Under the pieces are notes generated by a model. It saw only the letters and a program-made list of their open reading frames with translations, ran no database searches and was not told where the DNA came from. Source: a virus. Taken from it: a stretch of 64,000 bases of DNA. This document shows, one piece after another, positions 1 through 64,000 of the stretch. The position numbers and the translations under genes are program-made. Where the stretch lies: the IMG/VR virus record IMGVR_UViG_3300007609_000013, positions 10,129-74,128 of that record; one strand, 5' to 3'. Position 1 is the stretch's first letter, and every line of letters begins with the position of its first letter.

Positions 1-39
1 TACTAACAACACAGTAAACATCAACGGACAAGATTTGTA

Positions 40-417
40 ATGAGCACACAAAATACAAACCTGCCTGTAAATCAAAACCTTTCCAGTGCCGAACAACGTA
101 CACTTGTTTTTTTCAACGGATACTTTGATGAAGAAATTACAGTAGACAGTAGTGTACACGACACTGTGTACAGTTTTTTCTTGAGACAGACAAGTGATCC
201 ACAGAGTGCAAACGCTTTTACGCACAGCTTGATCACAATAAGCAATCAACTAAATGTAAACCCTACAGACTTACTAGATCAATTCAACGGAGCAGGGATT
301 ACCGTAGATAGATTTATGGCAGCTTTAATCAATGACACTAGAAGAAACACCAGCTTGATCGGACTCAAGCAATCCACTGTTGCTAGTCCTGTTGTAGCGA
401 GAAATATCTTACCATAA
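40..417 (+). CDS. hypothetical phage protein (probably virion/baseplate-associated)
   Basis: 125-aa ORF with phage-like codon usage, directly upstream of the gp4-like gene. Confidence 0.6.
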   Translation: MSTQNTNLPVNQNLSSAEQRTLVFFNGYFDEEITVDSSVHDTVYSFFLRQTSDPQSANAFTHSLITISNQLNVNPTDLLDQFNGAGITVDRFMAALINDTRRNTSLIGLKQSTVASPVVARNILP

Positions 418-424
418 GTATGTT

Positions 425-865
425 ATGGCTAGAAAATTTGCACAGGGTAAGTTTTATCCTAAAAACCCAAACAAATATGTAGGCAAAAAAAATCCAACCT
501 ATCGCAGCAGTTGGGAGTGGGCTTTTATGAACTTTTGCGACAACAATCCAGCAGTGCTTCAATGGGCAAGTGAATCTGTAAGCATACCCTATAAAAATCC
601 ATTTGATGGAAGAAACACTATCTATGTTCCAGATTTTTTTATAGTATACACTGATCGCAACGGTGCTAAAAACGCAGAGCTTATAGAAATCAAACCAAAA
701 AAACAAACCACACTGGAAGCAGCAGGACGCAGCAAAAAAGATCAAGCCAGTGCAATTCTCAACGCAGCAAAATGGCAGGCTGCCAATGCGTATGCTCGAC
801 AAAATAGAATTAAATTTAGAGTGGTAACAGAAGAAGAACTATTTCATCAAGGCGGAAAAAAATGA
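425..865 (+). CDS. head completion nuclease, T4 gp4-like (TnsA-like PD-(D/E)XK)
   Basis: PKNPNKYVG, YRSSWE, IPY, YVPDF, IEIKP and KW.AA motifs typical of gp4. Confidence 0.85.
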   Translation: MARKFAQGKFYPKNPNKYVGKKNPTYRSSWEWAFMNFCDNNPAVLQWASESVSIPYKNPFDGRNTIYVPDFFIVYTDRNGAKNAELIEIKPKKQTTLEAAGRSKKDQASAILNAAKWQAANAYARQNRIKFRVVTEEELFHQGGKK

Positions 866-1530
866 GACTTGTAGTGTTTGGCGACAGTCATCCAGCTGGC
901 AGTGAAATTGATCAGCAGTACAGTTTGCAGTGTTATGACAAAAGTTTTGCCAAAAAGCTAGCCAATCAATTGGATTTGGATTATGAAAATTACAGCATCG
1001 CAGGAGCAAGCAACTGTTACATTGCAACACAAACCTACAAATATCTCAGCACAGCTGACTCAGATATATTCTTACTAATCAGTTGGGGAGCTGCCAGAAG
1101 AGCAACTGTGTATGACTACGACAGCCGAGATTTCTTGCACATAAACGAATATGATGCAGATGCAGACTATTTGTCCAAAAAACAAAAGAGTATGATCAAA
1201 AGTTTTTATCAATATCAATACCCAGACGCAGAAGAAGAATGGAAAATATTAGGACATATCGTAGGATTGTACAATTACTTGACAAACCAAGATTATAATT
1301 TTTTAATGATGGATTCAACTCAAGCATTTGCACACTGGCATCAAGGTTATTTCAAAATGAATAATTATTTTGATCTACACAATCCACACACATACTGGCA
1401 CCAATATGAACAATGGCGAACGCAAGAGATATATAACACTGATAGATGGGCAAAGCATGCTCCGGAACAATGGCATAGCGTGTGGGCTGATAAATTGTTT
1501 CATCACGTAAAAGAGTACAAATTATTATGA
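862..1530 (+). CDS. SGNH/GDSL-like hydrolase-fold protein
   Basis: N-terminal FGDSH, N.S.AG.SN block, C-terminal HAP. Confidence 0.6.
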   Translation: MRLVVFGDSHPAGSEIDQQYSLQCYDKSFAKKLANQLDLDYENYSIAGASNCYIATQTYKYLSTADSDIFLLISWGAARRATVYDYDSRDFLHINEYDADADYLSKKQKSMIKSFYQYQYPDAEEEWKILGHIVGLYNYLTNQDYNFLMMDSTQAFAHWHQGYFKMNNYFDLHNPHTYWHQYEQWRTQEIYNTDRWAKHAPEQWHSVWADKLFHHVKEYKLL

Positions 1531-2024
1531 CCAAAAAACTAGAAGAAATCTTCAACATATCCACTGACAGCAACGACACTGATCAAGAAAAAAACACTCA
1601 GTCGTCCTTGCCGTTTGACAGCACTGAAAAAATGCAAGAGGTTGCAAACACTGTGGAAAAAGTAGATCGTGCTCTGCCTATGGTAAAAGATCTAGAAGCA
1701 AACGACAAGGAAATGGACGATTTGGCACAGGATGCCAAAGAAAGTTTTGAAACTCTCATGGATCTAGGTATGAATGTTGATCCACGGTTCAGCGGAAAAT
1801 TATTTGAAGTTGCAGGACAAATGCTAGGGCATGCAGTGTCTGCTAAAAATGCAAAAATTGACAAGAAATTAAAAATGGTCGAGCTACAATTAAAACAAGC
1901 AAGACTTGAACAGATGGAAAAACGTCATGCCGACGACCGCGGAGAAATCGAAGGTGAAGGCATGGTTGTTGATCGCAACGAGTTGCTGAAACAATTGCTA
2001 GAACAAAACAAAGACAATGAATAA
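1527..2024 (+). CDS. probable terminase small subunit
   Basis: helical coiled-coil protein (DLGMNV...FEVA..ML..A..AK, C-terminal DRNELLK) near gp4-like gene; function by context. Confidence 0.55.
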   Translation: MTKKLEEIFNISTDSNDTDQEKNTQSSLPFDSTEKMQEVANTVEKVDRALPMVKDLEANDKEMDDLAQDAKESFETLMDLGMNVDPRFSGKLFEVAGQMLGHAVSAKNAKIDKKLKMVELQLKQARLEQMEKRHADDRGEIEGEGMVVDRNELLKQLLEQNKDNE

Positions 2025-2797
2025 TGGATATACTCGAATTATGCAAAAATAAAAAAACGTTGTTGCTTACCATAGGAGATAGTTGGACTTTTGGTGATAG
2101 TATGCTCGGCGAAAAAGAACACTATCTTAAAAGCCCAGCAGGTCAGCACCATAGGAAAAAACATCTATGGGGAAGACATCTTTCAGATCGGTTGGACTAC
2201 GATTGGTTAAACATTGCCGAACCAGGAATTAGCAACAAGGTTATGGTAGACTACTTAGATTATTTTAAAAATACAAAAAAATATCATAGATACAAACATA
2301 TATTTGCAGTGATTGTGCTCACAGAAACAGGCAGAGAATTAGAGCAACTAGATTGGAAAAACCATAGACAAGAACTGCAAACGTCAGAACAAAAAATCTA
2401 CAATGCTATAAAAAAACACACCGACGAAAAGATGTCATTCACAGTGGCAAGAAATTTTACAGTGAACTACAAAAGAACACAGGTGCCACGCAATATAAAA
2501 TTTGTAGAAAAAAACTGGCAAAGCGTATTGCTGGAATCTCAATGCATTCGGCTAGTTGATGTAAGAGGTCCTGCAAGTGGAGTAGCCTTATGGATCTATG
2601 AGAATTACAATCCAAGCGTTGTAAAAAACCCAGCATACAAAAAATTTGTAATAGACACAGTAGATTCAGCACAGCCTCTATGGGATGCAATGGACGCTAG
2701 CAAACTTAATTATTCAAGAGCAACCAGACACCCAACTGAACAGGGCCACAGAATTTGGGCTGATTATTTGTATGATAATTATTTTCAAAACAACTAA
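2024..2797 (+). CDS. SGNH/GDSL-like protein
   Basis: IGDSWTFG, NIAEPGISN, HPTEQGHRIWA. Confidence 0.65.
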   Translation: MDILELCKNKKTLLLTIGDSWTFGDSMLGEKEHYLKSPAGQHHRKKHLWGRHLSDRLDYDWLNIAEPGISNKVMVDYLDYFKNTKKYHRYKHIFAVIVLTETGRELEQLDWKNHRQELQTSEQKIYNAIKKHTDEKMSFTVARNFTVNYKRTQVPRNIKFVEKNWQSVLLESQCIRLVDVRGPASGVALWIYENYNPSVVKNPAYKKFVIDTVDSAQPLWDAMDASKLNYSRATRHPTEQGHRIWADYLYDNYFQNN

Positions 2798-2826
2798 ATA
2801 TACTTAATAAATTATAGGATTTGCCA

Positions 2827-3399
2827 ATGAAATCGTTTAAACATTATCTCACAGAGAGTGTTAAAGAATACAATTATAGATTGAAGTTTGCTGATTTGCC
2901 AGAAGAGTTTGACTTTGGCAAACTAGAAACAGCACTTGAAAAGTTTAGTTTGGTAAGTGTTGCCAAGCCTAAAAAGACTCCTATCCAAGAGCACCCAGCA
3001 GACTTTCAAACTCTACAAAATGCAGAGGTACACATCATTGATGCTACCGTGGCATACCCGGTATCCAGCGTAGAGCTTCACAATTATCTTCATACTGCAC
3101 TTGGTGTTGCTCCAAGTCATCTTGTGGTAATCAACAAAGATCATCCAGAAGAAATTGCCAGAGAACAGCAAGTGGAAGCCGAAGACGAAGAATACGAAAC
3201 AGCACTGGGCAACGATTATCCAGACGATGGTATTAAATCACAGGAATATTTCGGCGATGAATACAATGCAAATCTTATCAAAGAACTAACTTCTAACAAA
3301 GAACTAGTTCAAGCCGAAGGTGGGAAAACTCCTGCCGCAACTACACTGGCCGATGAGCCACAAGGTACAGACAGCCCGATCAGCGGAGGAGAAAAATAA
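2827..3399 (+). CDS. acidic putative virion-internal protein
   Basis: starts MKSFKHYLTES (resembles T4 capsid-targeting sequence); TAAATA and AGGA upstream. Confidence 0.6.
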   Translation: MKSFKHYLTESVKEYNYRLKFADLPEEFDFGKLETALEKFSLVSVAKPKKTPIQEHPADFQTLQNAEVHIIDATVAYPVSSVELHNYLHTALGVAPSHLVVINKDHPEEIAREQQVEAEDEEYETALGNDYPDDGIKSQEYFGDEYNANLIKELTSNKELVQAEGGKTPAATTLADEPQGTDSPISGGEK

Positions 3400-4535
3400 T
3401 GCAACTAATAGACGTACTAAACAAACTAAGAGCAATTGAAAATCCAACACAAGAAGTAAAGGAAGCAATTGCACAAGCAGAAAGCATGACCAACGAAGCA
3501 ATGATGATGGTTTGCAAGGACTGCGGAGACAAGATGGGACATCCTACAACAGATTGTCCACATGATTGTCACGATCCAAAAGGCAAGCACTGGATTATGT
3601 CTGACGTTCAAGAAGACGAAGACGTTGTAGTAGACATGCCTGTGATGGTTGAGCCAGAAGCAGAACTAGAGCCAGAGATTGAGTTGGAAGTTGAACCAGA
3701 CCGTCAAGACAGGAATGAAGCTGTTGATATGGCCCACGGTCAACTTGAATTTATCAAGTATGCTGCCAAAGAAATTGAAGACTACCTGATGCGTGGCATG
3801 CCATTGCCAGAATGGATGCAAAACAAGTTGAGTCGCATGCATGCTAACATAATGAATTTGCATGCTTATATCGAAGGCGAAGAAGGCAAGGCTGGGTTAA
3901 ATGAAAGCGAAGAATTTGCAGAAGCTGCAGGAGAATTTGCTGAACCATTTTATGCACTACAAGATGAGTTTGCTGGTGGCGAAGCATCAGGTGCACACAA
4001 AGAGTTGATTGATAATTTGATCATGTACATGAGTGGTGATGATGTTAAAGACTTTGTTGCAGACTTCCGTAGACACTATGATATGAATTCAGTTGAGGAA
4101 TCAGACTTAGACGATCTACGCACACTTGCTGGCATGGAAGATCTTGAAGAATATGCTAACACGCCAGATGGATACAGTGAAGATCCGCAATATGGTGATG
4201 CAGAAGAACAAGTCAACGGACAAGCTGGCGGTATCAACGGACAAAAAACACAATACAACAAAGCCAATGCTGGCGACAATGCCATGGCAGTTGAGTCGAT
4301 CAAAGAGCGACTATGGGCTGCACTGCAAGAAGAAAAAGAAGAAACAGCCGAAGGTCGTGGCAGAGGTCGTGGCAAAAAGAAAACTGACGAAGACGAAGAA
4401 GTGGCTGCCGAAGGCCGTGGCAGAGGCAAAGACAAAGTAATGGCCGGTCGTGGCAGAGGCAAAGACAAAGTAATGGCCGGTCGTGGCAGAGGCAAAGACA
4501 AAGTAATGGCGAGTCGTGGTAGAGGAAAAAATTAA
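3399..4535 (+). CDS. acidic modular putative head-internal protein with basic RG-repeat tail
   Basis: Glu-rich modules, LRTLAGM motif, C-terminal (GRGRGKDKVMA)n. Confidence 0.65.
   Translation: MQLIDVLNKLRAIENPTQEVKEAIAQAESMTNEAMMMVCKDCGDKMGHPTTDCPHDCHDPKGKHWIMSDVQEDEDVVVDMPVMVEPEAELEPEIELEVEPDRQDRNEAVDMAHGQLEFIKYAAKEIEDYLMRGMPLPEWMQNKLSRMHANIMNLHAYIEGEEGKAGLNESEEFAEAAGEFAEPFYALQDEFAGGEASGAHKELIDNLIMYMSGDDVKDFVADFRRHYDMNSVEESDLDDLRTLAGMEDLEEYANTPDGYSEDPQYGDAEEQVNGQAGGINGQKTQYNKANAGDNAMAVESIKERLWAALQEEKEETAEGRGRGRGKKKTDEDEEVAAEGRGRGKDKVMAGRGRGKDKVMAGRGRGKDKVMASRGRGKN
4413..4526 (+). repeat. 33-bp coding tandem repeat, about 3.5 copies
   Basis: unit GGTCGTGGCAGAGGCAAAGACAAAGTAATGGCC at 4413, 4446, 4479, degenerate at 4512. 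Confidence 0.95.
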
Positions 4536-4881
4536 TTGGTCAGCGTACTTTGATCATATAAAACCTGTGTGCCCTTGGAGCACATCTGCTTGGAACAAAG
4601 GCGAGATCAAAATTACCAATTGGTCTGGCACAGTCGAAGACTTGGAAAACAACCAAGCCATTGTGTATGTTGTAGCAGGCGCCAATCGTAGACAACTTAA
4701 AAAGTTGTGTAAAAAGGTAGACAAGGATCTACGCTACGATTGGCTGTGGAGTGAGCCTTCGCACGGACCATATGCTAGTCCCGTGCCAGTGCTGATTCAA
4801 CAAGACAGCAGACATTTGTTTGAAGCAAGATACAAAGTAGGATACTACGACAACATAATCAAGGAACAGTTAAATGATTAA
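4516..4881 (+). CDS. hypothetical protein
   Basis: 121-aa ORF in operon context, IKPVCPWS motif; start uncertain. Confidence 0.6.
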   Translation: MVEEKINWSAYFDHIKPVCPWSTSAWNKGEIKITNWSGTVEDLENNQAIVYVVAGANRRQLKKLCKKVDKDLRYDWLWSEPSHGPYASPVPVLIQQDSRHLFEARYKVGYYDNIIKEQLND

Positions 4882-5167
4882 AAAAATCATCAAAGCAGTA
4901 AAAAATATTTTTATACCACACCCGTCGGGTTTGCCAGTGATGAACTCTCCTGACATAAATTTTAAAAAACTCAACGAAGTGAGTGTGAACAAAAAAGAAC
5001 CAACCATCAAATACACACCCGAAAAAATCAAAAAGCCCACTAGAAAAAGTTTAGAGGCTATGGACAAAAAAGCCATAGACGAATTGGCAAAAACACACGG
5101 CGTTAAACTAGATCGCCGAAAGAAAAAATCTACAATGATAGATGAATTATTAGAAGGATTAAAATGA
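4874..5167 (+). CDS. basic protein with C-terminal Rho-N/HeH-like domain
   Basis: KKAIDELAKTHGVKLDRRKKKSTMIDEL; AAGGA RBS. Confidence 0.6.
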   Translation: MIKKIIKAVKNIFIPHPSGLPVMNSPDINFKKLNEVSVNKKEPTIKYTPEKIKKPTRKSLEAMDKKAIDELAKTHGVKLDRRKKKSTMIDELLEGLK

Positions 5168-5337
5168 TGACAAAATGGATACTAGCAAGATTCAAAGAAC
5201 GCACCAGCTGGGACGGAGTGGCTCTGATTGCTGCAGGCATAGCATTTTTGTTTATTAAACCAATTGCAAGCTTAGTAGCATACGCTGCTATTCTTTATGG
5301 TGCATACACACTTTGGAAAAAAGAAGACAAAGAATGA
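5164..5337 (+). CDS. small two-TM membrane protein (holin-like), absent from the ORF track
   Basis: MMTKWILARFKERTSWDGVALIAAGIAFLFIKPIASLVAYAAILYGAYTLWKKEDKE; overlaps both neighbours by ATGA. Confidence 0.7.
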   Translation: MMTKWILARFKERTSWDGVALIAAGIAFLFIKPIASLVAYAAILYGAYTLWKKEDKE

Positions 5338-5546
5338 ACATCAAGGACTTGAAGGTTCTAGCAGGAATATCTAATCGTGCAACTTTGAGTCCTTATTCAG
5401 TTGACGCTGATGAAAATATCAGTTATACTGCAAAAGAAAAATCAGACTATCAAAAAAAGCACAAAGTAAAGCCAGGCACAGATGAATGGTTTAGACTTTG
5501 GTTTGCAAGACCTCAACTCACAGGCGAAAAACCTTTCGACAAATAA
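5334..5546 (+). CDS. conserved small phage protein
   Basis: LKVLAGI and KPGTDEWFRLWF motifs. Confidence 0.65.
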   Translation: MNIKDLKVLAGISNRATLSPYSVDADENISYTAKEKSDYQKKHKVKPGTDEWFRLWFARPQLTGEKPFDK

Positions 5547-5548
5547 CA

Positions 5549-5920
5549 ATGATGGATATTTATAATAGAGTGCCCAACACGCAGGATGGTACTTTTACGT
5601 TTATGTGCGACCCTGCACAACAAGATCTCATGGATCGAATAGTAGAGGCTATCAAAACTGTTTACGATCCAGAAATTCCAATTGATGTACTAACATTGGG
5701 ACTAATATACAGTGTTGAAATTGAGAACGCCCGCTGTAGCGTGCTTATGTCGCTTACAAGCCCCATGTGTCCAGTGGCAGGCGAGCTACCTATCTGGGTA
5801 GAAGACGCTGTAAAAACAGTAGACGGTGTTGACTCGTGTGATGCGGAAATAACATTTGAACCAATGTTCACTCCAGAACTAATGAGCGATGAAGCAAAAC
5901 TAGTCACAGGCATGTATTGA
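5549..5920 (+). CDS. sufT: DUF59/SufT (MIP18-family) Fe-S cluster assembly protein
   Basis: VYDPEIP.D...LGLIY and LTSPMCPVAG motifs. Confidence 0.85.
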   Translation: MMDIYNRVPNTQDGTFTFMCDPAQQDLMDRIVEAIKTVYDPEIPIDVLTLGLIYSVEIENARCSVLMSLTSPMCPVAGELPIWVEDAVKTVDGVDSCDAEITFEPMFTPELMSDEAKLVTGMY

Positions 5921-6687
5921 TGGAAATACTACCAGCTTCTCGTAATTTTGCAAACGGTACTTTTGATTTCTATCCCAGCGATACTAAAAAGTTGTTCGAA
6001 ACTAACAAGAAAAATTTCGGACCTAGCTGGGAGTTTTACAACAAGCCAATATTTTATGTGTGCAATGAATTTGGTTTCAGAGAGCAGAAGCTAAACACTA
6101 TAGATTGGACTAACAGCACAGTGTGTTTTGGTTGTAGTCATACTTTTGGTATAGGTGTTCCGGATAACGAGACCTGGGTAAGAAAATTACAAAAAAAGAC
6201 CAGCACACCTTGTGTAAACTTGGGCATACCGGGCGGAAGTTTTGAAGCTATTTTCCACAACATAGTATGGCTAAACTATCATAATATAACGCCAAAAAAT
6301 TTAATTGTACAAATTCCTGACCCGAGTCGTAATTATTATGTAGAAACCGAAATCGATCATCCTGCGTTTTGTCATATTATTCCAGAGCTACACGGAGTAA
6401 TCTCTCAAAAAAACATGCAATACTACACAGATGTTCATCTAGCACACAAATTAGAACTAATGAAAACAACCATCGATCTATTGTGCCCGGACATGGATGT
6501 GGTGTACTTTTTTCTTGGTTGCCCTAGTGCTGCAAAAAGTTTTTCTCTAAAACGACCTGTTTATTTCGATCAAAAACAGTATCCGAATATACATTGGGCT
6601 AGAGATCGTTCGCACTTTGGCAGTACAGTATCCGATGCAATTGTAGAGTTGGTGTGCCAGCTGTCAAGCAATCTTGGCAGAGTTTAG
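5917..6687 (+). CDS. SGNH-like protein
   Basis: N.FGFR, FGCSHTFG.GV, NLGIPGGS, ARD.SHFG. Confidence 0.65.
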   Translation: MMEILPASRNFANGTFDFYPSDTKKLFETNKKNFGPSWEFYNKPIFYVCNEFGFREQKLNTIDWTNSTVCFGCSHTFGIGVPDNETWVRKLQKKTSTPCVNLGIPGGSFEAIFHNIVWLNYHNITPKNLIVQIPDPSRNYYVETEIDHPAFCHIIPELHGVISQKNMQYYTDVHLAHKLELMKTTIDLLCPDMDVVYFFLGCPSAAKSFSLKRPVYFDQKQYPNIHWARDRSHFGSTVSDAIVELVCQLSSNLGRV

Positions 6688-7185
6688 ATATTGTCCCCAG
6701 CTGTGATGCTGTAGATGAATTTTGTTTTTCTTTTTCCTGGCTAATTCCCAGTAAGTAGGAGTATAAGGTTGATTAATAGGCTTGATCAATCGCGATCCTT
6801 TGATGCTGTTGCAACTTTTACAACTAGCTACACAGTTTTCCCAATCTGTACCCCCTCCTAGACTGCGTGGAATAACATGATCAACAGTTAGTTCACTTTG
6901 TGAAAAAAGTTCTCCACAATACTGACAATTGAATGTGTCTCTCAAAAATAGATTGTTTCTGCTGAATTTGGCTTCTTGAGGAATGCCATAGTATTTGTGA
7001 GTAACGCACACTGCTGGCATTTCCAGTGTGGTGCTAGGTGAATGAATCAGTTTGTCTTCGTAGGTGTGCAAAACATGAACACGATTGAGCCAGTGTAGTT
7101 TTACGGCCTGCTGCCACGCTACTACACTGAGGGGTACAAAACTAATTGGCCGGTAATCAGCATTCAAAATTAGTGTATTGCTCAT
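6664..7185 (-). CDS. HNH endonuclease (McrA-like)
   Basis: LNADY.P, RD...CQYCG, TVDHVIPRS.GG...WEN.V..C..CN..KG. Confidence 0.9.
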   Translation of the reverse strand: MSNTLILNADYRPISFVPLSVVAWQQAVKLHWLNRVHVLHTYEDKLIHSPSTTLEMPAVCVTHKYYGIPQEAKFSRNNLFLRDTFNCQYCGELFSQSELTVDHVIPRSLGGGTDWENCVASCKSCNSIKGSRLIKPINQPYTPTYWELARKKKNKIHLQHHSWGQYLNSAKIA

Positions 7186-7188
7186 GTT

Positions 7189-7200
7189 ATAAATATTTAT
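7189..7200. promoter_or_regulatory. palindromic pair of overlapping TAAATA late-type promoters
   Basis: ATAAATATTTAT between divergent HNH and SGNH genes. Confidence 0.55.
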
Positions 7201-7228
7201 CTGGCATTAATTTTCAATTGGGAAAACT

Positions 7229-7960
7229 ATGGATTTATTAAAATCAACCAGCGACATTCGTTATGGTTATTATAACACTAAGTGGCAAGGCACCGACCAA
7301 AGACACCTGTTTGATAAAAATTCTAAAAAACAATCTCATGATTGGAAATATGCAAAGTCCGAAGTAAACTATACATTAAACAAACACGGCTACAGATGTC
7401 CAGATTTTAACATAGTGGATTGGTCAAACAGTGTGGTTTGGCTAGGATGCAGCATAACGTTTGGCACAGGTGTTGATGACTCAGAAACTGTGACAGAATA
7501 TTTTTCTCAACTGTGCAACATGCCAGTGATAAACCTTGGCCAACAAGGAGTTGGCATAGACTATATTGTGGACAATCTTAATAGATTGTCCATTGCAGGT
7601 GTTAAGCCAAAACACATTGTTGTACAGTTTCCTCATACCAGCAGAACACTGCGTTTTAGAAGCTCAGAAAAATTTGAAAATCTCAGTGTGCACAGTCCTT
7701 TTGACGACTTTCAAAAATACTTTTTTTTCTACAACTATCACCAAACTGGATACAGTACAATGTTCAAAAGAATGATTGATGTGGCATATCCAGCTGCTAT
7801 TTGTTATACCACACATGATTACGTAGCAGATGCACTGGGTGTACGCAGTCTTTCTACAGAGTCTGTGTGTGCAGGAGATCAAGCTAGAGATTTGGCGCAT
7901 CCAGGTGCAGAATATCATCAGGCAGTTGCACAAGAGATCTATCGCACACACTTTGCATAA
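7229..7960 (+). CDS. SGNH-like protein
   Basis: N.HGYR, LGCSITFGTGV, INLG..G.G, ARDLAHPG. Confidence 0.65.
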   Translation: MDLLKSTSDIRYGYYNTKWQGTDQRHLFDKNSKKQSHDWKYAKSEVNYTLNKHGYRCPDFNIVDWSNSVVWLGCSITFGTGVDDSETVTEYFSQLCNMPVINLGQQGVGIDYIVDNLNRLSIAGVKPKHIVVQFPHTSRTLRFRSSEKFENLSVHSPFDDFQKYFFFYNYHQTGYSTMFKRMIDVAYPAAICYTTHDYVADALGVRSLSTESVCAGDQARDLAHPGAEYHQAVAQEIYRTHFA

Positions 7961-7968
7961 ATATTTTT

Positions 7969-8211
7969 ATGCAACCTCAATGGCGATTAACCACCATTCA
8001 GGTATACTACTACTTGCCTGATGTTGAACTAGACCTTACTAACTTGTTTTTGTGGCAAGCAATGGATCGCTATCCCTACTTTCCAAGAATGCATCGTTTT
8101 GTAGATCATTGGCAGGAAAAAATCGAAGCTCGGTTGGACAGAGTGTATATACAACACACAGATCCGTTTGATCACAAATGCTATAGGAATGTTTTGTTAA
8201 TCAATGAGTAA
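7969..8211 (+). CDS. Usg-family protein
   Basis: LTT...YY.PD...F.WQ..D..P.FP..HRF.D.W....E..L pattern of the Usg family. Confidence 0.65.
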   Translation: MQPQWRLTTIQVYYYLPDVELDLTNLFLWQAMDRYPYFPRMHRFVDHWQEKIEARLDRVYIQHTDPFDHKCYRNVLLINE

Positions 8212-9781
8212 AAGCTTAGATGGAGTGCTGGTAAAAAAGGCCTACAAGCCTCAGCAGTACACACAACATCAATTGCTGGAATTTGCTAGATGTGCAGACC
8301 GAGATACAGGCCCGCACTATTTTCTCGAACACTATTTTTACATACAGCATCCTACTCGTGGCCAAATGTTGTACAAGCCTTTTGAATATCAAGTGGGCCT
8401 AGTAGACAACTATCACAACTATAGATTTAGTATAAATTTACTCAGTAGACAGATGGGCAAAACCACCACAGCCGCAGGCTATTTGTTGTGGTATGCTATG
8501 TTTGTGCCCGACAGTACCATACTGATTGCAGCTCACAAATACAGTGGCGCACAAGAGATCATGCAGCGGGTGAGATATGCTTATGAACTCATGCCTGATC
8601 ACATTCGCGCAGGTGTAACCAGCTACAACAAAGGCAGCATAGAATTTGAAAATGGCAGTCGTATTGTGGCACAAGCCACTACAGAAAACACCGGACGTGG
8701 TATGAGCATAAGCTTGTTGTACTGTGATGAGTTTGCGTTTGTGCGCAATACAATAGCCCGAGAATTTTGGACAGCCATCAGCCCTACACTGGCTACAGGT
8801 GGTAAGGCTATCATAACCAGCACACCTAACAGTGATGAAGATCAATTTTGGGAACTGTGGTTGGGTGCAAACAAAAATCTAGACGAGCACGGCAACGAAA
8901 CCGAGCTGGGCGTCAACGGCTTTAGAGCATACCGTGCTCTGTGGCATCAACACCCAGACAGAAACGATGAGTGGGCAGCAGAAGAACGTGGACGCATCGG
9001 CGAAGAACGCTTTCGTAGAGAAATGGAGTGCGAGCCGATCATCTTTGATGAAACACTCATAGCTGCAACCACACTCATACAGCTAGAACCCTCACAGCCA
9101 GTGCACATCACCGAAGGCAATGTGAGATGGTTTGACACGCCCAAAAAAGATCGACAGTATCTGGTGGCACTGGATCCAAGTTTGGGCACCGGAGGAGACA
9201 ACGCTGCCATACAGGTGTACGAAATGGGCGGTGCCAACGGCTTACAACAGATAGCAGAGTGGTACCACAACCGCACACCCATTCGCGGACAGATCGGCAC
9301 CATGGTGAAAATCAATCGCTATATATTAGATCACATCAACAATCCCACAGCCATATGGTACAGCATAGAAAACAACAGCTTGGGCGAAGCCGGCTTGGTG
9401 GTGATCGAAGACATCGGCGAAGAAAACATTCCCGGTATGTTTGTGAGTGAGCCAATCCGCAAAGGACATGTGCGCAAGTTTCGCAGAGGCTTTAACACCA
9501 CGCACAGAAGCAAGCTAACAGCGTGTAGCAAGCTCAAAAGCTGGATCGAGACCAAACGTATGCATGTGTGTTCAAAAGCACTAATAACCGAGCTTAAAGC
9601 ATTCATACAAAGCAGCAACAGTTTTTCAGCCAAGCCTGGCGAGCACGACGACCTAGTGATGAGTACAGTGCTGGCAGTGAGAATGGCTATGCAGATTCAA
9701 CAGTATGATGCAGACCTAGACAGTCAGTTCAAAGACGACATCGACGACTATGTAGAACCCATGCCATTTGCTATTCTTTGA
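8204..9781 (+). CDS. terminase large subunit (T4 gp17-like)
   Basis: SRQMGKTT Walker A, LLYCDEFAFV Walker B, ITSTPN, LDPS.G.GGD nuclease start, HDDLVM. Confidence 0.95.
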   Translation: MSKSLDGVLVKKAYKPQQYTQHQLLEFARCADRDTGPHYFLEHYFYIQHPTRGQMLYKPFEYQVGLVDNYHNYRFSINLLSRQMGKTTTAAGYLLWYAMFVPDSTILIAAHKYSGAQEIMQRVRYAYELMPDHIRAGVTSYNKGSIEFENGSRIVAQATTENTGRGMSISLLYCDEFAFVRNTIAREFWTAISPTLATGGKAIITSTPNSDEDQFWELWLGANKNLDEHGNETELGVNGFRAYRALWHQHPDRNDEWAAEERGRIGEERFRREMECEPIIFDETLIAATTLIQLEPSQPVHITEGNVRWFDTPKKDRQYLVALDPSLGTGGDNAAIQVYEMGGANGLQQIAEWYHNRTPIRGQIGTMVKINRYILDHINNPTAIWYSIENNSLGEAGLVVIEDIGEENIPGMFVSEPIRKGHVRKFRRGFNTTHRSKLTACSKLKSWIETKRMHVCSKALITELKAFIQSSNSFSAKPGEHDDLVMSTVLAVRMAMQIQQYDADLDSQFKDDIDDYVEPMPFAIL

Positions 9782-10847
9782 GGTTGATTTTTATTCGGTG
9801 GTGGTTTCTCACCTGTGATGTAGACTCCACGCTCTGATCTTTCCACACACCACAGGTGTTTTCGCATCTGCTGCATCTACCTTTGTCAACACTGGATTGT
9901 TGCCAACTGTGTTCCAACTGTTGAAACCATTTTATACTTTTGGCCAGCCCGTGGCGCAGTGCATTGTTTCTCCGAATAAACTTTCTCAGCTGAACAGTTT
10001 CTGGATTGTAAACTGAGTAGTCCGGATTGGCAAATGCAGTAAAACAACAGGGATACACAAAGCCCCTGCTGTCCACATATATGCTGTTGATGTGACTGCA
10101 ATCTATGCTATCAGCTGGACGACGGGATGCGGGCATGTGTTTCCCTGTGTCGGTTTGGTCATAGGCCAGGATCCTGCTGACACGGGCATAATCCGTGTCA
10201 CCTTGCCAATCTCCAATGGTGTGTGAGAGGTTGCCGTCTTTGTCAAATGCTATGCCTACACTGCGCCCGTGATTTTCCATGGAGAACAAGGAAAAGCCCC
10301 AAGCATCGGCCAGCTGTTGAGCCTGAGCTGCTTGATGCTGGTTGTGATCAAACACTATGAACTTCCACTGTGCATCTCCTCCTGCAGCTATGAAAGCACC
10401 AAAATTTCTCTGCAGCACCTGCCAGTCCACATCCTGCCGATAGAGATGATTGGTGTCTTCCAAGCCGTCTATGCTGAATCTCACAGTCAAGTTGGGCACA
10501 GCAGCCAACTGTTGCCACCATGTCTCGCTTCTAGCGCCACCATTGGTGGTTACTTCCAGCTTCAACTGTGGGTTGGCCTCAGCAAAGTACCACAGTATGT
10601 CCGCCAGCTGAGGATTCATAATAGGATCGCCAAAGTTGCCTTCGCAGAGGAATAACTCTAGCTCGCTGATAAACTCTGCGGAGAATATTTGTTTGACCTC
10701 TGCCAATGACAGATGATGCTGAACCACTCTAGGATCTGCCACACCGTGATCATTTCTAGGACAGATAGGACATCTGGCATTGCAGTAGCTGGTGGGTTCT
10801 AGATGCACTCTGCGTATTTCTGCACCGCTGCTGAAACTGGTTTTCAT
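9771..10847 (-). CDS. radical SAM protein with SPASM/twitch-like C-terminus
   Basis: CNARCPIC motif, GNFGDP, FSIDGL, YPCC; start at MKTSF, 5 nt after TAAATA. Confidence 0.85.
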   Translation of the reverse strand: MKTSFSSGAEIRRVHLEPTSYCNARCPICPRNDHGVADPRVVQHHLSLAEVKQIFSAEFISELELFLCEGNFGDPIMNPQLADILWYFAEANPQLKLEVTTNGGARSETWWQQLAAVPNLTVRFSIDGLEDTNHLYRQDVDWQVLQRNFGAFIAAGGDAQWKFIVFDHNQHQAAQAQQLADAWGFSLFSMENHGRSVGIAFDKDGNLSHTIGDWQGDTDYARVSRILAYDQTDTGKHMPASRRPADSIDCSHINSIYVDSRGFVYPCCFTAFANPDYSVYNPETVQLRKFIRRNNALRHGLAKSIKWFQQLEHSWQQSSVDKGRCSRCENTCGVWKDQSVESTSQVRNHHRIKINLKE

Positions 10848-10892
10848 GCATCTATTTAGCGCAATCTGCGGCTTGCGCGCCCATGCCACCTC

Positions 10893-11101
10893 AACGAGCG
10901 AAGCGAGCTTGCGATTCACGCAAAAAATTTCGCACCACAGCAACACTAGTAGTGATCAACACACAGTCACCCTCCAGGTTGTACACCACATACTGCCAAG
11001 TGTTCAATCGCACCAAACTTCGTCTAACTTGCATGCAGTTATTTACACACGAGTGCTCAGGCCCGGGCCCAGGCCACTCAAACGAGCGAAGCGAGCTTGC
11101 G
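10893..11101 (+). repeat. 21-bp direct repeat AACGAGCGAAGCGAGCTTGCG (two copies)
   Basis: exact copies at 10893-10913 and 11081-11101, each followed by CGCAAAAA. Confidence 0.9.
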
Positions 11102-11179
11102 GCGCAAAAACAATTTTTGCACTTTTCTCACTCACAGTCAGCTGCACACCAGTAAATACAACACCAGCCAAGGACACTG

Positions 11180-11434
11180 ATGAGCAGTCGCAGCATACTA
11201 TTCCCGGTTAACAAAAAGCATGATCGCATGGTGCGTGAGTTCTGCAGACGCAACACTTTCGCACGACTGTTGCAGTGGAGCAGTCGCCACGGAACACTAC
11301 TGTGTGTTCACAACACCGACCGTAGACGTGGCATAGTGATCAGCTTTGAAAACGAGCGCACACTCACCGCATTTGCCGTCAGTTGGCATCACACAGAAAG
11401 CTGGTTGCAGTGGGAACTCAGCAGCTATGAATAG
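11180..11434 (+). CDS. hypothetical protein
   Basis: TAAATA and AAGGA upstream. Confidence 0.5.
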   Translation: MSSRSILFPVNKKHDRMVREFCRRNTFARLLQWSSRHGTLLCVHNTDRRRGIVISFENERTLTAFAVSWHHTESWLQWELSSYE

Positions 11435-11699
11435 CCACACACCTGTGATAGTGTTCACTGGCATCAGTGGCAGCAATCATCACACAGTAAACTGGAGTAG
11501 AATGAATGTGTTAGAACATGTGTTGGCATGGGCTGGTCACCACCGCACTAGAATATGTGTGCATGCCAACCGCAACAGTGTGCTGCACATACAACACTTG
11601 GACAGTGCACACTGGCTGTTGTGGCAGCTCACATGGAATCCTCAACAGCAACCTAGACTAGGCTACAGCACAATGAATACCACAGTGCATTCACCTTAG
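11427..11699 (+). CDS. hypothetical protein
   Basis: overlaps the previous stop; similar C-terminal 'W.L.W' character. Confidence 0.4.
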   Translation: MNSHTPVIVFTGISGSNHHTVNWSRMNVLEHVLAWAGHHRTRICVHANRNSVLHIQHLDSAHWLLWQLTWNPQQQPRLGYSTMNTTVHSP

Positions 11700-12037
11700 C
11701 CGGCCGAGGCAGTACAGCCCCCCCTATAGTGCAGCCAAAAAAAAATTGTGTGCGCAGAATCAGCAAACCCAAAAACACCACCCCCAGGAGCTTTTTGCAC
11801 CCTAGGATATACACTGTGGAGATCTATGCTAGATCTAGTAGCGCACTTCGTTTGCTACTGGTGTGAGAGTTTTCTGTGAGGTGGAATTTCCCATGGGGTC
11901 ATGGGGCCAATAGTGTGACCAGAAAAATTCTTGCGTCGGTTTGTCAAAGGGGGCAGTTTTTTCACCCCCACCACTTTTATACCCCTGACGTTTTTTTTCT
12001 CACCGAAAAAAATATTTTTCTCAATGAAATCAAAAGG

Positions 12038-12235
12038 TTATGCACAGTTGGACAATTGTGCACGTTTGGCTAGTGTGCATGCACGGTCCATGCTGTTCAA
12101 GCAGGCTTGCATAGCACGCACAGTGGTCACATACTCATGATGCAACTGTTCCAACTGTGCTTGTTGCTCTGCTGTGTATGCACCTGCGGCTGTGCCTTCT
12201 GTGAGCAAGTCTGTGAAGTCTTTGAATGTATTCAT
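12038..12235 (-). CDS. hypothetical protein
   Basis: last gene of the minus-strand early operon. Confidence 0.45.
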   Translation of the reverse strand: MNTFKDFTDLLTEGTAAGAYTAEQQAQLEQLHHEYVTTVRAMQACLNSMDRACTLAKRAQLSNCA

Positions 12236-12317
12236 CGCATCAACAGTGTGCTCACTGCCTCACAGAAGAATGCTACAGCAATCACAGTCACAAACCCTAG
12301 TGCCGCTACAGTTTCCA

Positions 12318-12626
12318 TTATGCCGCCTCCTCTACTGTTAGCATGCTGGCTGGCACACGATAGGTGGTGTTGAACATGCCGTTGCTGACGCCGCCCAACA
12401 CTTCCACTGTCTTGCGATTCTTTTTGACTACTCGGCCAACCACCCGGGTACCGTTTCGTGCAGTAAAGCTTACCACATCACCTTTGACAATCTTGCGAAT
12501 GTTTGCTCGGCTCAGTTGCCGTTCCTTGTTGCGAATTGCATCGTAGATGTCACGCAGTTCATCCATGGTCTCTAATGCGTAGATGGCTGTGACGGCATCT
12601 GCTGTGCGTGTGAATGATGTGCTCAT
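12318..12626 (-). CDS. SH3/KOW-like small early protein
   Basis: KGDVVSF...G.V.KKNRKTVEV...YRVPASML; GGAG RBS. Confidence 0.7.
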   Translation of the reverse strand: MSTSFTRTADAVTAIYALETMDELRDIYDAIRNKERQLSRANIRKIVKGDVVSFTARNGTRVVGRVVKKNRKTVEVLGGVSNGMFNTTYRVPASMLTVEEAA

Positions 12627-12841
12627 GCATATACTCCTACTGCAAGTGGAAGTTCTTCAATGCTAACATTGCCTCGGAGTGGTTGGATGTATTCCAGTGG
12701 ACAGGTGTGTACTTCCTCTGGTGCGTAACGATCCGAGAAGTACACAACACCGTTGTCATCAACTCGATCCACAATACCATACACTGTGGGGAACTGTGCA
12801 CCCCAGTGGCCGTAAATCTTGTCGCCTGGTTTGATCTGCAT
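12623..12841 (-). CDS. hypothetical early protein
   Basis: start MQIKPGD with AGAGGA RBS and sigma70-like promoter. Confidence 0.65.
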   Translation of the reverse strand: MQIKPGDKIYGHWGAQFPTVYGIVDRVDDNGVVYFSDRYAPEEVHTCPLEYIQPLRGNVSIEELPLAVGVYA

Positions 12842-12873
12842 ATTGATTTCCTCTATGACTAACCTACACACTA

Positions 12874-12901
12874 ATAATAACATGTGTAGGCCAGTTGTCA
12901 A
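12874..12901 (-). promoter_or_regulatory. sigma70-like early promoter
   Basis: TTGACA-N16-TATTAT; -10 lies inside the 8-bp inverted repeat CCTACACA/TGTGTAGG. Confidence 0.7.
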
Positions 12902-12942
12902 CCTCGGAATCCGTTTTTTTTGAAATTTATGGGCCGGAGGGC

Positions 12943-13060
12943 TGTGGATAAGTCTGTGGATTGAGGCATTTAACATAATAGCGGTTATGCGCGGACTGTG
13001 GATTGTTTGGTCGGGGTTTGTGCACAGGTTATCCACAGCTTTTGCACACTAGTGTGCACA
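12943..13060. promoter_or_regulatory. DnaA-box cluster
   Basis: TGTGGATAA 12943, TTATCCACA 13029, TTTTGCACA 13040, TTGTGCACA 13018, plus degenerate copies at 12955, 12997, 13052. Confidence 0.7.
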
Positions 13061-13061
13061 G

Positions 13062-13137
13062 TGGCTGCCTGAGCAGGACTCGAACCTGCGACCAAAAGAT
13101 TAACAGTCTTCTGCTCTACCTGCTGAGCTATCAGGCA
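13062..13137 (-). tRNA. tRNA-Asn(GTT)
   Basis: cloverleaf, anticodon loop CTGTTAA, TTCGA T-loop, encoded CCA. Confidence 0.95.
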
Positions 13138-13141
13138 AGGT

Positions 13142-13379
13142 TGGTGCCCGGGGGCACTTATAATATAGTGCAAAATAATGGTGCCGCTGGAGGGAGTCGA
13201 ACCCCCAACCTTCTGGACCTAAACCAGACGCCTCTGCCAATTGGGCCACAGCGGCATTACTTTGCTATTGCTCTATAGTATCTATCTCTGCACTGATGAT
13301 AAGTTAAATTTAACTCTTTAGCAGCACCTCTGATACCATATTGCTCAACACATTTTGCTACCAAATCCACCACCCGGGC
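13142..13379 (-). pseudogene. separated remnants of a tRNA-Leu plus an HTH-like ORF fragment
   Basis: 5' piece GCCCGGGTGGTGGATTTGGTAG (13379-13358); complementary 3' piece CCCGGGCACCA (13152-13142). Confidence 0.55.
13179..13255 (-). tRNA. tRNA-Leu(TAG) with a short (5-nt) variable loop
   Basis: GCCGCTG/CAGCGGC acceptor, A73-CCA, TCTGG-TTTAGGT-CCAGA anticodon arm. Confidence 0.8.
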
Positions 13380-13384
13380 AAGAG

Positions 13385-13460
13385 TGGTGCTCGTTCACGG
13401 AGTCGAACCGCGGACCTACGCATTACAAGTGCGTTGCTCTACCAGCTGAGCTAAACGAGC
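13385..13460 (-). tRNA. tRNA-Thr(TGT)
   Basis: cloverleaf, loop CTTGTAA, CCA end. Confidence 0.95.
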
Positions 13461-13467
13461 ATGTATT

Positions 13468-14835
13468 TTAGGGTAACCCAATTTTTTTATAATCTACCCA
13501 TGTAGATCTATCTTGTTCGATGTGTTGTTCTACATCTTTGTCGGACATTGGTTTACCAAGTTTTTGATTTTCATCTATCCATGTGTTGTACATTTGCAAA
13601 CATTCTTCGAAATTTTTTACTATATATTTTTTTTCTGCAAAAGTCTGTTTTTTAATAGGAATTGAAAATTGAAGTATTCCAAGTTTTACCATTTCGTCAA
13701 CAGTGTCGTTTGCAATTTTATAATTATCATGATAGCTATCATTGAAGTCTTTATGCAAGTTATAAAATAGATCTTCGCGCATCTTTTTATTCACAATTGT
13801 GACTTTTTGCGTTTGATTACTATATTTTTCCTGCATTTTATTATCAATTATTAACATTTGTTCTAGATAAAACGTGATTTTATGAACATTTATACATTCT
13901 TGTTTGATCGATTCTGGTAGATTGATCCAATCATCTATCGAGTCCAATTGTGGCCAGTTTTCGTTTGCTACAGAATTATAATCTGTTACAAATTTTTCCC
14001 ATGCTAAGTTGTATTGTTCCGAATAATCTAGATTTTCACTTTGAGTTTCTGCAGAAGCTGTTTCGATATATTGTTCTAATTTTTGTAAATCTTTGCGACT
14101 TTCCAAAGCAATGGTACCGATATCGCTGGAATAATAATGGCATTTATTGTAATCAGCAAAACTGATGTTGAATTTGTCTTGCCAAGTGGTTTTTTCTTTG
14201 TCCGCAAAAAAAGGAAGGTTTAAAATAAATTGTTCTATATTTGGCATATGTTTTTCATACACATAATAGGATGGTATATGAAATGTTGATTCTGCCCATT
14301 CTATATACTGTTTGTAGCTGTGTAAACTTTGCTTGACGCTCAAAGGGTCTATGGTTATTTGGTTTTTAAAGATACTGTAAAATGTTCTAAGTTTTTCATC
14401 AGGTAAAAAAACATTTAGATTTTTTGTGATTTTGTTGATAGCCCAACTTAAAGAGTGTTCGAAAAGATTTTCTCGTTGACAACAAATGATATAATAGTTA
14501 TCATTTAGATATTTATAAAACGATAATTGCTCTCCTATAGGATCTTTTCTAAAAAGAATGTTGTAATAAGGTAACTTTATGATTTTATAGTGATCAACAC
14601 TTTCGAGTAATTCTTGAATTTCTCCCAGACTTTGCATATTGTTGTATTCACAATCATTGACACATCTAAGAATTTCGCTGTTAAATTCAGGCGAATAATA
14701 TTTTTCTAAACCTAATTCGACATGCCCGACATCAATCACTGGACGATCAAAGCTTTGAAATTGCATGTAAACAGCAAGTGTTGTTTCTAAAAGTGTTCCT
14801 CCTACTGCATCAGGAGTAAGTAACAAAATGTTCAT
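13468..14835 (-). CDS. AT-rich hypothetical protein (sulfotransferase/P-loop-like N-terminus) inserted in the tRNA cluster
   Basis: 455 aa; LLTPDAVGGTLL, R.NLFE..LSW; lower GC than flanks. Confidence 0.7.
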   Translation of the reverse strand: MNILLLTPDAVGGTLLETTLAVYMQFQSFDRPVIDVGHVELGLEKYYSPEFNSEILRCVNDCEYNNMQSLGEIQELLESVDHYKIIKLPYYNILFRKDPIGEQLSFYKYLNDNYYIICCQRENLFEHSLSWAINKITKNLNVFLPDEKLRTFYSIFKNQITIDPLSVKQSLHSYKQYIEWAESTFHIPSYYVYEKHMPNIEQFILNLPFFADKEKTTWQDKFNISFADYNKCHYYSSDIGTIALESRKDLQKLEQYIETASAETQSENLDYSEQYNLAWEKFVTDYNSVANENWPQLDSIDDWINLPESIKQECINVHKITFYLEQMLIIDNKMQEKYSNQTQKVTIVNKKMREDLFYNLHKDFNDSYHDNYKIANDTVDEMVKLGILQFSIPIKKQTFAEKKYIVKNFEECLQMYNTWIDENQKLGKPMSDKDVEQHIEQDRSTWVDYKKIGLP

Positions 14836-14921
14836 CTAGTTTCTCATAATTTATCTGTGCGCACCCAAGTAGGAAATGAAATTCTCGTTTTTTGCTTGCG
14901 AGCAATCTCCCGGGGTGGTGC

Positions 14922-15012
14922 TGGCAGAAGCGGAGGGATTCGAACCCTCGGTAGGGTATTAGCCTACACTCCCTTAGCAGGGGAGCGCCTTCAGCCACTC
15001 AGCCACGCTTCT
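14922..15012 (-). tRNA. tRNA-Ser(GCT)
   Basis: long variable arm, loop CTGCTAA, G73-CCA. Confidence 0.95.
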
Positions 15013-15056
15013 GTTGTAGTGTATTTACACAGTGAACTTCACTGCTTTCTCTAGAT

Positions 15057-15133
15057 TGGCCTCGCCGGCTGGACTCGAACCAGCAACCTACAGCTTAGAA
15101 GGCTGTTGCACTATCCGGTTGTGCTACGACGAG
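15057..15133 (-). tRNA. tRNA-Arg(TCT)
   Basis: loop CTTCTAA, CCA end. Confidence 0.95.
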
Positions 15134-15144
15134 AATTTGGTGTA

Positions 15145-15918
15145 CTACCTAGAATAGTATCGCTCCAACAAAAACTCAGCAAAGTCTTTGTGACCCGAGG
15201 GTCCCATGTGCCCAACCTTGTATGGTTTGTTGTTGACAACAGCTTCATGGTTGTCAACAGGTGCATGATTTCTCTGCAAGCACCATTCCAGAAACGAAAA
15301 CTCAAATATATCCAGTATTCTTGAATTCTGTTTCATTTCCTCGTAAAAATTGGCCACAAAAGGTGCAGAAAAATCAATGGTTTCTTGATACATAGGAGAA
15401 AAAATTATGTAATCAATGTTGTTGTTTTCGCACCAATTTGCAAATAATATTATTTTGGCCAAAAGATCAACAGTCTCAGCTTCAATATCATACCAATCAA
15501 TGTAATTTCTGCAGAAGTTCCGGTATGCTTTGCCCTCATGAAGGTCAATTGATTTATTTCTGCGCTGATACCAGTTCTTTCCATCCAGTGGTTGAATACA
15601 CACAAAGTCTCCGTCACTCAATGATTGCAAGTCCTCATGAGGAACCTGCCTCCATCTTGCTATGTCGTGTTGTGTGTGCCACAGTTCTGTTCTAAATATA
15701 AAACTTAGACTAACACAAGCTAAAATATTACTGTGCTTGTGTTTTAGCTCAAGTAAATCTCTTAGGCTGGTGCGGAATATTCTGCTGTTTGCAGACCCAA
15801 GCACTGCCCTATTGATCACGTGTGCGCCAAAAAAATCAGCAAGATGGTCAGCATACTTTTTGTAATTTCCGGATCGGACATAGCTGTCCCCGTTGACGTA
15901 GATCAAATCATATGTCAT
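15145..15918 (-). CDS. SGNH-like protein within the tRNA cluster
   Basis: NGDSY, INRAVLGSANSRIFR, GHMGPSGH. Confidence 0.65.
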   Translation of the reverse strand: MTYDLIYVNGDSYVRSGNYKKYADHLADFFGAHVINRAVLGSANSRIFRTSLRDLLELKHKHSNILACVSLSFIFRTELWHTQHDIARWRQVPHEDLQSLSDGDFVCIQPLDGKNWYQRRNKSIDLHEGKAYRNFCRNYIDWYDIEAETVDLLAKIILFANWCENNNIDYIIFSPMYQETIDFSAPFVANFYEEMKQNSRILDIFEFSFLEWCLQRNHAPVDNHEAVVNNKPYKVGHMGPSGHKDFAEFLLERYYSR

Positions 15919-15934
15919 GCTGTTTCCTGTGTAT

Positions 15935-16011
15935 TGGTGGACCCACCTGGACTCGAACCAGGGACCAATGAATTATGAGTTCACTGCTCTAACCAACTGA
16001 GCTATAGGTCC
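15935..16011 (-). tRNA. tRNA with CAT anticodon (probably Ile2, possibly elongator Met)
   Basis: GGACCTATAGCTCAG..., loop CTCATAA, paired 1:72, A73-CCA. Confidence 0.85.
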
Positions 16012-16020
16012 TACTCTGTT

Positions 16021-16048
16021 ATTATAACACACTGTGCACATGTGTCAA
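16021..16048 (-). promoter_or_regulatory. consensus sigma70 promoter for the tRNA operon
   Basis: TTGACA-N16-TATAAT ending 10 nt before the first tRNA. Confidence 0.8.
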
Positions 16049-16230
16049 CGGGCAGCATTGATCAATTCCACTGCCAAGCGATACTCCGCTGCATTGTCAT
16101 CCTCGCGGTCGTTGTTGTAAACCAAGCGTGTGTCCGGCCTCCTACGATTCTGATATTCATAGGCTGCCTGTTTGTCGTCAGTGCTGAACACCACGCGATT
16201 GTCACAATCTACCAGCAAAAATCTCTGCAT
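16045..16230 (-). CDS. hypothetical early protein
   Basis: GAGG RBS before MQRFLLVD. Confidence 0.5.
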   Translation of the reverse strand: MQRFLLVDCDNRVVFSTDDKQAAYEYQNRRRPDTRLVYNNDREDDNAAEYRLAVELINAAR

Positions 16231-16246
16231 GTTATACCTCATGATG

Positions 16247-16559
16247 TTATAAGTCACCGCTGAATGTGCTCCAGGTAATCTGCTTTTCATCTACTTTTAT
16301 GCAGTTATACCCTTCGCGTTTAAATGCTGCCAGTGGAGGACAGTCTCGTCTGCCGCCTAGATCACTCTCCAGTGGCTGGATCACCACTCGGCCGAGTGGT
16401 GAAATCCACCACCACACCAGGCAGGAGTCTACCATTGTGCACAGCCACCACGTGGTCACCTGGAGCTAGATCGGCGCCGAACACATCTTTTCTCCATCGA
16501 TCCAGCACAGTAAAGTTTGTTAGGCCGAATTCGCCGCGTCTAGGCGTGTACTTTTTCAT
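16247..16559 (-). pseudogene. frameshifted SH3-like early gene
   Basis: two overlapping ORFs join if one C is removed from the 22-bp palindrome at 16381-16402. Confidence 0.55.
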
Positions 16560-16652
16560 CGCGCCACTCTAGAATAAGCAATGTCACCTTGACGACCAGT
16601 CTTGCGATCATTGACCGGCCCGAACAAGCGAATCAACCTCAGTGTGTTCATG

Positions 16653-16949
16653 TTATACCCCCATGGTCTCTGCAGCAGCCGAATATTCCACAGCAACCCG
16701 CTCCACTCGATCATCGTAGTCTAGGCTGGTTTCAAAAGGAATATACCCCGTGTCACCCTCACGTCCAAAGCCTGCACCATCCTGTTCAATCTGAATGGTG
16801 TATCCGTCAAACAACATGTAAGCACCTTCCGGATTTCGCACTGCACCTTTGGCAATCACTGTGCCTTGGATATATGCGTCTCGGCGACCCATGAAGTCAT
16901 ATGCACGAATCGTGTCGCCAACAGCAGCCAAATTCTGATATTTCAACAT
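16653..16949 (-). CDS. hypothetical early protein
   Basis: VGD.IRAYDF motif; AGGAG RBS; TTGACT-N16-TATACT upstream. Confidence 0.7.
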   Translation of the reverse strand: MLKYQNLAAVGDTIRAYDFMGRRDAYIQGTVIAKGAVRNPEGAYMLFDGYTIQIEQDGAGFGREGDTGYIPFETSLDYDDRVERVAVEYSAAAETMGV

Positions 16950-17235
16950 GTTGTAGTCTCCCTAACCTCTATACATGTAGTATACAGTGTTATAGCATAG
17001 AGTCAATCAGAAAACGCTGCAGCAGCAAAGTTAGAATTGTGTGCACAGTCAACAGGTTAGCACCAATATCTAGAATACTGTGAGGCGGTAGTGTGAAAAA
17101 GTGTGAAAATATCACAATATACCAGAATATACTGAGTTATATCTGGCATTGCCTATGAGGTTCCGGCGGATGGCATGCTCGTACGGTGACTATAATAGTG
17201 ATTCAACCAGATCTGCTGCAGCAGCAACTTGACAG

Positions 17236-17481
17236 TTAGTAGTCAATGTCTGGATCCACTATGCCTTTGATGGTGAGAGCATGCTGAACACTGGTGATTT
17301 GTGCTTGAACAGCCGCTGTATAGCTTGCCACTTGACCGTTTACAGCTAAGCGTGCGGTTTCACGTGTTAAGAATTCTGAGAAATATGCGTCTGCACGTGG
17401 ATTACCGTAGAGCAGGTGATAACAGTGACGCAGCTTTGTCAACAGTGCTTTGTGTTGTGCGTAGTTTGTTGTTTTTTTCAT
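17236..17481 (-). CDS. hypothetical protein
   Basis: TAAATA 4 nt upstream of ATG. Confidence 0.5.
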   Translation of the reverse strand: MKKTTNYAQHKALLTKLRHCYHLLYGNPRADAYFSEFLTRETARLAVNGQVASYTAAVQAQITSVQHALTIKGIVDPDIDY

Positions 17482-17702
17482 TGGTGTATTTACTCGAGAA
17501 CCATGGTTTTAATACCCCTACTCTTGTATCTTTGCTGTCTCTCTGCCACACAATTCAACACAATTCAACACTTTGACACACACTGTATTTTTTTATCGTA
17601 CAGCATCACATGATGGGATTTTTTTGGTTGCTGTTGAGTGTGTTTTCATATATAGTATACAGAGACAGAGCAGTGTCTCTGCACAGGAGTTTTTCACAGC
17701 AC

Positions 17703-18291
17703 ATGCATATCAGTTGGCACACACATCCATGGACACACTGTGTGATTGATGAGGTTTTTGCACCCCATGAACTCGCACAGGTGCGTGAGTTTGTGGCATC
17801 AGATCACAGTGGTACTTTGAATCCAGCTGCTGGCACATATGCTGCCACAGCTGATCTTCCTGCACACATTCACAGTTTGTTCTCACAAAAAAAATCTAGA
17901 GATCTATCACAGTGTGTATGTGGATCTTTGGCGTCGCACACCCGCTCAACACTGGAGCAAACCCATGTCACTGCACCAGTGTGTGAATCACACAGATTTT
18001 GTGCTGGGACAACCTGGGTTTTCATATCCGGTGCACAACCATCATCCAGGCAAGCGATTGGTGTCAGTGGTGTATGCAGGATTCACTGGCGATGGCACAG
18101 TGTTGTGTGATCAGGATCACAGTGACGGCGTGCAGATTCCATGGCAGGAGAATCGTGCAGTGTGTTTTATTTCGCATGGCCACAGTTGGCACAGCTATCA
18201 CAACTGCAGCGTCACGCCGCGGTTCACTGTAAATCTCATGTGGCAACAGGAGTATCCTGGGTTGCCACCCATTCAACAGGAGTCATCATGA
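17703..18291 (+). pseudogene. 2OG-Fe(II) oxygenase-like gene with a frameshift in an A8 run
   Basis: PW.H.VID.VF N-terminus in one frame; YPVH.H..GK, W..NRA..F, SWH, R.T.N in the next; shift at 17887-17894. Confidence 0.6.
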
Positions 18292-18632
18292 GCACACATG
18301 ACATCAACATAAATTTAAACATCTCTTTGACAGTGCACACAGATGGATCAGTGAGTGTGGCTGGTGTGAGCACACAGGATCAGTCAGCGGTGGGCGCATC
18401 ACCAGACTCTGCTGTAGGAGAGCCAGCTGAGCCACTGGGTGCAGATGAACTGCGTGAGTTGGCCGCGCCTTATAAGAAGAGTTTTGTGATTTCGCGCAAA
18501 GAGTTGGAAGCTCTCACCAAAGACGAAATCATTGCACTAGGTCAAGGCATGCTGGGTGTTGACATCTACAAGCGACAGCACAAGGATGATATCATAGCTG
18601 AGTTTTGGAGAGAGTATCGTGCTAGAAACTAG
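18288..18632 (+). CDS. hypothetical protein with Rho-N/HeH-like C-terminus
   Basis: AGGAG RBS; LEALTKDEIIALG...KDDIIAEF. Confidence 0.6.
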   Translation: MSTHDININLNISLTVHTDGSVSVAGVSTQDQSAVGASPDSAVGEPAEPLGADELRELAAPYKKSFVISRKELEALTKDEIIALGQGMLGVDIYKRQHKDDIIAEFWREYRARN

Positions 18633-19679
18633 TGCATGGTGCAGCACCGGTGCGTGTTTGGGTTCCAGCAGCTGAGCTATGTCAAAACCTGTGCTTCCTT
18701 TTGTTGAAACCATGATCACGTATGCATGCAATCTCAGTTGTGCTGGCTGTACCAACTACAGCGACTACAACATGAAAGGCAGTGTGCGTTGGGCAGAAGC
18801 AAAACAATGGCTGTTGGATTGGATTGAACGCATTGACATACCTGACTTTGGCATCATAGGAGGAGAACCCACGCTCAACCCTGAATGCAAACAATGGATC
18901 TACGGTGTCCGGCAACTGTTGCCCAACAGTCAAATAAGATTTACAACCAACGCTGTAAACTTTCATCAAAACTCACAAATACTAGACTGGTGTGTGGACA
19001 TTGGCAACTGTGTACTGAAGTTTAGCCTGCACCAAGACTTGCCCTATGCCCAAGCTGCAGTTGAACACGTGTTTGGTGCATACCAGTGGAAGCCCATCAC
19101 TGAATACGGTATAAATCGCTGGATAGGACCCAACAACACTCGTTTTCAGATCAACAGCCCAGCACAGTTTGTCAAAACCTATCGCGGCAATTTTGGCAAT
19201 ATCCGTCCGCATCACAGTTCGCCGGCTGCAGCTTTTGACATGTGTGTACAACAACAGTGTCCACTGCTGTATCAAGGAAACATCTACAAGTGCAGCAGTA
19301 TTGCGCTGTTGAATCGTGTGCTGGAGGAGTGGAATCAGCCCGTGACCAATGATTGGCAACCATACACGGATTATCAAGGCATCTCACCTGCTAGTTCTCA
19401 CCAGGAGATTTCCAAATTTATTCAAAACTTTGGCCGGCCTCACCGGATTTGCGCCATGTGTCCCAGCAAAAAAGACACAAACAGCATTATTGATCATAAA
19501 TCAAATGTGATATCAAAAAAACAATGGGTTAAACTGCGCAATGTTTAATTTGTACCTGGTGCAAACAGTGGACAAGTACGGACCAAACAGTTTTTTACCC
19601 TTGGCCGTGAGTTATCAATGGTTGGATGATATCATAGCAGAGTTTTGGAAAGAGTATTGTGCTAGAAACTAGTCCATGG
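18584..19679 (+). repeat. 56-bp imperfect direct repeat flanking a 1040-bp unit
   Basis: 18584-18639 versus 19624-19679, 4 mismatches. Confidence 0.9.
18679..19548 (+). CDS. radical SAM protein
   Basis: CNLSCAGC, IIGGEP.LNP, IYKC, C.MCP. Confidence 0.9.
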   Translation: MSKPVLPFVETMITYACNLSCAGCTNYSDYNMKGSVRWAEAKQWLLDWIERIDIPDFGIIGGEPTLNPECKQWIYGVRQLLPNSQIRFTTNAVNFHQNSQILDWCVDIGNCVLKFSLHQDLPYAQAAVEHVFGAYQWKPITEYGINRWIGPNNTRFQINSPAQFVKTYRGNFGNIRPHHSSPAAAFDMCVQQQCPLLYQGNIYKCSSIALLNRVLEEWNQPVTNDWQPYTDYQGISPASSHQEISKFIQNFGRPHRICAMCPSKKDTNSIIDHKSNVISKKQWVKLRNV

Positions 19680-20498
19680 CCCGGCATCACCACCAAAGAT
19701 CTCCACAATCACCCGGTGCCTCGGTTGCTTTTCCCACCAGGAACTAGTCAAGAAACCTATCCTAATAGCGCCACCATACCAGTGTTTCGCAACAGTCTAG
19801 GATACAGAACTGCAGAGTTTGACAGTGTAGGAGAGCATGTGCTGTGCTTGGGAGACAGTCGCACCGAAGGCATGGGTTTGTTGTCTAGCGAGCGCTGGAG
19901 CGATCTTGTGGGTCAGCAGTTAGAGTGTGATGTGGTCAATCTTGGTGTGCGTAGCATAAGCATGGACGCTATATATCTGCTTGCAGCTGCTTGGGTGCAA
20001 CATCGCCAACCATTGGCTGTGGTAGTTCAGACACCTCCTATGGTAAGGCACAGTGTATGGCACGATGTAGCGGGCGTTCCGCGTGCACACTGGTGCAATC
20101 TACACAGTAATTCTCACAGAAACCAGCGTGACAAAAAATCCTTAAGTGCAGCATACATGAACTTAGCTGAAGCTAGTATATACAATTTTGAGCATGCATG
20201 GGTTATCAATTTGTTGGCTGTACAAAATCTCTGTGCTGCTAAACAAATACCTTATTTTGCCTGGAGCTTTGACACTAAGGAAGATCAAAATACGCAAGTG
20301 TTTGACCTCTGTGAAATACTTGGCGCACAGGTGGAGCACAACCAATACAATGACAAAAACAACAGTTTGCCCATAGGTCATCCAATGGCAAACGTTTGGC
20401 CCGAAAACCACCTAGCCGCGGATGATGCTCACAGTGATGCAGACTGCAATCAAAAGTGGGCACAGCGTGTAATATTGCAACTGCCACAACTGCGCTAA
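19659..20498 (+). CDS. SGNH-like protein
   Basis: NSLGYR, LGDSRTEG.G, VNLG, ADDAH; start uncertain. Confidence 0.6.
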   Translation: MLETSPWPGITTKDLHNHPVPRLLFPPGTSQETYPNSATIPVFRNSLGYRTAEFDSVGEHVLCLGDSRTEGMGLLSSERWSDLVGQQLECDVVNLGVRSISMDAIYLLAAAWVQHRQPLAVVVQTPPMVRHSVWHDVAGVPRAHWCNLHSNSHRNQRDKKSLSAAYMNLAEASIYNFEHAWVINLLAVQNLCAAKQIPYFAWSFDTKEDQNTQVFDLCEILGAQVEHNQYNDKNNSLPIGHPMANVWPENHLAADDAHSDADCNQKWAQRVILQLPQLR

Positions 20499-20506
20499 AT
20501 ACAACT

Positions 20507-23155
20507 ATGAATATCAGCACAGATCTCTACAACAAATTAGTAGCACGTTTTCCTAGTCTAAGCATGGGCACACAAACTGCCGAAAGCACTGCCGATCCTG
20601 AAGAAGCAAGATTGTTTACCTTTGAATACGTGGAACAAGATCATGAACTAGGCACAGTCACAGTCAGCTTGCTGGCACCTGGCACACTGGAAATCATCTA
20701 CAGTCGAGGCATCACTGATGCTGTGAAAGACACAGACAACTGGTTTGATTTTTTGCACAGCATGCGAAGATTTAGTGTGCGCAACGCACTGGATTTTGAA
20801 GTACAGGACATCAGCAAGCCGGCACTTAGTCAACAAGATCTTGAAACTCGCAGTCAGCGAGCTACACCGCCAGTGGTAGGCGAAGGCCGCATGTGGGGCA
20901 GTAGAAAAACCTCATATCAAAAGTTGCCTGCTGTCAAACTGATTGTGAGACACACCTCACCAGTGGACACTGAACGCAGAGGCGCACGCAGCCGACGCAT
21001 ACATAAAATTTTTGCAGAAACTGCTGTAGGTGAAAGATTTTTGCTGCCAACCACCAGTGTGCCTGTGGCCAGAGTGTATGCCCAACACATTGCTGCAGGT
21101 GGCAAGCCCTGGGACAGCATAGCTGAACACATCACAAGATTGGCAGAACAACCACAGGGGCGTGCGCAGGTCAAGCGTGCCTGCACAGCACCTGGATACC
21201 AAGCTTTGATTGCTGCCATACAAGAGGAAAACAACAACATGGAATTACAACTCACAGAAGATCCAGCAGACGACCTGCTGGTGGCCAGTGCAGACTATGC
21301 TCGACCAGCTGACATGCTGGCAGCAGTGATGGCACTGATTGCCAGAAGAAGCACCAACCCACAGGTGGTGGAGTTTGCACAAAACTATACCCAAGACACA
21401 GCTGGTGCGATTGATCTGGCTAGACAGTGGATTGCCAGTGTGCAGGAAGGTCAGTCAGTGGAAACCACACAGCCACCGGCACAAGATCCCTCTGGGGAGT
21501 TTGACCAGTGGACACACTGGGTCACAGAGAGTGCGGAAGCCGCAGGGGCACTGCAAAATCTTGCACTGGACATGACAGGCGAAGATCAAGAAGACGTGGT
21601 GCGAATTGCACTGATGATCAAAGATGGTGCAGAGATTGAAGACATTCGCAGAGAAATATTGGATCTTGACACTGCACCGCGTGAAGAGATTCTTCGCACC
21701 ATTGATGACTTTGACAGTGACTTTTTAGCAATGTTGTTTCCTGTGGATCATGAAGAAAGCTACTACGCTGTGATGCGTGAGAATCCTGCGGCACCGCGGG
21801 ATCCAAGCAAAAGTGGTGGCAGTGGATATGATTTGTACCACAAAGATTTCTCAAGTGCGATGCAACACGCATACGACTATGCCAAGAACAAGTTGGGTGT
21901 TGACATTGACCCACAAGAGATTGATCACAAGGTTGCAAGTGGTCCTCGCAAACCATCCGCAGGCAAGACCAACATCTATCGTTTGATGGACAAAGATGGT
22001 AAGAAAGCAGTCCAGATTCAAGTTGCTAATCTCGACGATAAGAAGTTTGAACTCAACATGTATAAAGAGTCTGTAGAAATGAATGAAGCAAAATCTAAGG
22101 AACAGCAGATTGCCGATTTAGAAAAGATGTTAGGTCGTATCAGTGGCAACACTGCTTCAGTGAGAATGAAGAAGTTTGCTCTTCAGAAAAAGATTGATAA
22201 GTTGAAGAACGAAGAAGTTGAACTGGACGATGACGAATTTCACAAGGGCATGCATGTCAAACTAGGCGGTGATCCAGACAAGTTTGTTCCGCATAGAAAT
22301 CGTCCAACCACAGGCGATCACGTAGAACTGAAAGTGCCCAAAAGATATCGTAAAGCACAGGATGTGATCATAAAGATGTTTGCAAAACTCACTGGTATTG
22401 ATCCTAGTAAACTGGACGTAGATTACACAACAGGAAGTCGTACAGTAATGATCGACGGTGAAACACCTCATCCAAGCATACTAAGTGCTCTCAACGGTAC
22501 ACTGGACAAGCTGGACACAGGCGAAATAACAGGATTGTACGAAGCATTCACCACTGCTATTGCACTTGAACCTAGCTTGGGCGACGAATACAAAACAGCA
22601 GTTGACATCATCAGCAAGTATCGTCCGCAGGGTGTGACCGCAGAGCCTGAAAAAATGGATGATCACTATGAAATTGTGGTTGATGGTCCTGCCAAAGCAA
22701 TGCGTGAATTGGAACGTGAAATCCGAGCGGCTGGTGTGAGAATGCGAGCCACAGAAGATGCAGAAGCTGTGATCAGCGATGTGGACGAGGACGACGAAAT
22801 TGTGCTGGGTAACGTGGAAGTAGACGGTACACCAGTTGAAAAATTTGTGTTGTATCCTATGGGCGGTGGTGTAGATGCATTTGGCAAAACCTTCAACAGC
22901 ATGGAAGACATGTTGAAGTATGCTGAACAACAGCACGGCGGAGTCGCTGAAGCTGTGGAAGACCTTGAAGAAGACAATGCATTCAACACAGCGGCAGCCG
23001 AAGCGGCACTGGCTGACAAAAAAGAGTTTGAATTCAACGGCAAAACATATCCTGTAAAAATGAGCAAGGAAGCTGCCCGCAAGTTGGTGGGTGAGAACTT
23101 GGATCATGATTCGGCACTTGATCACATAAAGCAATTAGCAGGCTTGTTGCGATGA
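20507..23155 (+). CDS. large mosaic acidic protein, putative head-internal polyprotein
   Basis: 882 aa, Glu-delimited modules, C-terminal IKQLAGL; ATG 5 nt after TAAATA. Confidence 0.7.
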   Translation: MNISTDLYNKLVARFPSLSMGTQTAESTADPEEARLFTFEYVEQDHELGTVTVSLLAPGTLEIIYSRGITDAVKDTDNWFDFLHSMRRFSVRNALDFEVQDISKPALSQQDLETRSQRATPPVVGEGRMWGSRKTSYQKLPAVKLIVRHTSPVDTERRGARSRRIHKIFAETAVGERFLLPTTSVPVARVYAQHIAAGGKPWDSIAEHITRLAEQPQGRAQVKRACTAPGYQALIAAIQEENNNMELQLTEDPADDLLVASADYARPADMLAAVMALIARRSTNPQVVEFAQNYTQDTAGAIDLARQWIASVQEGQSVETTQPPAQDPSGEFDQWTHWVTESAEAAGALQNLALDMTGEDQEDVVRIALMIKDGAEIEDIRREILDLDTAPREEILRTIDDFDSDFLAMLFPVDHEESYYAVMRENPAAPRDPSKSGGSGYDLYHKDFSSAMQHAYDYAKNKLGVDIDPQEIDHKVASGPRKPSAGKTNIYRLMDKDGKKAVQIQVANLDDKKFELNMYKESVEMNEAKSKEQQIADLEKMLGRISGNTASVRMKKFALQKKIDKLKNEEVELDDDEFHKGMHVKLGGDPDKFVPHRNRPTTGDHVELKVPKRYRKAQDVIIKMFAKLTGIDPSKLDVDYTTGSRTVMIDGETPHPSILSALNGTLDKLDTGEITGLYEAFTTAIALEPSLGDEYKTAVDIISKYRPQGVTAEPEKMDDHYEIVVDGPAKAMRELEREIRAAGVRMRATEDAEAVISDVDEDDEIVLGNVEVDGTPVEKFVLYPMGGGVDAFGKTFNSMEDMLKYAEQQHGGVAEAVEDLEEDNAFNTAAAEAALADKKEFEFNGKTYPVKMSKEAARKLVGENLDHDSALDHIKQLAGLLR

Positions 23156-23397
23156 CTACGATTGTGCTGGTGTTCCAGTTGCTGTACATGGATTGGACAC
23201 CAGCATCCGAAGTCACTATCAGCCAACGAGCTTTTAACAGCAAAGAAGAATGTGCTGAATTCATCAATGGCCTTGTGGCAGATGGCACAGACACAGTATG
23301 GGTCGATGACAACTATGCCTTCGACTTTGTTACACCAGACAACATAAGATTTGTAGGCGGATGTTACACTCCGCAAGAATACATGCGTCTACCTTAG
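23152..23397 (+). CDS. hypothetical protein
   Basis: ATGA overlap; hydrophobic N-terminus, F.S.EEC motif. Confidence 0.55.
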   Translation: MTTIVLVFQLLYMDWTPASEVTISQRAFNSKEECAEFINGLVADGTDTVWVDDNYAFDFVTPDNIRFVGGCYTPQEYMRLP

Positions 23398-23400
23398 AAT

Positions 23401-23474
23401 TTGCCTTGGGACCGTTATAGCGAGGCAATGGGTGTGGTTAGCCCAGCAACAGCGATTCGCTACCGCTGTTGCTG
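23401..23474 (+). ncRNA. candidate structured RNA (hairpins plus possible pseudoknot)
   Basis: TTGCCTTG/CGAGGCAA; CAGCAACAGCG/CGCTGTTGCTG; loop TCGCTA complementary to TAGCGA. Confidence 0.4.
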
Positions 23475-23492
23475 AATTAACTAAAATAAAGG

Positions 23493-23521
23493 TTGACAAA
23501 AACCTATTTGATAAATATAAT
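23493..23521 (+). promoter_or_regulatory. perfect sigma70 promoter overlapping a TAAATA late motif (gp32)
   Basis: TTGACA-N17-TATAAT; TAAATA at 23512. Confidence 0.85.
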
Positions 23522-23522
23522 A

Positions 23523-23607
23523 GTGTACGATGCAAAGTAAAAGCGTCGTATGCACTAGGCATACACAGGCAAAGAGCAAAAAATAGGCAATATTAGGAGG
23601 CACTATC
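23523..23607 (+). promoter_or_regulatory. gp32 leader: hairpin plus four AGGCA repeats (putative translational operator)
   Basis: TACGATGC/GCGTCGTA stem; AGGCA at 23557, 23567, 23585, 23598. Confidence 0.6.
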
Positions 23608-24615
23608 ATGGCATCATTAGCAGAAATACGAGCTCGTCTTCAGGCAAAAGAAGACAACGGGCGATCACAATCCACAGGCGGCGACAACGCCATTTACCCA
23701 CACTGGAACATTCAAGAAGGCGAAAGCTGTACACTTCGTTTCTTACCAGACGGGGATCCAAACAACACTTTCTTTTGGGCAGAACGCCTAATGATCAAAC
23801 TGCCATTCTCTGGCATCAAAGGCGAAATGGACAGTAAACCAGTTATTGTAAACGTACCCTGCGTTGAAATGTGGCAGGAAGCATGTCCAGTTTTGGCAGA
23901 AGTTCGCACTTGGTTCAAGGACAGTTCACTGGAAGACATGGGTCGCAAGTATTGGAAAAAACGCAGTTATGTATTCCAAGGATTTGTACGTGAAAATCCA
24001 TTGCAAGAAGATACACCTGCCAACCCAATTCGCAGATTCATCATTGGGCCACAACTGTTTGCACCAATCAAAGATGCACTGATGGACCCAGAGTTGGAAG
24101 AACTGCCCACCGATTATACCGCAGGACTTGACTTTGTGATCAAGAAAACTTCAAAAGGTGGTTATGCGGATTACAGTACTTCAAAGTGGGCACGCAAGGA
24201 AACTGCATTAACCGAAGCTGAACAGGCTGCCATTGAGCAACACGGTCTTTACACACTAAACGACTTCTTGCCCAAAAAGCCCAGTGAAACAGAACTGCAA
24301 ATCATCAAACAAATGTTTGAAGATTCAGTAGATGGTCAGCCATATGATCCAGACAAGTATGGTCAGTACTATCGCCCAGCAGGCATGGCTGCTCCTGCAG
24401 GTGCTGTTGCCCCTACTCCGGCACCAACAAACCAGCCACAGTCAGCACCAATTCCGGAAGTCAAAGAAACAGCCGCTGTTGATTCGACACCACCGTTTGA
24501 TGTTGATGAAAAACCAGCCGAAGCGTCGGCATCAGTTGAAACAGAAGCTAAACCGTCTGGCGATCGTGCACAAGATATCTTGGCAATGATTCGCAGTAGA
24601 CAATCATCTTCCTAA
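23608..24615 (+). CDS. single-stranded DNA-binding protein (T4 gp32-like)
   Basis: LRFLPD, C....CPV, YWKKRSY, GYADYSTS.W, flexible acidic tail. Confidence 0.9.
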   Translation: MASLAEIRARLQAKEDNGRSQSTGGDNAIYPHWNIQEGESCTLRFLPDGDPNNTFFWAERLMIKLPFSGIKGEMDSKPVIVNVPCVEMWQEACPVLAEVRTWFKDSSLEDMGRKYWKKRSYVFQGFVRENPLQEDTPANPIRRFIIGPQLFAPIKDALMDPELEELPTDYTAGLDFVIKKTSKGGYADYSTSKWARKETALTEAEQAAIEQHGLYTLNDFLPKKPSETELQIIKQMFEDSVDGQPYDPDKYGQYYRPAGMAAPAGAVAPTPAPTNQPQSAPIPEVKETAAVDSTPPFDVDEKPAEASASVETEAKPSGDRAQDILAMIRSRQSSS

Positions 24616-24687
24616 GATAAAACAAGGTCCTAACGGATATGAGCGAAGAGTCTATGCACCGCCTTGCTCATTTATTTGGAGCATTTA

Positions 24688-25764
24688 ATGGCAAAACCTT
24701 TTGACGTAAGTAAATTTAGAAAAGACATCACAAAAAGCATTGATGGTCTTAGTATCGGGTTCAATGACCCAACTGATTGGATCTCAACAGGAAACTATGC
24801 ATTAAACTATCTTGTATCAGGTGATTTCCATCGTGGTATTCCACTAGGCAAGGTTACTGTATTTGCAGGCGAGTCTGGATCAGGTAAAAGTTTTATGTGC
24901 AGTGGAAGTATTGTACGTCATGCACAGCAACAAGGCATCTATGTAGTGCTGATTGACAGCGAAAACGCACTAGACGAAAGTTGGTTACACGCATTAGGTG
25001 TCGACACCAGCGAAGAAAAACTGCTCAAACTCAGCATGGCAATGATTGACGATGTTGCCAAAACCATTTCTACATTCATGAAAGACTACAAGACCATCGA
25101 AGAAGAAGAACGGCCTAAAGTGTTGTTTGTTGTCGATAGTCTTGGCATGTTAATGAGTCCAACAGAACTTAACCAGTTTGAAGCAGGTGATATGAAAGGT
25201 GACATGGGCCGCAAAGCCAAAGCACTCAAAGCACTTGTTACCAACTGTGTTAACATGTTTGGAGCACACAATGTTGGCATGGTGTGTACCAACCACACAT
25301 ATGCTAGCCAAGACATGTTTGATCCAGATGACAAAATTGCAGGTGGGCAAGGCTTTATCTATGCAAGCAGTATTGTGGTTGCAATGAAGAAGTTAAAGCT
25401 AAAGGAAGATGCCGACGGCAACAAAGTAAGTCAAGTATTGGGCATACGATCCGGTTGCAAAGTGATGAAAAGTCGTTATGCTAAACCTTTTGAAAGTGTG
25501 CAGTTAAAAATCCCATACGAAACAGGACTTGATCCATATAGTGGTCTTTTGGAGTTGTTTGAAAAAGCAGGGCTAATTACAAAAGACGGCAACAAGCTCA
25601 AATACGTCAGCAAGTCAGGCAACGAAATCAAAGAATTTCGCAAGAATTGGACAGGCGAGTGTCTTGATGTAGTCATTGGTGATTTGCAAAGCAGCGGAAG
25701 TGTTGAACTAGAAGCCAAAGTTGACGTTGACGTCGACGTAGAAGAACAAGAGGCAGCTGAATAA
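24688..25764 (+). CDS. uvsX: RecA-like recombinase UvsX
   Basis: GESGSGKS, IDSENA, VVDSLG, NHTY, GGQG. Confidence 0.92.
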   Translation: MAKPFDVSKFRKDITKSIDGLSIGFNDPTDWISTGNYALNYLVSGDFHRGIPLGKVTVFAGESGSGKSFMCSGSIVRHAQQQGIYVVLIDSENALDESWLHALGVDTSEEKLLKLSMAMIDDVAKTISTFMKDYKTIEEEERPKVLFVVDSLGMLMSPTELNQFEAGDMKGDMGRKAKALKALVTNCVNMFGAHNVGMVCTNHTYASQDMFDPDDKIAGGQGFIYASSIVVAMKKLKLKEDADGNKVSQVLGIRSGCKVMKSRYAKPFESVQLKIPYETGLDPYSGLLELFEKAGLITKDGNKLKYVSKSGNEIKEFRKNWTGECLDVVIGDLQSSGSVELEAKVDVDVDVEEQEAAE

Positions 25765-25977
25765 ATGGAAAAAGAATTACTAGAAGCAATGTACAATGCG
25801 TTTGTAAAGTATGTGTCGGGTAAGGAAAAACAAGGATGCGTTGATCATGTGGTTGCAGACATCATTGATGCTGGCGCCGACGAAGAAACGTTGGTTTACT
25901 TGAGCAACGTGGACAGATATCTCAAGCAGTCAATATCCGAGCAAGCAGACATTGACACTTACCACGAGGATGAGTAA
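25765..25977 (+). CDS. hypothetical protein
   Basis: between uvsX and uvsY. Confidence 0.6.
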   Translation: MEKELLEAMYNAFVKYVSGKEKQGCVDHVVADIIDAGADEETLVYLSNVDRYLKQSISEQADIDTYHEDE

Positions 25978-25982
25978 ACACT

Positions 25983-26441
25983 GTGACATGGTATTCCAAG
26001 GTAACAGATGACCTAGGTGCGATTCCAAATTTTATTTTTTTCTATGAGCAAGAAATAGAACAAGCCAAGCGAGAATGTGCTGTAAAAGGCAACCTGGAAA
26101 AAAATATCTCGTCCTTGCCAGGAATCACAGAACACAGGTTTAATCAACTTCAAGAAATCGAAGCAGTGCTAAACTTTCTCAACATACAGCTGAGAAAGAT
26201 TCGACGCAAACACTTTCAAAAATATCTAGAAAACTATCAGCGTGCACTCAGCAGTAGAGATGCTGAAAAATACGTAGACGGTGAAGACGAAGTGGTTGAC
26301 TTTGAAACCATCATTAACGAAGTGGCACTGTTGAGAAACAAATGGTTGGGCATAATGAAAGGTCTTGAAGCAAAGCAGTGGCAAATGGGTCACATAACAC
26401 GACTGAGAACAGCAGGAATGGAAGATGTCACTATTGGCTGA
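25983..26441 (+). CDS. uvsY: recombination mediator UvsY-like
   Basis: coiled coil, YLE.Y.RAL..RDAEKYVDG, position after uvsX. Confidence 0.75.
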   Translation: MTWYSKVTDDLGAIPNFIFFYEQEIEQAKRECAVKGNLEKNISSLPGITEHRFNQLQEIEAVLNFLNIQLRKIRRKHFQKYLENYQRALSSRDAEKYVDGEDEVVDFETIINEVALLRNKWLGIMKGLEAKQWQMGHITRLRTAGMEDVTIG

Positions 26442-26694
26442 AATTGATCTTGAACAGCACTATAGAGAAATGACAGGGTGTGTTAGATCGATCAACAGTG
26501 TATGGAAGCACATGAACGAAGGCGAGCAGGCTCATTGCAAAGAGTTGGCCAATGATTTGTATGATACTTGGGATAAACTACAACACTGTTACTATACTCA
26601 CGACGAAGATCAACTAGAATATGTGTATGCACTGTATTCCAGCATACTCAATGATTATCAAACATACGCAACCTGGGCAACACTGAGAAAATAG
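26425..26694 (+). CDS. hypothetical protein
   Basis: operon context. Confidence 0.55.
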   Translation: MSLLAEIDLEQHYREMTGCVRSINSVWKHMNEGEQAHCKELANDLYDTWDKLQHCYYTHDEDQLEYVYALYSSILNDYQTYATWATLRK

Positions 26695-26695
26695 C

Positions 26696-27454
26696 ATGCT
26701 ACCATCTTTTGAATCACACAACCAAAGTCATCAACACAGTCTAGCAACACTGGAAGTATTAGATGAATTCACTAGTTTTATGGAGAGCATTGACACTGTG
26801 GTAGACATGGGCTGTGGCCATGGCAATGATGTTTTTTGGTGGGCCACCAGACGAGATCCAGAACCTCCACATGTGCCGAGAAACTACAATGTTATCGGTG
26901 TTGATAAACAGATCAGTAGACAAAATCCTAATCTTGCCAACTGCTCAAATGTTGAAATCAAAGTAGCAGATTTTGAAACTGTGGATTTGCCAGCTGGCAC
27001 TGTGGATGTGTTGTGGTGTCACAACAGTTTTCATTTTGCAAAAAATCCTCTAGCAACCCTGCAACACTGGAACAGTCTTGTCAGCGATGGTGGATTTATC
27101 TATCTGTGTTTGCCATACACTGCGAACAGGCATTACAATCAATTTAGTGGCAAATCTCAGTCTCACAGTTTTTTCCACTACATGCCCAGCAACACTGTGT
27201 ACATGCTAGCTTGTGCTGGTTTTGATCTCAGTGACAGCAGATTTGTAAAATTTGACGGTGATGTGTTTTTTCACATCGCAGGATACAAAGATACCAGCGA
27301 AGTGGACTACAACTTGACCTGGTATGAACTTGCTGAAACCGGCAGACTGCCCAGTAGTTTGTGTAGTACTATTCAACGCAAAGGTTATGTTGATGACTAT
27401 GAGTTGGTAGGTGAGTGGTTCAATGGCAGTCGTTGTAGTTTCGACAAGCAGTAA
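26696..27454 (+). CDS. class I SAM-dependent methyltransferase
   Basis: VVDMGCGHG, DVLWCH.SF. Confidence 0.8.
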   Translation: MLPSFESHNQSHQHSLATLEVLDEFTSFMESIDTVVDMGCGHGNDVFWWATRRDPEPPHVPRNYNVIGVDKQISRQNPNLANCSNVEIKVADFETVDLPAGTVDVLWCHNSFHFAKNPLATLQHWNSLVSDGGFIYLCLPYTANRHYNQFSGKSQSHSFFHYMPSNTVYMLACAGFDLSDSRFVKFDGDVFFHIAGYKDTSEVDYNLTWYELAETGRLPSSLCSTIQRKGYVDDYELVGEWFNGSRCSFDKQ

Positions 27455-28266
27455 TTTTCAATTCTTCTAAAAGGCACTCCTTTGGCTATTTCTTCCACAG
27501 TCCATTCTGTGTGAGCAATCTTCAACAGCCACTCCTGTCTGTTGGTGCAGTCTACTCCGTGATATAGAGAGTTTGAGCTAGACTCTACTGGGATACCTTT
27601 TAATAATGCTTGCAATCCTGTGTTACTGGTGTGGGTAATCAGCCTACGGCAGTCTGTGAGAAGTTCGTAAAAATCAAAATCATCATATGTGCCTGGAATT
27701 TTTCGTGGGTAGCTGATTTCAACATTTTTGTCTTGTAAATCTGGTATAGGACATCGAGGATGAATTCTCACTATGATTTTGTTGTTGTATTGTAGTCCAA
27801 CTTGTTGTACAATTTTTTGTATCCACTCGCTCTGAGGTGGCATGTTCTTCCACAATTCACTACGATCATGTTGTCCGCATACGAGAATATGTCCGTGTGT
27901 GTTATCCTGCCAGTCTTCGAGTTTTACATTTAACTTGCTTGGACGGCCAATATCCAAAGGAAGATCCGTGCCGTAGTATCCTGTATTATCAATGTGATCC
28001 ACTGCCACACGCCATGTGTGATTTCTTGCAAGAGCACCCACTTCTAGTATTATCACAGGTTTGCCTTGATTGATATAATGTTGATATATTTCCTGAAACG
28101 GTGTCATTCTGCCGTGCCACAACACACTCCAAATCACTGCACAATCTGCGTGCAGGCTGTATTCCACAATCTCATGATGAGTATTTTGATGTATATAATC
28201 AACAAATGCATGGTAGACTGGTTTGCCAGCTATGCTAACACAATCAGGAAAAATACTAAATTTCAT
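27397..28266 (-). CDS. capsule-synthesis (KpsS/KpsC-like) GT-B protein
   Basis: GQ...S, VRIHP, TSNTGLQALLKGIP, HTEWT.EEI. Confidence 0.6.
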   Translation of the reverse strand: MKFSIFPDCVSIAGKPVYHAFVDYIHQNTHHEIVEYSLHADCAVIWSVLWHGRMTPFQEIYQHYINQGKPVIILEVGALARNHTWRVAVDHIDNTGYYGTDLPLDIGRPSKLNVKLEDWQDNTHGHILVCGQHDRSELWKNMPPQSEWIQKIVQQVGLQYNNKIIVRIHPRCPIPDLQDKNVEISYPRKIPGTYDDFDFYELLTDCRRLITHTSNTGLQALLKGIPVESSSNSLYHGVDCTNRQEWLLKIAHTEWTVEEIAKGVPFRRIENYCLSKLQRLPLNHSPTNS

Positions 28267-28316
28267 ATGGTATTTACAGCTAAATATACTATTATTAAAA
28301 AATTCAAAGGTGCAAA

Positions 28317-29108
28317 ATGTCAAATATAATAGCCGCAACCTGCTTTGGCCCTGATGGTTATCAGCAATATGGTCGTAGAATGCTGGAAAGCTTTCGGCAA
28401 CACTGGCCAAAAAATGTTACACTGTACGCATATTTAGATGAGCCGATCACAGAAGATCAAAGTGTGTCTGCAGACAACATTGTGTATAAAATTCTGAATA
28501 ATAGAGGGCTAGTGCATTTCAAAAACAAACATCTGCACAATCCTAGAGCAAGAGGACTTGCACCAGAACAAATGAAAAACGGCAAGCAAAATTATGCGTG
28601 GGACGCTGTTCGCTTCGCTCACAAAGTGTTTGCATATGCCGAGGCAGCCACAACTACTGGGTGCGACATTGCTGTTTGGCTAGATGGGGATACTTTTACA
28701 CACAGTTTGGTCACAGAACAAACCATTGAAAGTTGGTGCCCAAGTAATAAGTTTGCAGGATTCCTAGACAGACCGTGGTTGTATACCGAAACCGGATTTC
28801 ATATTTTTCGCATGAATCATCCAATTTCCAAACAGTTTGTGCAAAAATGGATTGATATGTACACACAAGAAAAAGTTTTTGATCTCAGTGGATACACAGA
28901 CTGTCACACCTACGATCATGTGAGAAAACAATACGATCAGCGTTATTGGTACAATCTCAGTCCAGGGTTCGAACATCCACACCCCTTTATAAATGGAGTG
29001 TTGGGCGAAGTAATGGATCACATGAAAGGGCCGAGAAAAAGCAAAGGATCTAGTCATAAAAAAGATCTAGTAGTAGAAAGAGATGGGTATTGGAACAATG
29101 TTACTTGA
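28317..29108 (+). CDS. glycosyltransferase-like protein
   Basis: WDAVRFAHKVFA, WLDGD, ETGF, DHMKG.RK. Confidence 0.7.
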   Translation: MSNIIAATCFGPDGYQQYGRRMLESFRQHWPKNVTLYAYLDEPITEDQSVSADNIVYKILNNRGLVHFKNKHLHNPRARGLAPEQMKNGKQNYAWDAVRFAHKVFAYAEAATTTGCDIAVWLDGDTFTHSLVTEQTIESWCPSNKFAGFLDRPWLYTETGFHIFRMNHPISKQFVQKWIDMYTQEKVFDLSGYTDCHTYDHVRKQYDQRYWYNLSPGFEHPHPFINGVLGEVMDHMKGPRKSKGSSHKKDLVVERDGYWNNVT

Positions 29109-29913
29109 TCTTCATTGTCCGCCAAATCAAGACAGCAAAGCATATTTTATTTTTGATGCTATCAGCAACTGTTATGAGACTCGAAGAAAGAAAACACGAG
29201 TACTAGACAAAAATGCTGTACAGGTGTTTTGGGGTTTGGCAAACGGTAACAGTCAAGCAATTTATCATTGCGAAATGCAGAAAATACCATATATTTTTGT
29301 AGACATGCCCTACACTCACAGATGGACCAAGCATGATATTGATTGGAGTATGCAAAATGCACTATGGAGAATTGTGCCTAACAACATACACATTACAAAA
29401 TCACAAGAGTTTGACAATCAAAGATACAAAGACCTCAACATTCAAACAAAAGATTGGAACACACAAGGTTCAAAAATATTAATTTGTCCTAGCAGCTATG
29501 CACTAACAAGACACATTACTGGATTGAGTGACAGTCACTGGGCCGACAGCGTGGCTGCAAAATGCAGAGAATTGTATCCAGACTTGATCACTATGATAAG
29601 ATACAAACCACGTGCCAACGGCACCAGTGGTCCTGATGTAGAACCTATTGACTTTACAAATTGTTTTGCTACCGTAACACTTGCAAGCATGGTTGGTGTA
29701 GAAGGCACTTTGCAAGGAATACCAAATCTAATTACTGCTAGCGGAGTAAGTCCTGCAGAAGATGTGAGCACTATGTTGGGTGATCCATTGGTGTATCCTG
29801 CAAGACAACAATGGATCAACACGCTGGCAAACTATCAGTATAGTTTAGATGAAATAAAAAATAATAAGATAGGACATATAATAGAAAATGTTGTACGCAT
29901 ACATAACAGGTAA
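29098..29913 (+). CDS. KpsS-like GT-B protein
   Basis: ILICPSS, RYKP, S..GVEG...GIP, LA.YQY...E. Confidence 0.55.
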   Translation: MLLDLHCPPNQDSKAYFIFDAISNCYETRRKKTRVLDKNAVQVFWGLANGNSQAIYHCEMQKIPYIFVDMPYTHRWTKHDIDWSMQNALWRIVPNNIHITKSQEFDNQRYKDLNIQTKDWNTQGSKILICPSSYALTRHITGLSDSHWADSVAAKCRELYPDLITMIRYKPRANGTSGPDVEPIDFTNCFATVTLASMVGVEGTLQGIPNLITASGVSPAEDVSTMLGDPLVYPARQQWINTLANYQYSLDEIKNNKIGHIIENVVRIHNR

Positions 29914-30739
29914 GCCCACACAAGATCTTACCGTACAAAGTTTTGCAAGAGGGTGCGGCGCACAAGTTTTGCATATCAAGCATTATGAACGCAACGGATT
30001 TAATCCCAAGTGTACAGGAGTGATTTTTGCTGGAATACTGCGTGGCAATGCCCAGTTATATCAGCATGCAAGAGCACAAGGAATTGACACTTATATGATA
30101 GATCACGCATACCTAGGTGGCGGCACATATGAACCTCCGTACTGGATGCGTATAACCAAAAACGGATTTGTTCAAAACAAAATTGTAGATGATATTGATC
30201 AAAAAAGATACAAAAGGTATTTTAAAAAAAATCTTCAGCCGTGGAACTTCAAAGACAAAAAGAAAATTTACATATTACCCCCGACTCAAGCAGTACAATA
30301 TGCCATAGGTGCACAGAAATGGTTGAGCAAAACCGTCAGCAGTCTCAAAACACAAACTGAAGACACTAGACTACAGTTGGTAGTAAGTGAAAAACCAAAT
30401 CAGCCTGTGGTAAATCAGCAAACTGGCAAAATCACAGGAAGAACTCCTAAAAAGAAAAAAGCAGAAAACTGGAATCAACTATTAGACGAAGCCTATTGTG
30501 TGGTTGCTTTCAACAGCAATCTTGCAATCACTGCACTAGAAAAAGGAGTTCCGGTGATAACAACAAAATTTTGCCCAGCATATCCTCTCAGCAACAATGT
30601 AAAAAGTATATTGGATCTACAGTGTTTTCATCGCCAGGAGTTGTTTGAAAGTCTAAGCATGGGACAGTTTAACATATACGAAATGCGCAACGGCTATGCA
30701 TACAAAATGTTACAACAAATGGATCAAGTGCATGAATAA
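29888..30739 (+). CDS. KpsS-like GT-B protein
   Basis: GILRG, IDHAY, VVAFNSN.A..A...GVP, GQF...EM. Confidence 0.55.
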   Translation: MLYAYITGKPTQDLTVQSFARGCGAQVLHIKHYERNGFNPKCTGVIFAGILRGNAQLYQHARAQGIDTYMIDHAYLGGGTYEPPYWMRITKNGFVQNKIVDDIDQKRYKRYFKKNLQPWNFKDKKKIYILPPTQAVQYAIGAQKWLSKTVSSLKTQTEDTRLQLVVSEKPNQPVVNQQTGKITGRTPKKKKAENWNQLLDEAYCVVAFNSNLAITALEKGVPVITTKFCPAYPLSNNVKSILDLQCFHRQELFESLSMGQFNIYEMRNGYAYKMLQQMDQVHE

Positions 30740-31829
30740 AATAAAATTATTTGCTCCGATGAGTAGTAAGGCTGTTGCGGGCATGCAATCGTGGCTGGAT
30801 AACAACTCACATGTGGTTGGCTTTGAAATGTACACATCTTCGAGAATAGCAAACAATATTATACAAAACGATTGTTTTTTAACCCTAACCGAATGGCAAT
30901 ATTTTCTTGAATGTGACGCTGTGGTATTGTTTGGAACATGGGGTAGCACGCACCCAGACCGACAACTTACACCTAATTCAACACTAGACCTATCTTGTGT
31001 AAAAAGACAAGCCTATTTGGAATACATCAACAGAAACATGGTGGATCTTTGCAAAAAGTATCATAAACCAATCATTGTTATAGAAACTGCTACCTACAGC
31101 AGAACAAGGGCAAATCATCTAGATGAATGGCATCTCAAAGGTGTTAAGCCGAGGTATTATAGGATGGGCATAAATCACTGGACCTGGAGTAGAACCACAT
31201 GGTGCGATGCATCCATGGACGAAGGCAACAGAGACCTAATTTTTTACAATAAGTTTGAAGAGTATGCAAAAAAACCTTTTCCTATAAACAGACGCAGATG
31301 GCGACACAATCTCAAAGGTGATGTATACATTGTTGCCGGCCTTGAGCATGATCCGACCAGCAACGAATCTATAGATCGATGGATACAAAAAAGCATTAGA
31401 AAAATTCAACAGCATTCTACTAGAAAAATTATTGTGAGATCGCATCCGCTCAGCAGTCTTGACTATGAAGAAATTCTCAAAGACTTTGATTCAAAAAAAG
31501 TAAGTTATATCCCCGAAGAAAAACAGCAGACTATCAAAGATGACAGCAAAAAAATGTATTGCGCTGTGGTAGACAGCAGTACCAGCGTGTTTGAACTGTT
31601 AGATTTAGGAATTCCTGTTTTTTGTACTGAACACAGTTTTGCTGCACCTTTTGGCAACACTGATTTATCAAAAATCGAAAAGCCTGTTCTCAAAGACAAA
31701 AAATTCTACTCGCAATGGGTGCAACAAATGTGTTACACTGAGTTTTCTTTTGGTGAGTTCACAGAAGGGCAAATTTTTAAATATATAAGAAAATTACTGG
31801 ATAAGTATCACACAATAGGAATCAATTAA
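30732..31829 (+). CDS. KpsS-like GT-B protein
   Basis: VRSHP, SSTS..E....GIPVF, YTEF...E. Confidence 0.55.
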   Translation: MNKIKLFAPMSSKAVAGMQSWLDNNSHVVGFEMYTSSRIANNIIQNDCFLTLTEWQYFLECDAVVLFGTWGSTHPDRQLTPNSTLDLSCVKRQAYLEYINRNMVDLCKKYHKPIIVIETATYSRTRANHLDEWHLKGVKPRYYRMGINHWTWSRTTWCDASMDEGNRDLIFYNKFEEYAKKPFPINRRRWRHNLKGDVYIVAGLEHDPTSNESIDRWIQKSIRKIQQHSTRKIIVRSHPLSSLDYEEILKDFDSKKVSYIPEEKQQTIKDDSKKMYCAVVDSSTSVFELLDLGIPVFCTEHSFAAPFGNTDLSKIEKPVLKDKKFYSQWVQQMCYTEFSFGEFTEGQIFKYIRKLLDKYHTIGIN

Positions 31830-32998
31830 TGTATAGTTTAGCACACGACACCTGGGATCAGCGCGAAGTTGATGCTCTACAAAAAGTAATATCCAGCGGT
31901 AGGTATACCATGGGCCCACAAGTAAAAGAATTCGAGCAACAGTTTGCCAAATATGTGGGCTCAAAACATGCAATTATGACCAACAGTGGTAGCAGTGCAA
32001 ATCTGGTTGCACTCACGGCCTTGGTTCAAAATCCACGTTATGACTTATCGCCTGGTGATGAAGTGATTGTACCTAGTGTAAGCTGGAGCACTACGTATTT
32101 TCCTGTGCATCAAAACGGGCTTGTGTTAAAATTTGTTGATGTAGACAGATCTTCACTTAATCTGAATATTGATCTTGTAAAAAACGCCATCACAGAAAAA
32201 ACCAAAGCAATTTTTGCTGTAAACCTATTAGGCAACAGTTGCGAATTGCAACTGCTCAAAAACATCTGTGAACAACATAATCTGGTGTTAATTGAAGATA
32301 ATTGCGAAAGTTTTGGCGCTATGCACGATGACAAATATTGTGGAACTTGGGGTGCTGCCGGTACTTTTAGTTTTTTCTTCAGTCATCACTTGCAAACAAT
32401 GGAAGGAGGAATGGTAGTAACCAACGACAGCGATCTTGCAGATTATATGCGAAGTATTCGAGCTCACGGTTGGGTAAGAGACTTGTCTCCTCAAAATAGT
32501 TTGTATGAGCACACAGGCAACAGTTTTGAAGACAGTTTCCGGTTTGTTCTTCCAGGATATTGTGTTCGCCCACTTGAAATGAGCGGCGCAGTTGGAAAAG
32601 TACAGTTGGAAAAATCCATAGAAATGTTGTCCCAGCGCAACGCTAACGCGATGGCGTATCACGAGCTGTTTGACGACTTTGATGTAGTACAAACTCAAAC
32701 GCCTACTATACCTGGACAGCACAGCTATTTTGGTTTTAGTCTTATACTACAAAATCAACTTGCTGGTCGCAGAGAGGAAGTTGTCGAACTATTCAAACAT
32801 CACGGTATCGAGTGCCGTCCTATTGTGGCTGGCAACTTTGTGCGCAATCCTGTGATCAATAGACTCAATCATATTCGAGAAGATCAATATCCTGTTGCTG
32901 ATGATATCCACGACAACGGATTCTTCTTGGGCAATGATAATCGTGTGCTGGTTGAAAGTTTATGCAAAGTAAAAGAACTATTAGAGAGTTTGGTATGA
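31829..32998 (+). CDS. colD: DegT/DnrJ-family PLP enzyme, ColD-like GDP-4-keto-6-deoxymannose 3-dehydratase
   Basis: NSGSSANL, EDNCES, SFFFSHHLQTMEGG (His in place of the Schiff-base Lys, as in ColD); adjacent to gmd. Confidence 0.8.
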   Translation: MYSLAHDTWDQREVDALQKVISSGRYTMGPQVKEFEQQFAKYVGSKHAIMTNSGSSANLVALTALVQNPRYDLSPGDEVIVPSVSWSTTYFPVHQNGLVLKFVDVDRSSLNLNIDLVKNAITEKTKAIFAVNLLGNSCELQLLKNICEQHNLVLIEDNCESFGAMHDDKYCGTWGAAGTFSFFFSHHLQTMEGGMVVTNDSDLADYMRSIRAHGWVRDLSPQNSLYEHTGNSFEDSFRFVLPGYCVRPLEMSGAVGKVQLEKSIEMLSQRNANAMAYHELFDDFDVVQTQTPTIPGQHSYFGFSLILQNQLAGRREEVVELFKHHGIECRPIVAGNFVRNPVINRLNHIREDQYPVADDIHDNGFFLGNDNRVLVESLCKVKELLESLV

Positions 32999-33966
32999 CC
33001 ACAGCAGTAATCACAGGATTTCCAGGACAAGATGCATGTTATCTTGCAGATTTTTTGCTGCAAAAAAATTATACTGTTGTAGGTGTAATCAAACGTTACA
33101 GTGTGCCTAATCTTTCTAACCTAGAATTTTTCAAACTTCAGCAACGTGGTCTAATATTAGAAACAGGTGATGTCACTGATGTTGGCAGTTTGTTTGATAT
33201 TGTTGAGCAGTACCAGCCAGATGAGTTTTATAATCTTGCCGCACAGAGTTATGTAGGAGGCAGCTGGCGACTAGCACACACAACCACAGATGTAGATGCT
33301 ATTGGTCCATTAAACTGCTTAGAAGCTGTTCGTAGAATTAAACCAGACTGTAGATTTTATCAAGCAGGCACCAGCGAAATGTTTGGCAACAGCCACAACA
33401 ATGGATGGCAAAGAGAAAACACAAACATGATGCCACGCAGTCCTTATGGAGTTGCTAAACTCTATGGCTATCACATCACACGAAACATGAGAGAAAGCTA
33501 TGATATGTTTGCATGCAGTGGTGTTTTGTTTAATCATGAGTCGCCCATTAGAGGAATAGAGTTTGTGACTAGAAAAGTCACCGACGGAGTTGCACAGATT
33601 GTGACAGGCAAAGCAGATAATATTGAACTTGGCAATCTCGATGCAGAAAGAGATTGGGGCTTTGCCGGAGACTTTGTGGAGGCTATGTGGATGATGTTGC
33701 AAGCTGAAACTCCAGTTGACTATGTGTGTGCCACCGGCGAAACACATTCAGTTCAAAAGTTATGCGAAACGGCTTTTGCCGCTGCAGGAATTAACAATTG
33801 GCAAAAGTATGTTGTGTCCACAGATAGATACAAACGTCCAGCAGAGCTGAATTATCTCAGAGGGGATAGCACCAAACTAAGAGAAGAACTTGGCTGGCAA
33901 CCCAGAGTAAATTTTGACACTCTTGTTGCTATGATGATAGAAGAAGACATTGCTAGGCACCAATGA
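32995..33966 (+). CDS. gmd: GDP-mannose 4,6-dehydratase
   Basis: ITG..GQD..YL, YNLAAQS.V, PRSPYGVAKLY, LFNHESP, RDWGFA. Confidence 0.92.
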   Translation: MTTAVITGFPGQDACYLADFLLQKNYTVVGVIKRYSVPNLSNLEFFKLQQRGLILETGDVTDVGSLFDIVEQYQPDEFYNLAAQSYVGGSWRLAHTTTDVDAIGPLNCLEAVRRIKPDCRFYQAGTSEMFGNSHNNGWQRENTNMMPRSPYGVAKLYGYHITRNMRESYDMFACSGVLFNHESPIRGIEFVTRKVTDGVAQIVTGKADNIELGNLDAERDWGFAGDFVEAMWMMLQAETPVDYVCATGETHSVQKLCETAFAAAGINNWQKYVVSTDRYKRPAELNYLRGDSTKLREELGWQPRVNFDTLVAMMIEEDIARHQ

Positions 33967-34502
33967 AAATTTACATCACAGGACACACCAGCGGACTAGG
34001 GCTAGCATTGTACAAATGGCTACCGCTCAGCGGACACGAAGTTGCAGGACTTAGCAGAACAAATGGTTATGATCTCAACAAGTTTTTGCCAGTGTATGAT
34101 GATTTTGACGTTTACATAAACAATGCGTATGTAGGCTATCGACAGATTGATCTGTTGTATGCTCTCTTTGAAAAAAATCAACACAGAAAGTGCCAAATTG
34201 TCAACATTGGCAGTGTAAGCGCCGATGGTAATTATGATAGAGTAAACGAATATGCAGTACACAAAGCTGCTCTTGACAAAGCATGTATGCAATTGCAACT
34301 CATAGACAGCGAGTGCAAAGTAGTGCAGGTAAAACTAGGTAGAATGGATACACCTTTGGTTGCCGACAAAGTTAACATGCCAAAAATCAATCCAGAATTT
34401 GTAGCTCAGTATATTACTAGCAATGTAATTAATGTACCAAAAAACATTCTAGTGAAAAATCTTACTTTAGACATAATGCACAGTCGGAGACCAACACAAT
34501 GA
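33963..34502 (+). CDS. short-chain dehydrogenase/reductase (compact)
   Basis: TGHTSGLG, INNA, NIGS, Y...K. Confidence 0.75.
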   Translation: MKIYITGHTSGLGLALYKWLPLSGHEVAGLSRTNGYDLNKFLPVYDDFDVYINNAYVGYRQIDLLYALFEKNQHRKCQIVNIGSVSADGNYDRVNEYAVHKAALDKACMQLQLIDSECKVVQVKLGRMDTPLVADKVNMPKINPEFVAQYITSNVINVPKNILVKNLTLDIMHSRRPTQ

Positions 34503-35119
34503 CAAAAGCACTGAAAAAAGCATTTAATATAAGTCAATGGAACTCTTTAAAGTTAAACTATTGGGGTATACCCAAATGCGGAAATACCAGTGTTAAATAT
34601 GCATTGTTAAAAACAATTAATAAAACACATCAAGATACCAGCGAAACACATCAATGGGTACATGGGCTTGATCATGCAGAGTATATCAGCAGGGAAACAG
34701 CATTAAGCAATGGGTATAACAATTTTGCAACAATACGAAATCCATACGATCGTGTAAAAAGTTTATACAAAGATTTTGGAATACGCAGGGCCGATATTAA
34801 AATCATGCCCGGTGTTGACAGTGGAAAACTACAGAATTTAGATTATTTTTTAAAACATTATATTCAGCAAAGCACCGATGCCAACAATATTCATCTTAGA
34901 AGTTTGTCTTATTTTTTAATAAAAGACAATAAACTTCTAATTGATAATGTTGTAGATATCAATCAAGTGGATATTTTCCTATCTAAATATAAAATTGATG
35001 TACCTACCTTAAATACCACTCAAGACATTGATATTGAATTCACAGATCAACAAAAGTATCTAATTTACACTAGATATCAACAAGATTTTGAAATATTTGG
35101 ATACAACAAATGCTTCTAG
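34499..35119 (+). CDS. sulfotransferase family 2 protein
   Basis: IPKCGNTS (5'-PSB), RNPYDRV.S (3'-PB), Y..DF..FGY. Confidence 0.8.
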   Translation: MTKALKKAFNISQWNSLKLNYWGIPKCGNTSVKYALLKTINKTHQDTSETHQWVHGLDHAEYISRETALSNGYNNFATIRNPYDRVKSLYKDFGIRRADIKIMPGVDSGKLQNLDYFLKHYIQQSTDANNIHLRSLSYFLIKDNKLLIDNVVDINQVDIFLSKYKIDVPTLNTTQDIDIEFTDQQKYLIYTRYQQDFEIFGYNKCF

Positions 35120-35691
35120 CAGATCAAACTCTTAAAATTTTACTCAACGAATATAATTTTAACACTGTACTAGATATAGGATGCGGTCCTGGAAAGCACA
35201 GCAATAGATTGCGTGCCGCTGGAAAAAATGTAACCAGCACTGATTTTACTGCAAGGTTTGAAGGGGTAGTAGAAGGAGACTATGCTAGTTTAAAATTTCA
35301 ACCACACGACGCTATATGGTGTAGTCATGTGTTAGAGCATGTTTTAGACATTCAAAGTTTTCTTTCCAAGCTAATCAGAGAATGCAAAGAAGGTGGGCCT
35401 ATTGCAATTACCGTACCACCGCTCAAGCATCAAATAGTAGGAGGGCATGTGAGTCTTTGGAATGCTGGACTGCTATTGTATAGGTTAGTATTAGCAGGGC
35501 TGGACTGTAGAGAAGCCAGAGTAGGATGTTATGGATATAATGTTAGCGTTATAGTTGAAAAGAAAATGATTCAACAAATGCCATCTATTAGAATGGGCGG
35601 TGGCGATATTGAATTATTATCAGATTATTTTCCAATACCAGTAAAACAAGGATTCAACGGCAAAGATATTAGTCATCGTTGGACTAACTAG
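35110..35691 (+). CDS. SAM-dependent methyltransferase
   Basis: VLDIGCGPG, WCSHVLEH. Confidence 0.85.
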   Translation: MLLADQTLKILLNEYNFNTVLDIGCGPGKHSNRLRAAGKNVTSTDFTARFEGVVEGDYASLKFQPHDAIWCSHVLEHVLDIQSFLSKLIRECKEGGPIAITVPPLKHQIVGGHVSLWNAGLLLYRLVLAGLDCREARVGCYGYNVSVIVEKKMIQQMPSIRMGGGDIELLSDYFPIPVKQGFNGKDISHRWTN

Positions 35692-36367
35692 TGTACATGT
35701 TAATTACTTCTTTTTTCCACACATCTGAATATTCGCAATCTCTCATGTGCTCGAACCACGGACCGCCTTCGGTGAGGTGCAGCATTTTTGGCTGTCCGTC
35801 GGCGGGCTCATGATAATGTCCGACCAACCAATTCCACTCGTGTGAAATTTCCCCTATCTCACTGTCTTTACACCACTCGAATCTATGTAGATACTTGCCT
35901 GTTTGAACGTTGACATTTTCTTTGGTTAGATTTTTAACTACACTAGGATGAGCACAGTTCAACAACATCACACTGCTCCAATTTTTCCGTGGATAAGGTA
36001 ATTGTAATTGTCCGTCCATCTTGGTACCTTCAGGTGGATTGTAGTTGTGTTTTGCAACCATCACTGCATATTGATCATCTGCTTGGTCAAACAGGGTGTT
36101 TACATCTTCCAAGCATACCATATCGCAGTCAATGAACAATGCCCATCCTTTGTATCCGGCTAGATAAGGTACTAGAAATCGTGTGAATGTAAATTCAGTG
36201 CTGGCAAGTTTGTCTGGCTCCCTAAAATAGTGGCCGTGCTTTCGCAAGTCTTGATGTTTGAGTGGTATAAGTTTAACAGGTTTGCTGGCTCGTCGTTGTA
36301 TACTGTGTTCGCAGACCTGGTATGCAATGTCTTCTCGGCTGTCCCAGCCTATGTAAATTTTGTTCAT
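35684..36367 (-). CDS. GT-A glycosyltransferase (GT8-like)
   Basis: IGWDSRE, STEFTFTRFLVP, FIDCD, YPRKNWSS, HLTEGGPW. Confidence 0.8.
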   Translation of the reverse strand: MNKIYIGWDSREDIAYQVCEHSIQRRASKPVKLIPLKHQDLRKHGHYFREPDKLASTEFTFTRFLVPYLAGYKGWALFIDCDMVCLEDVNTLFDQADDQYAVMVAKHNYNPPEGTKMDGQLQLPYPRKNWSSVMLLNCAHPSVVKNLTKENVNVQTGKYLHRFEWCKDSEIGEISHEWNWLVGHYHEPADGQPKMLHLTEGGPWFEHMRDCEYSDVWKKEVINMYTS

Positions 36368-36406
36368 GCGAGTATTTATTGAGTAAATATACAACGAGAG
36401 CATTCT

Positions 36407-37144
36407 ATGACCACATACAAAACTATTTTTATTTCTGACATTCATCTAGGCACAAGAGGTTGTAAAGCAGATTTGCTGTGCAAGTTTCTCAAAGAGCATA
36501 CCTGTGAACAATTGTATCTAGTAGGCGACATCATCGACGGTTGGCGCATGAAAAAGAGTTGGTACTGGCCACAAAGTCATACCAACGTTGTAAGACGCAT
36601 CCTCACAGCAGCCAAGCGCGGCACAGAAGTACACTATGTGTTGGGCAACCACGACGAAGATCTGCGTAGATTCTTACCATTTGATATATCATTTGGCAGG
36701 ATCGAAATCAGCAATCGCCGAGACTATATAGGTGTTGACGGAAAAAAGTATCTTGTGATACACGGAGATCAATTTGATACGGTGATGACTAAACACAAGT
36801 GGATGATGTTTTTTGGTGATAATTTATACAACACTCTTATATGGACTAACACCAAACTTAACCATATTCGCGGATTGCTAGGCATGGACTATTGGAGTTT
36901 GAGCCAGTATCTCAAAAGCCGCACCAAACAAGCACTGAACTTTATCTACAAGTTTGAAGAACACTTGGCATTGTATTGTCATAAAAAGGGCTACAACGGC
37001 GTGATATGTGGACATATTCATACACCTTGTATTAAAGACATAAGTGGTATTGCATACATGAACGACGGCGACTGGGTGGAAAGCTGTAGTGCTCTAGTAG
37101 AACATCATGATGGTACATGGGAATTAATAAGGTACACAAAATGA
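36407..37144 (+). CDS. LpxH-like calcineurin-type metallophosphoesterase
   Basis: SDIHLG, GDIIDGW, GNHD, HGD, CGHIH, N.GDW. Confidence 0.85.
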   Translation: MTTYKTIFISDIHLGTRGCKADLLCKFLKEHTCEQLYLVGDIIDGWRMKKSWYWPQSHTNVVRRILTAAKRGTEVHYVLGNHDEDLRRFLPFDISFGRIEISNRRDYIGVDGKKYLVIHGDQFDTVMTKHKWMMFFGDNLYNTLIWTNTKLNHIRGLLGMDYWSLSQYLKSRTKQALNFIYKFEEHLALYCHKKGYNGVICGHIHTPCIKDISGIAYMNDGDWVESCSALVEHHDGTWELIRYTK

Positions 37145-37917
37145 AAATAATTCTAGTCTCTGGCGGATTTGATCCGTTGCACAGTGGTCACATCAAATAC
37201 TTTCAAGCCGCAAAAGCACTAGGGGACAGGCTAGTAGTCGGTGTAAACAGCGATGCATGGCTTGAAAGGAAAAAAGGCCGTGCGTTTATGCCCGTAAAAG
37301 AACGTGCAGAAATTATTCGAAATTTAAGATGTGTTGATGCAGTAGTTGCATTTGACAATGAATATGATGTAGACGGAACTTGTAAACAGTTTGTAAAAGA
37401 CAGTTGTCGAAACTACGAGGAAGACGAAGTAGTATTCGCTAACGGTGGTGATAGAACAGAAATCAACATCCCAGAAATGAATGTATCAGCAGAAAATTTA
37501 AGTTTTGAATTTGGCGTAGGCGGAGAAGACAAAGTCAACAGCAGTAGTTGGATACTGTCTAATTGGAAAGCACCCAAGACAAAACGTCCGTGGGGGTACT
37601 ACAGAGTGTTGCACGAAGACAGTGGTGTAAAAGTCAAAGAGCTTTCTGTAGAACCAGGCAAGCAACTGAGCATGCAAAAACATTTTCATCGCAGTGAATA
37701 TTGGCTAGTAAGTGAAGGCGAAGCAACCATTGAATATCAGCAAAATGCCAAATGGACTACCGAAATAGCCACCAAAAAAAACAAGTTCGAAGATATCAAA
37801 ATACCTGTGGGCACTTGGCATAGGCTGAGCAATCACACCGAACACCCTTTAAAAATTATAGAAATACAGTATGGTGATATCTGCGAAGAATCGGATATAG
37901 TTAGACGCAATGATTAA
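37141..37917 (+). CDS. cytidylyltransferase fused to a mannose-6-P isomerase type II cupin
   Basis: GGFDPLHSGH, FANGGDR; RPWG.Y, LSMQ.H..RSEYW. Confidence 0.85.
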   Translation: MKIILVSGGFDPLHSGHIKYFQAAKALGDRLVVGVNSDAWLERKKGRAFMPVKERAEIIRNLRCVDAVVAFDNEYDVDGTCKQFVKDSCRNYEEDEVVFANGGDRTEINIPEMNVSAENLSFEFGVGGEDKVNSSSWILSNWKAPKTKRPWGYYRVLHEDSGVKVKELSVEPGKQLSMQKHFHRSEYWLVSEGEATIEYQQNAKWTTEIATKKNKFEDIKIPVGTWHRLSNHTEHPLKIIEIQYGDICEESDIVRRND

Positions 37918-38605
37918 TTTTGCTGTGGTGTGTGTTGGCAAGAAATACAGCACAGACTATGTGGTAAAAATGCGAAACATGATAGAAAGAAATTGCACTC
38001 TACCGCATCAATTTCACGTGTTTACAGATCAAGCATTTGCCTACAAAGATTGTGTGGTTCACCTTGTTCCAGAATTGCCAGTAGAAAAAACTGACCTTAA
38101 AGGCTGGTGGTATAAAATTTATCTATTCGATCAGCACAATGGTTTGTCAGGCAAGGTTTTTTATCTAGATCTAGACTGTGTTATTATCGACAACATAGAT
38201 CATCTCATTGAAGCAGATGATGAATTCTACATCTGCCAAGATTTCAATCGACACAGAATACCTCATATTAAATTGGTCAACAGCAGTGTAATGCAGTGGA
38301 CTGTGAGTGCAAGCACACACAAAATCTGGCAACAATGGCAGGAAAGATCTAGTCTTTATGTAAAAAAACACAGAGGAGATCAAGATTATCTGGCCAATGA
38401 ATGTCCATGGATCACATTTAAATTTAATAATGCACAATCAATAGTCAGCTACAAATGGGAAGTTTGCAACAATCGCCACAACAAGTTAAGTGAACTAGAA
38501 TATAATGCTCTGTATCAACCACAGCATTCTATTTTGGTTTTTCATGGTAAGCCTGATCCTCATGAAGTTAATAGCGATGCAATAATAAAAAATGCATGGA
38601 GATAA
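37910..38605 (+). CDS. glycosyltransferase-like protein
   Basis: G.KY...YV, GWWYK, LDLD, NSSVM, GDQ, FHG.P.P. Confidence 0.75.
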   Translation: MINFAVVCVGKKYSTDYVVKMRNMIERNCTLPHQFHVFTDQAFAYKDCVVHLVPELPVEKTDLKGWWYKIYLFDQHNGLSGKVFYLDLDCVIIDNIDHLIEADDEFYICQDFNRHRIPHIKLVNSSVMQWTVSASTHKIWQQWQERSSLYVKKHRGDQDYLANECPWITFKFNNAQSIVSYKWEVCNNRHNKLSELEYNALYQPQHSILVFHGKPDPHEVNSDAIIKNAWR

Positions 38606-38646
38606 AAATGAGATCAACGTTTTCAAAAATAGAACAGTTTAAAAAT

Positions 38647-39591
38647 CTATCTCTTTGTACCTACTAGCAATTGCAATTCTTGGTCTAATTTCTGCACAAT
38701 AGTATTTGGCAAATCAAGTGCAGCCCGTTGATTGTACTCTGGGTAGGGATCTATAGGGTTGGGATTTAGTGCTAGGGCCAGCTGAAATCTTTCGTCATTT
38801 TCTGCTTTGTCAAATGCTGTGTCCAGGTAGTCCACATTGAATCCATAGTACTGTAGATGTTTACAATAATTTTTTTGACACAATGGAACCACGGCCTGTT
38901 TTGCCAAAAATGGCTGTATGGTTTTTTCTGTGATAAAACTATAAGGATCAAAATAACTGGTTTCAACTAGGTAGTTCGTGGATGCTTGTTGATAATTTTT
39001 CACAAGACTGATAAAGTTGTGTACATTAACATCTCTGTCCGTTGTTTGGCTGCACCAATAATTATTGTATTCTATTCCTGGGTACTTGGGTTCTATGCCC
39101 ACTTGTTGTAAGCTAATATTGAGATTGGCAAAACCTTCCTTGATTAGGTAGTTGTATATTAAAATTCTATGATGTCGCCGTTGCCGCATCAAGCACAATT
39201 TTTCGTCATTGGATCTATCTGGGTTTTCGAAATAATGCAAGTACAGGTGTTTGTTTTCTCTAAAAGCACATGCATTGCCGTGCAAAACATGATTATGGTA
39301 GATCATATTGAGATGTGGGTAAAATTCTGGCATTTTCCAGTGTGGCACATAAAAATAATATCTATGTATGTCTGGAATATTTTGTTGGTACCACTCTATT
39401 TCCAAGCATGTAGAATCTTTCCATGTGAGATTGTCTTGAAATACTATGTGTTTGGTTTTTTTATCTGCAGGAAATTTGTTTTCCAAAGGCCACATTTCCC
39501 TATCAAAAGGAAATCCTAGAGGAGCGAAATCAATGTAAATGTTCGTACCAAAATATTTTTCAATAATTTGTTGTGTGTGTTCGTTGTGCAT
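38647..39591 (-). CDS. hypothetical protein (GT10-like C-terminal motif)
   Basis: VET....FITEKT..P. Confidence 0.55.
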   Translation of the reverse strand: MHNEHTQQIIEKYFGTNIYIDFAPLGFPFDREMWPLENKFPADKKTKHIVFQDNLTWKDSTCLEIEWYQQNIPDIHRYYFYVPHWKMPEFYPHLNMIYHNHVLHGNACAFRENKHLYLHYFENPDRSNDEKLCLMRQRRHHRILIYNYLIKEGFANLNISLQQVGIEPKYPGIEYNNYWCSQTTDRDVNVHNFISLVKNYQQASTNYLVETSYFDPYSFITEKTIQPFLAKQAVVPLCQKNYCKHLQYYGFNVDYLDTAFDKAENDERFQLALALNPNPIDPYPEYNQRAALDLPNTIVQKLDQELQLLVGTKR

Positions 39592-39605
39592 CGGTAAATA
39601 TTTAT

Positions 39606-39869
39606 ATGGAAGACCATGGCAAGATTCAACAAACCAAAGACGCTCTCTACGATCTAGTAGATTTGCACGGCGCATACAGTGTCGAAACCATCGATCAAAT
39701 TCTAGAAAATGTCATGCAAGGCAGTGATTTAGAAACTGCCACAGACACACTCACAATGGCAATAAGTTGCTATATGTACCATCAGCGAACCGGAACTCAA
39801 ACAGATCTTGACAAGTCCTTGTTGTTTCTCCGCGAGTTAGAAAACAAAATTTCACAAAACATACATTGA
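39606..39869 (+). CDS. hypothetical protein
   Basis: ATG 5 nt after TAAATA. Confidence 0.5.
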   Translation: MEDHGKIQQTKDALYDLVDLHGAYSVETIDQILENVMQGSDLETATDTLTMAISCYMYHQRTGTQTDLDKSLLFLRELENKISQNIH

Positions 39870-39934
39870 CCGGTTGACCTTTGCTGCACATGTGCTATAC
39901 TTAGTTTGTAGGGTAAAGCAAAGAGGAAACAATC

Positions 39935-40294
39935 ATGTCGAATTCAGTAGAAACAATGTTAGTGCAGTCTGCGCATGAAAAAGCACTTCAAGCTGCTCGT
40001 AATACTGCCCAAGCGTTTGCAGACAAACACTTTGGCGGTGGCGACGGTGGTGCTTGTGGGTTTGGCTGGGTTGAAGTTTACGGTGTCAAAGGCAATACAC
40101 GTCTTGGCAAAGCATTAAAAGCTGTGGGCTTTGATAAAAGTTACACAGGCAATCTTCAACTTTGGAATGGTCGTAACGGCTGGTATTTTGGGCAAAGTGT
40201 TGATGCCGCAGAAGCTGGTGCACGAGCTTATGCAGATGTATTCAAGTCGGAACTTGGACTTGAAAAAGTGTATCCAGGTTCACGGTTAGACTAG
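39935..40294 (+). CDS. conserved early phage protein
   Basis: GACGFGWV, C-terminal SRLD; TTGACC-N16-TATACT promoter and AGAGGA RBS. Confidence 0.75.
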   Translation: MSNSVETMLVQSAHEKALQAARNTAQAFADKHFGGGDGGACGFGWVEVYGVKGNTRLGKALKAVGFDKSYTGNLQLWNGRNGWYFGQSVDAAEAGARAYADVFKSELGLEKVYPGSRLD

Positions 40295-40302
40295 GATTTG
40301 TT

Positions 40303-40512
40303 ATGTTTCAATTGGGTGATCAAATAGTGTTTGACCAAAACGGTAAACAGGTGCAAGGAATGGTGCTTCGCACTATCAGTTGGGAAGATGATGAAATATT
40401 CTATCTTGTACAATTGCCCAACGGTGACAGAGTGAGCATTCCTGTAAACGAACAAACTAAACCAGCAGGGGACGACAATGTCTGCTATCCAGGCAGTGAC
40501 TGCCAAGTCTAA
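40303..40512 (+). CDS. small SH3-like protein
   Basis: FQLGD.I.F; AGGA RBS. Confidence 0.55.
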   Translation: MFQLGDQIVFDQNGKQVQGMVLRTISWEDDEIFYLVQLPNGDRVSIPVNEQTKPAGDDNVCYPGSDCQV

Positions 40513-40666
40513 ACTAGACGAAGTGATCTATGAAAATTTTGTTAAATATCACGTGGAAAATCGTGTGTTTAGCTATCGCGAGTATCGCAATATGGTTCTA
40601 CAAGATCCAGACCACGTGAAAGATCTTGAGCGCACTATTGCCAAAGGAAAACTAGAAAATGTTTGA
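40478..40666 (+). CDS. hypothetical protein
   Basis: GGGGA RBS, operon context. Confidence 0.5.
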   Translation: MSAIQAVTAKSKLDEVIYENFVKYHVENRVFSYREYRNMVLQDPDHVKDLERTIAKGKLENV

Positions 40667-40835
40667 ATTGTATGCACTATTTTTTGTTATTCTTGCAGCC
40701 AACACATACTTTGTGTATCGCAGTGCTTTCACTCAAGGTTATGTAGCAGGAGTGCTGGACGCAGATCAAGTGCAAGAAGAAATTGAAAAAGTTTTTGCAA
40801 AAAATTTGCAAAAAGAACTTGACAAAGACAGCTAA
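40659..40835 (+). CDS. small membrane protein, absent from the ORF track
   Basis: MFELYALFFVILAANTYFVYRS...; AAGGA RBS. Confidence 0.55.
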   Translation: MFELYALFFVILAANTYFVYRSAFTQGYVAGVLDADQVQEEIEKVFAKNLQKELDKDS

Positions 40836-40879
40836 TCTGTTACTATATGTGTGTAGGTTAACAAAGAGGAACACACAAA

Positions 40880-41674
40880 ATGGGCAAAGTCACAGCACTG
40901 CCAGTTTGCGATGAAACTCGCAAAAAAGAAATTGCCGAGCGTTTTGACATTTTACACGAAATGACTCGTGCAACCATTGAAGGCAACATTCGTGCAATGA
41001 TCGTAACGGGTCCGCCGGGTGTAGGTAAAAGTTTTGGTATTACCGAAGAGCTTGAAAAAATGAATTTGTTTCGAGACATTGGCGGACAAAAAGCTCGATA
41101 CCAAGTGGTAAAAGGTGCAATGACAGCACTAGGACTTTATTGCAAGCTGTATGAGTTTGCAGACAAAGGCAATATTCTAGTGTTTGATGATTGCGACAGT
41201 ATTTTGCAAGACGAGCTGAGTCTAAATATTCTAAAAGCGGCACTGGACAGCGGCAAAAAGCGTAGAATTTTTTGGAACACAGACAGTCGTAAACTGGACA
41301 ATGACGGTATTCCTAACAGTTTCGACTTTCACGGCAGTGTGATATTTGTAACAAACATCAAGTTTGAAAATATCCGCAGTAAAAAAATGCGAGATCATTT
41401 GGAAGCACTGGAATCTCGTTGTCACTATTTGGATCTAACACTGGATACACAGCGAGACAAGTTTTTGAGAATTGAGCAAATTGCAGAAACAGGCGCTTTA
41501 TTTAGAGATTATAAGTTCGATGACGAAGGCGAAGAAGTGCTGGAGTTTATGAAAACAAACAAAGACCGTTTGCGAGAAATCAGTTTGCGAATGGCAGTGA
41601 AAATTGCGGATTTGCGTAAAAGCACACCGCGTTGGAAGGAAACTGCACAGGTCACATGTATGCGTAGAGGGTGA
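40880..41674 (+). CDS. AAA+ ATPase
   Basis: GPPGVGKS, VFDDCD, LKAALD, ALESR; TTGACA-N16-TACTAT promoter. Confidence 0.85.
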   Translation: MGKVTALPVCDETRKKEIAERFDILHEMTRATIEGNIRAMIVTGPPGVGKSFGITEELEKMNLFRDIGGQKARYQVVKGAMTALGLYCKLYEFADKGNILVFDDCDSILQDELSLNILKAALDSGKKRRIFWNTDSRKLDNDGIPNSFDFHGSVIFVTNIKFENIRSKKMRDHLEALESRCHYLDLTLDTQRDKFLRIEQIAETGALFRDYKFDDEGEEVLEFMKTNKDRLREISLRMAVKIADLRKSTPRWKETAQVTCMRRG

Positions 41675-41681
41675 CACTAGT

Positions 41682-41765
41682 GGTTAGAGGGGAAACACCA
41701 GTTGAAACTGCCCCGACTTGCTCCTCTAACCTAACCTACACCCTCAACTAGAGTCGGGCGTTTCA
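41682..41765 (+). ncRNA. candidate H-type pseudoknot in the 3' UTR
   Basis: 41682-92 pairs with 41721-31; 41703-18 pairs with 41752-65. Confidence 0.45.
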
Positions 41766-41792
41766 CAGGGCACCTTCGGGTGCCCTGTTCTT
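41765..41792 (+). terminator. intrinsic terminator
   Basis: ACAGGGCACC-TTCG-GGTGCCCTGT followed by TCTT. Confidence 0.85.
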
Positions 41793-41804
41793 ATTGAGTA
41801 GAGT

Positions 41805-42809
41805 ATGTACGTAGAAGATTACATAGATTTATTAGCAGGAAAGATTGCTTGCGAGCACTGCAACAACTATGATATTGTAAAACTTGCAAAATACGATTAT
41901 AGCCCTGTGAGAAATATTTCTCGAATTGTAGAATCTGACAGAGGACTGTCAGATCGCCAACGAGAACTTGCAATAAAAATTGTGCATACCTATCGTCGTC
42001 AATTTGCCAAACACGGTTACGACTGTGAGCACGTTGTTGAAAATCCCAAATGGAGAAGTCCACTAAGAACAGTTGATAGAACCAAGCTGGTTTGTATCAA
42101 GGACCACAGGTTGACAGTTAAATTTCCATTTGAACCCACAATGGTAGACCATTTTAGAAATCTACAGAGATATAGTTCAGAAAAATATCCTTGGATAGGC
42201 GAAATTGAGTGGAACAAAACTGAAAAACACTGGACTTTTTGTTTGACAGAACACAATATGCTGGGAATTTACAACCTAACAAAAAATAAAAATTTTGAAT
42301 ATTGTAATAATTTTAACACTATCATAACTAAAATTTTAAAGGTCAAAAAAAGCAAAAACGCTTACCAAATAATCTGTGACATTGTGGATGGAAAAATCAA
42401 AATACACAATGCCAGTGAAAGTCTGCAACAGTCATTTGATGCACAAGTCACAGGAGACTTGTTGCTGGATATCGGGCTTGCCAAACGCTTAGGAGTAAAC
42501 AAGTATAGTTTGTCTGTGTTAAGATATCTCCGCAAGAAAAATCCTTTGCTGGTAAAACTGGTGGCAAAAAGAGTTCTGTGGTTTAAAAAATCCAGTTCGT
42601 TGCATGAAATAAGTGCACTGGCAGACGATATAGGACTGTTGCCCATGGGGAATCACACACACTATGATCCTCCAAAATCTGTTTTTTTCAAAGAAACAAT
42701 CTACGGATTGAAATCAAAATATCTTGAACAAAGGGTATCACTTGTGTTATACTGTACTCAATATGCGCCATGGGGTATTGAAGACGCATATTACTTGGAA
42801 GGTTATTAA
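41805..42809 (+). CDS. hypothetical protein upstream of uvsW
   Basis: 334-aa ORF, LSDRQ..LA.KI..TYRRQ. Confidence 0.7.
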   Translation: MYVEDYIDLLAGKIACEHCNNYDIVKLAKYDYSPVRNISRIVESDRGLSDRQRELAIKIVHTYRRQFAKHGYDCEHVVENPKWRSPLRTVDRTKLVCIKDHRLTVKFPFEPTMVDHFRNLQRYSSEKYPWIGEIEWNKTEKHWTFCLTEHNMLGIYNLTKNKNFEYCNNFNTIITKILKVKKSKNAYQIICDIVDGKIKIHNASESLQQSFDAQVTGDLLLDIGLAKRLGVNKYSLSVLRYLRKKNPLLVKLVAKRVLWFKKSSSLHEISALADDIGLLPMGNHTHYDPPKSVFFKETIYGLKSKYLEQRVSLVLYCTQYAPWGIEDAYYLEGY

Positions 42810-43834
42810 TGGCTACGGCAAAAATTATTGTCAAAGACGAAGTAAACTGTAAGATCGAAGGTCTCGATCTCATGGATCGCAAAAAACTTGTGCAGAAGTT
42901 CAAGTATGAAGTTCCATATGCAAGACATTTGCCTGCTGTAAAGTTGGGTAGGTGGGACGGAAAAATAGCATTTTTTCAAATGGGCGGAAGCACATACATC
43001 AATCTATTGCCGGATATTTTGCCTTACTTGGACCAAGCTGGATATGATATTGAGCTAGAAGATTACAGAGAATACAAAACAGATTTTGAGTTTGAAAAAA
43101 TCACCGAGCACAGTTACAATGATAGAGTATGGCCGCCAAAGCATCCAGCAGAAGGCCAGCCTATTACACTGAGAGACTATCAAGTGGATGTGGTTAATAA
43201 ATTTTTGCAAAATCCACAGAGTCTACAGGAAGTGTCAACAGGTGCCGGAAAAACCATTATGACTGCTGTGCTCAGCGACCAGTGCGAAAAGTATGGCAGA
43301 ACAATTGTGATTGTGCCCAACAAGGATCTTGTGAGCCAAACAGAAGCTGATTACAAAAACATGGGACTGGACGTTGGAGTGTTCTATGGAAGCAAAAAAG
43401 AGTTTGGCAAAACACACACAATCTGCACATGGCAAAGTTTAAACAGTTTGCTTAAAAAGACCAAAAACCAAGAAGCTCCTATCACAATTGGAGAGTTCTT
43501 AGAGGACGTGGTAGCAGTCATAGTGGATGAATGTTTTGATGGAGATACTCTTATTACTACGACTCGAGGCAAAACGCCTATTAAAAATTTGAAAGTAGGC
43601 GATAAAATAATAAATCTCTGCGAAAAAACAAAACAATATAAAGAAGATACCGTTGCCAAAGTTCATAAAAATCTAACACACAGCGAAAGTGAAAAGATGT
43701 TAGAATTGGAATTTGACAACGGTATAAAAACTCAAGTCACTGCTAATCACAAATTTCTAACAAACAAAGGATGGATTAGAGCAGACGAATTAACAGATAA
43801 TTTAGAAATTATTGACATAAATACATACGGCTAA
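42809..43834 (+). CDS. uvsW: UvsW-like SF2 helicase N-terminal half plus split intein N-fragment
   Basis: LRDYQ, STGAGKT, VIVDE then CFDGDTLI...TANHKF (intein blocks A/B) from 43532. Confidence 0.9.
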   Translation: MATAKIIVKDEVNCKIEGLDLMDRKKLVQKFKYEVPYARHLPAVKLGRWDGKIAFFQMGGSTYINLLPDILPYLDQAGYDIELEDYREYKTDFEFEKITEHSYNDRVWPPKHPAEGQPITLRDYQVDVVNKFLQNPQSLQEVSTGAGKTIMTAVLSDQCEKYGRTIVIVPNKDLVSQTEADYKNMGLDVGVFYGSKKEFGKTHTICTWQSLNSLLKKTKNQEAPITIGEFLEDVVAVIVDECFDGDTLITTTRGKTPIKNLKVGDKIINLCEKTKQYKEDTVAKVHKNLTHSESEKMLELEFDNGIKTQVTANHKFLTNKGWIRADELTDNLEIIDINTYG

Positions 43835-44847
43835 AGGAGATGTATTTATGGCAAAGCAGTTCGATACGGAACGATTTAATAGAATTTTGAGAGAACACAA
43901 CCAACAACTTCGCGCAGAAAAAATAACTGGTAAGCAAGTTGTTTTATCAAATGGGCTTGTTTTAGATTTGAAAAAAGAAGTTGATCGTTGTAAAAAAAGA
44001 GTTTTGTCAGGACACGATATTTGGAAAAATAATTTCGATCAATTATATTCACTTGATCAACACAAAAGAATTTCTACAGAAGCAGAATGTAAAAGTTTAA
44101 TATCAAAAATTGGAGGTATAAACTGTCAAAGAAAGCATGGCGAAAAAGTAAAGTTCAATTTGAATACCGGTATTCCGTGGAATAAAGGAACCAAAGGAAA
44201 TTACCCTTATTCTCATCAACATTCTAAACAGACCAAGGAAAAAATAAGTAATGCCAATCTTGGACAAAAAAACGGAATGTTTGGCAAGAAACTCTCTGCA
44301 GAACAAAAAGCAGAAAAAAGTAAAAAAATGAAAGAATTAATTTTGTCAGGTAAATTTACTCCTAACTCCAACAACAGAAACACTCATTGGGAATCTTTTT
44401 ATAATAACAAAAAATATAGAAGTTCTTGGGAAGCATTGTATCAGTATTTGGACAATCAGGCAGAATACGAAACGCTCAGAATTCCTTATATTTTTGACAA
44501 TCAAAATTATGTTTACATTGTAGATTTTGTAAACCATGAAACTAAAACAGTAGTTGAAGTAAAACCACAAGAACTTATTAATGACAAAAAAACACAGGCA
44601 AAAATATCTGCCGCAAAAAAATGGTGCAACGATAACGGATACGTATTTGTGTTAGCAGATAAGAATTATTTTATTTCTCGTCCAATACCTAAGGATTTAA
44701 CAGGGTTTGATATTAAAACTCAAAATAAAATTAGGAAAATTTATGAAATTGGTTAACAAAAAAGAAATTGAAAAACCACAAGAAACATATAATTTGCACA
44801 TAGAACAGGATCATAATTACATTGCAAATGATGCTGTAGTATCAAAT
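43532..44847 (+). mobile_element. split intein with an intervening free-standing endonuclease gene
   Basis: IntN 43532-43831, endonuclease 43848-44756, IntC 44743-44847; AT-richer than flanks. Confidence 0.88.
43848..44756 (+). CDS. putative homing endonuclease: NUMOD3-like repeats plus TnsA/gp4-like nuclease
   Basis: PWNKG, HS..TK.KIS, YRSSWE, IPY, YIVDF, VEVKP, K..AA..WC; own TAAATA and AAGGAG. Confidence 0.8.
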   Translation: MAKQFDTERFNRILREHNQQLRAEKITGKQVVLSNGLVLDLKKEVDRCKKRVLSGHDIWKNNFDQLYSLDQHKRISTEAECKSLISKIGGINCQRKHGEKVKFNLNTGIPWNKGTKGNYPYSHQHSKQTKEKISNANLGQKNGMFGKKLSAEQKAEKSKKMKELILSGKFTPNSNNRNTHWESFYNNKKYRSSWEALYQYLDNQAEYETLRIPYIFDNQNYVYIVDFVNHETKTVVEVKPQELINDKKTQAKISAAKKWCNDNGYVFVLADKNYFISRPIPKDLTGFDIKTQNKIRKIYEIG

Positions 44848-45585
44848 TGCCACCAAGCCAAAGCAGATGCTCTAAAAACACTGCTCACAGGTGTGATGTC
44901 GCACATACCCATTAGATGGGGACTCACTGGCACAGTACCAAAGGAAGACTTTGAATTTGTGGGCATTAAAGTTTCTCTTGGAGATGTGATCAATCGTGTT
45001 GCAGCCAGCGATCTGCAAAGCAAAGGCGTGCTGGCAAACTGTCATGTTAATATTGTGCAAATGATTGATCATGCCGAGTATCGCGATTATCAAAGTGAAC
45101 AAAAATACTTGCTCACAGATGATGCCAGATTGGACTACATCAGCACACTTGTACAGGAAGTGAGAAACACAGGCAATACACTTATATTGGTAGACAGAAT
45201 CAGCTCGGGCCAGGCACTGGTAGATAAAATACCAGGCGCGGTGTTTATATCTGGCGAAGTAAAAAGCGAACAACGCAAAGAACACTATGATGAAATTGCA
45301 GACACACAGGACAAAGTGATTGTTGCCACATACGGAGTCGCTGCTGTTGGCATTAATATACCTCGCATCTTTAATCTTGTGCTTATTGAACCAGGCAAGA
45401 GTTTTGTTCGAGTGATTCAAAGCATAGGCAGAGGCGTAAGAAAAGCCAAGGACAAAGACTTTGTACAGATATGGGATATCACCAGTACTTGCAAGTTTGC
45501 CAAGCGACATTTGACCAAACGAAAACAGTTTTACAAAGAAGCGAACTATCCATTTGCAATTGAAAAGGTAGATTGGAAACTATGA
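44743..45585 (+). CDS. uvsW: split intein C-fragment plus UvsW C-terminal half
   Basis: MKLV...TYNLHIEQDHNYIANDAVVSN|CHQ; GLTGT, ATYG.AAVGINIP, QSIGR. Confidence 0.9.
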   Translation: MKLVNKKEIEKPQETYNLHIEQDHNYIANDAVVSNCHQAKADALKTLLTGVMSHIPIRWGLTGTVPKEDFEFVGIKVSLGDVINRVAASDLQSKGVLANCHVNIVQMIDHAEYRDYQSEQKYLLTDDARLDYISTLVQEVRNTGNTLILVDRISSGQALVDKIPGAVFISGEVKSEQRKEHYDEIADTQDKVIVATYGVAAVGINIPRIFNLVLIEPGKSFVRVIQSIGRGVRKAKDKDFVQIWDITSTCKFAKRHLTKRKQFYKEANYPFAIEKVDWKL

Positions 45586-46238
45586 CGAAACCAACATTGT
45601 TAATTTCTGGGGATAGCTATATGGCTCTTCATAAAGACGGAATAGGCACACCAGAAAGTGTAGAGAAAGATAATCAAATTCATTGGTCTAGACATTTAGA
45701 TCCTTATTTTGAAATCCAAAATGTAGCAAAGGCAGGAAGTTCAAACACTTCAATTGTGTATAGGCTGGTAGAGGCAATTAAAAAACAAAAACCAGACTAC
45801 ATTCTAATAGGATTCACTGATTATGCTAGACTAGAGTACAATAAATATGAGACTAATTGTCATCCTAGCATACAGAAAGATAAATCTGCATACAATGCCT
45901 GGAAACAGTATATCAAATATGCAGACGATGATTACATGCGATATAAAAGTATGGCGATTATCGAATATGCGGTTACCTTAGCAAGATCAATTGCTCCAAC
46001 ATGTTTTGCTCTTAACCTGTTAAACCCATCGGACAGCGACTGGTCATTTTACAACAAACACCAGTTTATGATTAATTTTGAGAAAGAATCTTTGCCGGTG
46101 AATTTAAGTGATTATCCAGAAATTAGTTTAAACGACCCTAATTGGAAAAGTTTTCATGTGGTCGACCCAAAGGTTCACGAAAAATTTGCTGAAACTATCC
46201 TAGACGAATTCAACATTTGCAAATCAGACAAGGTATAA
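45582..46238 (+). CDS. SGNH-like protein
   Basis: SGDSY, NVAKAGSSN, FH......H. Confidence 0.6.
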   Translation: MTKPTLLISGDSYMALHKDGIGTPESVEKDNQIHWSRHLDPYFEIQNVAKAGSSNTSIVYRLVEAIKKQKPDYILIGFTDYARLEYNKYETNCHPSIQKDKSAYNAWKQYIKYADDDYMRYKSMAIIEYAVTLARSIAPTCFALNLLNPSDSDWSFYNKHQFMINFEKESLPVNLSDYPEISLNDPNWKSFHVVDPKVHEKFAETILDEFNICKSDKV

Positions 46239-46242
46239 CAAA

Positions 46243-46743
46243 ATGAAAATATTAACACTTGAACATGGCATTTATGAATTAGATCAGATACCCGACGAAG
46301 TAGATGATCTAAGATTTGCTATCCTAGACAACAGCAATCCAAAAGAACCCGACTACTATTTTGTGCCTATGATATTTTTAGAATCATTTAGTGCACCTGC
46401 TTTGGTATTGCAAATTGGCAACAAACAAGTTAAAATGCCAGTTGACTGGAAAATTGTTATCGGCGAAGAGGATCACGGAGACCTAGAAGTTATGCCGTTG
46501 ACCAGTATCAATGACAGAGATTTCAAAGCATTTGAATTCAATCCGTTGGGTGCATATTCTCCTACATACTTGCCAATTGATCTGATTGATGTTTACACTG
46601 AAGTGAAGTGGTATTTTCCCAAACTAAAAAGCGGACAAATTTTGTGTGTGCCACTGACTGATGATGCAAATTCACCTTGTGTGTATTTTGTAAAAGAAAT
46701 CACCAAGACCAGCGAAGTTATTGACATCACAAAGGCTTGGTAA
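46243..46743 (+). CDS. conserved hypothetical protein
   Basis: LDNSNP..PDY.F.P.IFLESF, KWYFPKLK. Confidence 0.7.
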   Translation: MKILTLEHGIYELDQIPDEVDDLRFAILDNSNPKEPDYYFVPMIFLESFSAPALVLQIGNKQVKMPVDWKIVIGEEDHGDLEVMPLTSINDRDFKAFEFNPLGAYSPTYLPIDLIDVYTEVKWYFPKLKSGQILCVPLTDDANSPCVYFVKEITKTSEVIDITKAW

Positions 46744-47213
46744 TGTCAGATAAGATTCCGTTGAACGCTGTACTGCAAGCACTGGACCTCAAAGACAGAG
46801 AATTTTTTGATCTATTGTCGGATCAGCAGAAAAAGAGTGTAGCACCTTTTTTGCTCAACAGATATATGAGCAGTGTGCAAGGAGCAACTGAGCTGCAAGA
46901 ATACTACCTGCTGGCAGAAAATCAACGTGTGAACACAAACTTTTTTGACTACAGCAAACACCCTAAACTACAATGGTTGTTGTTGACCACAGTGAGTCCC
47001 GGGCTGGGTTCGCACAGACATGATTGGATTGCTCCCAAACGCAAAAGCAAAGACCCGAATGCAAAAAAACTAAAGTTTTTCGAAACAGTATATCCTGGCA
47101 TGGAGGACACTGATCTACAACTGCTAGCAGAACTGCACACCAAAGATGAAATTGAATCTATTGCACAAGATCTCGGATGGGATAAAAAAGAGATAAAAAG
47201 TATTTTCAAATGA
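46743..47213 (+). CDS. clamp-loader small subunit-like (gp62-like)
   Basis: PFLLNRYMS, HP.LQW pattern; weak. Confidence 0.5.
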   Translation: MSDKIPLNAVLQALDLKDREFFDLLSDQQKKSVAPFLLNRYMSSVQGATELQEYYLLAENQRVNTNFFDYSKHPKLQWLLLTTVSPGLGSHRHDWIAPKRKSKDPNAKKLKFFETVYPGMEDTDLQLLAELHTKDEIESIAQDLGWDKKEIKSIFK

Positions 47214-47935
47214 TTCCAACAAATGTTTTACAACAGGCTCGTGAGTTGAACAAAAGTCAAACCAAAGACTATGAATGCAAGTATTGCAGCAAGAAATTTG
47301 CCAAAGAGTCCACACTGTTGTCGCACATGTGCGAGAAAAAAAGACGCTGGCTACAAGAAAAAGAAATTGGTGTGCAATTGGCTCTGCAAGCGTTTGTGCG
47401 CTTTTATGAATTAACCAGCACCGGTGCTACTAAGACCTACGCAGACTTTGTACAAAGCCCGTACTACAACGCTTTTGTAAAGTTTGGTCGTTATGCCCAT
47501 CATTTGAGAGCAGTGAATTATCGGCATTTTGTTGACTATCTTTTGAAGAAGCAGATCAAGCTGGATCATTGGTGTAGAGATCAGCATTACGAAGACTATC
47601 TGCAGGATTACCTAAGAAAAGAACATGTGCAGGATGCACTAGAACGCAGTATCAAAACAATGACAGAGTGGTCCGAAGAAACAGGTGCTGAGTTTAATCA
47701 TTATTTTTTGTATGCCAGCAGCAATCGAGTGGTGCGCGACATAACCAATGGCAGAATCAGTCCTTGGTGTGTGTACAACACCAACAGCGGCATTGACTTT
47801 TTGGACAAATGCACAGCGGAGCAGATCAACCTTATGTTTTCCATCATAGATCCTGACTTCTGGCAAAAACACTTTGCCAAGCATTTGGATGATGTAGATT
47901 TTGTAAAAGCTGTGCTCAAGGAAGCAGGCATATGA
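47210..47935 (+). CDS. C2H2 zinc-finger-containing protein
   Basis: CKYC.K.F..ES.L..H.C. Confidence 0.65.
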   Translation: MIPTNVLQQARELNKSQTKDYECKYCSKKFAKESTLLSHMCEKKRRWLQEKEIGVQLALQAFVRFYELTSTGATKTYADFVQSPYYNAFVKFGRYAHHLRAVNYRHFVDYLLKKQIKLDHWCRDQHYEDYLQDYLRKEHVQDALERSIKTMTEWSEETGAEFNHYFLYASSNRVVRDITNGRISPWCVYNTNSGIDFLDKCTAEQINLMFSIIDPDFWQKHFAKHLDDVDFVKAVLKEAGI

Positions 47936-48501
47936 GCAACTTACCTGATGTAGACATTGATGTAGCAGATAGAACTAAATTGCTGAAATTGTTCAGCAGA
48001 TGGACCAATGCTAGACTAGAAGACAATTCCAAACACAACACAGGAGTGTATTTTACTGACATTCCATACGATGCACTAGCTGATTGTGCAACTCTTGATC
48101 ATAAAACTGCTGAGCGTCTGGGCTATTTTAAACTAGACATACTAAATGTAAGTGTGTACCAATTGGTAGAAAACCATGCGCATATGCAACAGATGTTGGA
48201 CAAAGAACCACCATGGCAAAAACTGTGGACAGATGCTGAGTATACCAAACAAATTATACACATCGGCAGTTACTATGATCTACTGAAGCAAATGAAACCC
48301 GACTCGGTAGAAAGAATGGCAATGTTTTTGGCGGTGATTCGTCCTAGCAAACGACATCTAGTTGGCAAAGATTGGAAAATAGTAGCAGAAGATATTTGGA
48401 ACAAGCCTGCGGATGGCGAGTACTATTTTAAAAAGTCACACAGTGTAGGATATGCACACCTAGTTAAACTGCACATGAATTTACTTGACTCGTTTGACTA
48501 G
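47932..48501 (+). CDS. miniature DnaE (Pol III alpha)-like protein
   Basis: PDVDID, H.TGVY, GYFKLDILN, LA.IRP and FKKSHS.GY within 189 aa. Confidence 0.75.
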   Translation: MSNLPDVDIDVADRTKLLKLFSRWTNARLEDNSKHNTGVYFTDIPYDALADCATLDHKTAERLGYFKLDILNVSVYQLVENHAHMQQMLDKEPPWQKLWTDAEYTKQIIHIGSYYDLLKQMKPDSVERMAMFLAVIRPSKRHLVGKDWKIVAEDIWNKPADGEYYFKKSHSVGYAHLVKLHMNLLDSFD

Positions 48502-48855
48502 TTGAATACTGCGTCTTTTTATTCTTTTTTCTGTGATATTATTTAGATTTACCACATGTCCTGCAAGTATTTCGACATCCTTGTTGTTGAAAGTACGAAG
48601 TGTATGCTTGAATATGTTCCAATCCTGTTTGAGAAACACATTTATAGGAATCAATCTATTGGATTCCCACCACCATTGATCAGCAAGGTTTAAAAATACC
48701 TGTTTTTGTTCAGTGGACTTGCAAAAATTGATATCATACAGACTGGTAAATTGACTATCCTGATTTTGTATCACACCGACATATTCCATGTCGTTGTACT
48801 TCAACACAGAAAGAAAAGGATATTGTTCAAAAAGCTCATTGTAAGTGTTTAACAT
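48481..48855 (-). CDS. conserved hypothetical protein
   Basis: YPFLS...EYVG.IQN, WWWESNR.IPIN. Confidence 0.7.
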   Translation of the reverse strand: MLNTYNELFEQYPFLSVLKYNDMEYVGVIQNQDSQFTSLYDINFCKSTEQKQVFLNLADQWWWESNRLIPINVFLKQDWNIFKHTLRTFNNKDVEILAGHVVNLNNITEKRIKRRSIQLVKRVK

Positions 48856-48886
48856 TATTATAAATATTACTGAGAGTATTTAACCT

Positions 48887-49645
48887 ATGCAAGCAGTACC
48901 AGTTTATTTATATGACAACAACTTAACAGTGCTCTACAGTGATGTTACAGTTCCCAACAGAGGTGACAAAGTGTACCAACGAGATTTAAAAGCATACAAG
49001 GGTGTCGACAACACCATAAAACTACAGGTCAAAAACAACGACCAAAAAAAAGTTGACATGAGCAACAGAACCGTGCAATTTAATGTGGTCGATCGAGCAA
49101 ATCGTGTTAATTACATCACCAAGACAGCAGAAAATGTAAATGCAACCAACGGGCTGTTTAGTGTTACTCTCAGTGAAAATGATCTGTTAGATCTAGAAGG
49201 CCAGTGGTATAATTACAGCATCACTGTGTTGAATGCAGACAACACCAAAAATGTTGCATACACTGACGATGCGTTTGAAGCCAAAGGCAATATCCAAGTG
49301 ATCGATGCTGTGTACCCAGACTTTGTAGACAGTGCACAGTTGGAGTTGTTACAAGGCACAGAATACACTCCTGCGGTGGATGCAAACGCAGACCTAAACA
49401 AAAACACAGCACTACACACTGCACAGGTGCAATTTTCCAGTGTATTTACTGGCACAATCACAGCACAGGCCAGTATGAGTACTAGTATTAGCCAAGACAA
49501 CAATGAATTTTTTGATGTTGCAAGTGTTGACTATATCAATCAGGCATCTACAGATTACTTTACTTTTGCAGGCGTGTATGCACAGGTGAGATTTAGAGTG
49601 CAAACCACTAGTGGATCCGTTGAAAATATTCTCTATAGAAGTTGA
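48887..49645 (+). CDS. putative virion structural protein (beta-rich, BppU-like)
   Basis: YKGVDN.I...VKN.DQK; beta-strand-rich composition. Confidence 0.55.
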   Translation: MQAVPVYLYDNNLTVLYSDVTVPNRGDKVYQRDLKAYKGVDNTIKLQVKNNDQKKVDMSNRTVQFNVVDRANRVNYITKTAENVNATNGLFSVTLSENDLLDLEGQWYNYSITVLNADNTKNVAYTDDAFEAKGNIQVIDAVYPDFVDSAQLELLQGTEYTPAVDANADLNKNTALHTAQVQFSSVFTGTITAQASMSTSISQDNNEFFDVASVDYINQASTDYFTFAGVYAQVRFRVQTTSGSVENILYRS

Positions 49646-49677
49646 TTATTACAGTTTAATCTGTTATACTACACCTT

Positions 49678-50670
49678 ATGAATCCTGTGCAACAGACACT
49701 ATTAAGCTTGCTTCCAGGCAAACAACGAAAAACTCCTAGCGGTTGGATCAGTTTCAATGCACCCTGTTGTGTACACAATGGAGAAAGCACAGATACCCGC
49801 AGCCGCGGCGGAGTAATTGTAAACACCAACAACATAAGTTATCATTGTTTTAATTGTAATTACAAAACAGGCTGGCAACCAGGTTGGCATCTCAGCTATA
49901 AATTTCGCAAATTGCTCTCATGGTTAGGAGCTGATGACAACGAAATCAAACGTTTGGTGCTGGAAGCTATTCGTGTCAAAGACGAAACTGAACAGATTGG
50001 ATTTGAAACTGAACAATTTGATCCAGATTTTGAAACCATAGATTTGCCCGATAGTGTGTCGTTGGTGTTGGACAGCCATGCTTCTGGGTACGACTATCCT
50101 GCAGACATGGTGGATTGTAATAATTATCTATATCAAAGAAAGTTACCACCGCATAAATTTTATTGGACGCCGGAAACAACCAATCGATTCAATAGACGTG
50201 TGCTGTTGCCTTTTGTGTACAACGGTCAAAGTGTAGGCTACACAGCCAGAATCATTGACCCCGATACCAAACCTAAATACTATACCAGAAGTCAGCCTGG
50301 GTTTGTGTATAACATTGACGCACAATCACCAGACAGAAAGTTTGTGCTAGTAACCGAAGGACCTTTTGATGCATTATGTGTTGACGGAGTTGCAACATTG
50401 GGCAACGAGATCAGCGAACAACAGGTTGACATGATTGACAAACTTGGCAAAGAAGTCGTGCTGGTGCCCGATAGGGATGGGTCCGGCAAGCGTATGATAG
50501 AACAAGCTGTGGACTTTGGGTGGAGTGTGAGTTTTCCTGAGTGGCATGACACCTGCAAAGACGTTAACGAAGCGGTGATTAAGTATGGAAAATTGTTTGT
50601 GTTTTGCAGTATTATAAGTAGCATTGAAGCAAACAAAGTCAAGATAAAGGTAAAAGCTAACAAATTATGA
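49678..50670 (+). CDS. DNA primase
   Basis: Zn ribbon (CC.H...HCFNC), TOPRIM EGPFDA, PDRD..G, KD.NE. Confidence 0.9.
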   Translation: MNPVQQTLLSLLPGKQRKTPSGWISFNAPCCVHNGESTDTRSRGGVIVNTNNISYHCFNCNYKTGWQPGWHLSYKFRKLLSWLGADDNEIKRLVLEAIRVKDETEQIGFETEQFDPDFETIDLPDSVSLVLDSHASGYDYPADMVDCNNYLYQRKLPPHKFYWTPETTNRFNRRVLLPFVYNGQSVGYTARIIDPDTKPKYYTRSQPGFVYNIDAQSPDRKFVLVTEGPFDALCVDGVATLGNEISEQQVDMIDKLGKEVVLVPDRDGSGKRMIEQAVDFGWSVSFPEWHDTCKDVNEAVIKYGKLFVFCSIISSIEANKVKIKVKANKL

Positions 50671-51419
50671 ATATTATTTTTAATGGTTGCAGTTGGACTT
50701 ACGGCGAAGGTTTCTTAGAAAATGATAGGAAAAAATACGTTTACCCATATCTTGTTGAAGATTTTTACAATTGCCAAATAGAGAATATAGCAATAGGCGG
50801 AAGTAGTAATTGTTTAATATTCCAGCGAACAGCCAATCATATGTACGAAAATCAAAATAATATTTACGTTGTGCAATGGTCTATTTTAAATAGAATATGG
50901 TTGTATCCAGATGCGGACCTGAGAATTAATACCAACATGGATAAAAATAGCATAGACTCGATATCTCAGCGAATGGGCATGTCAAAAAAGAAATTAGGAG
51001 AATTTTGTGATGTATTACGTATAATCAACGGTGATTATCATAATTTGCAATTACTTGTTACATATTGCACAGCACTTGCACATATTGCTAAATCAACTCA
51101 CAATAAAATAATTTTTGTAGATGGATTGATTGATTTGCCTAACGACTTATTACACAGGTGTAATCAGCTGTCAGATTTGTCAGATTTTACAAAAGATGTT
51201 ATTCGGTTTGATCATCGACCTGATGGGGAATTATGGGATTTATACAAAAAACTCTATGAATCTTTTCAAACATTAGACACAACTCTGTGGGCAAATTTAT
51301 GCAATTCCTTCCAGCAAGTTAGAGTTGACACTGGTCCGTTAGGACATCATCCGGGTATTAGAAGTCATGAAAATTTTTTTAATCAGGTCAAAGGAAAAAT
51401 AAGCGAACTGTATGAATAA
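50667..51419 (+). CDS. SGNH-like protein
   Basis: NGCSWTYGEG, NIA.GG.SN, HPG..SH. Confidence 0.65.
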   Translation: MNIIFNGCSWTYGEGFLENDRKKYVYPYLVEDFYNCQIENIAIGGSSNCLIFQRTANHMYENQNNIYVVQWSILNRIWLYPDADLRINTNMDKNSIDSISQRMGMSKKKLGEFCDVLRIINGDYHNLQLLVTYCTALAHIAKSTHNKIIFVDGLIDLPNDLLHRCNQLSDLSDFTKDVIRFDHRPDGELWDLYKKLYESFQTLDTTLWANLCNSFQQVRVDTGPLGHHPGIRSHENFFNQVKGKISELYE

Positions 51420-52833
51420 AGAATATAGCGTTGATTTGCAAAAATTGTTTTTAGAGATTATGATTCATGATCCACAGAGCTTTGTGCGTGTTCGCAACAT
51501 CTACAATGTAGAAAACTTTGACAGGAGCTTGCGAGCGTCTGCACAATTTATATTAGATCATGCCGACAATCACAGCACTATGCCTAGTTTGCAACAGATC
51601 AACGCAACCACTGGCAGCAAACTACAACCTGTTGAACAGTTAGACGAAGGGCAGTTAGATTGGTTCCTAGAAGAGTTTGAAGGATTTACTAAACGTGCAG
51701 AGCTAGAACGCGCCATCCTTAAAAGCGCAGACTTGTTAGAAGAAGGCAACTATGATCCAGTAGAGAAAATGATCAAAGACGCTGTGCAAATTAGTCTGCA
51801 GAAAGATTTAGGTACAGAATACTTTGAAGATCCCAAAGCTAGATTGTTACGCATCAAGGATAATAATGGCCAGCAAAGCACAGGTTGGCCTGCATTAGAC
51901 AAGAAGTTGTATGGTGGTTTTAACAGAGGTGAACTACAGGTATTTGCAGGCGGATCCGGATCTGGAAAAAGTTTGTTTATGCAGAACTTGGCTGTAAACT
52001 GGGTTACCACAAGTTTGCACGGTGTGTATCTTACACTAGAACTTTCGGAAGAACTGTGTGCAATGCGCATAGACAGTATGATCACCGATATGCCCAGCAG
52101 AGACATCTTAAAAAGCGTAGATGATGTAGAAATCAAAGTAAAAATGGCCGGCAAAAAAGCTGGTAAATTATACTTGAAATACATGAGTGCCCAAAGCACC
52201 ATCAATGATGTAAGAGCATACATCAAAGAATTGCATATTCAAACCGGAGTTAAGCCTGACTTTTTGTGTGTAGATTACTTAGATTTGTTGATGCCCAGCA
52301 CAGTCAAAGTAGCACCAACTGATCAGTTTATCAAAGACAAGTATGTTGCAGAAGAATTGAGAAATCTAGCCAAAGAGCTGGATTTGATGTTAGTGACTGC
52401 TTCGCAGTTGAATCGTAGTGCTGTCGAAGAAGTAGAACTTGATCATTCGCACATTGCAGGTGGTATCTCTAAGATCAATACAGCAGACAATGTATTCGCT
52501 ATCTACACTAGTCGTGCTATGCGAGAGCGCGGCAGATATCAGCTACAGTTGATTAAAACGCGAAGTAGTAGTGGAGTTGGCAGCAAAGTAGACTTGGAGT
52601 TCGACATTGACAGCTTGCGTATCAAAGACTTAGCCGAAGACGAAGAATACTCAGAGTTTAAAAAACGCAGCAGTACAATCTATGATAAAATCAAAGCAAC
52701 CAGCAGTGTATCCACTGGTGAAACCAGCAGCGGATCTTTAGAAGTTGATGAGCCTGGAAAGATATCCGCTGATGTTAAAAGCAGCAAACTCAAAGGTATG
52801 CTAGCCAACCTAAAAACCAATCAGCAAGATTAA
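51412..52833 (+). CDS. replicative helicase (DnaB/T4 gp41-like)
   Basis: GGSGSGKS, LELSE, VDYLDL, TASQLNR, K.R. Confidence 0.92.
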   Translation: MNKEYSVDLQKLFLEIMIHDPQSFVRVRNIYNVENFDRSLRASAQFILDHADNHSTMPSLQQINATTGSKLQPVEQLDEGQLDWFLEEFEGFTKRAELERAILKSADLLEEGNYDPVEKMIKDAVQISLQKDLGTEYFEDPKARLLRIKDNNGQQSTGWPALDKKLYGGFNRGELQVFAGGSGSGKSLFMQNLAVNWVTTSLHGVYLTLELSEELCAMRIDSMITDMPSRDILKSVDDVEIKVKMAGKKAGKLYLKYMSAQSTINDVRAYIKELHIQTGVKPDFLCVDYLDLLMPSTVKVAPTDQFIKDKYVAEELRNLAKELDLMLVTASQLNRSAVEEVELDHSHIAGGISKINTADNVFAIYTSRAMRERGRYQLQLIKTRSSSGVGSKVDLEFDIDSLRIKDLAEDEEYSEFKKRSSTIYDKIKATSSVSTGETSSGSLEVDEPGKISADVKSSKLKGMLANLKTNQQD

Positions 52834-52913
52834 CACCAGCATTCCAAATGACAGCATGTGCGGAGTAGACTAACATCTACTAAATACACTGTATACAATT
52901 TAAGGACCTTTCT

Positions 52914-53162
52914 GTGAAACGACAAACCCGATCTATACTACAAGAACTAGAAACTATTGCTGTAAGCAAGGATCGCCAGCACATAGTAGAAAGCAGAGGG
53001 CAACACATAATTGAAAGTGCTGTAAACTTGATCAATACCATACGCGAAACCTACGATGAAGAAACAGCCGCAGAACTAGAGCGCAGACTGATCAACAGTA
53101 TCAAAGCACAAGATCCTAAAAAATTCCAAAGGAGCATTCGCAAAGCCAATGAGAATCGTTGA
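52914..53162 (+). CDS. conserved hypothetical protein
   Basis: TAAATA and AAGGA upstream; RSIL.EL. Confidence 0.65.
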   Translation: MKRQTRSILQELETIAVSKDRQHIVESRGQHIIESAVNLINTIRETYDEETAAELERRLINSIKAQDPKKFQRSIRKANENR

Positions 53163-54717
53163 AGTAAACATAGGCAAAAGCATTGCACAACTCAAAGGTA
53201 GATTTGCAGGCGCCCAAGAACTAAAACAAAAAGCCAAAACCAAAAAAGAATTGGCCAAAAAGTTTGTGCCGTTAAGAAACAAAGCATTGAGTGCATGGTA
53301 CGAATATCAGGCCAAGATTCTCACCACTCGTAGCTTAAATGATGCTGACGTAACCAAGCAAGAAAAACAACAGATGTACAAGCAGTGGGCCAAGGGCATG
53401 TTTCCTAAAACCTACACAGGCAAAGTGCCAAACTTGTTTACAACCAAGTCTACACAGGCGTTTGTAGGCAAAGAAGTGGAAGAGTTTCTCAAAACCAAAA
53501 TGCCCAAAACCAACGAAAGTGTTATTCGAGAAGACAAAAACCTACATCTTGAGCACGCTGAAGATTTGATCTTTGATCAAGGCTACGATGGTGCAGTCAA
53601 GGCACTAAAGTATATAGATGCTGTGGTAGATGTGCTGGAGCAAGGACAAGGCAAAAGCAAACTCACAGTAAAGTGGGACGGTGCACCTGCGGTGTTTGCA
53701 GGCATTGACCCAGACGATGGCAAGTTTTTTGTAGGCACCAAAGGTGTGTTCAACAAAAAAGAACCAAAAATGGTCAAGAGCAAACAAGATTTAGAACAGT
53801 ACGGTGACGGCTTGGCTAAAAAACTAGGTGTTGCATTCGAACAGTTGAAAGATCTTGGCATAGGCAATGTACTGCAAGGCGATTTGTTGTTCACAGAGGA
53901 TGATGTAAAGTTGGACAACATTGGCGGAGAGCCGCACTATGTGTTTACACCAAACACAATCACATATGCAGTGCCAGCGGATAGCGACCTAGGAGAACAG
54001 ATTGCAGCCGCCAAAATAGGCATTGTGTTTCACACAACCTACACAGGCGAAACCAGAGCAGACATGACAGCACAGTTTGGAGCAGATGTCAACGGACTTA
54101 ACCGCACCAGTGATGTGTGGTTCGATGACGCTACCATGAAGAATGTCACTGGTACTGCTACGCTCACAGATCAAGAGCAAAGTGTTATCAACAAGTATAT
54201 AGCAAATGTAGGCAGATTACTGGAAACAGTCAGCAAAGACGAGTTCAACATTGTGACCAGCCCGGAAGTAGGAGACATGTTGAAAAAATACATGAATCAG
54301 CGAGTGAGAAGCGGACAATCAGTTGACAATCCTGAAGAATTTATCAAAGGCTTTGTTGATTTTTATACTCAGCGTATGCAAAAAGAAATTGAAAGCCTCA
54401 AGGGCGGCACAGAGTCTCCTGCAGCACAACGCAGAGTTGAAAAAATACAAAGACAAGAGCAGTTTGTTGAGCAAAACATGCCTACACTGACAAAAATAGT
54501 CAGCGTGTACAAAGGTCTTATTGAACTAAAAAACATGTTGGTCAAAAAGCTAAACAAGCTCGAGGGTTTGGCAGGTACATTTATCAAAACAGAAAACGGC
54601 TATAGAGTAACAGACCCAGAGGGCTTTGTTGCTATAAATGGCAAAGAAGCAGTTAAACTGGTAGACAGACTGGAGTTTTCCAAAGAGAATTTCAATGCTG
54701 TGAAAAATTGGAACTAA
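53149..54717 (+). CDS. DUF6267-like protein (ligase/nucleotidyltransferase-like motifs)
   Basis: HLEHAED, TVKWDG.PA, QGD, EGFV, KLVDRLEFS. Confidence 0.6.
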   Translation: MRIVEVNIGKSIAQLKGRFAGAQELKQKAKTKKELAKKFVPLRNKALSAWYEYQAKILTTRSLNDADVTKQEKQQMYKQWAKGMFPKTYTGKVPNLFTTKSTQAFVGKEVEEFLKTKMPKTNESVIREDKNLHLEHAEDLIFDQGYDGAVKALKYIDAVVDVLEQGQGKSKLTVKWDGAPAVFAGIDPDDGKFFVGTKGVFNKKEPKMVKSKQDLEQYGDGLAKKLGVAFEQLKDLGIGNVLQGDLLFTEDDVKLDNIGGEPHYVFTPNTITYAVPADSDLGEQIAAAKIGIVFHTTYTGETRADMTAQFGADVNGLNRTSDVWFDDATMKNVTGTATLTDQEQSVINKYIANVGRLLETVSKDEFNIVTSPEVGDMLKKYMNQRVRSGQSVDNPEEFIKGFVDFYTQRMQKEIESLKGGTESPAAQRRVEKIQRQEQFVEQNMPTLTKIVSVYKGLIELKNMLVKKLNKLEGLAGTFIKTENGYRVTDPEGFVAINGKEAVKLVDRLEFSKENFNAVKNWN

Positions 54718-54718
54718 C

Positions 54719-55369
54719 ATGTCTTTTGAATTTATAAAAAATGAACTCACAGAAGCCAGATTGTTGCGCAACGAACAAAACTTGCCAAAGACTGCAGACA
54801 CACTGATCAACAGTTTGTACTTGCATGTGCTCACACTTGAGATACTAAGACACGAAAATCCAGCTGTGGCTAAAAATTATGCCAAGCGTACACTGCAATA
54901 TCAAAACTTTGACAAGATAAGAACCAGTGCCACTGATCTACACAATCAACTGGCTGTGTTAACCAACAAAGATCTATATCATGACAAGATTCGAATTCCA
55001 GCAGAATCAAACATACCGTTTTTACAAACCAAGCAGTATCTCAAACACCTGGTCAGCGAACGCTATGACAATGGATTCAGCAGACAATATCTCTACAAAC
55101 TGCAGAGATTTTTGGGTCCTGTGGATGCTCAATTGGTAAGTGCCAGAAGAGCTGTACAAGACTGGCCCAGCCTAGACGAAAATGAGCGCAAGGGTGCTCT
55201 GGCATTGCTCAAAAGAAACTATCTGTTGCACAGTAGACGCAGTGATCTCTATGGGGATTTTGAAAGTGTGTACAAGAGTGCAGGTGCCAAAAAGGATAGT
55301 ATGGGTTTGGCCAAAAAAGCTGCACTGGCATTCGGCGCAGGCTATGCATTGGGCAAGGTGTGGAAATAA
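54719..55369 (+). CDS. hypothetical protein
   Basis: ELTEARL; C-terminal AFGAGYALG. Confidence 0.65.
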   Translation: MSFEFIKNELTEARLLRNEQNLPKTADTLINSLYLHVLTLEILRHENPAVAKNYAKRTLQYQNFDKIRTSATDLHNQLAVLTNKDLYHDKIRIPAESNIPFLQTKQYLKHLVSERYDNGFSRQYLYKLQRFLGPVDAQLVSARRAVQDWPSLDENERKGALALLKRNYLLHSRRSDLYGDFESVYKSAGAKKDSMGLAKKAALAFGAGYALGKVWK

Positions 55370-55437
55370 TACAAAAGTTTGTAATTGTATAAATATTACA
55401 AAGTCCTACGGGACACTATTTTTGGAGATATATAAAA

Positions 55438-55857
55438 ATGGCAGAAGTAACTCGTGTAAACGGTTCAATTGACGTACTAACCAACAACCTACAGAAGCCT
55501 GTAGAGTTTTACAAAATTGCAATCACTGGTCTAGAGCCAGGTGTAGCAGACGCAGGCGGCGACGACACAGCAATGGCCGGCGATCGTGGTCCAGACGGCG
55601 CAGTAGAAAAAGTATTGCGTGTACTAGAAAAGCGTAGCAGCATTCTACTAATGCAAGTAGACACAGACCAAATCTCAGTGATGATTCAAGGTTCTGATCA
55701 CTCAGCTGACTACAACGGCGACGGCAGTGAAACAACTTATGCTGCTCAGCTACAAGCTGACATTCGTGCAGTTGGCGACGTAACATCTGAAGACGGTTCA
55801 ACAACAATCGCTCTAAGCAGTGCTACAGTTACTGACAACGGTTTCAAGCTAGCTTAA
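55438..55857 (+). CDS. highly expressed putative virion protein
   Basis: TATAAATA, leader hairpin, GGAG RBS, strongly biased codons, own terminator. Confidence 0.65.
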   Translation: MAEVTRVNGSIDVLTNNLQKPVEFYKIAITGLEPGVADAGGDDTAMAGDRGPDGAVEKVLRVLEKRSSILLMQVDTDQISVMIQGSDHSADYNGDGSETTYAAQLQADIRAVGDVTSEDGSTTIALSSATVTDNGFKLA

Positions 55858-55877
55858 TAGCTCAAAACAGCACAACT

Positions 55878-55906
55878 AAAGCCCACTTTTTACAGTGGGC
55901 TTTTTT
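55878..55906 (+). terminator. intrinsic terminator
   Basis: AAAGCCCACT...AGTGGGCTTT-TTT. Confidence 0.85.
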
Positions 55907-55923
55907 ATGGCTTAAATAAAACT

Positions 55924-56460
55924 ATGACCTATCATCAACGAGTGCACGGTAGCATATCAAGTACCAGCAATGAAAACATAGCAGAAGCATTTGCAGTGTA
56001 CACTCTCATAGACATCACTGCTACTGGTATTGTAGCACCTTACAACTCAACTCTCAAGCAAGTAATCGACGACAGCGATACTATTATCAACAATGAAACC
56101 AGTTGGAACAAAAGCAGAAGCAAGCAAAGAAACTGGGAAACATTAGTTCAAGTGCTAGGGCTACGATCTTTGCCAAATATCCTGTATACGCCTGTATGCA
56201 AATACGAAAGTCTCAGTAACTTTGATTTTGGATCTGCGTATAAAGGCAAAGAAAACGTTTGGTGTTTTGAATTTACCACCGAACAAAATCAATTGTTCAC
56301 ATTAGGAGATAAACCTACAGCACTTTTACAGCAGGATTTGCATCAGGTGCCTGTTATTACCAATTTAGACGAAACAGTAGACATTTCGCCTGGTATTATT
56401 AATAGTACGGACCCAAGCACAAGAAATATATGTGTGTATTACTTGACAGATACCAAATGA
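55924..56460 (+). CDS. hypothetical protein
   Basis: TLIDIT.TG, Q.NW.T..Q...LR. Confidence 0.65.
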   Translation: MTYHQRVHGSISSTSNENIAEAFAVYTLIDITATGIVAPYNSTLKQVIDDSDTIINNETSWNKSRSKQRNWETLVQVLGLRSLPNILYTPVCKYESLSNFDFGSAYKGKENVWCFEFTTEQNQLFTLGDKPTALLQQDLHQVPVITNLDETVDISPGIINSTDPSTRNICVYYLTDTK

Positions 56461-56547
56461 TAAATATTACAAAAGATGCACTAGGCAATTTTTATCAGGC
56501 ACATCACAGGCAAACAACCGGGCACTACTTTAGGCATTCATAGCATC
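56461..56547 (+). ncRNA. AGGCA-repeat leader or small RNA resembling the gp32 leader
   Basis: TAAATA then (A/G)GGCA at 56483, 56497, 56508, 56520, 56532. Confidence 0.5.
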
Positions 56548-56579
56548 GCATTATGTAGAATATTTTGTGGAGATTTATT

Positions 56580-56840
56580 GTGTCAACAGTAGACATTGAA
56601 AAAGAGAGTTTAGAGGCCCATGTTGAGCTTTGTGCTGAAAGGTACTCTCGTATGGAAGAAAAGTTTTCTAACGTAGAACAGCGATTGACTACAGTGGAAA
56701 CTGTGTTAGTTGACATCAAGCAAGCTATTATTCATCAAAATACCGAAAGACAAAAACAAATAATCGGTTGGGCCATAGGCACAATTGGTTTTTTAGCAAC
56801 CAGCTGCGTAACACTAGTATACATTCTAATAAACACATAA
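56580..56840 (+). CDS. coiled-coil protein with C-terminal TM helix
   Basis: EKESLEAHV.LCAERY; GGAG RBS, GTG start. Confidence 0.65.
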   Translation: MSTVDIEKESLEAHVELCAERYSRMEEKFSNVEQRLTTVETVLVDIKQAIIHQNTERQKQIIGWAIGTIGFLATSCVTLVYILINT

Positions 56841-56844
56841 CAGT

Positions 56845-57129
56845 ATGTTAATCCAAGAAATAACACAAGGCATCAATACACTGGCAGAAGCAAAAATCGC
56901 TTGGGCACGAAGAGGCACCAAGGTTGTTCGCAAGTATAGATGCACATCAGGCAAACGCAAAGGCAGGGTTGTAGCCAGCCCTAGCCAGTGCTTTGCTGCC
57001 CCTGATATTAAAAAAAGAATCAAACTCAAAATGACCAAGGCTAGACTAGGATCACGCATGGCAAGAAAAGCCAAGCGCACCAAAAAAGTCAATCCAGCCA
57101 GCAGAAGAGTAGCGTCGCTAAATAGATAA
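56845..57129 (+). CDS. highly basic small protein
   Basis: K/R-rich; YRC.SG.RKGR.V. Confidence 0.7.
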   Translation: MLIQEITQGINTLAEAKIAWARRGTKVVRKYRCTSGKRKGRVVASPSQCFAAPDIKKRIKLKMTKARLGSRMARKAKRTKKVNPASRRVASLNR

Positions 57130-57130
57130 T

Positions 57131-57991
57131 ATGAAAGCACGTGAATTTGTACAAGAACAGAAGCTGAAAATCACACGAGTGAGTGGTAACAAAGCATTTG
57201 CTGGCGATGGTATTGAGATTGATTTGGACAAGGTTGACGTTGCTCAAGACAACAACACCACCACAATCAAGCCAAAAAAAGCAGGAAACCAACGAGCTAA
57301 TATTCGTCCAGGCCAGACCGTGCAATTGGCCACAGAACAAGATATAGACGAAGGCATAAACGACCCAAACATTTTCAAAGCAATTTTTCTCGCAGGTGGA
57401 CCTGGCGCAGGCAAAGGTTATGTGTACAAAAATACCATGCAAGGACACGGATTGAAAGTGGTTAATCCTGATCAGGCATATGAGTTTTTGATGTCAAAAG
57501 CAGGTTTGTCTCTGTCTCCGCAGGACATTGACAGCGAAAAAGGACAGCAATTGCGAACACGTGCCAAGGAATTGTCCGACAAGCAGGAAGAACTCTACAA
57601 AGCAGGTAGACTAGGACTAGTTGTTGACGGCACTGCCAAGGACGCAGACAAAATTGCCAAAATTAAAACACGTCTTGATGCACTAGGTTATGACAATATG
57701 ATGGTGTTTGTCAACACCGATCTAGAAACAAATCTTGAACAAAACAAAAAAAGACAAAGAACTTTGCCAGATGACATGGTGCGTCAAATGTGGAGCGCAG
57801 TGCAAAAAAACATGGGCAGACTGCAGCAAATGTTTGGCAACAGCAACTTTCATATTATTGACAACAGCATTGACCAAAGAGATAGTGTAGGCGATAAAAT
57901 TAATCAAATATCAAAACAAGTATCATCTTTTTTGAGTACACCGCCTACAAAGCCACTTGCTCAGCAGTGGATTGAACAACACAGTAAATAA
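57131..57991 (+). CDS. zeta-toxin/AAA_33-like P-loop kinase
   Basis: FLAGGPGAGK, NPD, VVDGT, N..R.R. Confidence 0.75.
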   Translation: MKAREFVQEQKLKITRVSGNKAFAGDGIEIDLDKVDVAQDNNTTTIKPKKAGNQRANIRPGQTVQLATEQDIDEGINDPNIFKAIFLAGGPGAGKGYVYKNTMQGHGLKVVNPDQAYEFLMSKAGLSLSPQDIDSEKGQQLRTRAKELSDKQEELYKAGRLGLVVDGTAKDADKIAKIKTRLDALGYDNMMVFVNTDLETNLEQNKKRQRTLPDDMVRQMWSAVQKNMGRLQQMFGNSNFHIIDNSIDQRDSVGDKINQISKQVSSFLSTPPTKPLAQQWIEQHSK

Positions 57992-57997
57992 ACACAT

Positions 57998-58213
57998 ATG
58001 ATTTTAGTAAACCTAGGAAATAATGCAGGTGTCTGGCTGACATCAGCAGAGCATGATCTATATCGTAGAATAAAATTCAAAGAGATTGCAGCCAGCAAAC
58101 TCACAGCAGACCAGCTGGAAACTGCAAGATCGTTGATAAACAAAGCAGTCGTATCAAGGAAAAAACACAATGGCGAACTCTACTACACTGTCCCAGATCA
58201 AGGCAACGTTTGA
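57998..58213 (+). CDS. hypothetical (winged-helix-like) protein
   Basis: A..L.NK.V..R. Confidence 0.55.
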   Translation: MILVNLGNNAGVWLTSAEHDLYRRIKFKEIAASKLTADQLETARSLINKAVVSRKKHNGELYYTVPDQGNV

Positions 58214-58610
58214 TAAACTGATCAAAGTCGAAGTCACTAATTCTCGGTATGTGAATCAAACTGGAGATAAACTGTCGGTGGGCGAATTTTCGATCATTGC
58301 CAACGGTGGTAAGTGGAATGTACAAAAGAATGATCAATGGATCAAAACCTTTGACAACAAAATTGTGGCATATTATTTTGCCTACTATTATCCTGCTCCT
58401 GTGCAAAAAATAAAGTATTTAGAAAGCATAGACAAAAAACTTTCCAATACCAAACAAGACAAAAATTTCCATTTCTCTCGTATAAGATACTACAGCAAAA
58501 CCGACGAATATGAAATGCTAGAGTTGCACGAAAACAGATTCAGCGAGTGCAAAGCTCGTATCAGTCAATGTATTGACAGCATCAGCAAGTATTCTAAATC
58601 TAACTTTTAG
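58170..58610 (+). CDS. hypothetical protein
   Basis: 146-aa ORF in operon. Confidence 0.55.
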   Translation: MANSTTLSQIKATFDKLIKVEVTNSRYVNQTGDKLSVGEFSIIANGGKWNVQKNDQWIKTFDNKIVAYYFAYYYPAPVQKIKYLESIDKKLSNTKQDKNFHFSRIRYYSKTDEYEMLELHENRFSECKARISQCIDSISKYSKSNF

Positions 58611-58648
58611 GCTAAATATTATTACTATATTACAAAGGGACTAAAATC

Positions 58649-59437
58649 ATGCGTCTTGACGATATCAGCAACGATTATACATTTAAAAATCTACAGAATA
58701 CACTAAAAACAAGGTTCAACTATCAACTAAACACACAAGGGTTGACTGTAGAAAAAGCAGACAACATGCTAAAAAGCATGAACGAAAGCTTGGAAAAGTT
58801 TCGGTTGAATGTGAGCAGAAATACTGCTGAACAAAATCCAGAATTTTTAAAGCGCCTGATGGTAAGCGAAGCACTGGAGCTGTTTATTGCAGAAGCCAAA
58901 AAGACACAAAGCCCGTATGCAGTAGGCATGGCACAAGCCATGAAATCAACCGGCGACGAACCACCACTGAAAAAAAGCACTATTCGCAAAGCACACGATA
59001 TTGCAAAGTCTGTGATGAAAGATGACATCAACGAAGACGTAGACACAGGCGAAGCTGAAGTAGTACTGGCTACCAAAGACTTTAGCGATAGACTAAACGG
59101 TATGGTCGAAGACATCGGCGAAATGCTAAACGAAGATTTGTATCCTTTGGTTGACAGCATGCGTGACCAAGTAGGCAGTGAAAAAGCCGAACAGTACAGT
59201 CAGGCTGCTACACAAACACTACAAAAAGCACTACAGGACATTACTGCTGCTCGAGACGGCATGGTAAAGGCCACAGACATCATCACAGGCGAAAGCAGCG
59301 AACCTATGGTGTCTACAGCTGATTCTGAAGAAGAGCTAGATCTAGACATTGACGATGTTGCTGACACAGATTTAGATATCGAGGACGAACCAAGCCAAGA
59401 AGAACCAGTGTCTCTAGGTAGAGAAAAACAAGACTAA
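58649..59437 (+). CDS. acidic putative head/scaffold-associated protein
   Basis: TAAATA upstream; acidic tail, LGREK. Confidence 0.6.
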   Translation: MRLDDISNDYTFKNLQNTLKTRFNYQLNTQGLTVEKADNMLKSMNESLEKFRLNVSRNTAEQNPEFLKRLMVSEALELFIAEAKKTQSPYAVGMAQAMKSTGDEPPLKKSTIRKAHDIAKSVMKDDINEDVDTGEAEVVLATKDFSDRLNGMVEDIGEMLNEDLYPLVDSMRDQVGSEKAEQYSQAATQTLQKALQDITAARDGMVKATDIITGESSEPMVSTADSEEELDLDIDDVADTDLDIEDEPSQEEPVSLGREKQD

Positions 59438-59796
59438 TGAGACTAGTAGAGATAGATTACACACAACAAGGGTTGTCCAATCTACTGACTTTGCTTGATT
59501 TTTTAAGACAGCGTGCACACAAAGAGAGATTAGTAGGTCGTATTAGTTTCTCTGCACTGAGCACTATGTTGAGCAATCTTGGCCAAAGCATAGACTATGC
59601 AAGTTTCAAAAAGTATTACGACAACTACGATGCAGTTAAAAATGTTGTCAAAGATTTTAACGTAGACAGCATCACACTACGCCCATACGGAGACGAAAAA
59701 GATCAGGTAGATCAAACCAACCCTTCCAACGCTGATGAGCCCAGCCTCAACAAAGTTGATACCATGGCAAAAAGAGCTTTACGAAAGCGCAGTTAA
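59437..59796 (+). CDS. hypothetical protein
   Basis: MRLVEI start; V..MAKRA. Confidence 0.6.
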   Translation: MRLVEIDYTQQGLSNLLTLLDFLRQRAHKERLVGRISFSALSTMLSNLGQSIDYASFKKYYDNYDAVKNVVKDFNVDSITLRPYGDEKDQVDQTNPSNADEPSLNKVDTMAKRALRKRS

Positions 59797-59813
59797 CCTG
59801 TATAATAACAGCT

Positions 59814-60491
59814 ATGTTAGTAGAAAAATTTGATTATAAACCTATTTCTCGCAAACAGGTAGAAGGCAAGCGTCTTTACTCTACCCCCGACGGTCATGCT
59901 GTGCCAAGTGTTACTACAATATTGGATCGCACAAAGCCGCGTGAAAAACGTGAAGCACTGGCAAACTGGAAAAAAAGAGTAGGCGAAAAACAAGCTCAAC
60001 AAATCAGCACCGAAGCAGCCAACGTTGGTACTGTGATGCATAAATTTATGGAGGACTATAGTCGAGATGGTGTTTTGCGCGATCCTGGTTCAAACATGAT
60101 CCAACAGCAAGGACACAAGATGGCAAAAGTGATTGTTGATCAAGCAATGAGTCACATGACAGAAACATGGGGCGTTGAAGTTCCATTGTATTACCCTGAA
60201 TTGTATGCTGGGACCACTGACTGTGTGGGTATGTGGAAAGGCAAACCTGCGATAATTGATTTCAAACAAACCAACAAACCAAAAAAAGATGCATGGGTCG
60301 ATGACTACAAAATACAGTTAACTGCTTATGCAAATGCACACAATGCTATGTTTGAGACAGATATTTCAACTGGCGTGATTTTGATGTGCAGCAGAGATTT
60401 TCAATTTCAAATTTGGGAACTACAGGGTGCCGAATTTGAATATTGGAGTCATGCTTGGTGGGACAGGGTTTATGAATTTTACGCCAGCTAA
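59814..60491 (+). CDS. PD-(D/E)XK exonuclease
   Basis: PSVTTIL, GT.MH, YAG.TD, IIDFKQ, QL.AY. Confidence 0.85.
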   Translation: MLVEKFDYKPISRKQVEGKRLYSTPDGHAVPSVTTILDRTKPREKREALANWKKRVGEKQAQQISTEAANVGTVMHKFMEDYSRDGVLRDPGSNMIQQQGHKMAKVIVDQAMSHMTETWGVEVPLYYPELYAGTTDCVGMWKGKPAIIDFKQTNKPKKDAWVDDYKIQLTAYANAHNAMFETDISTGVILMCSRDFQFQIWELQGAEFEYWSHAWWDRVYEFYAS

Positions 60492-61404
60492 AAACTATGC
60501 AGAAGTAGCACAAAGACAAGCATCATGGCAAAAACTGCCAAAGATTAAAAAATTAGATATTGTAATAAGTCGCGCATGCAATCTAAGCTGCGACGGCTGT
60601 GTTACTTTTAGTCAATTCAAAGACATCAAAGGTGTGTATCGTTGGGCAGATCAAAAAGATACAATTTTTAATTGGCTGGATCGGGTTCAAGTCGAAGACA
60701 CAATTTGTTTGTTTGGAGGGGAACCGTTTCTCAATCCCGATCTCCACCTGTATATTAAAGGTATTTGCGAATATTTGGCCAACCAATATAGGCAATCCAT
60801 GTTGTTTATACAAACCAACGGGTTGAAATTAACGAATCGTCCAGAAATACTAGAGTTATATCAAGATCCCGAAATAGCAAGAAGACTGCACATTGACGTG
60901 AGTTATCATACCAGTGACACCACAGCAAGAACAAAAATTGACCAAGGCATAGAGTATTTTAAGAAAGGTATTGCAGAAAATACTAGAGATATTCACGACG
61001 GGTGGACTCATAGTGGTTTTACTGTGACCGACTATGTGGGCAACAAGTGGGTCAAACATTACGAAATTGAAAACAATCAAATAGTACCAAACAATCCTTA
61101 TGCTGGTAATGAATACATCAAAAGCCACGAATGGTGTCATATCAAAAATTTTGTAAATCTATTTGAAGGTAGACTCTACAAGTGTCCTCCAATGGCAGTG
61201 TTGAATGATTTTTTCAAAAGCAGAAAAAGTTATGATCCTGTGTGGAATGATTGGTTAGAGTACAATTCTTGTGGCTTAGAAGATGATTTAGAAAGCTGGT
61301 TAAATGTTCAATCCAAGCCAGAGCGTGTGTGCAACATGTGTTTTGCCAGAAAAGATGATTACTACATAGAGCATGACGGCGAATTAAAATACCCAATAAA
61401 GTAG
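60472..61404 (+). CDS. radical SAM protein
   Basis: CNLSCDGC, FGGEP.LNP, QTNG, LYKCPP, CNMC. Confidence 0.88.
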   Translation: MNFTPAKNYAEVAQRQASWQKLPKIKKLDIVISRACNLSCDGCVTFSQFKDIKGVYRWADQKDTIFNWLDRVQVEDTICLFGGEPFLNPDLHLYIKGICEYLANQYRQSMLFIQTNGLKLTNRPEILELYQDPEIARRLHIDVSYHTSDTTARTKIDQGIEYFKKGIAENTRDIHDGWTHSGFTVTDYVGNKWVKHYEIENNQIVPNNPYAGNEYIKSHEWCHIKNFVNLFEGRLYKCPPMAVLNDFFKSRKSYDPVWNDWLEYNSCGLEDDLESWLNVQSKPERVCNMCFARKDDYYIEHDGELKYPIK

Positions 61405-61437
61405 CATAAATAAAAATAACAGAATTGGAGTACAAGT

Positions 61438-63003
61438 GTGGCAATAGTTCAGATTTCAAAAATACAACACAGGCGTGGATTATCAGAAAACCTGCCTCAA
61501 TTGGCCAGTGCAGAGTTTGGTTGGGTTGTTGATCAAAGACGTCTGTACATTGGCAACGGCAGTCTCACTGAAGGCGCTCCAGAAATTGGCAATACTGAAA
61601 TTCTCACTCAATACAGTGATATTTTGGGTCTTATTTCGTCTTATACATACAAAGGCGAACATGCGGGCTACTCTGTGCAAAACGCCGTTGCTAGAAGCTT
61701 ACAACGCAAGCTAGACGAGCGTGTAAGTGTGTTGGACTTTGGTGCAACCGGAGACGGCAGTACCGATGATACTGCGGCAATACAAGAAGCTATTCAGCAG
61801 GTTTTTATTAGAGAAAACAATCCAGAAGCTCGCAGAGCATTGTATTTTCCGGCTGGCAAATATATTGTCAGTGATGTGATCACTTTGCCACCGTATGCGA
61901 TTTTTTACGGAGACGGTCCGGATAGCACAGAAATAGTACAAACGGGCGGTGATGTTGTAGCAAGAACAGCTGATAGTTTAAATCAAATATTCCCTGCAAT
62001 CGGAGCAAACAGCGCCGATTCGCCAAATCATATCATAGTCAAAGATATGAACTTTACACAAACCAACAACGATGTTGTTGTACAAATTGACAGTGCGTAT
62101 GATTGTAGATTTAGCAATGTCAAATTCATTGGACCCATCGAACCTGCGCCCAGTGTCGATGATAGCACAAGTTGTGTGTTTATGACCAGTACACCAGCTG
62201 AAGATACACACACCATTGTTTTTCATCAGTGCGAGTTTGAAGCACACAATTATGGTATCAAAATTGACGATGATGTGAACCATGTGATCATAGACAGTTG
62301 TACATTTGATAACTTGTTCAAAGGCGTGGTGTTGGGCAAAGACACCACCGGTAGTGGCAATAGTGTAGTTGGACCACGGGCAGTAAAGATATCAAACAGT
62401 TATTTTGACAACATTTACAACAGAGCTATACACGGATATGGCGTGACGCAGAATATCAGCAGTTTTAACACTTTTAGAGATTGCGCCAACGGTCTTGCTG
62501 GAGAAAGCAACCCGATTGCCCCAGTGATTGACTATGGCGACAACGACAACTACAGTATAGCAGATAACTTTGATAGACCAGATGCCGATGATGATTTGTT
62601 TGCAAGAGTAGAATTCAATGGATTTTTGTGCTACAGTGTAGAAAGCGACAATTGGACCAAGCACGGAAGATTAAAAACTTATCCAGGAAAACAAACCACC
62701 CTGCAGAACAATGTAACCAACGCTCTTGTTGATGGACTAGAGTTTGACCTGTTGGATGCAGAAAGTCCTATCATTGAATACACCATCAAGCGAGGACCGT
62801 TTATCTCTAGACGAGGCACGCTTTACATTTCTTTTGATGACGGAAATGTTGATATATCTGATGATTATGTGGAAAGCACTACAAATGCTGGTGTTAGCTT
62901 CAGCGCATTCATTGACGGAGACAAAGTAAAAATCACATACTCAATGGATGATCAAATAGTTGATGCAACTTTTAGATACAATTCAAGAACGCTTGCTCCA
63001 TAG
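61438..63003 (+). CDS. tail/baseplate protein with pectate-lyase-like beta-helix
   Basis: MAIVQIS.IQ.RRG, VSV.DFGA.GDG.TDDTAAIQ, LYFPAG.Y. Confidence 0.75.
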   Translation: MAIVQISKIQHRRGLSENLPQLASAEFGWVVDQRRLYIGNGSLTEGAPEIGNTEILTQYSDILGLISSYTYKGEHAGYSVQNAVARSLQRKLDERVSVLDFGATGDGSTDDTAAIQEAIQQVFIRENNPEARRALYFPAGKYIVSDVITLPPYAIFYGDGPDSTEIVQTGGDVVARTADSLNQIFPAIGANSADSPNHIIVKDMNFTQTNNDVVVQIDSAYDCRFSNVKFIGPIEPAPSVDDSTSCVFMTSTPAEDTHTIVFHQCEFEAHNYGIKIDDDVNHVIIDSCTFDNLFKGVVLGKDTTGSGNSVVGPRAVKISNSYFDNIYNRAIHGYGVTQNISSFNTFRDCANGLAGESNPIAPVIDYGDNDNYSIADNFDRPDADDDLFARVEFNGFLCYSVESDNWTKHGRLKTYPGKQTTLQNNVTNALVDGLEFDLLDAESPIIEYTIKRGPFISRRGTLYISFDDGNVDISDDYVESTTNAGVSFSAFIDGDKVKITYSMDDQIVDATFRYNSRTLAP

Positions 63004-63438
63004 ATGTTTGATCAGAAACCGCAGGATCGTATTTCCTGTTTTAGACGCTGGCGCAACAGCCTACCTGTAGAAGATACAGGAGAATTATGCAAAGCTGTGG
63101 TAGATTTTTGGTGCCAAGCTCCGTTGAGCAATCAATACTATAGTGCAGACTACAATCAAAATTGGCCTGACCCATGGGAAATGCTTGCTGAAGGAGTGTA
63201 CGACGAAGTCATTATAGGACTGGCAATGTTTTACAGCCTTGCAATGTTGGAAAATTCTTGCTACAATACTGAATTGGTGGTTTGTGAACACGACGGAGAA
63301 TTAAAACTCTGTACTAGAGTTGAACAAGAGTTTTTTCTAAATTTTTCTTGGCACGAAGTAGTAAATACATCACAAGTTTTAGAGCAAGCAACAATAATTC
63401 GAACCTATACCAAAAAAGATTTTGAATTCTTAAAATAA
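63004..63438 (+). CDS. hypothetical protein
   Basis: WPDPWE motif; upstream of nrdA. Confidence 0.6.
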   Translation: MFDQKPQDRISCFRRWRNSLPVEDTGELCKAVVDFWCQAPLSNQYYSADYNQNWPDPWEMLAEGVYDEVIIGLAMFYSLAMLENSCYNTELVVCEHDGELKLCTRVEQEFFLNFSWHEVVNTSQVLEQATIIRTYTKKDFEFLK

Positions 63439-63449
63439 TAGAGGATAAT

Positions 63450-64000
63450 ATGTCAAAACCCATTCAGATTGTCAAGCGAGACGGTCGCAAAGAAACTCTT
63501 GACCTAGAAAAACTTCACAAAGTGGTATTTTATGCCTGTAACGGTATCACAGGTGTTAGCCCCAGTGAAGTTGAACTGCGTAGCAATGTGCAGTTTTACA
63601 ACGGAATGAGCAGTAATGAAATACAGGAAACATTGATTAAAGCCGCCGCAGATCTCATCAGCGAAGAAAACCCAAACTATCAGTATGTTGCTGGTAGATT
63701 GATCAACTATCATTTACGCAAAGATATCTATAGAAAGTTTGATCCACCTGCACTAAGATCTATTGTTGAAAAAAACATAGTAAGAGGGTACTACGACAAA
63801 GAATTACTCAAAGCATATTCTGAAAAAGAATGGGACAAACTTGACAAATTTGTTAGACACGATCGAGATGAAAATCTTACCTATGTTGCTATGGAGCAGA
63901 TGCGAGGCAAGTATTTGGTACAAAATCGTGTAACAGGTGAAATTTTTGAAACACCGCAAGTAGCATACATACTGATTGCCGCAACACTTTTTGCTAATTA
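63450..64000 (+). CDS. nrdA: ribonucleotide reductase class Ia alpha subunit (5' part, truncated by window end)
   Basis: ATP cone VKRDG.KE, IQETLIK.AADLI, YQYVA.RL, KYLVQNR.TG...ETPQ. Confidence 0.92.
   Translation, partial: MSKPIQIVKRDGRKETLDLEKLHKVVFYACNGITGVSPSEVELRSNVQFYNGMSSNEIQETLIKAAADLISEENPNYQYVAGRLINYHLRKDIYRKFDPPALRSIVEKNIVRGYYDKELLKAYSEKEWDKLDKFVRHDRDENLTYVAMEQMRGKYLVQNRVTGEIFETPQVAYILIAATLFAN

Follow-up and report, generated by a model that had tools for sequence, protein, structure and literature searches.

Why would a very large phage that encodes its own replication machinery carry a tight array of binding sites for the host initiator protein DnaA? The array lies in a 64-kb stretch, here called the window, which covers positions 10129-74128 of one virus record that is 74,128 bp long and estimated to be 21% complete. 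The large terminase encoded in the window is 52% identical to that of the Pseudomonas jumbo phage PA5oct and 42-50% identical to those of Atu_ph07, Phosso and Rak2-like phages. The window also contains genes for a gp32-like SSB, UvsX, UvsY, a DnaB-like helicase, a primase, a piece of a DNA polymerase, further helicases, an exonuclease and a ribonucleotide reductase. From the terminase identities and the replisome genes, the record is judged to be a fragment of a phage of about 350 kb with its own replisome, as an initial annotation of this DNA had recognized. That annotation described the intergenic stretch 12943-13060 as a helically phased DnaA-box array and proposed that it titrates DnaA as a decoy, primes an origin through host DnaA or controls the adjacent early promoter. 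None of these functions is shown. The boxes are present and the promoter does adjoin them, but all three proposals omit what lies at the centre of the array, a 28-bp sequence resembling the chromosomal recombination site dif, which the annotation had missed.

The boxes themselves are as first described. They occupy the DNA between a tRNA-Asn gene and a minus-strand ORF of 72 aa, whose ATG is at 12841, and include two perfect boxes in opposite orientation (12943 and 13029), a match to the consensus TTWTNCACA at 13040, and near-matches at 12955, 12997, 13018 and 13052, the last being the weakest with two mismatches to the relaxed and three to the strict consensus (Table 1). The right-hand boxes at 13018, 13029, 13040 and 13052 follow one another at 11, 11 and 12 bp; the left pair 12943/12955 is spaced 12 bp start to start, with 3 bp between the boxes. 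Boxes 13040 and 13052 are ambiguous as DnaA sites because both form part of a 16-bp palindrome (TGCACACTAGTGTGCA, 13043-13058).

Several counts indicate that the array is not a by-product of base composition. The perfect box TTATCCACA occurs just twice in the window, and just twice in the whole 74,128-bp record, with the two copies 86 bp apart. The consensus TTWTNCACA, for which the initial annotation had proposed a count against expectation, is found 25 times in the window, where 14.4 ± 4.0 are expected, and none of 100 shuffles reached 25. When the 74-kb record was simulated 500 times with a second-order Markov model, one simulation placed two perfect boxes within 120 bp and eight had six sites with at most two mismatches, while the observed weighted box score of 12 was never attained (simulated maximum 9). 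We also shuffled the local 219 bp 5000 times with dinucleotide counts preserved, a procedure that retains its TG/CA richness, and obtained neither two perfect boxes nor a score of 12 (maximum 7). Because no local shuffle reaches the observed score, the TGTG/CACA-rich background that the annotation had named as its possible undoing does not account for the boxes. The cluster is non-random, and its recurrence in six related phage contigs (see below) adds to the simulations and shuffles in supporting the earlier claim that the boxes are under selection.

The element centred on the dif-like core is about 120 bp long, with roughly 25-65 bp of accessory-like DNA on each side. Read on the minus strand, the core consists of an XerC arm TCCGCGCATAA (12995-12985), a central region CCGCTA (12984-12979) and an XerD arm TTATGTTAAAT (12978-12968), an 11 + 6 + 11 layout that is the layout of dif. 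Compared with E. coli dif (GGTGCGCATAATGTATATTATGTTAAAT, as given in a section of PMC3025954), the XerC arm is identical at 8 of 11 positions and the XerD arm at all 11. The central region is enclosed by an inner dyad, CATAA ... TTATG; partial dyad symmetry of the inner arm positions is a feature of Xer cores according to a portion of PMC5357621. If base odds are taken as uniform, a site with at least 19 of 22 arm matches would arise somewhere in the record with a probability of about 4e-4, and the core is unique within the record.

Table 1. Features of the composite element and its surroundings (window coordinates).
Feature	Coordinates	Strand	Remarks
102-aa ORF	12318-12626	minus	no family match; homologues served as anchor for finding related loci
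72-aa ORF	12623-12841	minus	first ORF downstream of promoter; no family match
sigma70-type promoter	12901-12874	minus	TTGACA (12901-12896), 16-nt spacer, TGnTATTAT (-10 at 12879-12874)
T8 run (A8 on minus)	12914-12921		about -47 to -54 from inferred start
Perfect DnaA box TTATCCACA	12943-12951	minus	plus-strand letters TGTGGATAA; XerD-arm side
Degenerate box CAATCCACA	12955-12963	minus	2 mismatches; 4 nt from XerD arm
dif-like XerC/XerD core, 28 bp	12968-12995	minus	between left and right boxes
Degenerate box CAATCCACA	12997-13005	minus	2 mismatches; 1 nt from XerC arm
Degenerate box TTGTGCACA	13018-13026	plus	1 mismatch to relaxed consensus, 2 to strict; 2 bp from 13029 box
Perfect DnaA box TTATCCACA	13029-13037	plus	XerC-arm side; inverted relative to 12943
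Weak boxes TTTTGCACA (13040) and GTGTGCACA (13052)	13040-13060	plus	
tRNA-Asn	13062-13137	minus	last gene of upstream tRNA cluster; bounds the element

The element sits within a leftward transcription block, running from about 17000 down to 9771, that has similar promoters and six tRNAs. Its neighbouring promoter matches the sigma70 hexamers at 11 of 12 positions, carries a TG extension and is oriented to drive the 72-aa and 102-aa ORFs, with an RBS-like GAGGAA before the ATG at 12841. The nearest DnaA box lies 41 bp upstream of the -35 hexamer. Between the two, the T8/A8 run is placed where an UP element would be expected; it is the sole AT-rich stretch adjoining the boxes. We looked at the locus for an intrinsic terminator after tRNA-Asn and found none, and an Rfam scan of the locus matched three tRNAs and nothing else. 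Two other candidate roles were rejected. A structured RNA from the minus strand scored a z of -3.6, which is due to the inverted perfect boxes and the palindromes, and we dismissed it because the pairing is missing in relatives whose boxes all point in one direction. The core is also not a general phage promoter motif, as ATTATGTTAAAT occurs once in the window and matches with two mismatches stand at chance level. Of four sequencing runs whose contigs we inspected, one has the locus and the others contain only tRNA parts. One contig spans 12632-13119 unchanged with no joint at the core; being an assembled contig, it is compatible with or without recombination.

Is the combination of boxes and core a feature of this phage group? 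Near and distant DNA searches of a phage collection with the locus as query returned only tRNA matches and a 21-mer shared with T5-like phages, and the 102-aa and 455-aa neighbouring proteins as queries found no relatives among viral contigs. The 102-aa protein has 36 homologues (60-85% identity), and alignment of 22 of the 37 sequences led to 27 metagenome loci. Three of these, L083, L098 and L100, have dense DnaA-box clusters upstream of the gene with three to four perfect boxes each. They have in common with the window the block GCGCATAW-N5-ATTATGTTAAAT, which is single in the window. Of 109 loci examined for the core pattern, L083 has it twice, L098 and L100 have it as well, and no others do; these are the same three that carry box clusters. 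Scanning 1.29 Mb of related loci with relaxed dif criteria recovered the same cores (two in L083, one each in L098 and L100) plus one 5-mismatch match, where 0.5 were expected.

Scanning viral contigs with the core pattern gave at least 119 stretches in very diverse contexts, many of which read GGTGCGCATAATGTATATTATGTTAAAT, and brought the related jumbo-phage contigs that have boxes and core together to six: L083, L098, L100, L121, L157 and L178. Among the matches listed, 100 of 127 cores have no DnaA box (at most one mismatch) within 250 bp and 8 have one, and the 9 cores with at least four boxes are all in these six contigs. The terminases in the records of L121 (155 kb) and L157 (262 kb) are 59% identical to that of the window, and the element is therefore common across a deep divergence within the clade. 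Each record that carries the element has one core locus, and in the 262-kb relative (G007) the element is the sole cluster of at least three boxes within 300 bp.

The distribution is nevertheless patchy: the element is present at 3 of the 10 loci that have a 102-aa homologue and at least 2 kb of upstream sequence. No box cluster occurs in the terminase neighbourhoods of 80 relatives (1.15 Mb), where the synteny of the window is not kept. Five large terminase relatives (1.0 Mb, one of them 98% complete) have no core at up to three mismatches and no box cluster, only 12 scattered perfect boxes of which the closest pair is 4.8 kb apart. The cultured phages PA5oct, Atu_ph07, Phosso, Vibrio phage 2.275.O and CBB have scattered boxes and no core at up to two mismatches; at three mismatches there are three matches compared with one in the control. 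The check for conservation in relatives that the initial annotation had proposed thus returned recurrence of boxes and core in six contigs and their absence from ten other relatives. As far as these genomes and contigs tell, core and boxes occur together and are missing together.

Comparison of the seven loci, window included, reveals which parts are kept: arms and boxes are conserved, whereas the spacers and the central 6 bp vary (CCGCTA, GTGATA, AACATA, TTCGGA, GACATA, AAGTTA, TGTGTA, AATATA and TGCATA). Because the search pattern that led to L121, L157 and L178 fixes the arms, the conservation of these arms is built in, and independent observations from the three are limited to the outer arm bases, the central regions and the boxes. 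The five cores found independently of core sequence do keep the arms, around CCGCTA in the window, AACATA and TTCGGA in L083, and GTGATA in both L098 and L100.

Two architectures can be distinguished. The window, L098 and L100 have one core; read on the core strand, the boxes to its XerC side are of the TGTGGATAA type and those to its XerD side of the TTATCCACA type. The gap from the XerD arm to the first box is 4 nt in the window and L100 and 15 nt in L098, a difference of 11, or one helical turn. The perfect box at 12943 aligns with a perfect box in both L098 and L100, the 12955 box with TTATACACA of L100 at the equal 4-nt gap, and the perfect 13029 box with the upstream perfect one in both relatives; the 12997 box is without counterpart in either. 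In L083, L121, L157 and L178 there are two direct cores, separated by about 95-107 bp, together with boxes in one direction that often form pairs or triplets at an 11-bp period, and further repeats. IHF consensus sites accompany the versions in L121, L157 and L178, and in L083 repeated AT-rich units with GATC sites lie beside seven or more boxes. None of the motifs of the relatives (AAATGCGAAT palindromes, GGCCCCGCTG and the IHF consensus WATCARNNNNTTR) is present in the element of the window, which on this comparison appears to be the minimal version, consisting of boxes and core only. Promoters follow the element in the window and in L098, L100, L121 and L178 (TTGACA/TATAnT in the relatives), at widely varying distances.

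We asked which proteins might read such a site. In four records (G000, G006, G007 and G008), profile searches found no tyrosine recombinase (PF00589) and neither the DNA-binding (PF08299) nor the ATPase (PF00308) domain of DnaA, where controls in known genomes gave 14 of 14, 10 of 14 and 13 of 14, respectively. All four records are fragments (9-73% complete), and a phage recombinase could therefore lie off-contig. Since the records encode no tyrosine recombinase or DnaA-like protein, host proteins are the probable readers of the site. Exact arms are found in 64 of 401 sampled Gammaproteobacteria, once in 60 and twice in 4. The resulting 68 chromosomal sites have the central regions TGTATA (36), TATATA (17), TACATA (3), TGCATA (3) and nine others, and 59 of them fit T[GA][TC]ATA. 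Neither CCGCTA nor GTGATA is represented among these 68 gammaproteobacterial dif-type sites; the first core of L178 has TGCATA, identical to three of them. Because the arms recur in these hosts and CCGCTA does not, the arms look host-type and the central region does not.

The explanation that we favour, with a probability of about 0.4, is that the locus, directly upstream of an early promoter, is a plasmid-type Xer site at which phage copies recombine with one another and whose accessory arms are the phased DnaA boxes. The boxes would form the two arms of one composite site of about 120 bp centred on the 28-bp core. Host XerC and XerD would bind the core and host DnaA would oligomerise on the phased boxes, with IHF joining in the larger versions of the relatives. 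Xer recombination between two copies of the phage site would then yield monomer circles from circular multimers or from phage DNA that is terminally redundant or concatemeric. Because its central 6 bp diverge, the site would be kept from recombining with host dif, and bound DnaA may also tune the strong promoter nearby. A self-pairing site is suggested because the central region is unlike that of the host and drifts among phage lineages, as in plasmid sites. Dependence on accessory factors is suggested because sites for architectural proteins adjoin the core, as they do in cer and at other viral cores.

How does such a site compare with known Xer systems? Like the chromosomal dif of Proteobacteria, which is recombined by XerC/XerD and activated by FtsK, it has 28 bp, two 11-bp arms around a 6-bp centre, an inner dyad and one copy per replicon; unlike dif, it is on a phage genome and not at a replication terminus, has CCGCTA at its centre and is flanked by DnaA boxes. 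With cer of ColE1 and psi of pSC101 it shares a centre that diverges from dif, adjacent accessory DNA and a mobile replicon without its own recombinase. Its central region has 6 bp, as in psi and dif, compared with 8 bp in cer. A part of PMC5357621 describes cer as a core with about 180 bp of accessory DNA. Membership of the cer/psi class would call for about 180 bp of accessory DNA with ArgR or ArcA sites plus PepA sites, and here there are DnaA boxes instead (with IHF sites in relatives), on both sides. The DnaA boxes would thus replace the ArgR/ArcA/PepA accessory DNA of cer/psi-like sites, and by analogy the element may work like cer or psi without being a member of that class. The functional model for the proposed role is Cre/loxP of P1, a site-specific recombination site in a large phage that cyclises terminally redundant DNA and resolves dimers. 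P1 encodes its own recombinase, whereas the phage described here would borrow host enzymes.

Several observations weigh against a plasmid-type Xer site. The boxes flank both sides of the core, and the accessory DNA of cer and psi lies only on the XerC side. The phage appears to have T4-like recombination and packaging (UvsX, UvsY and the large terminase), for which a need for monomerisation is not obvious. The distribution among relatives is patchy. Full-text literature outside subscription journals and supplementary files yielded no case of DnaA as a cofactor in any Xer system. A bolder reading, less likely than not, makes host DnaA the architectural cofactor of XerCD: DnaA filaments on the phased boxes would synapse two phage copies and license FtsK-independent strand exchange, and the initiation state of the host would gate cyclisation or monomerisation of the roughly 350-kb genome. 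If this were true, it would give DnaA a new role and tailed jumbo phages their first case of an Xer site in use.

Xer sites on plasmids, filamentous phages and islands are known already, as are unexplained DnaA boxes in the virulent phage T5. In the same body of full-text literature, we found no account of a dif-like site flanked by DnaA boxes, nor of a jumbo phage with an Xer site. Two host systems of chromosome maintenance seem to be borrowed by the phage at a single spot. Should the element prove functional, a giant phage would dock two such machines at one unique site, which would suggest that a phage group assumed to be purely lytic passes through a circular or episomal stage. The element would also provide a clonable 120-bp substrate for DnaA as a recombination cofactor, and may shed light on the boxes of T5.

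An unlikely alternative, though the strongest of the rivals, is that the locus is a plasmid-like replicon module, in which the boxes are a host-DnaA-dependent origin used early or by an episomal carrier and the core is a multimer-resolution site. Arrays in oriC consist of phased boxes in opposed orientation, and the cluster in the window has this arrangement: as in oriC, datA and DARS, same-orientation boxes lie 2-3 bp apart in two opposed groups. A strong promoter adjoins, the locus is unique per genome, and the larger versions of the relatives add IHF consensus sites, AT-rich tracts and repeats (GATC units in L083). However, the copy in the window differs from oriC, datA and DARS arrays in having no DUE, IHF consensus or skew inflection, and in having a recombination core at its middle. 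Just about 18 AT-rich bp are available (the T8 run plus GAAATTTAT, 12914-12931), with no 13-mer-like repeats. The GC-skew inflection that the initial annotation had suggested looking for does not coincide with the site, as the local cumulative minimum of the window is at about 17-18 kb and not at 13 kb, and in the 262-kb relative G007 the global minimum is at 186 kb and the element at 61.5 kb; both are weak evidence because skew follows gene orientation. The phage moreover has its own helicase, primase and SSB. No related episome or prophage emerged from 185,579 species' genomes, in which a terminase search gave six matches, all of them MAG contigs, and so neither a host nor a prophage.

Integration into the host chromosome is improbable. 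The site would then be an IMEX-type attP, recombined with host dif by host XerCD, and the DnaA boxes (plus IHF) would be arm-type sites of a lambda-like intasome. Phage integration at dif is documented (parts of 10.1101/633727 and PMC5357621), and the attP sites of CTXphi, VGJphi, TLCphi and the gonococcal island resemble the present one in being phage-borne and dif-like with no phage integrase. In keeping with this, no integrase is found in the four records, accessory sites flank the core on both sides, the first core of L178 has a central region also seen in chromosomes, and many small viral contigs, some of them inovirus-sized, carry the core. The core itself speaks against it. In known IMEX attP sites either the XerD arm is degenerate or the central region is atypical (parts of PMC3025954 and PMC5357621), a folded single strand being a further variant. 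Here both arms are intact, with an XerD arm of 11/11 and a 6-bp central region, which disfavours the known attP types, and CCGCTA is absent from all 68 sampled chromosomal sites. An integrated relative was not found in the bacterial genomes of the 185,579 species, the gene content looks lytic, and contigs of the four runs, weak evidence as contigs, have no joint at the core.

Control of the promoter alone, by DnaA and perhaps by XerCD as passive binders, is about as improbable as integration. The 41-bp distance from box to -35 hexamer would suit such regulation, and promoters also lie just downstream of the element in relatives. But the distance between element and promoter varies widely among those relatives, equally strong early promoters at 16048-16021 and 17006-16979 are without boxes, and selection on both Xer arms would be left unexplained. 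As an added or secondary role of a plasmid-type Xer site, promoter control is plausible.

Slightly less probable again is a DnaA decoy, or a titration or re-charging site for host DnaA like datA or DARS, with the core as a second decoy or unrelated. The boxes are of the high-affinity type and would multiply with genome copy number. Both datA and DARS2 combine DnaA boxes with IHF sites, and some of the relatives pair box pairs with IHF consensus sites; the copy in the window has boxes with no IHF consensus. There are only two perfect boxes per genome copy, and the strict pairing with an intact Xer core and the kept phasing between core and boxes would have no explanation. T5-like phages offer this reading a parallel, as they too have untranslated box pairs, including an identical 21-mer (CTGTGGATAAGTCTGTGGATT). 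Their iss region is likewise that of a virulent phage with a replisome and has untranslated paired boxes 3 bp apart beside the earliest genes, an arrangement that the 12943/12955 pair reproduces. A part of 10.1101/866236 describes these pairs in the untranslated injection-stop region of T5-like phages. In T5 itself the boxes lie inside the large IRC/IRD inverted repeats of the long terminal repeat. The T5-like phage bombadil has no dif-like core at up to three mismatches.

That the element has no function, being chance similarity or decaying captured host DNA, would fit the patchy distribution but is very improbable, as simulations and shuffles reject chance, and boxes and arms, but not the spacers, are kept across phages whose terminases are only 59% identical.

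The scan of viral contigs also bears on Xer sites in general. Dif-like sites are known from filamentous phages, gokushoviruses, non-tailed vibriophages and islands (PMC5357621, in part, among other sources). With at least 119 intact dif-type cores and an enrichment of IHF sites beside them, viruses may exploit Xer more widely than the known IMEX cases indicate. The many small contigs with a core include inovirus-sized ones. Among the matches listed, an IHF consensus lies within 100 bp of 47 of the 111 distinct viral cores, and its density beside these cores is 2.29 per kb compared with 0.15 per kb, a 15-fold enrichment.

In three relatives, the jumbo-phage contigs L098 and L100 and the 262-kb record G007, the composite element of DnaA boxes and dif-like core heads the block of small genes and tRNAs, a position that corresponds to the divergent intergenic region 17000-17300 of the window. 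This region contains a tandem duplication of GTGTGAAAA, which amounts to two relaxed TTTTTCACA-type boxes. The window's own minus-strand early and tRNA block overlaps in part the stretches of elevated G+C (46-50% at 8000-12000 and 16000-22000, vs 37-42% elsewhere).

Inverted repeats of the form ACACA...TGTGT span the spacer or the -10 element of early sigma70-type promoters, both in the window and in L098. They could serve as operator sites for a repressor of the early genes, and they explain part of the TG/CA richness. In the relatives, copies of a repeated motif, ATAGGCCCCGCTG, precede early promoters by approximately 30-40 bp; the window's record has none. Near-palindromes AAATGC(A/G)AAT..ATT(C/T)GCATTT adjoin DnaA boxes in relatives, and none occurs in the window. 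Similar AAATG(A/C)GAATCATT repeats adjoin the box pairs of the T5-like phage bombadil.

Coordinates of repeats, motifs and genes
Feature	Location	Sequence or remark
Promoter inverted repeat	window 12858-12895	CCTACACA-N10-TGTGTAGG
Promoter inverted repeat	window 16021-16048	
Promoter inverted repeat	L098:480-500	
Promoter palindrome	spacer of tRNA-Met promoter	TGTGCACA
Tandem x2	window 17088-17108	GTGTGAAAA
Motif copies	L098:228-240, 436-448; L100:459-471, 646-658; L083:2041-2053	ATAGGCCCCGCTG
Near-palindrome-type repeats	L083:2586-2612, 2889-2912, 3068-3090; L157:1230-1252; L081:1255-1800	
Helicase-like ORFs (two)	window 42809-43834, 44707-45585	
Endonuclease-like ORF	window 43848-44756	between the helicase-like ORFs
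HNH endonuclease	window 6664-7185	free-standing
Radical-SAM and sugar-nucleotide genes	window 9771-10946, 18679-19548, 60427-61404, 31829-38605	
Second-family layout	relative to dif-like core	TTATCCACA at -134; C/TTNTCCACA at -69; IHF-consensus site at about -45

A pattern scan of viral contigs recovered intact dif-type cores in at least 119 stretches (L110-L228). Among the matches listed, 47 of the 111 distinct cores have the IHF consensus WATCARNNNNTTR within 100 bp, which corresponds to a 15-fold enrichment. The consensus lies on one flank of the core or the other, in most cases no more than 40 bp away. Many of the listed contigs are approximately 8 kb in size and may be inovirus-like. Viral contigs of 10-38 kb (L117, L126, L150, L177, L188, L192, L221 and L226) form a second, unrelated family with a dif-like core; in L150 (1360-1530), for example, the core layout occupies part of the 330-bp interval that separates the small terminase gene from the large one.

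Elsewhere in the window, the arrangement of helicase-like and endonuclease-like ORFs at 42809-45585, together with the HNH gene, points to the action of homing endonucleases and to a helicase gene that has been split. The window also carries three genes of the radical-SAM type and a series of genes for sugar-nucleotide enzymes (aminotransferase, epimerase, heptose kinase/adenylyltransferase-like and glycosyltransferase), which may constitute a cluster for DNA or surface-glycan modification.

Follow-up and report, generated by a model that had tools for sequence, protein, structure and literature searches.

The uvsW locus of an uncultured giant phage is very probably a fractured gene, in which a class-1 mini-intein has been split by a free-standing gene for a PD-(D/E)xK homing endonuclease. 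The DNA is part of a 74-kb IMG/VR contig comprising about 21% of the phage genome; the stretch analyzed here (64,000 nt) is called the window. A megablast search of 50,697 phage records found no near-identical phage DNA, and the phage therefore has no close cultured relative.

A split intein and an endonuclease gene between the two halves of uvsW

The locus (42809-45585) consists of three ORFs on the plus strand, each in a different frame. Its features are as follows.

42809-43834, plus strand: ORF1, 341 aa, UvsW residues 1-241 and the intein N-fragment
42809-43531, plus strand: UvsW N-extein, aa 1-241, with Walker A motif STGAGKT; ends in AVIVDE, which supplies the DE of motif II (DExH)
43532-43834, plus strand: intein N-fragment (IntN), 100 aa, from CFDGDTLI to INTYG, and TAA stop codon (43832-34)
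43816-43850, plus strand: hairpin of 11 bp, from the IntN tail to the ATG of the endonuclease gene
43848-44756, plus strand: ORF2, predicted free-standing endonuclease gene (HEG), 302 aa, second reading frame
44743-44847, plus strand: intein C-fragment (IntC), 35 aa, from MKLVN to DHNYIANDAVVSN, third frame, ATG at 44743
44848-45585, plus strand: UvsW C-extein, 245 aa; opens with Cys+1-His, which completes motif II (DE-CH); Helicase_C domain and stop codon

From its ATG at 44743, ORF3 reads MKLVNKKEIEKPQETYNLHIEQDHNYIANDAVVSN (the 35-aa C-fragment) and continues with Cys+1 in CHQAKADAL. The cassette interrupts motif II precisely at the boundary of its Glu and Cys codons (DE/CH). Joining of the two exteins (241 and 245 aa) would yield a UvsW protein of 486 aa and 55.1 kDa, in which the DECH motif II of T4 UvsW is regained. 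An earlier note, made from the sequence alone, had given the limits of the locus, the stop at 43832-34, the ATG at 44743, the 100-aa IntN, the 35-aa IntC, the VIVDE/C and VVSN/C junctions and a length of about 486 aa, and all of them were confirmed when the sequence was read again. Its main claim, a naturally split intein in motif II of UvsW with an endonuclease between the halves, was supported by the motifs, the similarity to solved inteins, the HINT fold of a contiguous homologue, the empty alleles, the selection on the fragments and the lack of an intron-like RNA, which are described below.

The host gene is predicted to encode a UvsW-type SF2 helicase, as judged from the Walker A motif, the DExH motif, the Helicase_C domain and the similarity to T4 UvsW. 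Pfam matches were ResIII and DEAD in the N-extein and Helicase_C in the C-extein. The N-extein matched the T4 UvsW structures 1rif and 2oca (E 6e-6 and 2e-5), and the alignment of the C-extein to 2oca started at Cys234 of DECH (E 2e-16). The UvsW N-terminal domain PF21241 scored 19.6 bits on the N-half, against a cut-off of 25.3 bits. The closest phage homologues of the helicase are annotated as uvsW. Two PHROG profiles matched end to end, phrog_16259 (helicase N-half and intein; E 9e-62) and phrog_9690 (intein C-fragment and helicase C-half; E 7e-57). With these matches, the Pfam matches of both intein halves and the recurrence of the layout in other loci, the arrangement goes well beyond chance. 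Besides the uvsW locus, no further inteins were found in the 74-kb contig.

The intein halves retain the residues of splicing

Cys1 (nt 43532) directly follows VIVDE and opens block A (CFDGDTLI), and block B of IntN contains T70-A-N-H73 (TxxH). Among 113 IntN homologues, C1, T70 and H73 were conserved in 100%, and the fragment was exactly 100 aa long in 92. IntC ends with DHNYIANDAVVSN, in which the terminal Asn of VVSN precedes Cys+1; the MKL start, the terminal Asn and Cys+1 were kept in all 10 loci examined. The set of Cys1, TxxH, Asn and Cys+1 is complete, which supports the assignment as a naturally split class-1 intein. When compared with intein profiles, both halves gave Pfam Hint/Intein_splicing matches: Hint on IntN exceeded its cut-off (30.5 bits), and Intein_splicing reached 28.0 and 14.1 bits, below its gathering threshold of 35.8, as expected since each half is a half-domain. 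In the PDB, IntN matched the NrdJ-1 and DnaB inteins (E 3e-5), and IntC was most similar to two C-fragments of Npu DnaE (4lx3_B and 4qfq_B).

The penultimate residue of the intein is Ser, and the penultimate His looked for in block G, which is frequent in inteins without being obligatory, is absent. The earlier note had pointed to this residue as a peculiarity; the observation is correct, but it is no anomaly, since Ser, Ala and His all occur at this position across the family. Moreover, it aligns with a Ser in Npu DnaE, and the residue is therefore no argument against activity.

The fold was modeled on a natural contiguous homologue (L007; 61-66% identical) in place of the paired fragments of the window. 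The model showed a HINT fold (pLDDT 85) and superimposed on DnaB mini-inteins and the NrdJ-1 fusion with TM scores of 0.82-0.87. IntN (dN/dS 0.06-0.17), IntC (0.04-0.27) and the endonuclease (0.13-0.19) are all under purifying selection.

On the proposed mechanism, a single operon would give rise to three polypeptides, UvsW(1-241)-IntN, the endonuclease and IntC-UvsW(242-486). IntN and IntC would associate, adopt the HINT fold and perform protein trans-splicing: Cys1 would serve for the N-S acyl shift and Cys+1 for the trans-thioesterification, with cyclization of the terminal Asn. The products would be a UvsW of 486 aa, its DECH motif whole, and the freed intein.

Alternatively, the intein fragments could be remnants that serve as interaction domains and hold the two UvsW halves together non-covalently, without splicing. 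A precedent is the HEG-split NrdA of phage Aeh1, a fragmented enzyme whose assembly reportedly relies on interaction domains of mobile-element origin (PMC3045599). However, Cys1, TxxH, the terminal Asn and Cys+1 are strictly conserved, and mere docking, which would need none of these residues, is thereby disfavored. Furthermore, a domain of approximately 135 aa would stay inside motif II of the ATPase, and contiguous alleles of the same intein must splice to give a working UvsW. We consider non-covalent assembly improbable.

The cassette behaves as a mobile element

The closest relative of the exteins, locus L012 (N-extein 91%, C-extein 93% identical), has an uninterrupted uvsW with the motif DEVH, and a second locus, L061, also lacks the intein and has DECH; intein-less alleles, which the earlier note had suggested looking for, are thus present in relatives. 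In L007 the intein is a contiguous mini-intein, and L016 and L010 have a split intein without an endonuclease. The three-ORF layout recurs in no fewer than eight independent contigs as well as in the cultured Salmonella phage S16, and over 140 clusters of metagenomic proteins carry the IntN-type fragment. The distribution among relatives is patchy, and four allele states occur at one site.

Compared to L013, IntN, HEG and IntC are 85%, 70% and 94% identical and the exteins 55-66%; compared to S16, the cassette is 41-61% identical and the exteins 24-25%. The base composition of the cassette is foreign to its host gene (GC content of 30.5% versus 41.9% in the exteins). Because it is AT-rich relative to uvsW and far better conserved than uvsW, the cassette is to all appearances a mobile element. 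In co-infecting phages, uvsW alleles that lack the intein would be the substrate of the endonuclease, and recombination would then copy the whole cassette into them (homing). No clear signal of co-conversion was detected in 45 nt on each flank; since the coordinates used for the intein-bearing loci were offset by one codon upstream, this comparison carries no information.

Insertions of selfish elements can kill genes, and a second helicase is conceivable with 21% of the genome at hand; uvsW might thus have been inactivated by the insertion and be decaying, unused by the phage. This is hardly to be expected of a gene whose two extein halves have kept their full length and 91-93% identity to the intact relative, whose intein halves are under purifying selection, and whose arrangement has been maintained across many lineages and by S16, a viable phage in culture. 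We judge decay to be as improbable as non-covalent assembly.

The contig is metagenomic, and the true gene could in principle contain a single uninterrupted intein that encloses an endonuclease domain, with the stop codon and the frame changes being errors. Such an artefact would require one stop and two frame changes, whereas the three-ORF layout recurs in the independent contigs and S16 and the end of IntN at exactly 100 aa is the rule among its homologues. In addition, though this counts for little, none of six longer homologues checked had a PD-(D/E)xK domain nested in an unsplit intein. This explanation is very improbable. Removal at the RNA level, with the endonuclease ORF borne by a group I or II intron, has a negligible chance and was rejected: phage homing endonucleases are often intron-encoded, but an Rfam search of 42600-45800 gave no family match at E <= 1, the ends of the flanking ORFs encode blocks A, B, F and G of the intein in full, for which an intron would have no use, and L016 and L010 keep the split intein halves without an endonuclease.

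ORF2 is predicted to encode a TnsA/gp4-like nuclease

In its N-terminal part, the ORF2 product has a DNA-binding region that includes NUMOD3 (aa 123-154; 33.4 bits, over cut-off), and in its C-terminal part a PD-(D/E)xK nuclease domain (aa ~175-285) matching Tn7_TnsA-like_N (PF08722; 36.8 bits, cut-off 26.5). ORF2 also matched phrog_22417 (E 2e-44). Homologues were found in 485 clusters. E195, D226, E237 and K239 are invariant and look like a canonical D...ExK signature, with the catalytic D/E/K residues intact. The PDB yielded no solved relative by sequence or profile search (3r3p and 1cw0 included), and ORF2 was placed by fold comparison only: its AlphaFold model (pLDDT 86.6) resembled TnsA (Z 8.5 over 136 residues), Vsr (Z 6.0) and I-Bth0305I (Z 5.8). 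The sole relative of the nuclease domain in the 74-kb contig is a gp4-like gene (window 434-853; 32% identical over 121 aa). These data mark ORF2 as a predicted nuclease of a TnsA/gp4-like PD-(D/E)xK kind that carries NUMOD3. By sequence, profile, fold and invariant residues, ORF2 could not be placed among the GIY-YIG or the Vsr-like EDxHD types of fractured genes.

The ends of ORF2 are interlocked with both intein fragments. ORF2 and IntC overlap by 14 nt, the ATG of IntC falling within two adjoining codons, for Tyr and Glu, that are conserved in the endonuclease. In eight metagenomic loci, the endonuclease gene has its own Shine-Dalgarno-like sequence and its stop codon overlaps the start of IntC; behind IntN, five of these eight have the same 13-nt spacer. 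At the upstream end, the 5' arm of the hairpin (CATAAATACAT, containing TAAATA) lies in the IntN tail, the loop carries the IntN stop codon and the Shine-Dalgarno sequence AAGGAG, and the 3' arm contains the ATG of the endonuclease gene (MFE -12.7 kcal/mol; z -3.1 versus shuffled sequences). A stem of 9-11 bp is present in eight related loci but not in S16. By burying the start codon, the hairpin may delay or limit translation of the endonuclease.

Novelty and implications

The locus has a known fractured-gene layout, in a host gene for which we found no paper describing it as such. No description of a UvsW split intein was found in the searchable literature (subscription-only papers, e.g., the original description of S16, were outside our reach), and none of the searchable papers on inteins mentioning UvsW that were checked describes the uvsW cassette. 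The earlier note had called UvsW an unusual host. This is true of the literature but not of nature, given S16 in GenBank and the many metagenomic clusters: the element is widespread in giant phages, in T4-like Salmonella phages and, with hundreds of clusters, in metagenomes.

The fractured-gene phenomenon is extended here to a recombination and repair helicase. The helicase activity of UvsW would hinge on protein trans-splicing, and so would the functions ascribed to T4 UvsW, recombination-dependent replication and repair. The empty, contiguous, split-with-endonuclease and split-without-endonuclease alleles at one site form a natural series, which can be used to test the model that invasion by endonucleases breaks inteins and genes. 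Judged from its sequence, the intein is a candidate compact split intein of the Cys1/Cys+1 type, distant from Npu DnaE, gp41-1 and NrdJ-1, and S16 offers a homologue in a cultured phage.

ORF2 further points to a gp4/TnsA-like type of predicted homing endonuclease; no paper describing such an enzyme in homing was found in the searchable literature. We tentatively propose, as a possibility short of an even chance, that the cassette represents an undescribed homing-endonuclease lineage, in which a gp4 (TnsA-like) PD-(D/E)xK domain fused to NUMOD modules drives a new, abundant split-intein family into Walker-B DE/C sites of phage ATPases (motif II of UvsW here and in S16; the large terminase in phiR1-RT-like phages). 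If so, the intein family would have natural cis, trans and endonuclease-free forms, and would thus be of use for orthogonal ligation and document directly how genes are fractured.

Comparison with known systems

DnaE split intein fragments are about 102 and 36 aa long, and the split position and fragment sizes of the uvsW intein are similar. Like the Npu and Ssp DnaE inteins, it is a split intein of class 1 with Cys1 and Cys+1; its IntC aligned with Npu in the DHN block, and the penultimate Ser is shared. The DnaE inteins differ in the host gene and in their distant loci without an intervening endonuclease. Since the similarity to Npu DnaE is low (IntC E 0.16), cross-reactivity is not predictable.

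A close counterpart is gp114/gp114.1/gp115 of Salmonella phage S16 (NC_020416) and other Gelderlandvirus phages, with the same insertion site (MMNDE/C ... AHN/CH), a homologous intein (IntN 61%, IntC 51% identical), a homologous endonuclease (41% over 209 aa; E 7e-45) and the same three-ORF layout. Their records carry only the annotations "DNA helicase," "hypothetical protein" and "UvsW." In contrast to our locus, S16 has a penultimate His and no hairpin, its ORFs overlap, with the IntN stop over the endonuclease start, and its helicase is T4-like rather than of giant-phage type.

Known fractured genes in which a split intein is accompanied by a free-standing endonuclease include the gp41-1, gp41-8, NrdJ-1, IMPDH-1, DnaE, NrdA, ligase and terminase loci (Dassa et al. 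2009; PMC2677866). As in our locus, N-half-IntN, free-standing HEG and IntC-C-half lie on one strand, the genes are phage-borne with hosts in DNA metabolism, and a hairpin precedes the endonuclease gene; NrdJ-1 is the best solved relative of the uvsW IntN. However, UvsW is absent from the host types named there, and the endonuclease types reported are GIY-YIG and Vsr-like (EDxHD), in neither of which that of uvsW, TnsA/gp4-like with D...ExK, could be placed.

The Vsr-like EDxHD homing endonucleases such as I-Bth0305I also occupy fractured genes (PMC3239194). I-Bth0305I has its architecture in common with ORF2, a DNA-binding region of NUMOD type at the N-terminus and a nuclease of the restriction-endonuclease fold at the C-terminus, but has the Vsr-type Asp/His/Asp set in place of the four invariant residues of ORF2, whose best fold and Pfam match is TnsA. 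The T4-type gp4 head-completion protein (phrog_218, PF08722) has the motifs YRSSWE, IPY, DF and E-x-KP in common with ORF2. While gp4 is a single-domain virion-assembly protein of ~150 aa, ORF2 adds an N-terminal DNA-binding region of ~170 aa and sits in a mobile cassette.

An intein interrupts uvsW within helicase motif II

By homology, the interrupted host gene is assigned to uvsW. Pfam matches were ResIII/DEAD followed by Hint in ORF1, and Intein_splicing (positions 126-155) plus Helicase_C in ORF3. The N-extein matched the T4 UvsW structures (PDB 1rif, E 6e-6; 2oca, E 2e-5), and the C-extein aligned to 2oca starting at Cys234 of the DECH motif (E 2e-16). The closest cultured-phage homologues carry a uvsW annotation and include RaK2, Atu_ph07, PA5oct and CBB. 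The source, a 74-kb IMG/VR contig, is estimated to be only 21% complete and is therefore a fragment of a giant phage.

Coordinates and sequences were rechecked in the window, and the three-ORF structure proposed in the earlier note was borne out exactly. Its helicase of about 486 aa was also recovered, since the joined exteins compute to 486 aa (55.1 kDa). The intein N-fragment (IntN), the endonuclease gene and the intein C-fragment (IntC) form a cassette between the Glu and Cys codons of motif II (slashes mark extein-intein boundaries):

42809-43834, + strand: ORF1, 341 aa, reading ...EDVVAVIVDE/CFDGDTLITTTRGK...INTYG*
42809-43531, + strand: UvsW N-extein, ORF1 residues 1-241
ORF1 residues 242-341, + strand: IntN, exactly 100 aa
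43848-44756, + strand: ORF2, endonuclease, 302 aa, with an AAGGAG Shine-Dalgarno sequence ahead of its start
from ATG 44743, + strand: ORF3, reading MKLVNKKEIEKPQETYNLHIEQDHNYIANDAVVSN/CHQAKADALK...; 35-aa IntC, Cys+1, then 244 helicase residues

The three ORFs each lie in a different reading frame; a 13-nt spacer separates ORF1 from ORF2, and the ORF2 stop and the ORF3 start overlap by 14 nt. PHROGs families match the whole length of each ORF: phrog_16259 for ORF1 (residues 4-336 on profile positions 4-328 of 330, E 9e-62), phrog_22417 for ORF2 (E 2e-44) and phrog_9690 for ORF3 (E 7e-57).

Conserved motifs, selection and fold of the split intein

Alignment to intein HMMs, a check the earlier note had proposed, gave Pfam matches in both halves: besides the Intein_splicing match in ORF3, IntN matched Hint (30.5 bits, above cut-off) and Intein_splicing positions 7-89. 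The closest solved relatives of IntN were the NrdJ-1 split intein (E 3e-5) and then the Npu and Ssp DnaB mini-inteins; those of IntC were Npu DnaE C-fragments. The penultimate Ser instead of His, which the earlier note had pointed out, is indeed present but is not exceptional: the IntC end ...NDAVVS aligns with ...NGFIAS of Npu DnaE, which is naturally split, has been well studied and also has Ser at this position. Across ten related loci, IntC always has an MKL... start, an internal DHNY and a terminal Asn with Cys-His directly after it; Ser or Ala precedes the terminal Asn, but His in phage S16. All 113 IntN homologues retain Cys1 and the block B (TxxH) residues Thr70 and His73, and 92 of them end at exactly 100 residues. 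Against four relatives, dN/dS was low in all three parts (IntN 0.06-0.17, IntC 0.04-0.27, endonuclease 0.13-0.19), which are thus under purifying selection.

Because the window halves cannot be fused for modelling, the natural contiguous allele of a related locus (L007; identity to the window 61% for IntN and 66% for IntC) was folded. Superposition of the model (pLDDT 85, pTM 0.82) gave TM 0.82-0.87 with the NrdJ-1 fusion and with both DnaB mini-inteins, Ssp and Npu. Removal of the element as an intron at the RNA level is disfavoured by an Rfam scan, introns included, of 42600-45800, which returned zero matches at E <= 1. The conserved Cys1, TxxH, Asn and Cys+1, the purifying selection and the HINT-like contiguous relative support the split-intein interpretation of the earlier note, and we consider a functional, trans-splicing fractured uvsW highly probable.

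States of the site in relatives and spread of the cassette

Eighty related viral contigs were compared. Intein-less uvsW alleles, which the earlier note proposed to look for, are present: in L012, the nearest relative by its exteins (91% and 93% identical), the gene is uninterrupted and reads VIVDEVHQAKADAL, L061 has an empty site with DECH, and most other relatives are also empty, with DEVH. Eight loci (L006, L011, L013-15, L017-19) carry the split intein and a homologous endonuclease. A contiguous mini-intein of ~142 aa occupies the same site in L007, L008 and L009, and full-length cis forms of 619-637 aa (P0246, P0247, P0249) occur as well. The endonuclease is absent from L016, where all that lies between IntN and IntC (2540-2600) is a pair of stop codons with a short spacer; in L010 (2040-2100) and the protein P0026, both split, only its last ~16 codons remain, fused to IntN. 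In these alleles, uvsW has remained split after loss of the endonuclease.

Between the window and L013, IntN is 85%, IntC 94% and the endonuclease 70% identical, versus 55% and 66% for the exteins; the cassette is much better conserved than its host gene. Its GC content is 30.5%, compared with 41.9% in the exteins and 41.3% in the window. Salmonella phage S16, a T4-like Gelderlandvirus, has the cassette at the same site: gp114 ends ...MMNDE/CFDGDTLIKTPNG...., gp114.1 shares 41% identity with ORF2 (E 7e-45), and gp115 reads ...MRLKSIKEIKKPDVVYNLHVKTNHNYFANGALAHN/CHLATGKS. The S16 and window helicases share only 24-25% identity. Together, the conservation, the GC contrast and the S16 copy indicate horizontal spread by homing across very different phage lineages.

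Six metagenomic UvsW N-halves (P0037, P0096, P0098, P0101, P0245, P0248) have a further, contiguous intein within motif I (ATGAGK/C...HHN/T). This intein measures ~165 aa in its mini-intein form and ~375 aa where it includes a LAGLIDADG endonuclease, and it is additional to the motif II split intein, which marks UvsW of these phages as an intein hotspot.

The endonuclease carries a TnsA-like nuclease domain

ORF2 contains NUMOD3 (aa 123-154) and Tn7_TnsA-like_N (aa 208-269), both above the Pfam cut-off. In an alignment of 28 homologues, E195 (RSSWE), D226 (YIxDF), and E237 and K239 (ExKP) are invariant, and form what reads as a canonical PD-(D/E)xK signature. PDB sequence and profile searches with ORF2 gave no match. 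An AlphaFold model (pLDDT 86.6) ranked the C-terminal domain closest to TnsA (Z 8.5, 136 residues), then VRR-NUC, Vsr (Z 6.0) and I-Bth0305I (Z 5.8).

A gp4-like head-completion gene lies elsewhere in the window (434-853, + strand; phrog_218, E 3e-46; PF08722, 78 bits). Its product and the ORF2 nuclease domain both match PF08722 and phrog_218 and are 32% identical over 121 aa, so one PD-(D/E)xK domain is common to the homing enzyme and to a core protein of virion assembly in the same phage.

Homologues of ORF2 also interrupt the large-terminase gene of T4-like phages, among them Shewanella phage Thanatos-2 (L090) and phiR1-RT:

1429-4278 of Yersinia phage phiR1-RT (NC_019909, L091): terminase locus with g166, g167 (endonuclease) and g168

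Here g166 ends ...IYIDE/CVSKDTKV... with a short N-fragment (~33 aa), and g168 reads ...NNVESHN/CAFIPNF with a ~108-aa C-fragment. The phiR1-RT intein is split in an atypical way and likewise inserted after a Walker-B DE; both genes are annotated merely as 'terminase large subunit' CDSs.

Expression signals

A hairpin (MFE -12.7 kcal/mol, z -3.1) spans the ORF1-ORF2 junction:

43816-43850, + strand: 11-bp hairpin, IntN stop and AAGGAG in the loop, endonuclease ATG in the 3' arm

Versions of 9-11 bp recur in eight related loci, a conservation that is not independent evidence because the stem is partly coding (DINTY); the S16 locus lacks the hairpin. It may limit endonuclease translation. The IntC ATG sits within the codons for an invariant Tyr-Glu pair in the endonuclease, which suggests translational coupling of the two; this overlap may partly explain the Tyr-Glu conservation. 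Upstream, the stop codon of a 334-aa ORF (41805-42809) overlaps the uvsW start (TAATG, window 42806-42811), which suggests translational coupling within one operon.

Relation to known fractured genes

The element is abundant: 145 public protein clusters (90% identity) carry this IntN at E <= 0.001, and among the 120 clusters listed the highest identity to the window is 91%. No description of a split intein in UvsW was found in the searchable literature, and the papers examined that mention both inteins and UvsW do not cover this element; in GenBank, S16 and its relatives carry it unrecognised, and so does PHROGs. The unusual host proposed in the earlier note is thus unusual for the literature, whereas the element itself is present across these clusters and in S16. 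Trans-splicing, endonuclease specificity and orthogonality are predicted properties of the window element.

The uvsW layout is that of the fractured genes of Dassa et al. 2009 (PMC2677866), including a hairpin ahead of the endonuclease ORF. Their hosts are gp41, IMPDH, DnaE, NrdA, NrdJ, ligase and terminase, with no mention of UvsW; a further published case is jumbo phage MIJ3, where PolB is split and accompanied by an HNH endonuclease. Members of the EDxHD (Vsr-like) family, known from fractured genes, have the same NUMOD-plus-nuclease architecture as ORF2, but ORF2 resembles TnsA in its catalytic signature and in its best matches, so we did not assign it to that family. The uvsW element therefore belongs to a known kind, and represents an abundant split-intein family in a host unreported within the searchable literature, with an endonuclease of a different type.

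What the first reader, a model, noticed from the sequence alone, without database searches (positions are those of the whole stretch)
56461..56547. A second AGGCA-repeat element 33 kb away mimics the gp32 leader: possible decoy RNA or shared regulon
Seen: right after a TAAATA there are five (A/G)GGCA motifs, 11-14 nt apart, in otherwise unstructured sequence closed by GATGC/GCATC. The element shares the exact 12-mer ATGCACTAGGCA (56476 versus 23550) and the 10-mer CACAGGCAAA (56505 versus 23564) with the gp32 leader. Established: the multi-motif layout recalls CsrB/RsmZ sponge RNAs, which use GGA. Inference: a late RNA that titrates the protein repressing gp32, or couples the downstream membrane-protein gene to SSB levels. 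I know of no description of this circuit.
Basis: partly seen in the sequence, partly recalled or inferred. Interest (0 to 1): 0.7.

Follow-up and report, generated by a model that had tools for sequence, protein, structure and literature searches.

The report
Repeated-word leader RNA shared with SSB gene
The five GGCA words are real and belong to a conserved untranslated leader in front of a small membrane-protein gene of uncultured giant phages; the same word marks the leader of the phage's DNA-coating (SSB) protein gene, so one unknown RNA-binding regulator, perhaps the SSB itself, probably reads both.

Summary
Five RGGCA words lie at 56483-56532, spaced 14/11/12/12 nt. They follow a T4-type late promoter (TAAATA) and are bracketed by GATGC/GCATC.

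The stretch is the 5' leader of a late gene for an 86-aa tail-anchored membrane protein, not a free-standing RNA. The same plan (promoter, GAUGY, 3-7 GGC[A/U] words, GCRUC, ribosome site) heads this gene in 26 of 28 members of one well-supported clade and in 1 of the other 43 homologues.

The words are strand-specific: 102 sense against 1 antisense. They sit in G-poor RNA that folds less than shuffled controls.

The gp32-like SSB leader carries 1-4 GGCA words in all 74 relatives examined.

Non-coding GGCW arrays occur only at these two leaders in the own contig and G006. In G008 only the membrane-gene leader has one.

Best reading: a repeated-word operator for one RNA-binding factor, by analogy with T4 gene 32 autoregulation. 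The factor is unknown and binding is untested. A decoy role is neither supported nor excluded.

No Rfam family matches, no RegA or CsrA gene was found, and no paper was found.

Earlier follow-ups of this scan reported the same word on other giant-phage DNA (e1-5379037, e1-5995323, e1-5337873).

The parts
56458..56467 (+). T4-type late promoter core (TGATAAATAT, containing TAAATA at 56461-56466). It overlaps the stop codon of the upstream gene.
   Evidence: TAAATA stands in front of the membrane-protein gene in the 70 relatives examined, 4-157 nt from the start. ATAAATA also precedes genes at 7189, 7957, 48860 and 55389. Promoter function is inferred from the T4 late promoter TATAAATA.
56475..56479 (+). 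GAUGC, the 5' arm of the closing stem, at or within a few nt of the inferred RNA 5' end.
   Evidence: GATGY lies 5-9 nt after TAAATA in all 17 type-A leaders. It is the only consensus helix RNAalifold predicts.
56476..56487 (+). 12-mer AUGCACUAGGCA shared exactly with the SSB leader (23550). It can form a mini-hairpin (UGC / ACUAG / GCA) and also reads AUG-CAC-UAG.
56483..56536 (+). Array of five RGGCA words (56483, 56497, 56508, 56520, 56532) in G-poor, unstructured RNA.
   Evidence: Four of the five words are kept in L096 while the spacers diverge.
56543..56547 (+). GCAUC, the 3' arm of the closing stem.
   Evidence: GCRTC lies 47-63 nt after GATGY in all 17 type-A leaders. The only changes are wobble-type (U-A to U.G, C-G to U.G), which fit pairing on the sense RNA only.
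56569..56572 (+). Shine-Dalgarno GGAG, 7 nt before the GTG start.
   Evidence: Read from the sequence. GGAGG stands at the same place in L096.
56580..56840 (+). Late gene for an 86-aa protein with an N-terminal helical part and a C-terminal membrane anchor.
   Evidence: More than 550 homologous loci in IMG/VR. PHROG families of unknown function. Nearest named Atlas clusters are XhlA and DUF2951 at 0.92, a lead only.
23493..23521 (+). Perfect sigma-70-type promoter TTGACA-17-TATAAT of the SSB gene. It overlaps the same TGATAAATAT late-type motif (23509-23518).
23527..23549 (+). 5' hairpin of the SSB leader (ACGAUGC / 9-nt loop / GCGUCGU). It holds the same GAUGC...GCGUC pair as the membrane-gene leader.
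   Evidence: (z = -2.13 for the leader).
23557..23602 (+). Four AGGCA words (23557, 23567, 23585, 23598) in the SSB leader. The last overlaps the AGGAGG ribosome site (23595-23600).
   Evidence: The words are conserved in 74 relatives with logo A[U/C]AGGCAAC.
23608..24615 (+). gp32-like single-strand DNA-binding protein gene.
   Evidence: phrog_1192, E = 8.8e-66. About 50% identical to the PA5oct SSB.

Best explanation
What it is: 56461-56579 is the 5' untranslated leader of a late mRNA for a small tail-anchored membrane protein.

Anatomy: transcription starts a few bases after the TAAATA late promoter. The RNA begins with GAUGC, which can pair with GCAUC 63 nt further on. Between the two arms lies a G-poor, single-stranded tract with five (A/G)GGCA words about 12 nt apart.

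Proposed mechanism (inferred): the tract is an operator. Each word is a docking point for one RNA-binding protein that also reads the GGCA words in the leader of the phage's gp32-like SSB gene, where the last word overlaps the ribosome site. Occupancy would spread to, or refold, the ribosome-binding region and set how much membrane protein is made. Its synthesis would thus be tied to the same signal that controls SSB synthesis.

Candidate reader (inferred): the most economical candidate is the SSB itself, as in T4 and RB69 gene 32 autoregulation. No phage RegA or CsrA homologue was found.

Shown here: the words, their conservation, strand specificity, spacing, single-strandedness, genome-wide exclusivity to these two leaders, and clade-wide retention.

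Inferred only: transcription start, RNA-level action, protein binding, the identity of the protein and the direction of control.
For: 1. Family membership. 25 distinct long leaders share the plan TAAATA, GAUGY or a 5' hairpin, 2-7 GGCW words, a second stem, then the ribosome site. A profile built without the window finds 56461-56561 as the only significant hit in 64 kb, E = 1.8e-4.
2. Retention. On a maximum-likelihood tree of 71 membrane-protein homologues, the long leader sits on one side of a well-supported split (support 97/90): 26 of 28 rows there have it. In 0 of 500 label shuffles was the label as clustered. It is kept although the protein falls to about 40% identity.
3. Word versus spacer. 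The closest relative L096 (protein 78% identical, same gene order) keeps four words, both stem arms and the ribosome site, while the spacers differ.
4. RNA level. There are 102 sense GGCW against 1 antisense. Spacing is 10-14 nt with a mode of 11. G is 8% outside the words. 24 of 25 arrays fold less well than dinucleotide shuffles, mean z = +0.85. Stem variants are G.U-compatible only on the sense strand.
5. Link to the SSB leader. All 74 relatives carry GGCA in the last 90 nt before the SSB start (mean 2.6). TGCC on the same stretch averages 0.04, and control stretches average 0.03 (inside the SSB coding region) and 0.54 (upstream, -400 to -310). Words peak at 11, 24, 37-39 and 63-66 nt before the ATG, and the last often lies on the ribosome site.
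6. Exclusivity. Non-coding arrays of 4 or more GGCW in 55 nt occur only at the SSB and membrane-gene leaders in G006 (307 kb), and only at the membrane-gene leader in G008 (261 kb). That scan flags only the membrane-gene leader in the own 74-kb contig, where the SSB leader is picked up by the cluster and intergenic counts. Of 35 intergenic regions in the window, only these two hold 2 or more sense AGGCW.
7. Precedent. T4 gp32 represses its own translation through a structured 5' element followed by an unstructured repeat tract that reaches the ribosome site. RB69 shows that such targets diverge in sequence (PMC3014915, PMC535899).
Against:
- The closing stem has no double compensatory change. 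A competing local hairpin that uses the first word is possible.
- In the membrane-gene leader the last word lies about 37 nt before the ribosome site. Direct occlusion as in the SSB leader is therefore not evident.
- T4 gp32 is not known to need a specific word.
- The two arrays do not always co-occur. Nine genomes or contigs have the SSB array with a short membrane-gene leader. G008 has the membrane-gene array with only one word in the SSB leader. G007 (80% complete) has the array but no SSB hit.
- The leaders are related by descent, so counts of leaders are not independent events.
Confidence: 0.5

Rival explanations
1. Decoy or sponge. The abundant late leader soaks up the protein that represses SSB translation and so raises SSB output late in infection. 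Control of the membrane-protein gene would be secondary.
For: The array has five to seven words, more than in the SSB leader, sits behind a late promoter and is single-stranded. In this window the two leaders share a 12-mer.
Against: There is no terminator or processing signal, and the element is always fused to the same gene. Nine relatives (G001, G003, G004, G021, G025, G026, G027, G031 and the contig holding L045 and L140) keep the SSB array without it. Titration needs abundance data, and there are none.
Confidence: 0.1
2. A factor-independent leader. The A/C-rich unstructured tract with AGG-like words acts as a translational enhancer or ribosome standby site, and the 5'-terminal stem stabilises the mRNA. 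No specific repressor is involved.
For: The arrays are selected to be unstructured. In some SSB leaders the last word (AAAGGCAAC) is the only ribosome-site-like element. The stem lies at the inferred 5' end. From my own knowledge, the T4 gene 32 leader is known to stabilise mRNA.
Against: The invariant letters are GGC, with a preferred A before and C/A after. Many type-A copies read CGGCAC or UGGCAC and have no AGG. A standby site would not need a fixed word at an 11-13 nt period, nor confinement to exactly two leaders per genome.
Confidence: 0.15
3. A DNA-level element. The co-oriented words are binding sites on double- or single-stranded DNA for a regulator of late transcription or replication, placed downstream of the promoter.
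For: The 10-14 bp spacing is near one helical turn. Both loci carry the same TGATAAATAT promoter word.
Against: The words are always downstream of the promoter, always on the coding strand (102 to 1) and always within the transcribed leader. GCGTC variants of the 3' arm keep pairing only as RNA. In the SSB leaders the words keep a register to the start codon.
Confidence: 0.07
4. A neutral remnant, or an antisense or peptide product. The options are a recombination scar copied from the SSB leader, a minus-strand small RNA complementary to the SSB leader, or a leaderless mini-ORF (AUG-CAC-UAG).
For: 12-mer and 10-mer identities with the SSB leader. A minus-strand TTGACA-16-AATATT at 56586-56559. 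An AUG lies inside the invariant GAUGC.
Against: The element is retained across a clade down to about 40% protein identity. The minus-strand -10 is not kept in L096, and the TTGACA is the reverse of the gene's first codons. Wobble changes fit the sense strand only. The mini-ORFs differ in length and sequence (2 to 17 codons), while the words are kept in all frames.
Confidence: 0.04

Closest known systems
Autogenous translational operator of phage T4/RB69 gene 32 (PMC3014915; PMC535899)
   Same: It is the leader of an SSB gene with a structured 5' element followed by an unstructured tract of short repeats that reaches the ribosome site. Operator sequences diverge between related phages. Here the SSB leader has a 5' hairpin followed by four AGGCA words, the last of which overlaps AGGAGG.
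   Different: The repeat is (A)GGC[A/U][A/C] rather than UUAAA. I did not identify a pseudoknot. The same word also heads a second, unrelated late gene, which is not described for T4 gp32. Binding by the SSB is untested.
Ff (M13/f1) gene V protein repression of gene II mRNA (from my own knowledge, not checked here)
   Same: A phage ssDNA-binding protein represses translation of a different gene through a site in that gene's leader. This is a precedent for an SSB with a heterologous mRNA target.
   Different: The phage, the protein fold and the operator sequence are all unrelated. It has no periodic GGC word array.
CsrA/RsmA targets and CsrB/RsmZ sponge RNAs
   Same: Multiple copies of a GG-containing word sit in otherwise G-poor, accessible RNA. 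The words occur in mRNA leaders and could titrate a protein.
   Different: The defining GGA is absent: the word is GGC, and there is no GGA in 56461-56547. No CsrA gene was found in five related phage genomes. The words are not presented in hairpin loops.
T4 RegA translational repressor and its targets (PMC3014915)
   Same: One phage protein represses several replication-related mRNAs through short unstructured sites near the start. The reference list of PMC3014915 cites an RB69 RegA selection that yielded repeated UAA triplets.
   Different: No RegA homologue (PF01818) is present in five genomes. The word differs. The array lies well upstream of the start in the membrane-gene leader.

Membership tests
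GGCW-repeat leader of the late membrane-protein gene (family defined here from IMG/VR relatives) | TAAATA promoter directly upstream of the homologous membrane-protein gene, with a leader of 75 nt or more | tested here: met
   The window leader runs about 113 nt from TAAATA to the GTG start. 25 distinct relatives have leaders of 79-157 nt, against 4-52 nt in the short class.
GGCW-repeat leader of the late membrane-protein gene (family defined here from IMG/VR relatives) | Three or more co-oriented GGC[A/U] words at 10-14 nt spacing in G-poor sequence | tested here: met
   Five words with gaps of 14/11/12/12.
GGCW-repeat leader of the late membrane-protein gene (family defined here from IMG/VR relatives) | Recognised by a sequence profile built from other members only | tested here: met
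   nhmmer E = 1.8e-4 at 56461-56561, the sole significant hit in the window.
GGCW-repeat leader of the late membrane-protein gene (family defined here from IMG/VR relatives) | GAUGY...GCRUC closing stem (type A) | tested here: inconclusive
   Both arms are present in all 17 type-A leaders, and it is the only RNAalifold helix. Only one-sided wobble changes occur, with no compensatory pair. Type-B leaders use a local 5' hairpin instead.
T4-type gene 32 translational operator | Lies in the leader of the SSB gene itself | tested here: not met
   The element heads a membrane-protein gene 33 kb from the SSB gene. The 23.5 kb array does lie in the SSB leader.
T4-type gene 32 translational operator | 5' pseudoknot that nucleates binding | tested here: inconclusive
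   Only a 5-bp long-range stem or a mini-hairpin is predicted. Pseudoknots were not searched for specifically.
T4-type gene 32 translational operator | Unstructured repeat tract that extends over the ribosome site | tested here: inconclusive
   The unstructured repeat tract is present. Its last word ends about 33 nt before GGAG (56569). In the SSB leader the last word overlaps the ribosome site.
T4-type gene 32 translational operator | Bound and repressed by the SSB protein | not testable with these tools
   Needs binding and translation assays.
CsrA/Rsm system (targets or sponge) | GGA core in the repeated word | tested here: not met
   The word is GGC[A/U], and there is no GGA in 56461-56547.
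CsrA/Rsm system (targets or sponge) | A CsrA-family protein available from the phage | tested here: not met
   PF02599 is absent from G000, G001, G006, G007 and G008. Host CsrA is unknown.
Any Rfam 15 family | Match at or near the gathering score | tested here: not met
   Only tRNAs reach the gathering score in the window. Nothing is meaningful at E up to 10 at either leader.

The most novel reading that the evidence does not exclude
A clade of uncultured giant phages has evolved a sequence-specific RNA word, (A)GGC[A/U][A/C] at a period of about 12 nt, that its own gp32-like SSB reads. The word has been copied from the SSB leader onto the leader of a late membrane-protein gene that may be lysis-related. 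This would make a small SSB-governed translational regulon linking free SSB, and so the state of DNA replication and packaging, to a late membrane function. According to another follow-up of this scan, the word also marks a DNA-polymerase gene in some genomes.
Probability: 0.3. Interest if true: 0.8.

Novelty: new variant of a known kind. Interest (0 to 1): 0.6.

Why it matters
Translational autoregulation of T4 gene 32 is a textbook case, yet how the SSB picks its RNA is still unclear (PMC535899).

This study turns up a large natural set of operators that could address that question:
- over 70 SSB leaders and 25 membrane-gene leaders;
- a short, countable word with a fixed period;
- a second target gene.

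That gives direct handles for binding studies. It would also show that phage SSB-type control can reach beyond the SSB gene.

The result adds an RNA leader family that Rfam lacks, found in an abundant group of uncultured freshwater and marine giant phages.

If the membrane protein acts in lysis, the circuit would link the replication state to lysis timing.

Tried and rejected
- **Chance:** rejected by shuffles and by conservation.
- **Third RGGCA cluster inside ORF 56845-57129 as part of the element:** rejected. The closest relative has 0 GGCA there at 73% protein identity.
- **Second array of the 300-kb relative G001 (91794-91849):** it lies inside the UvsX P-loop coding region.
- **Named relatives:** the PA5oct and RaK2 SSB leaders have no GGCA words, so the word is specific to the environmental clade.
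- **Close DNA relatives:** there is no DNA match in the phage collection. An exact-pattern scan of IMG/VR for the 12-mer plus the 10-mer found nothing. The upstream 178-aa protein gave no close relatives. The ATPase gene gave one non-syntenic locus.
- **Overall homology of the two leaders:** the profile does not link them.
both are absent.
it is present only in one of the two long-leader subclades and is absent from G008. This is weak evidence against it.
- **Rho-utilisation site (about 12-nt period, G-poor):** considered and set aside, because the invariant letters are GG, not YC.
- **More genomes holding both loci:** ten short contigs lacked the SSB gene.
- **Literature:** one full-text search found nothing relevant.

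Full report
**Setting**

The window is bases 10129-74128 of a 74-kb IMG/VR virus contig, estimated 21% complete, which implies a phage of about 350 kb. Its gp32-like SSB gene is at 23608-24615 (phrog_1192, E = 8.8e-66). The protein is about 50% identical to that of Pseudomonas phage PA5oct, 45% to Atu_ph07 and 40% to RaK2. The phage is therefore an uncultured member of the giant-phage group that carries T4-like replication genes.

**The observation**

- ORF 55924-56460 ends inside TGATAAATAT.
- TAAATA lies at 56461-56466, GATGC at 56475 and GCATC at 56543.
- Five RGGCA words start at 56483, 56497, 56508, 56520 and 56532.
- GGAG lies at 56569, and the GTG start of an 86-aa ORF at 56580.

The 12-mer ATGCACTAGGCA occurs only here and at 23550 in the SSB leader. 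The 10-mer CACAGGCAAA also occurs at two coding sites. TGATAAATAT occurs only at these two loci.

The two leaders are the top two RGGCA clusters of the window. A cluster of this size arose in 2 of 300 dinucleotide shuffles, and two such clusters in none.

A third cluster inside ORF 56845-57129 is not kept in the closest relative. I discount it.

**What the element is**

The downstream ORF has homologues in more than 550 IMG/VR contigs. In the 70 relatives examined, a TAAATA stands directly upstream of the gene. The leaders fall into two classes.
- Short leaders have 4-52 nt between TAAATA and the start and hold at most one stray GGCA.
- Long leaders run 79-157 nt and have a common plan: TAAATA, then 5-9 nt, GAUGY (type A) or a local hairpin (type B), 2-7 GGC[A/U] words, GCRUC or a second small hairpin, and the ribosome site.

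The closest relative, L096, has a membrane protein 78% identical and the same gene order (p139, p178, membrane protein, 94-aa basic protein, ATPase). It keeps four of the words, both stem arms and the ribosome site, while the spacers differ.

An nhmmer profile built from 16 relatives, with the window left out, finds 56461-56561 at E = 1.8e-4. This is the only significant hit in the window.

On a maximum-likelihood tree of 71 distinct membrane proteins, the long leader occupies one side of a well-supported split (support 97/90).
- 26 of 28 rows on that side have it.
- 42 of the 43 rows on the other side lack it; the exception is the long-branch row L167.
- 0 of 500 label shuffles were as clustered.

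The element is therefore old and retained while the protein it precedes diverges to about 40% identity.

No terminator lies between it and the gene. It is a leader, not a free-standing RNA.

**Evidence for action as RNA**

In 25 distinct leaders there are 102 GGC[A/U] on the sense strand and one on the other.
- Spacing is 10-14 nt, with a mode of 11.
- The logo is A(80%)-G-G-C-A/U-C/A.
- G is excluded next to the word and makes up 8% of the rest of the tract.

24 of 25 arrays fold less well than their dinucleotide shuffles, with mean z = +0.85 and +1.66 for the window. The leaders are related, so the P values overstate independence.

The only consensus helix found by RNAalifold is GAUGC/GCRUC. 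Its variants (U-A to U.G, C-G to U.G) keep pairing only on the sense RNA. There is no double compensatory change, so the stem is plausible but not proven.

A competing mini-hairpin (UGC, 4-5 nt loop, GCA) uses the first word. The 12-mer shared with the SSB leader is exactly such a hairpin.

**The SSB leader**

In 74 relatives whose SSB is 63-72% identical, every leader has GGCA in the last 90 nt.
- 65 of the 74 have two or more copies, and the mean is 2.6.
- TGCC on the same stretch averages 0.04.
- Control stretches average 0.03 (inside the SSB coding region) and 0.54 (upstream, -400 to -310).

The logo is A[U/C]AGGCAAC. Copies peak at 11, 24, 37-39 and 63-66 nt before the ATG, which is a lattice of about 13 nt. 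The last copy often lies on or serves as the ribosome site.

In the window the order is:
- a perfect TTGACA-17-TATAAT promoter overlapping the late-type motif;
- a 7-bp 5' hairpin that again uses GAUGC...GCGUC;
- four AGGCA words, the last overlapping AGGAGG.

PA5oct and RaK2 lack the word.

**Exclusivity and co-occurrence**

I fetched two near-complete relatives whole.
- In G006 (307 kb), non-coding arrays of four or more GGCW in 55 nt occur only at the SSB leader and the membrane-gene leader.
- In G008 (261 kb), such an array occurs only at the membrane-gene leader. Its SSB leader has a single GGCAC.

In the window, only these two of 35 intergenic regions hold two or more sense AGGCW.

Nine genomes or contigs have the SSB array with a short membrane-gene leader: G001, G003, G004, G021, G025, G026, G027, G031 and the contig holding L045 and L140. 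The SSB array is thus the wider feature, and the membrane-gene array is an addition in one subclade.

The word flavour appears to travel together within a genome. G006 and the window have AGGCA[A/U] at both loci. G008 has GGCAC at both. These are only two or three lineages.

**Mechanism**

The anatomy is a 5' structure, then a single-stranded periodic word array, then the ribosome site. This matches the logic of the T4/RB69 gene 32 operator. There, gp32 nucleates at a 5' structure and coats an unstructured repeat tract up to the ribosome site, and operator sequences diverge between phages (PMC3014915, PMC535899).

I therefore read both leaders as operators for one RNA-binding factor.
- The SSB is the most economical candidate.
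- No RegA or CsrA homologue is encoded in five related genomes.
- The conserved 94-aa basic protein downstream is missing from half of the long-leader clade.

The factor, the direction of control and a possible titration effect are inferences.

Against a simple T4-like picture:
- the last word in the membrane-gene leader is about 37 nt from the ribosome site;
- T4 gp32 is not known to need a word;
- G007 has the array but no SSB hit in 80% of its genome.

**Comparison and novelty**

There is no Rfam match and one literature search found nothing.

The CsrB likeness fails on its defining GGA.

Earlier follow-ups of this scan reached a similar reading on other giant-phage DNA:
- e1-5379037, a membrane-protein gene leader with a TAGGC array, with the same word at the SSB leader and a polymerase gene;
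- e1-5995323 and e1-5337873, the SSB leader plus a folded RNA.

I used those notes as leads and for the two papers. The tests above are my own.

**Verdict**

The element is a real, conserved, previously uncatalogued leader RNA. The decoy idea is untested. The shared-regulator idea is well motivated but unproven.

Noticed in passing
window 56845-57129 (+): A 94-aa, very basic protein with two conserved Cys. It is 59-80% identical in 11 relatives, better conserved than the membrane protein before it, and always lies directly downstream of that gene in one long-leader subclade. It has no Pfam or PHROG family. It could be a nucleic-acid-binding or head-internal protein.
   Followed up: partly
window 55389-55402 and 56460-56473 (+): The two neighbouring late-type promoters share a 14-mer, ATAAATATTACAAA. 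This suggests an extended late-promoter or initial-transcribed consensus in this phage.
   Followed up: no
window 56476-56484 and 23550-23558 (+): The shared 12-mer reads as a two-codon mini-ORF, AUG-CAC-UAG, close to the inferred RNA 5' end. Relatives have AUG-started frames of 2-17 codons at the same place, not conserved as peptides.
   Followed up: partly
window 13065-16011 (-): Six tRNA genes on the minus strand, by Rfam gathering scores.
   Followed up: no
L016, L022, L048 and others (SSB leaders of relatives), about 40-70 nt before the ATG: A hairpin between the first and second GGCAAC word (AGAUCUAAA...UUUAGAU). It shows sequence variants that keep pairing (for example AUUUAAG...CUUAAAU). 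The window's own SSB leader lacks it.
   Followed up: no
L167 (IMG/VR 3300044295_000252), leader of the membrane-protein gene: A long-branch homologue outside the long-leader clade has its own array of five GGCUC/GGCAC words. This is either an independent gain or a misplaced branch.
   Followed up: no
L082 (PA5oct MK797984.1 133629-134615): The PA5oct homologue of the SSB is annotated only as 'structural protein' (mass-spectrometry evidence). Its leader has a hairpin followed by an A/U-rich tract, closer to the T4 plan.
   Followed up: no
G007 (IMG/VR 3300032312_001422, 289 kb, 80% complete): This genome carries a type-A repeat leader at the membrane-protein gene, but no gp32-like SSB was found in the available sequence.
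   Followed up: no
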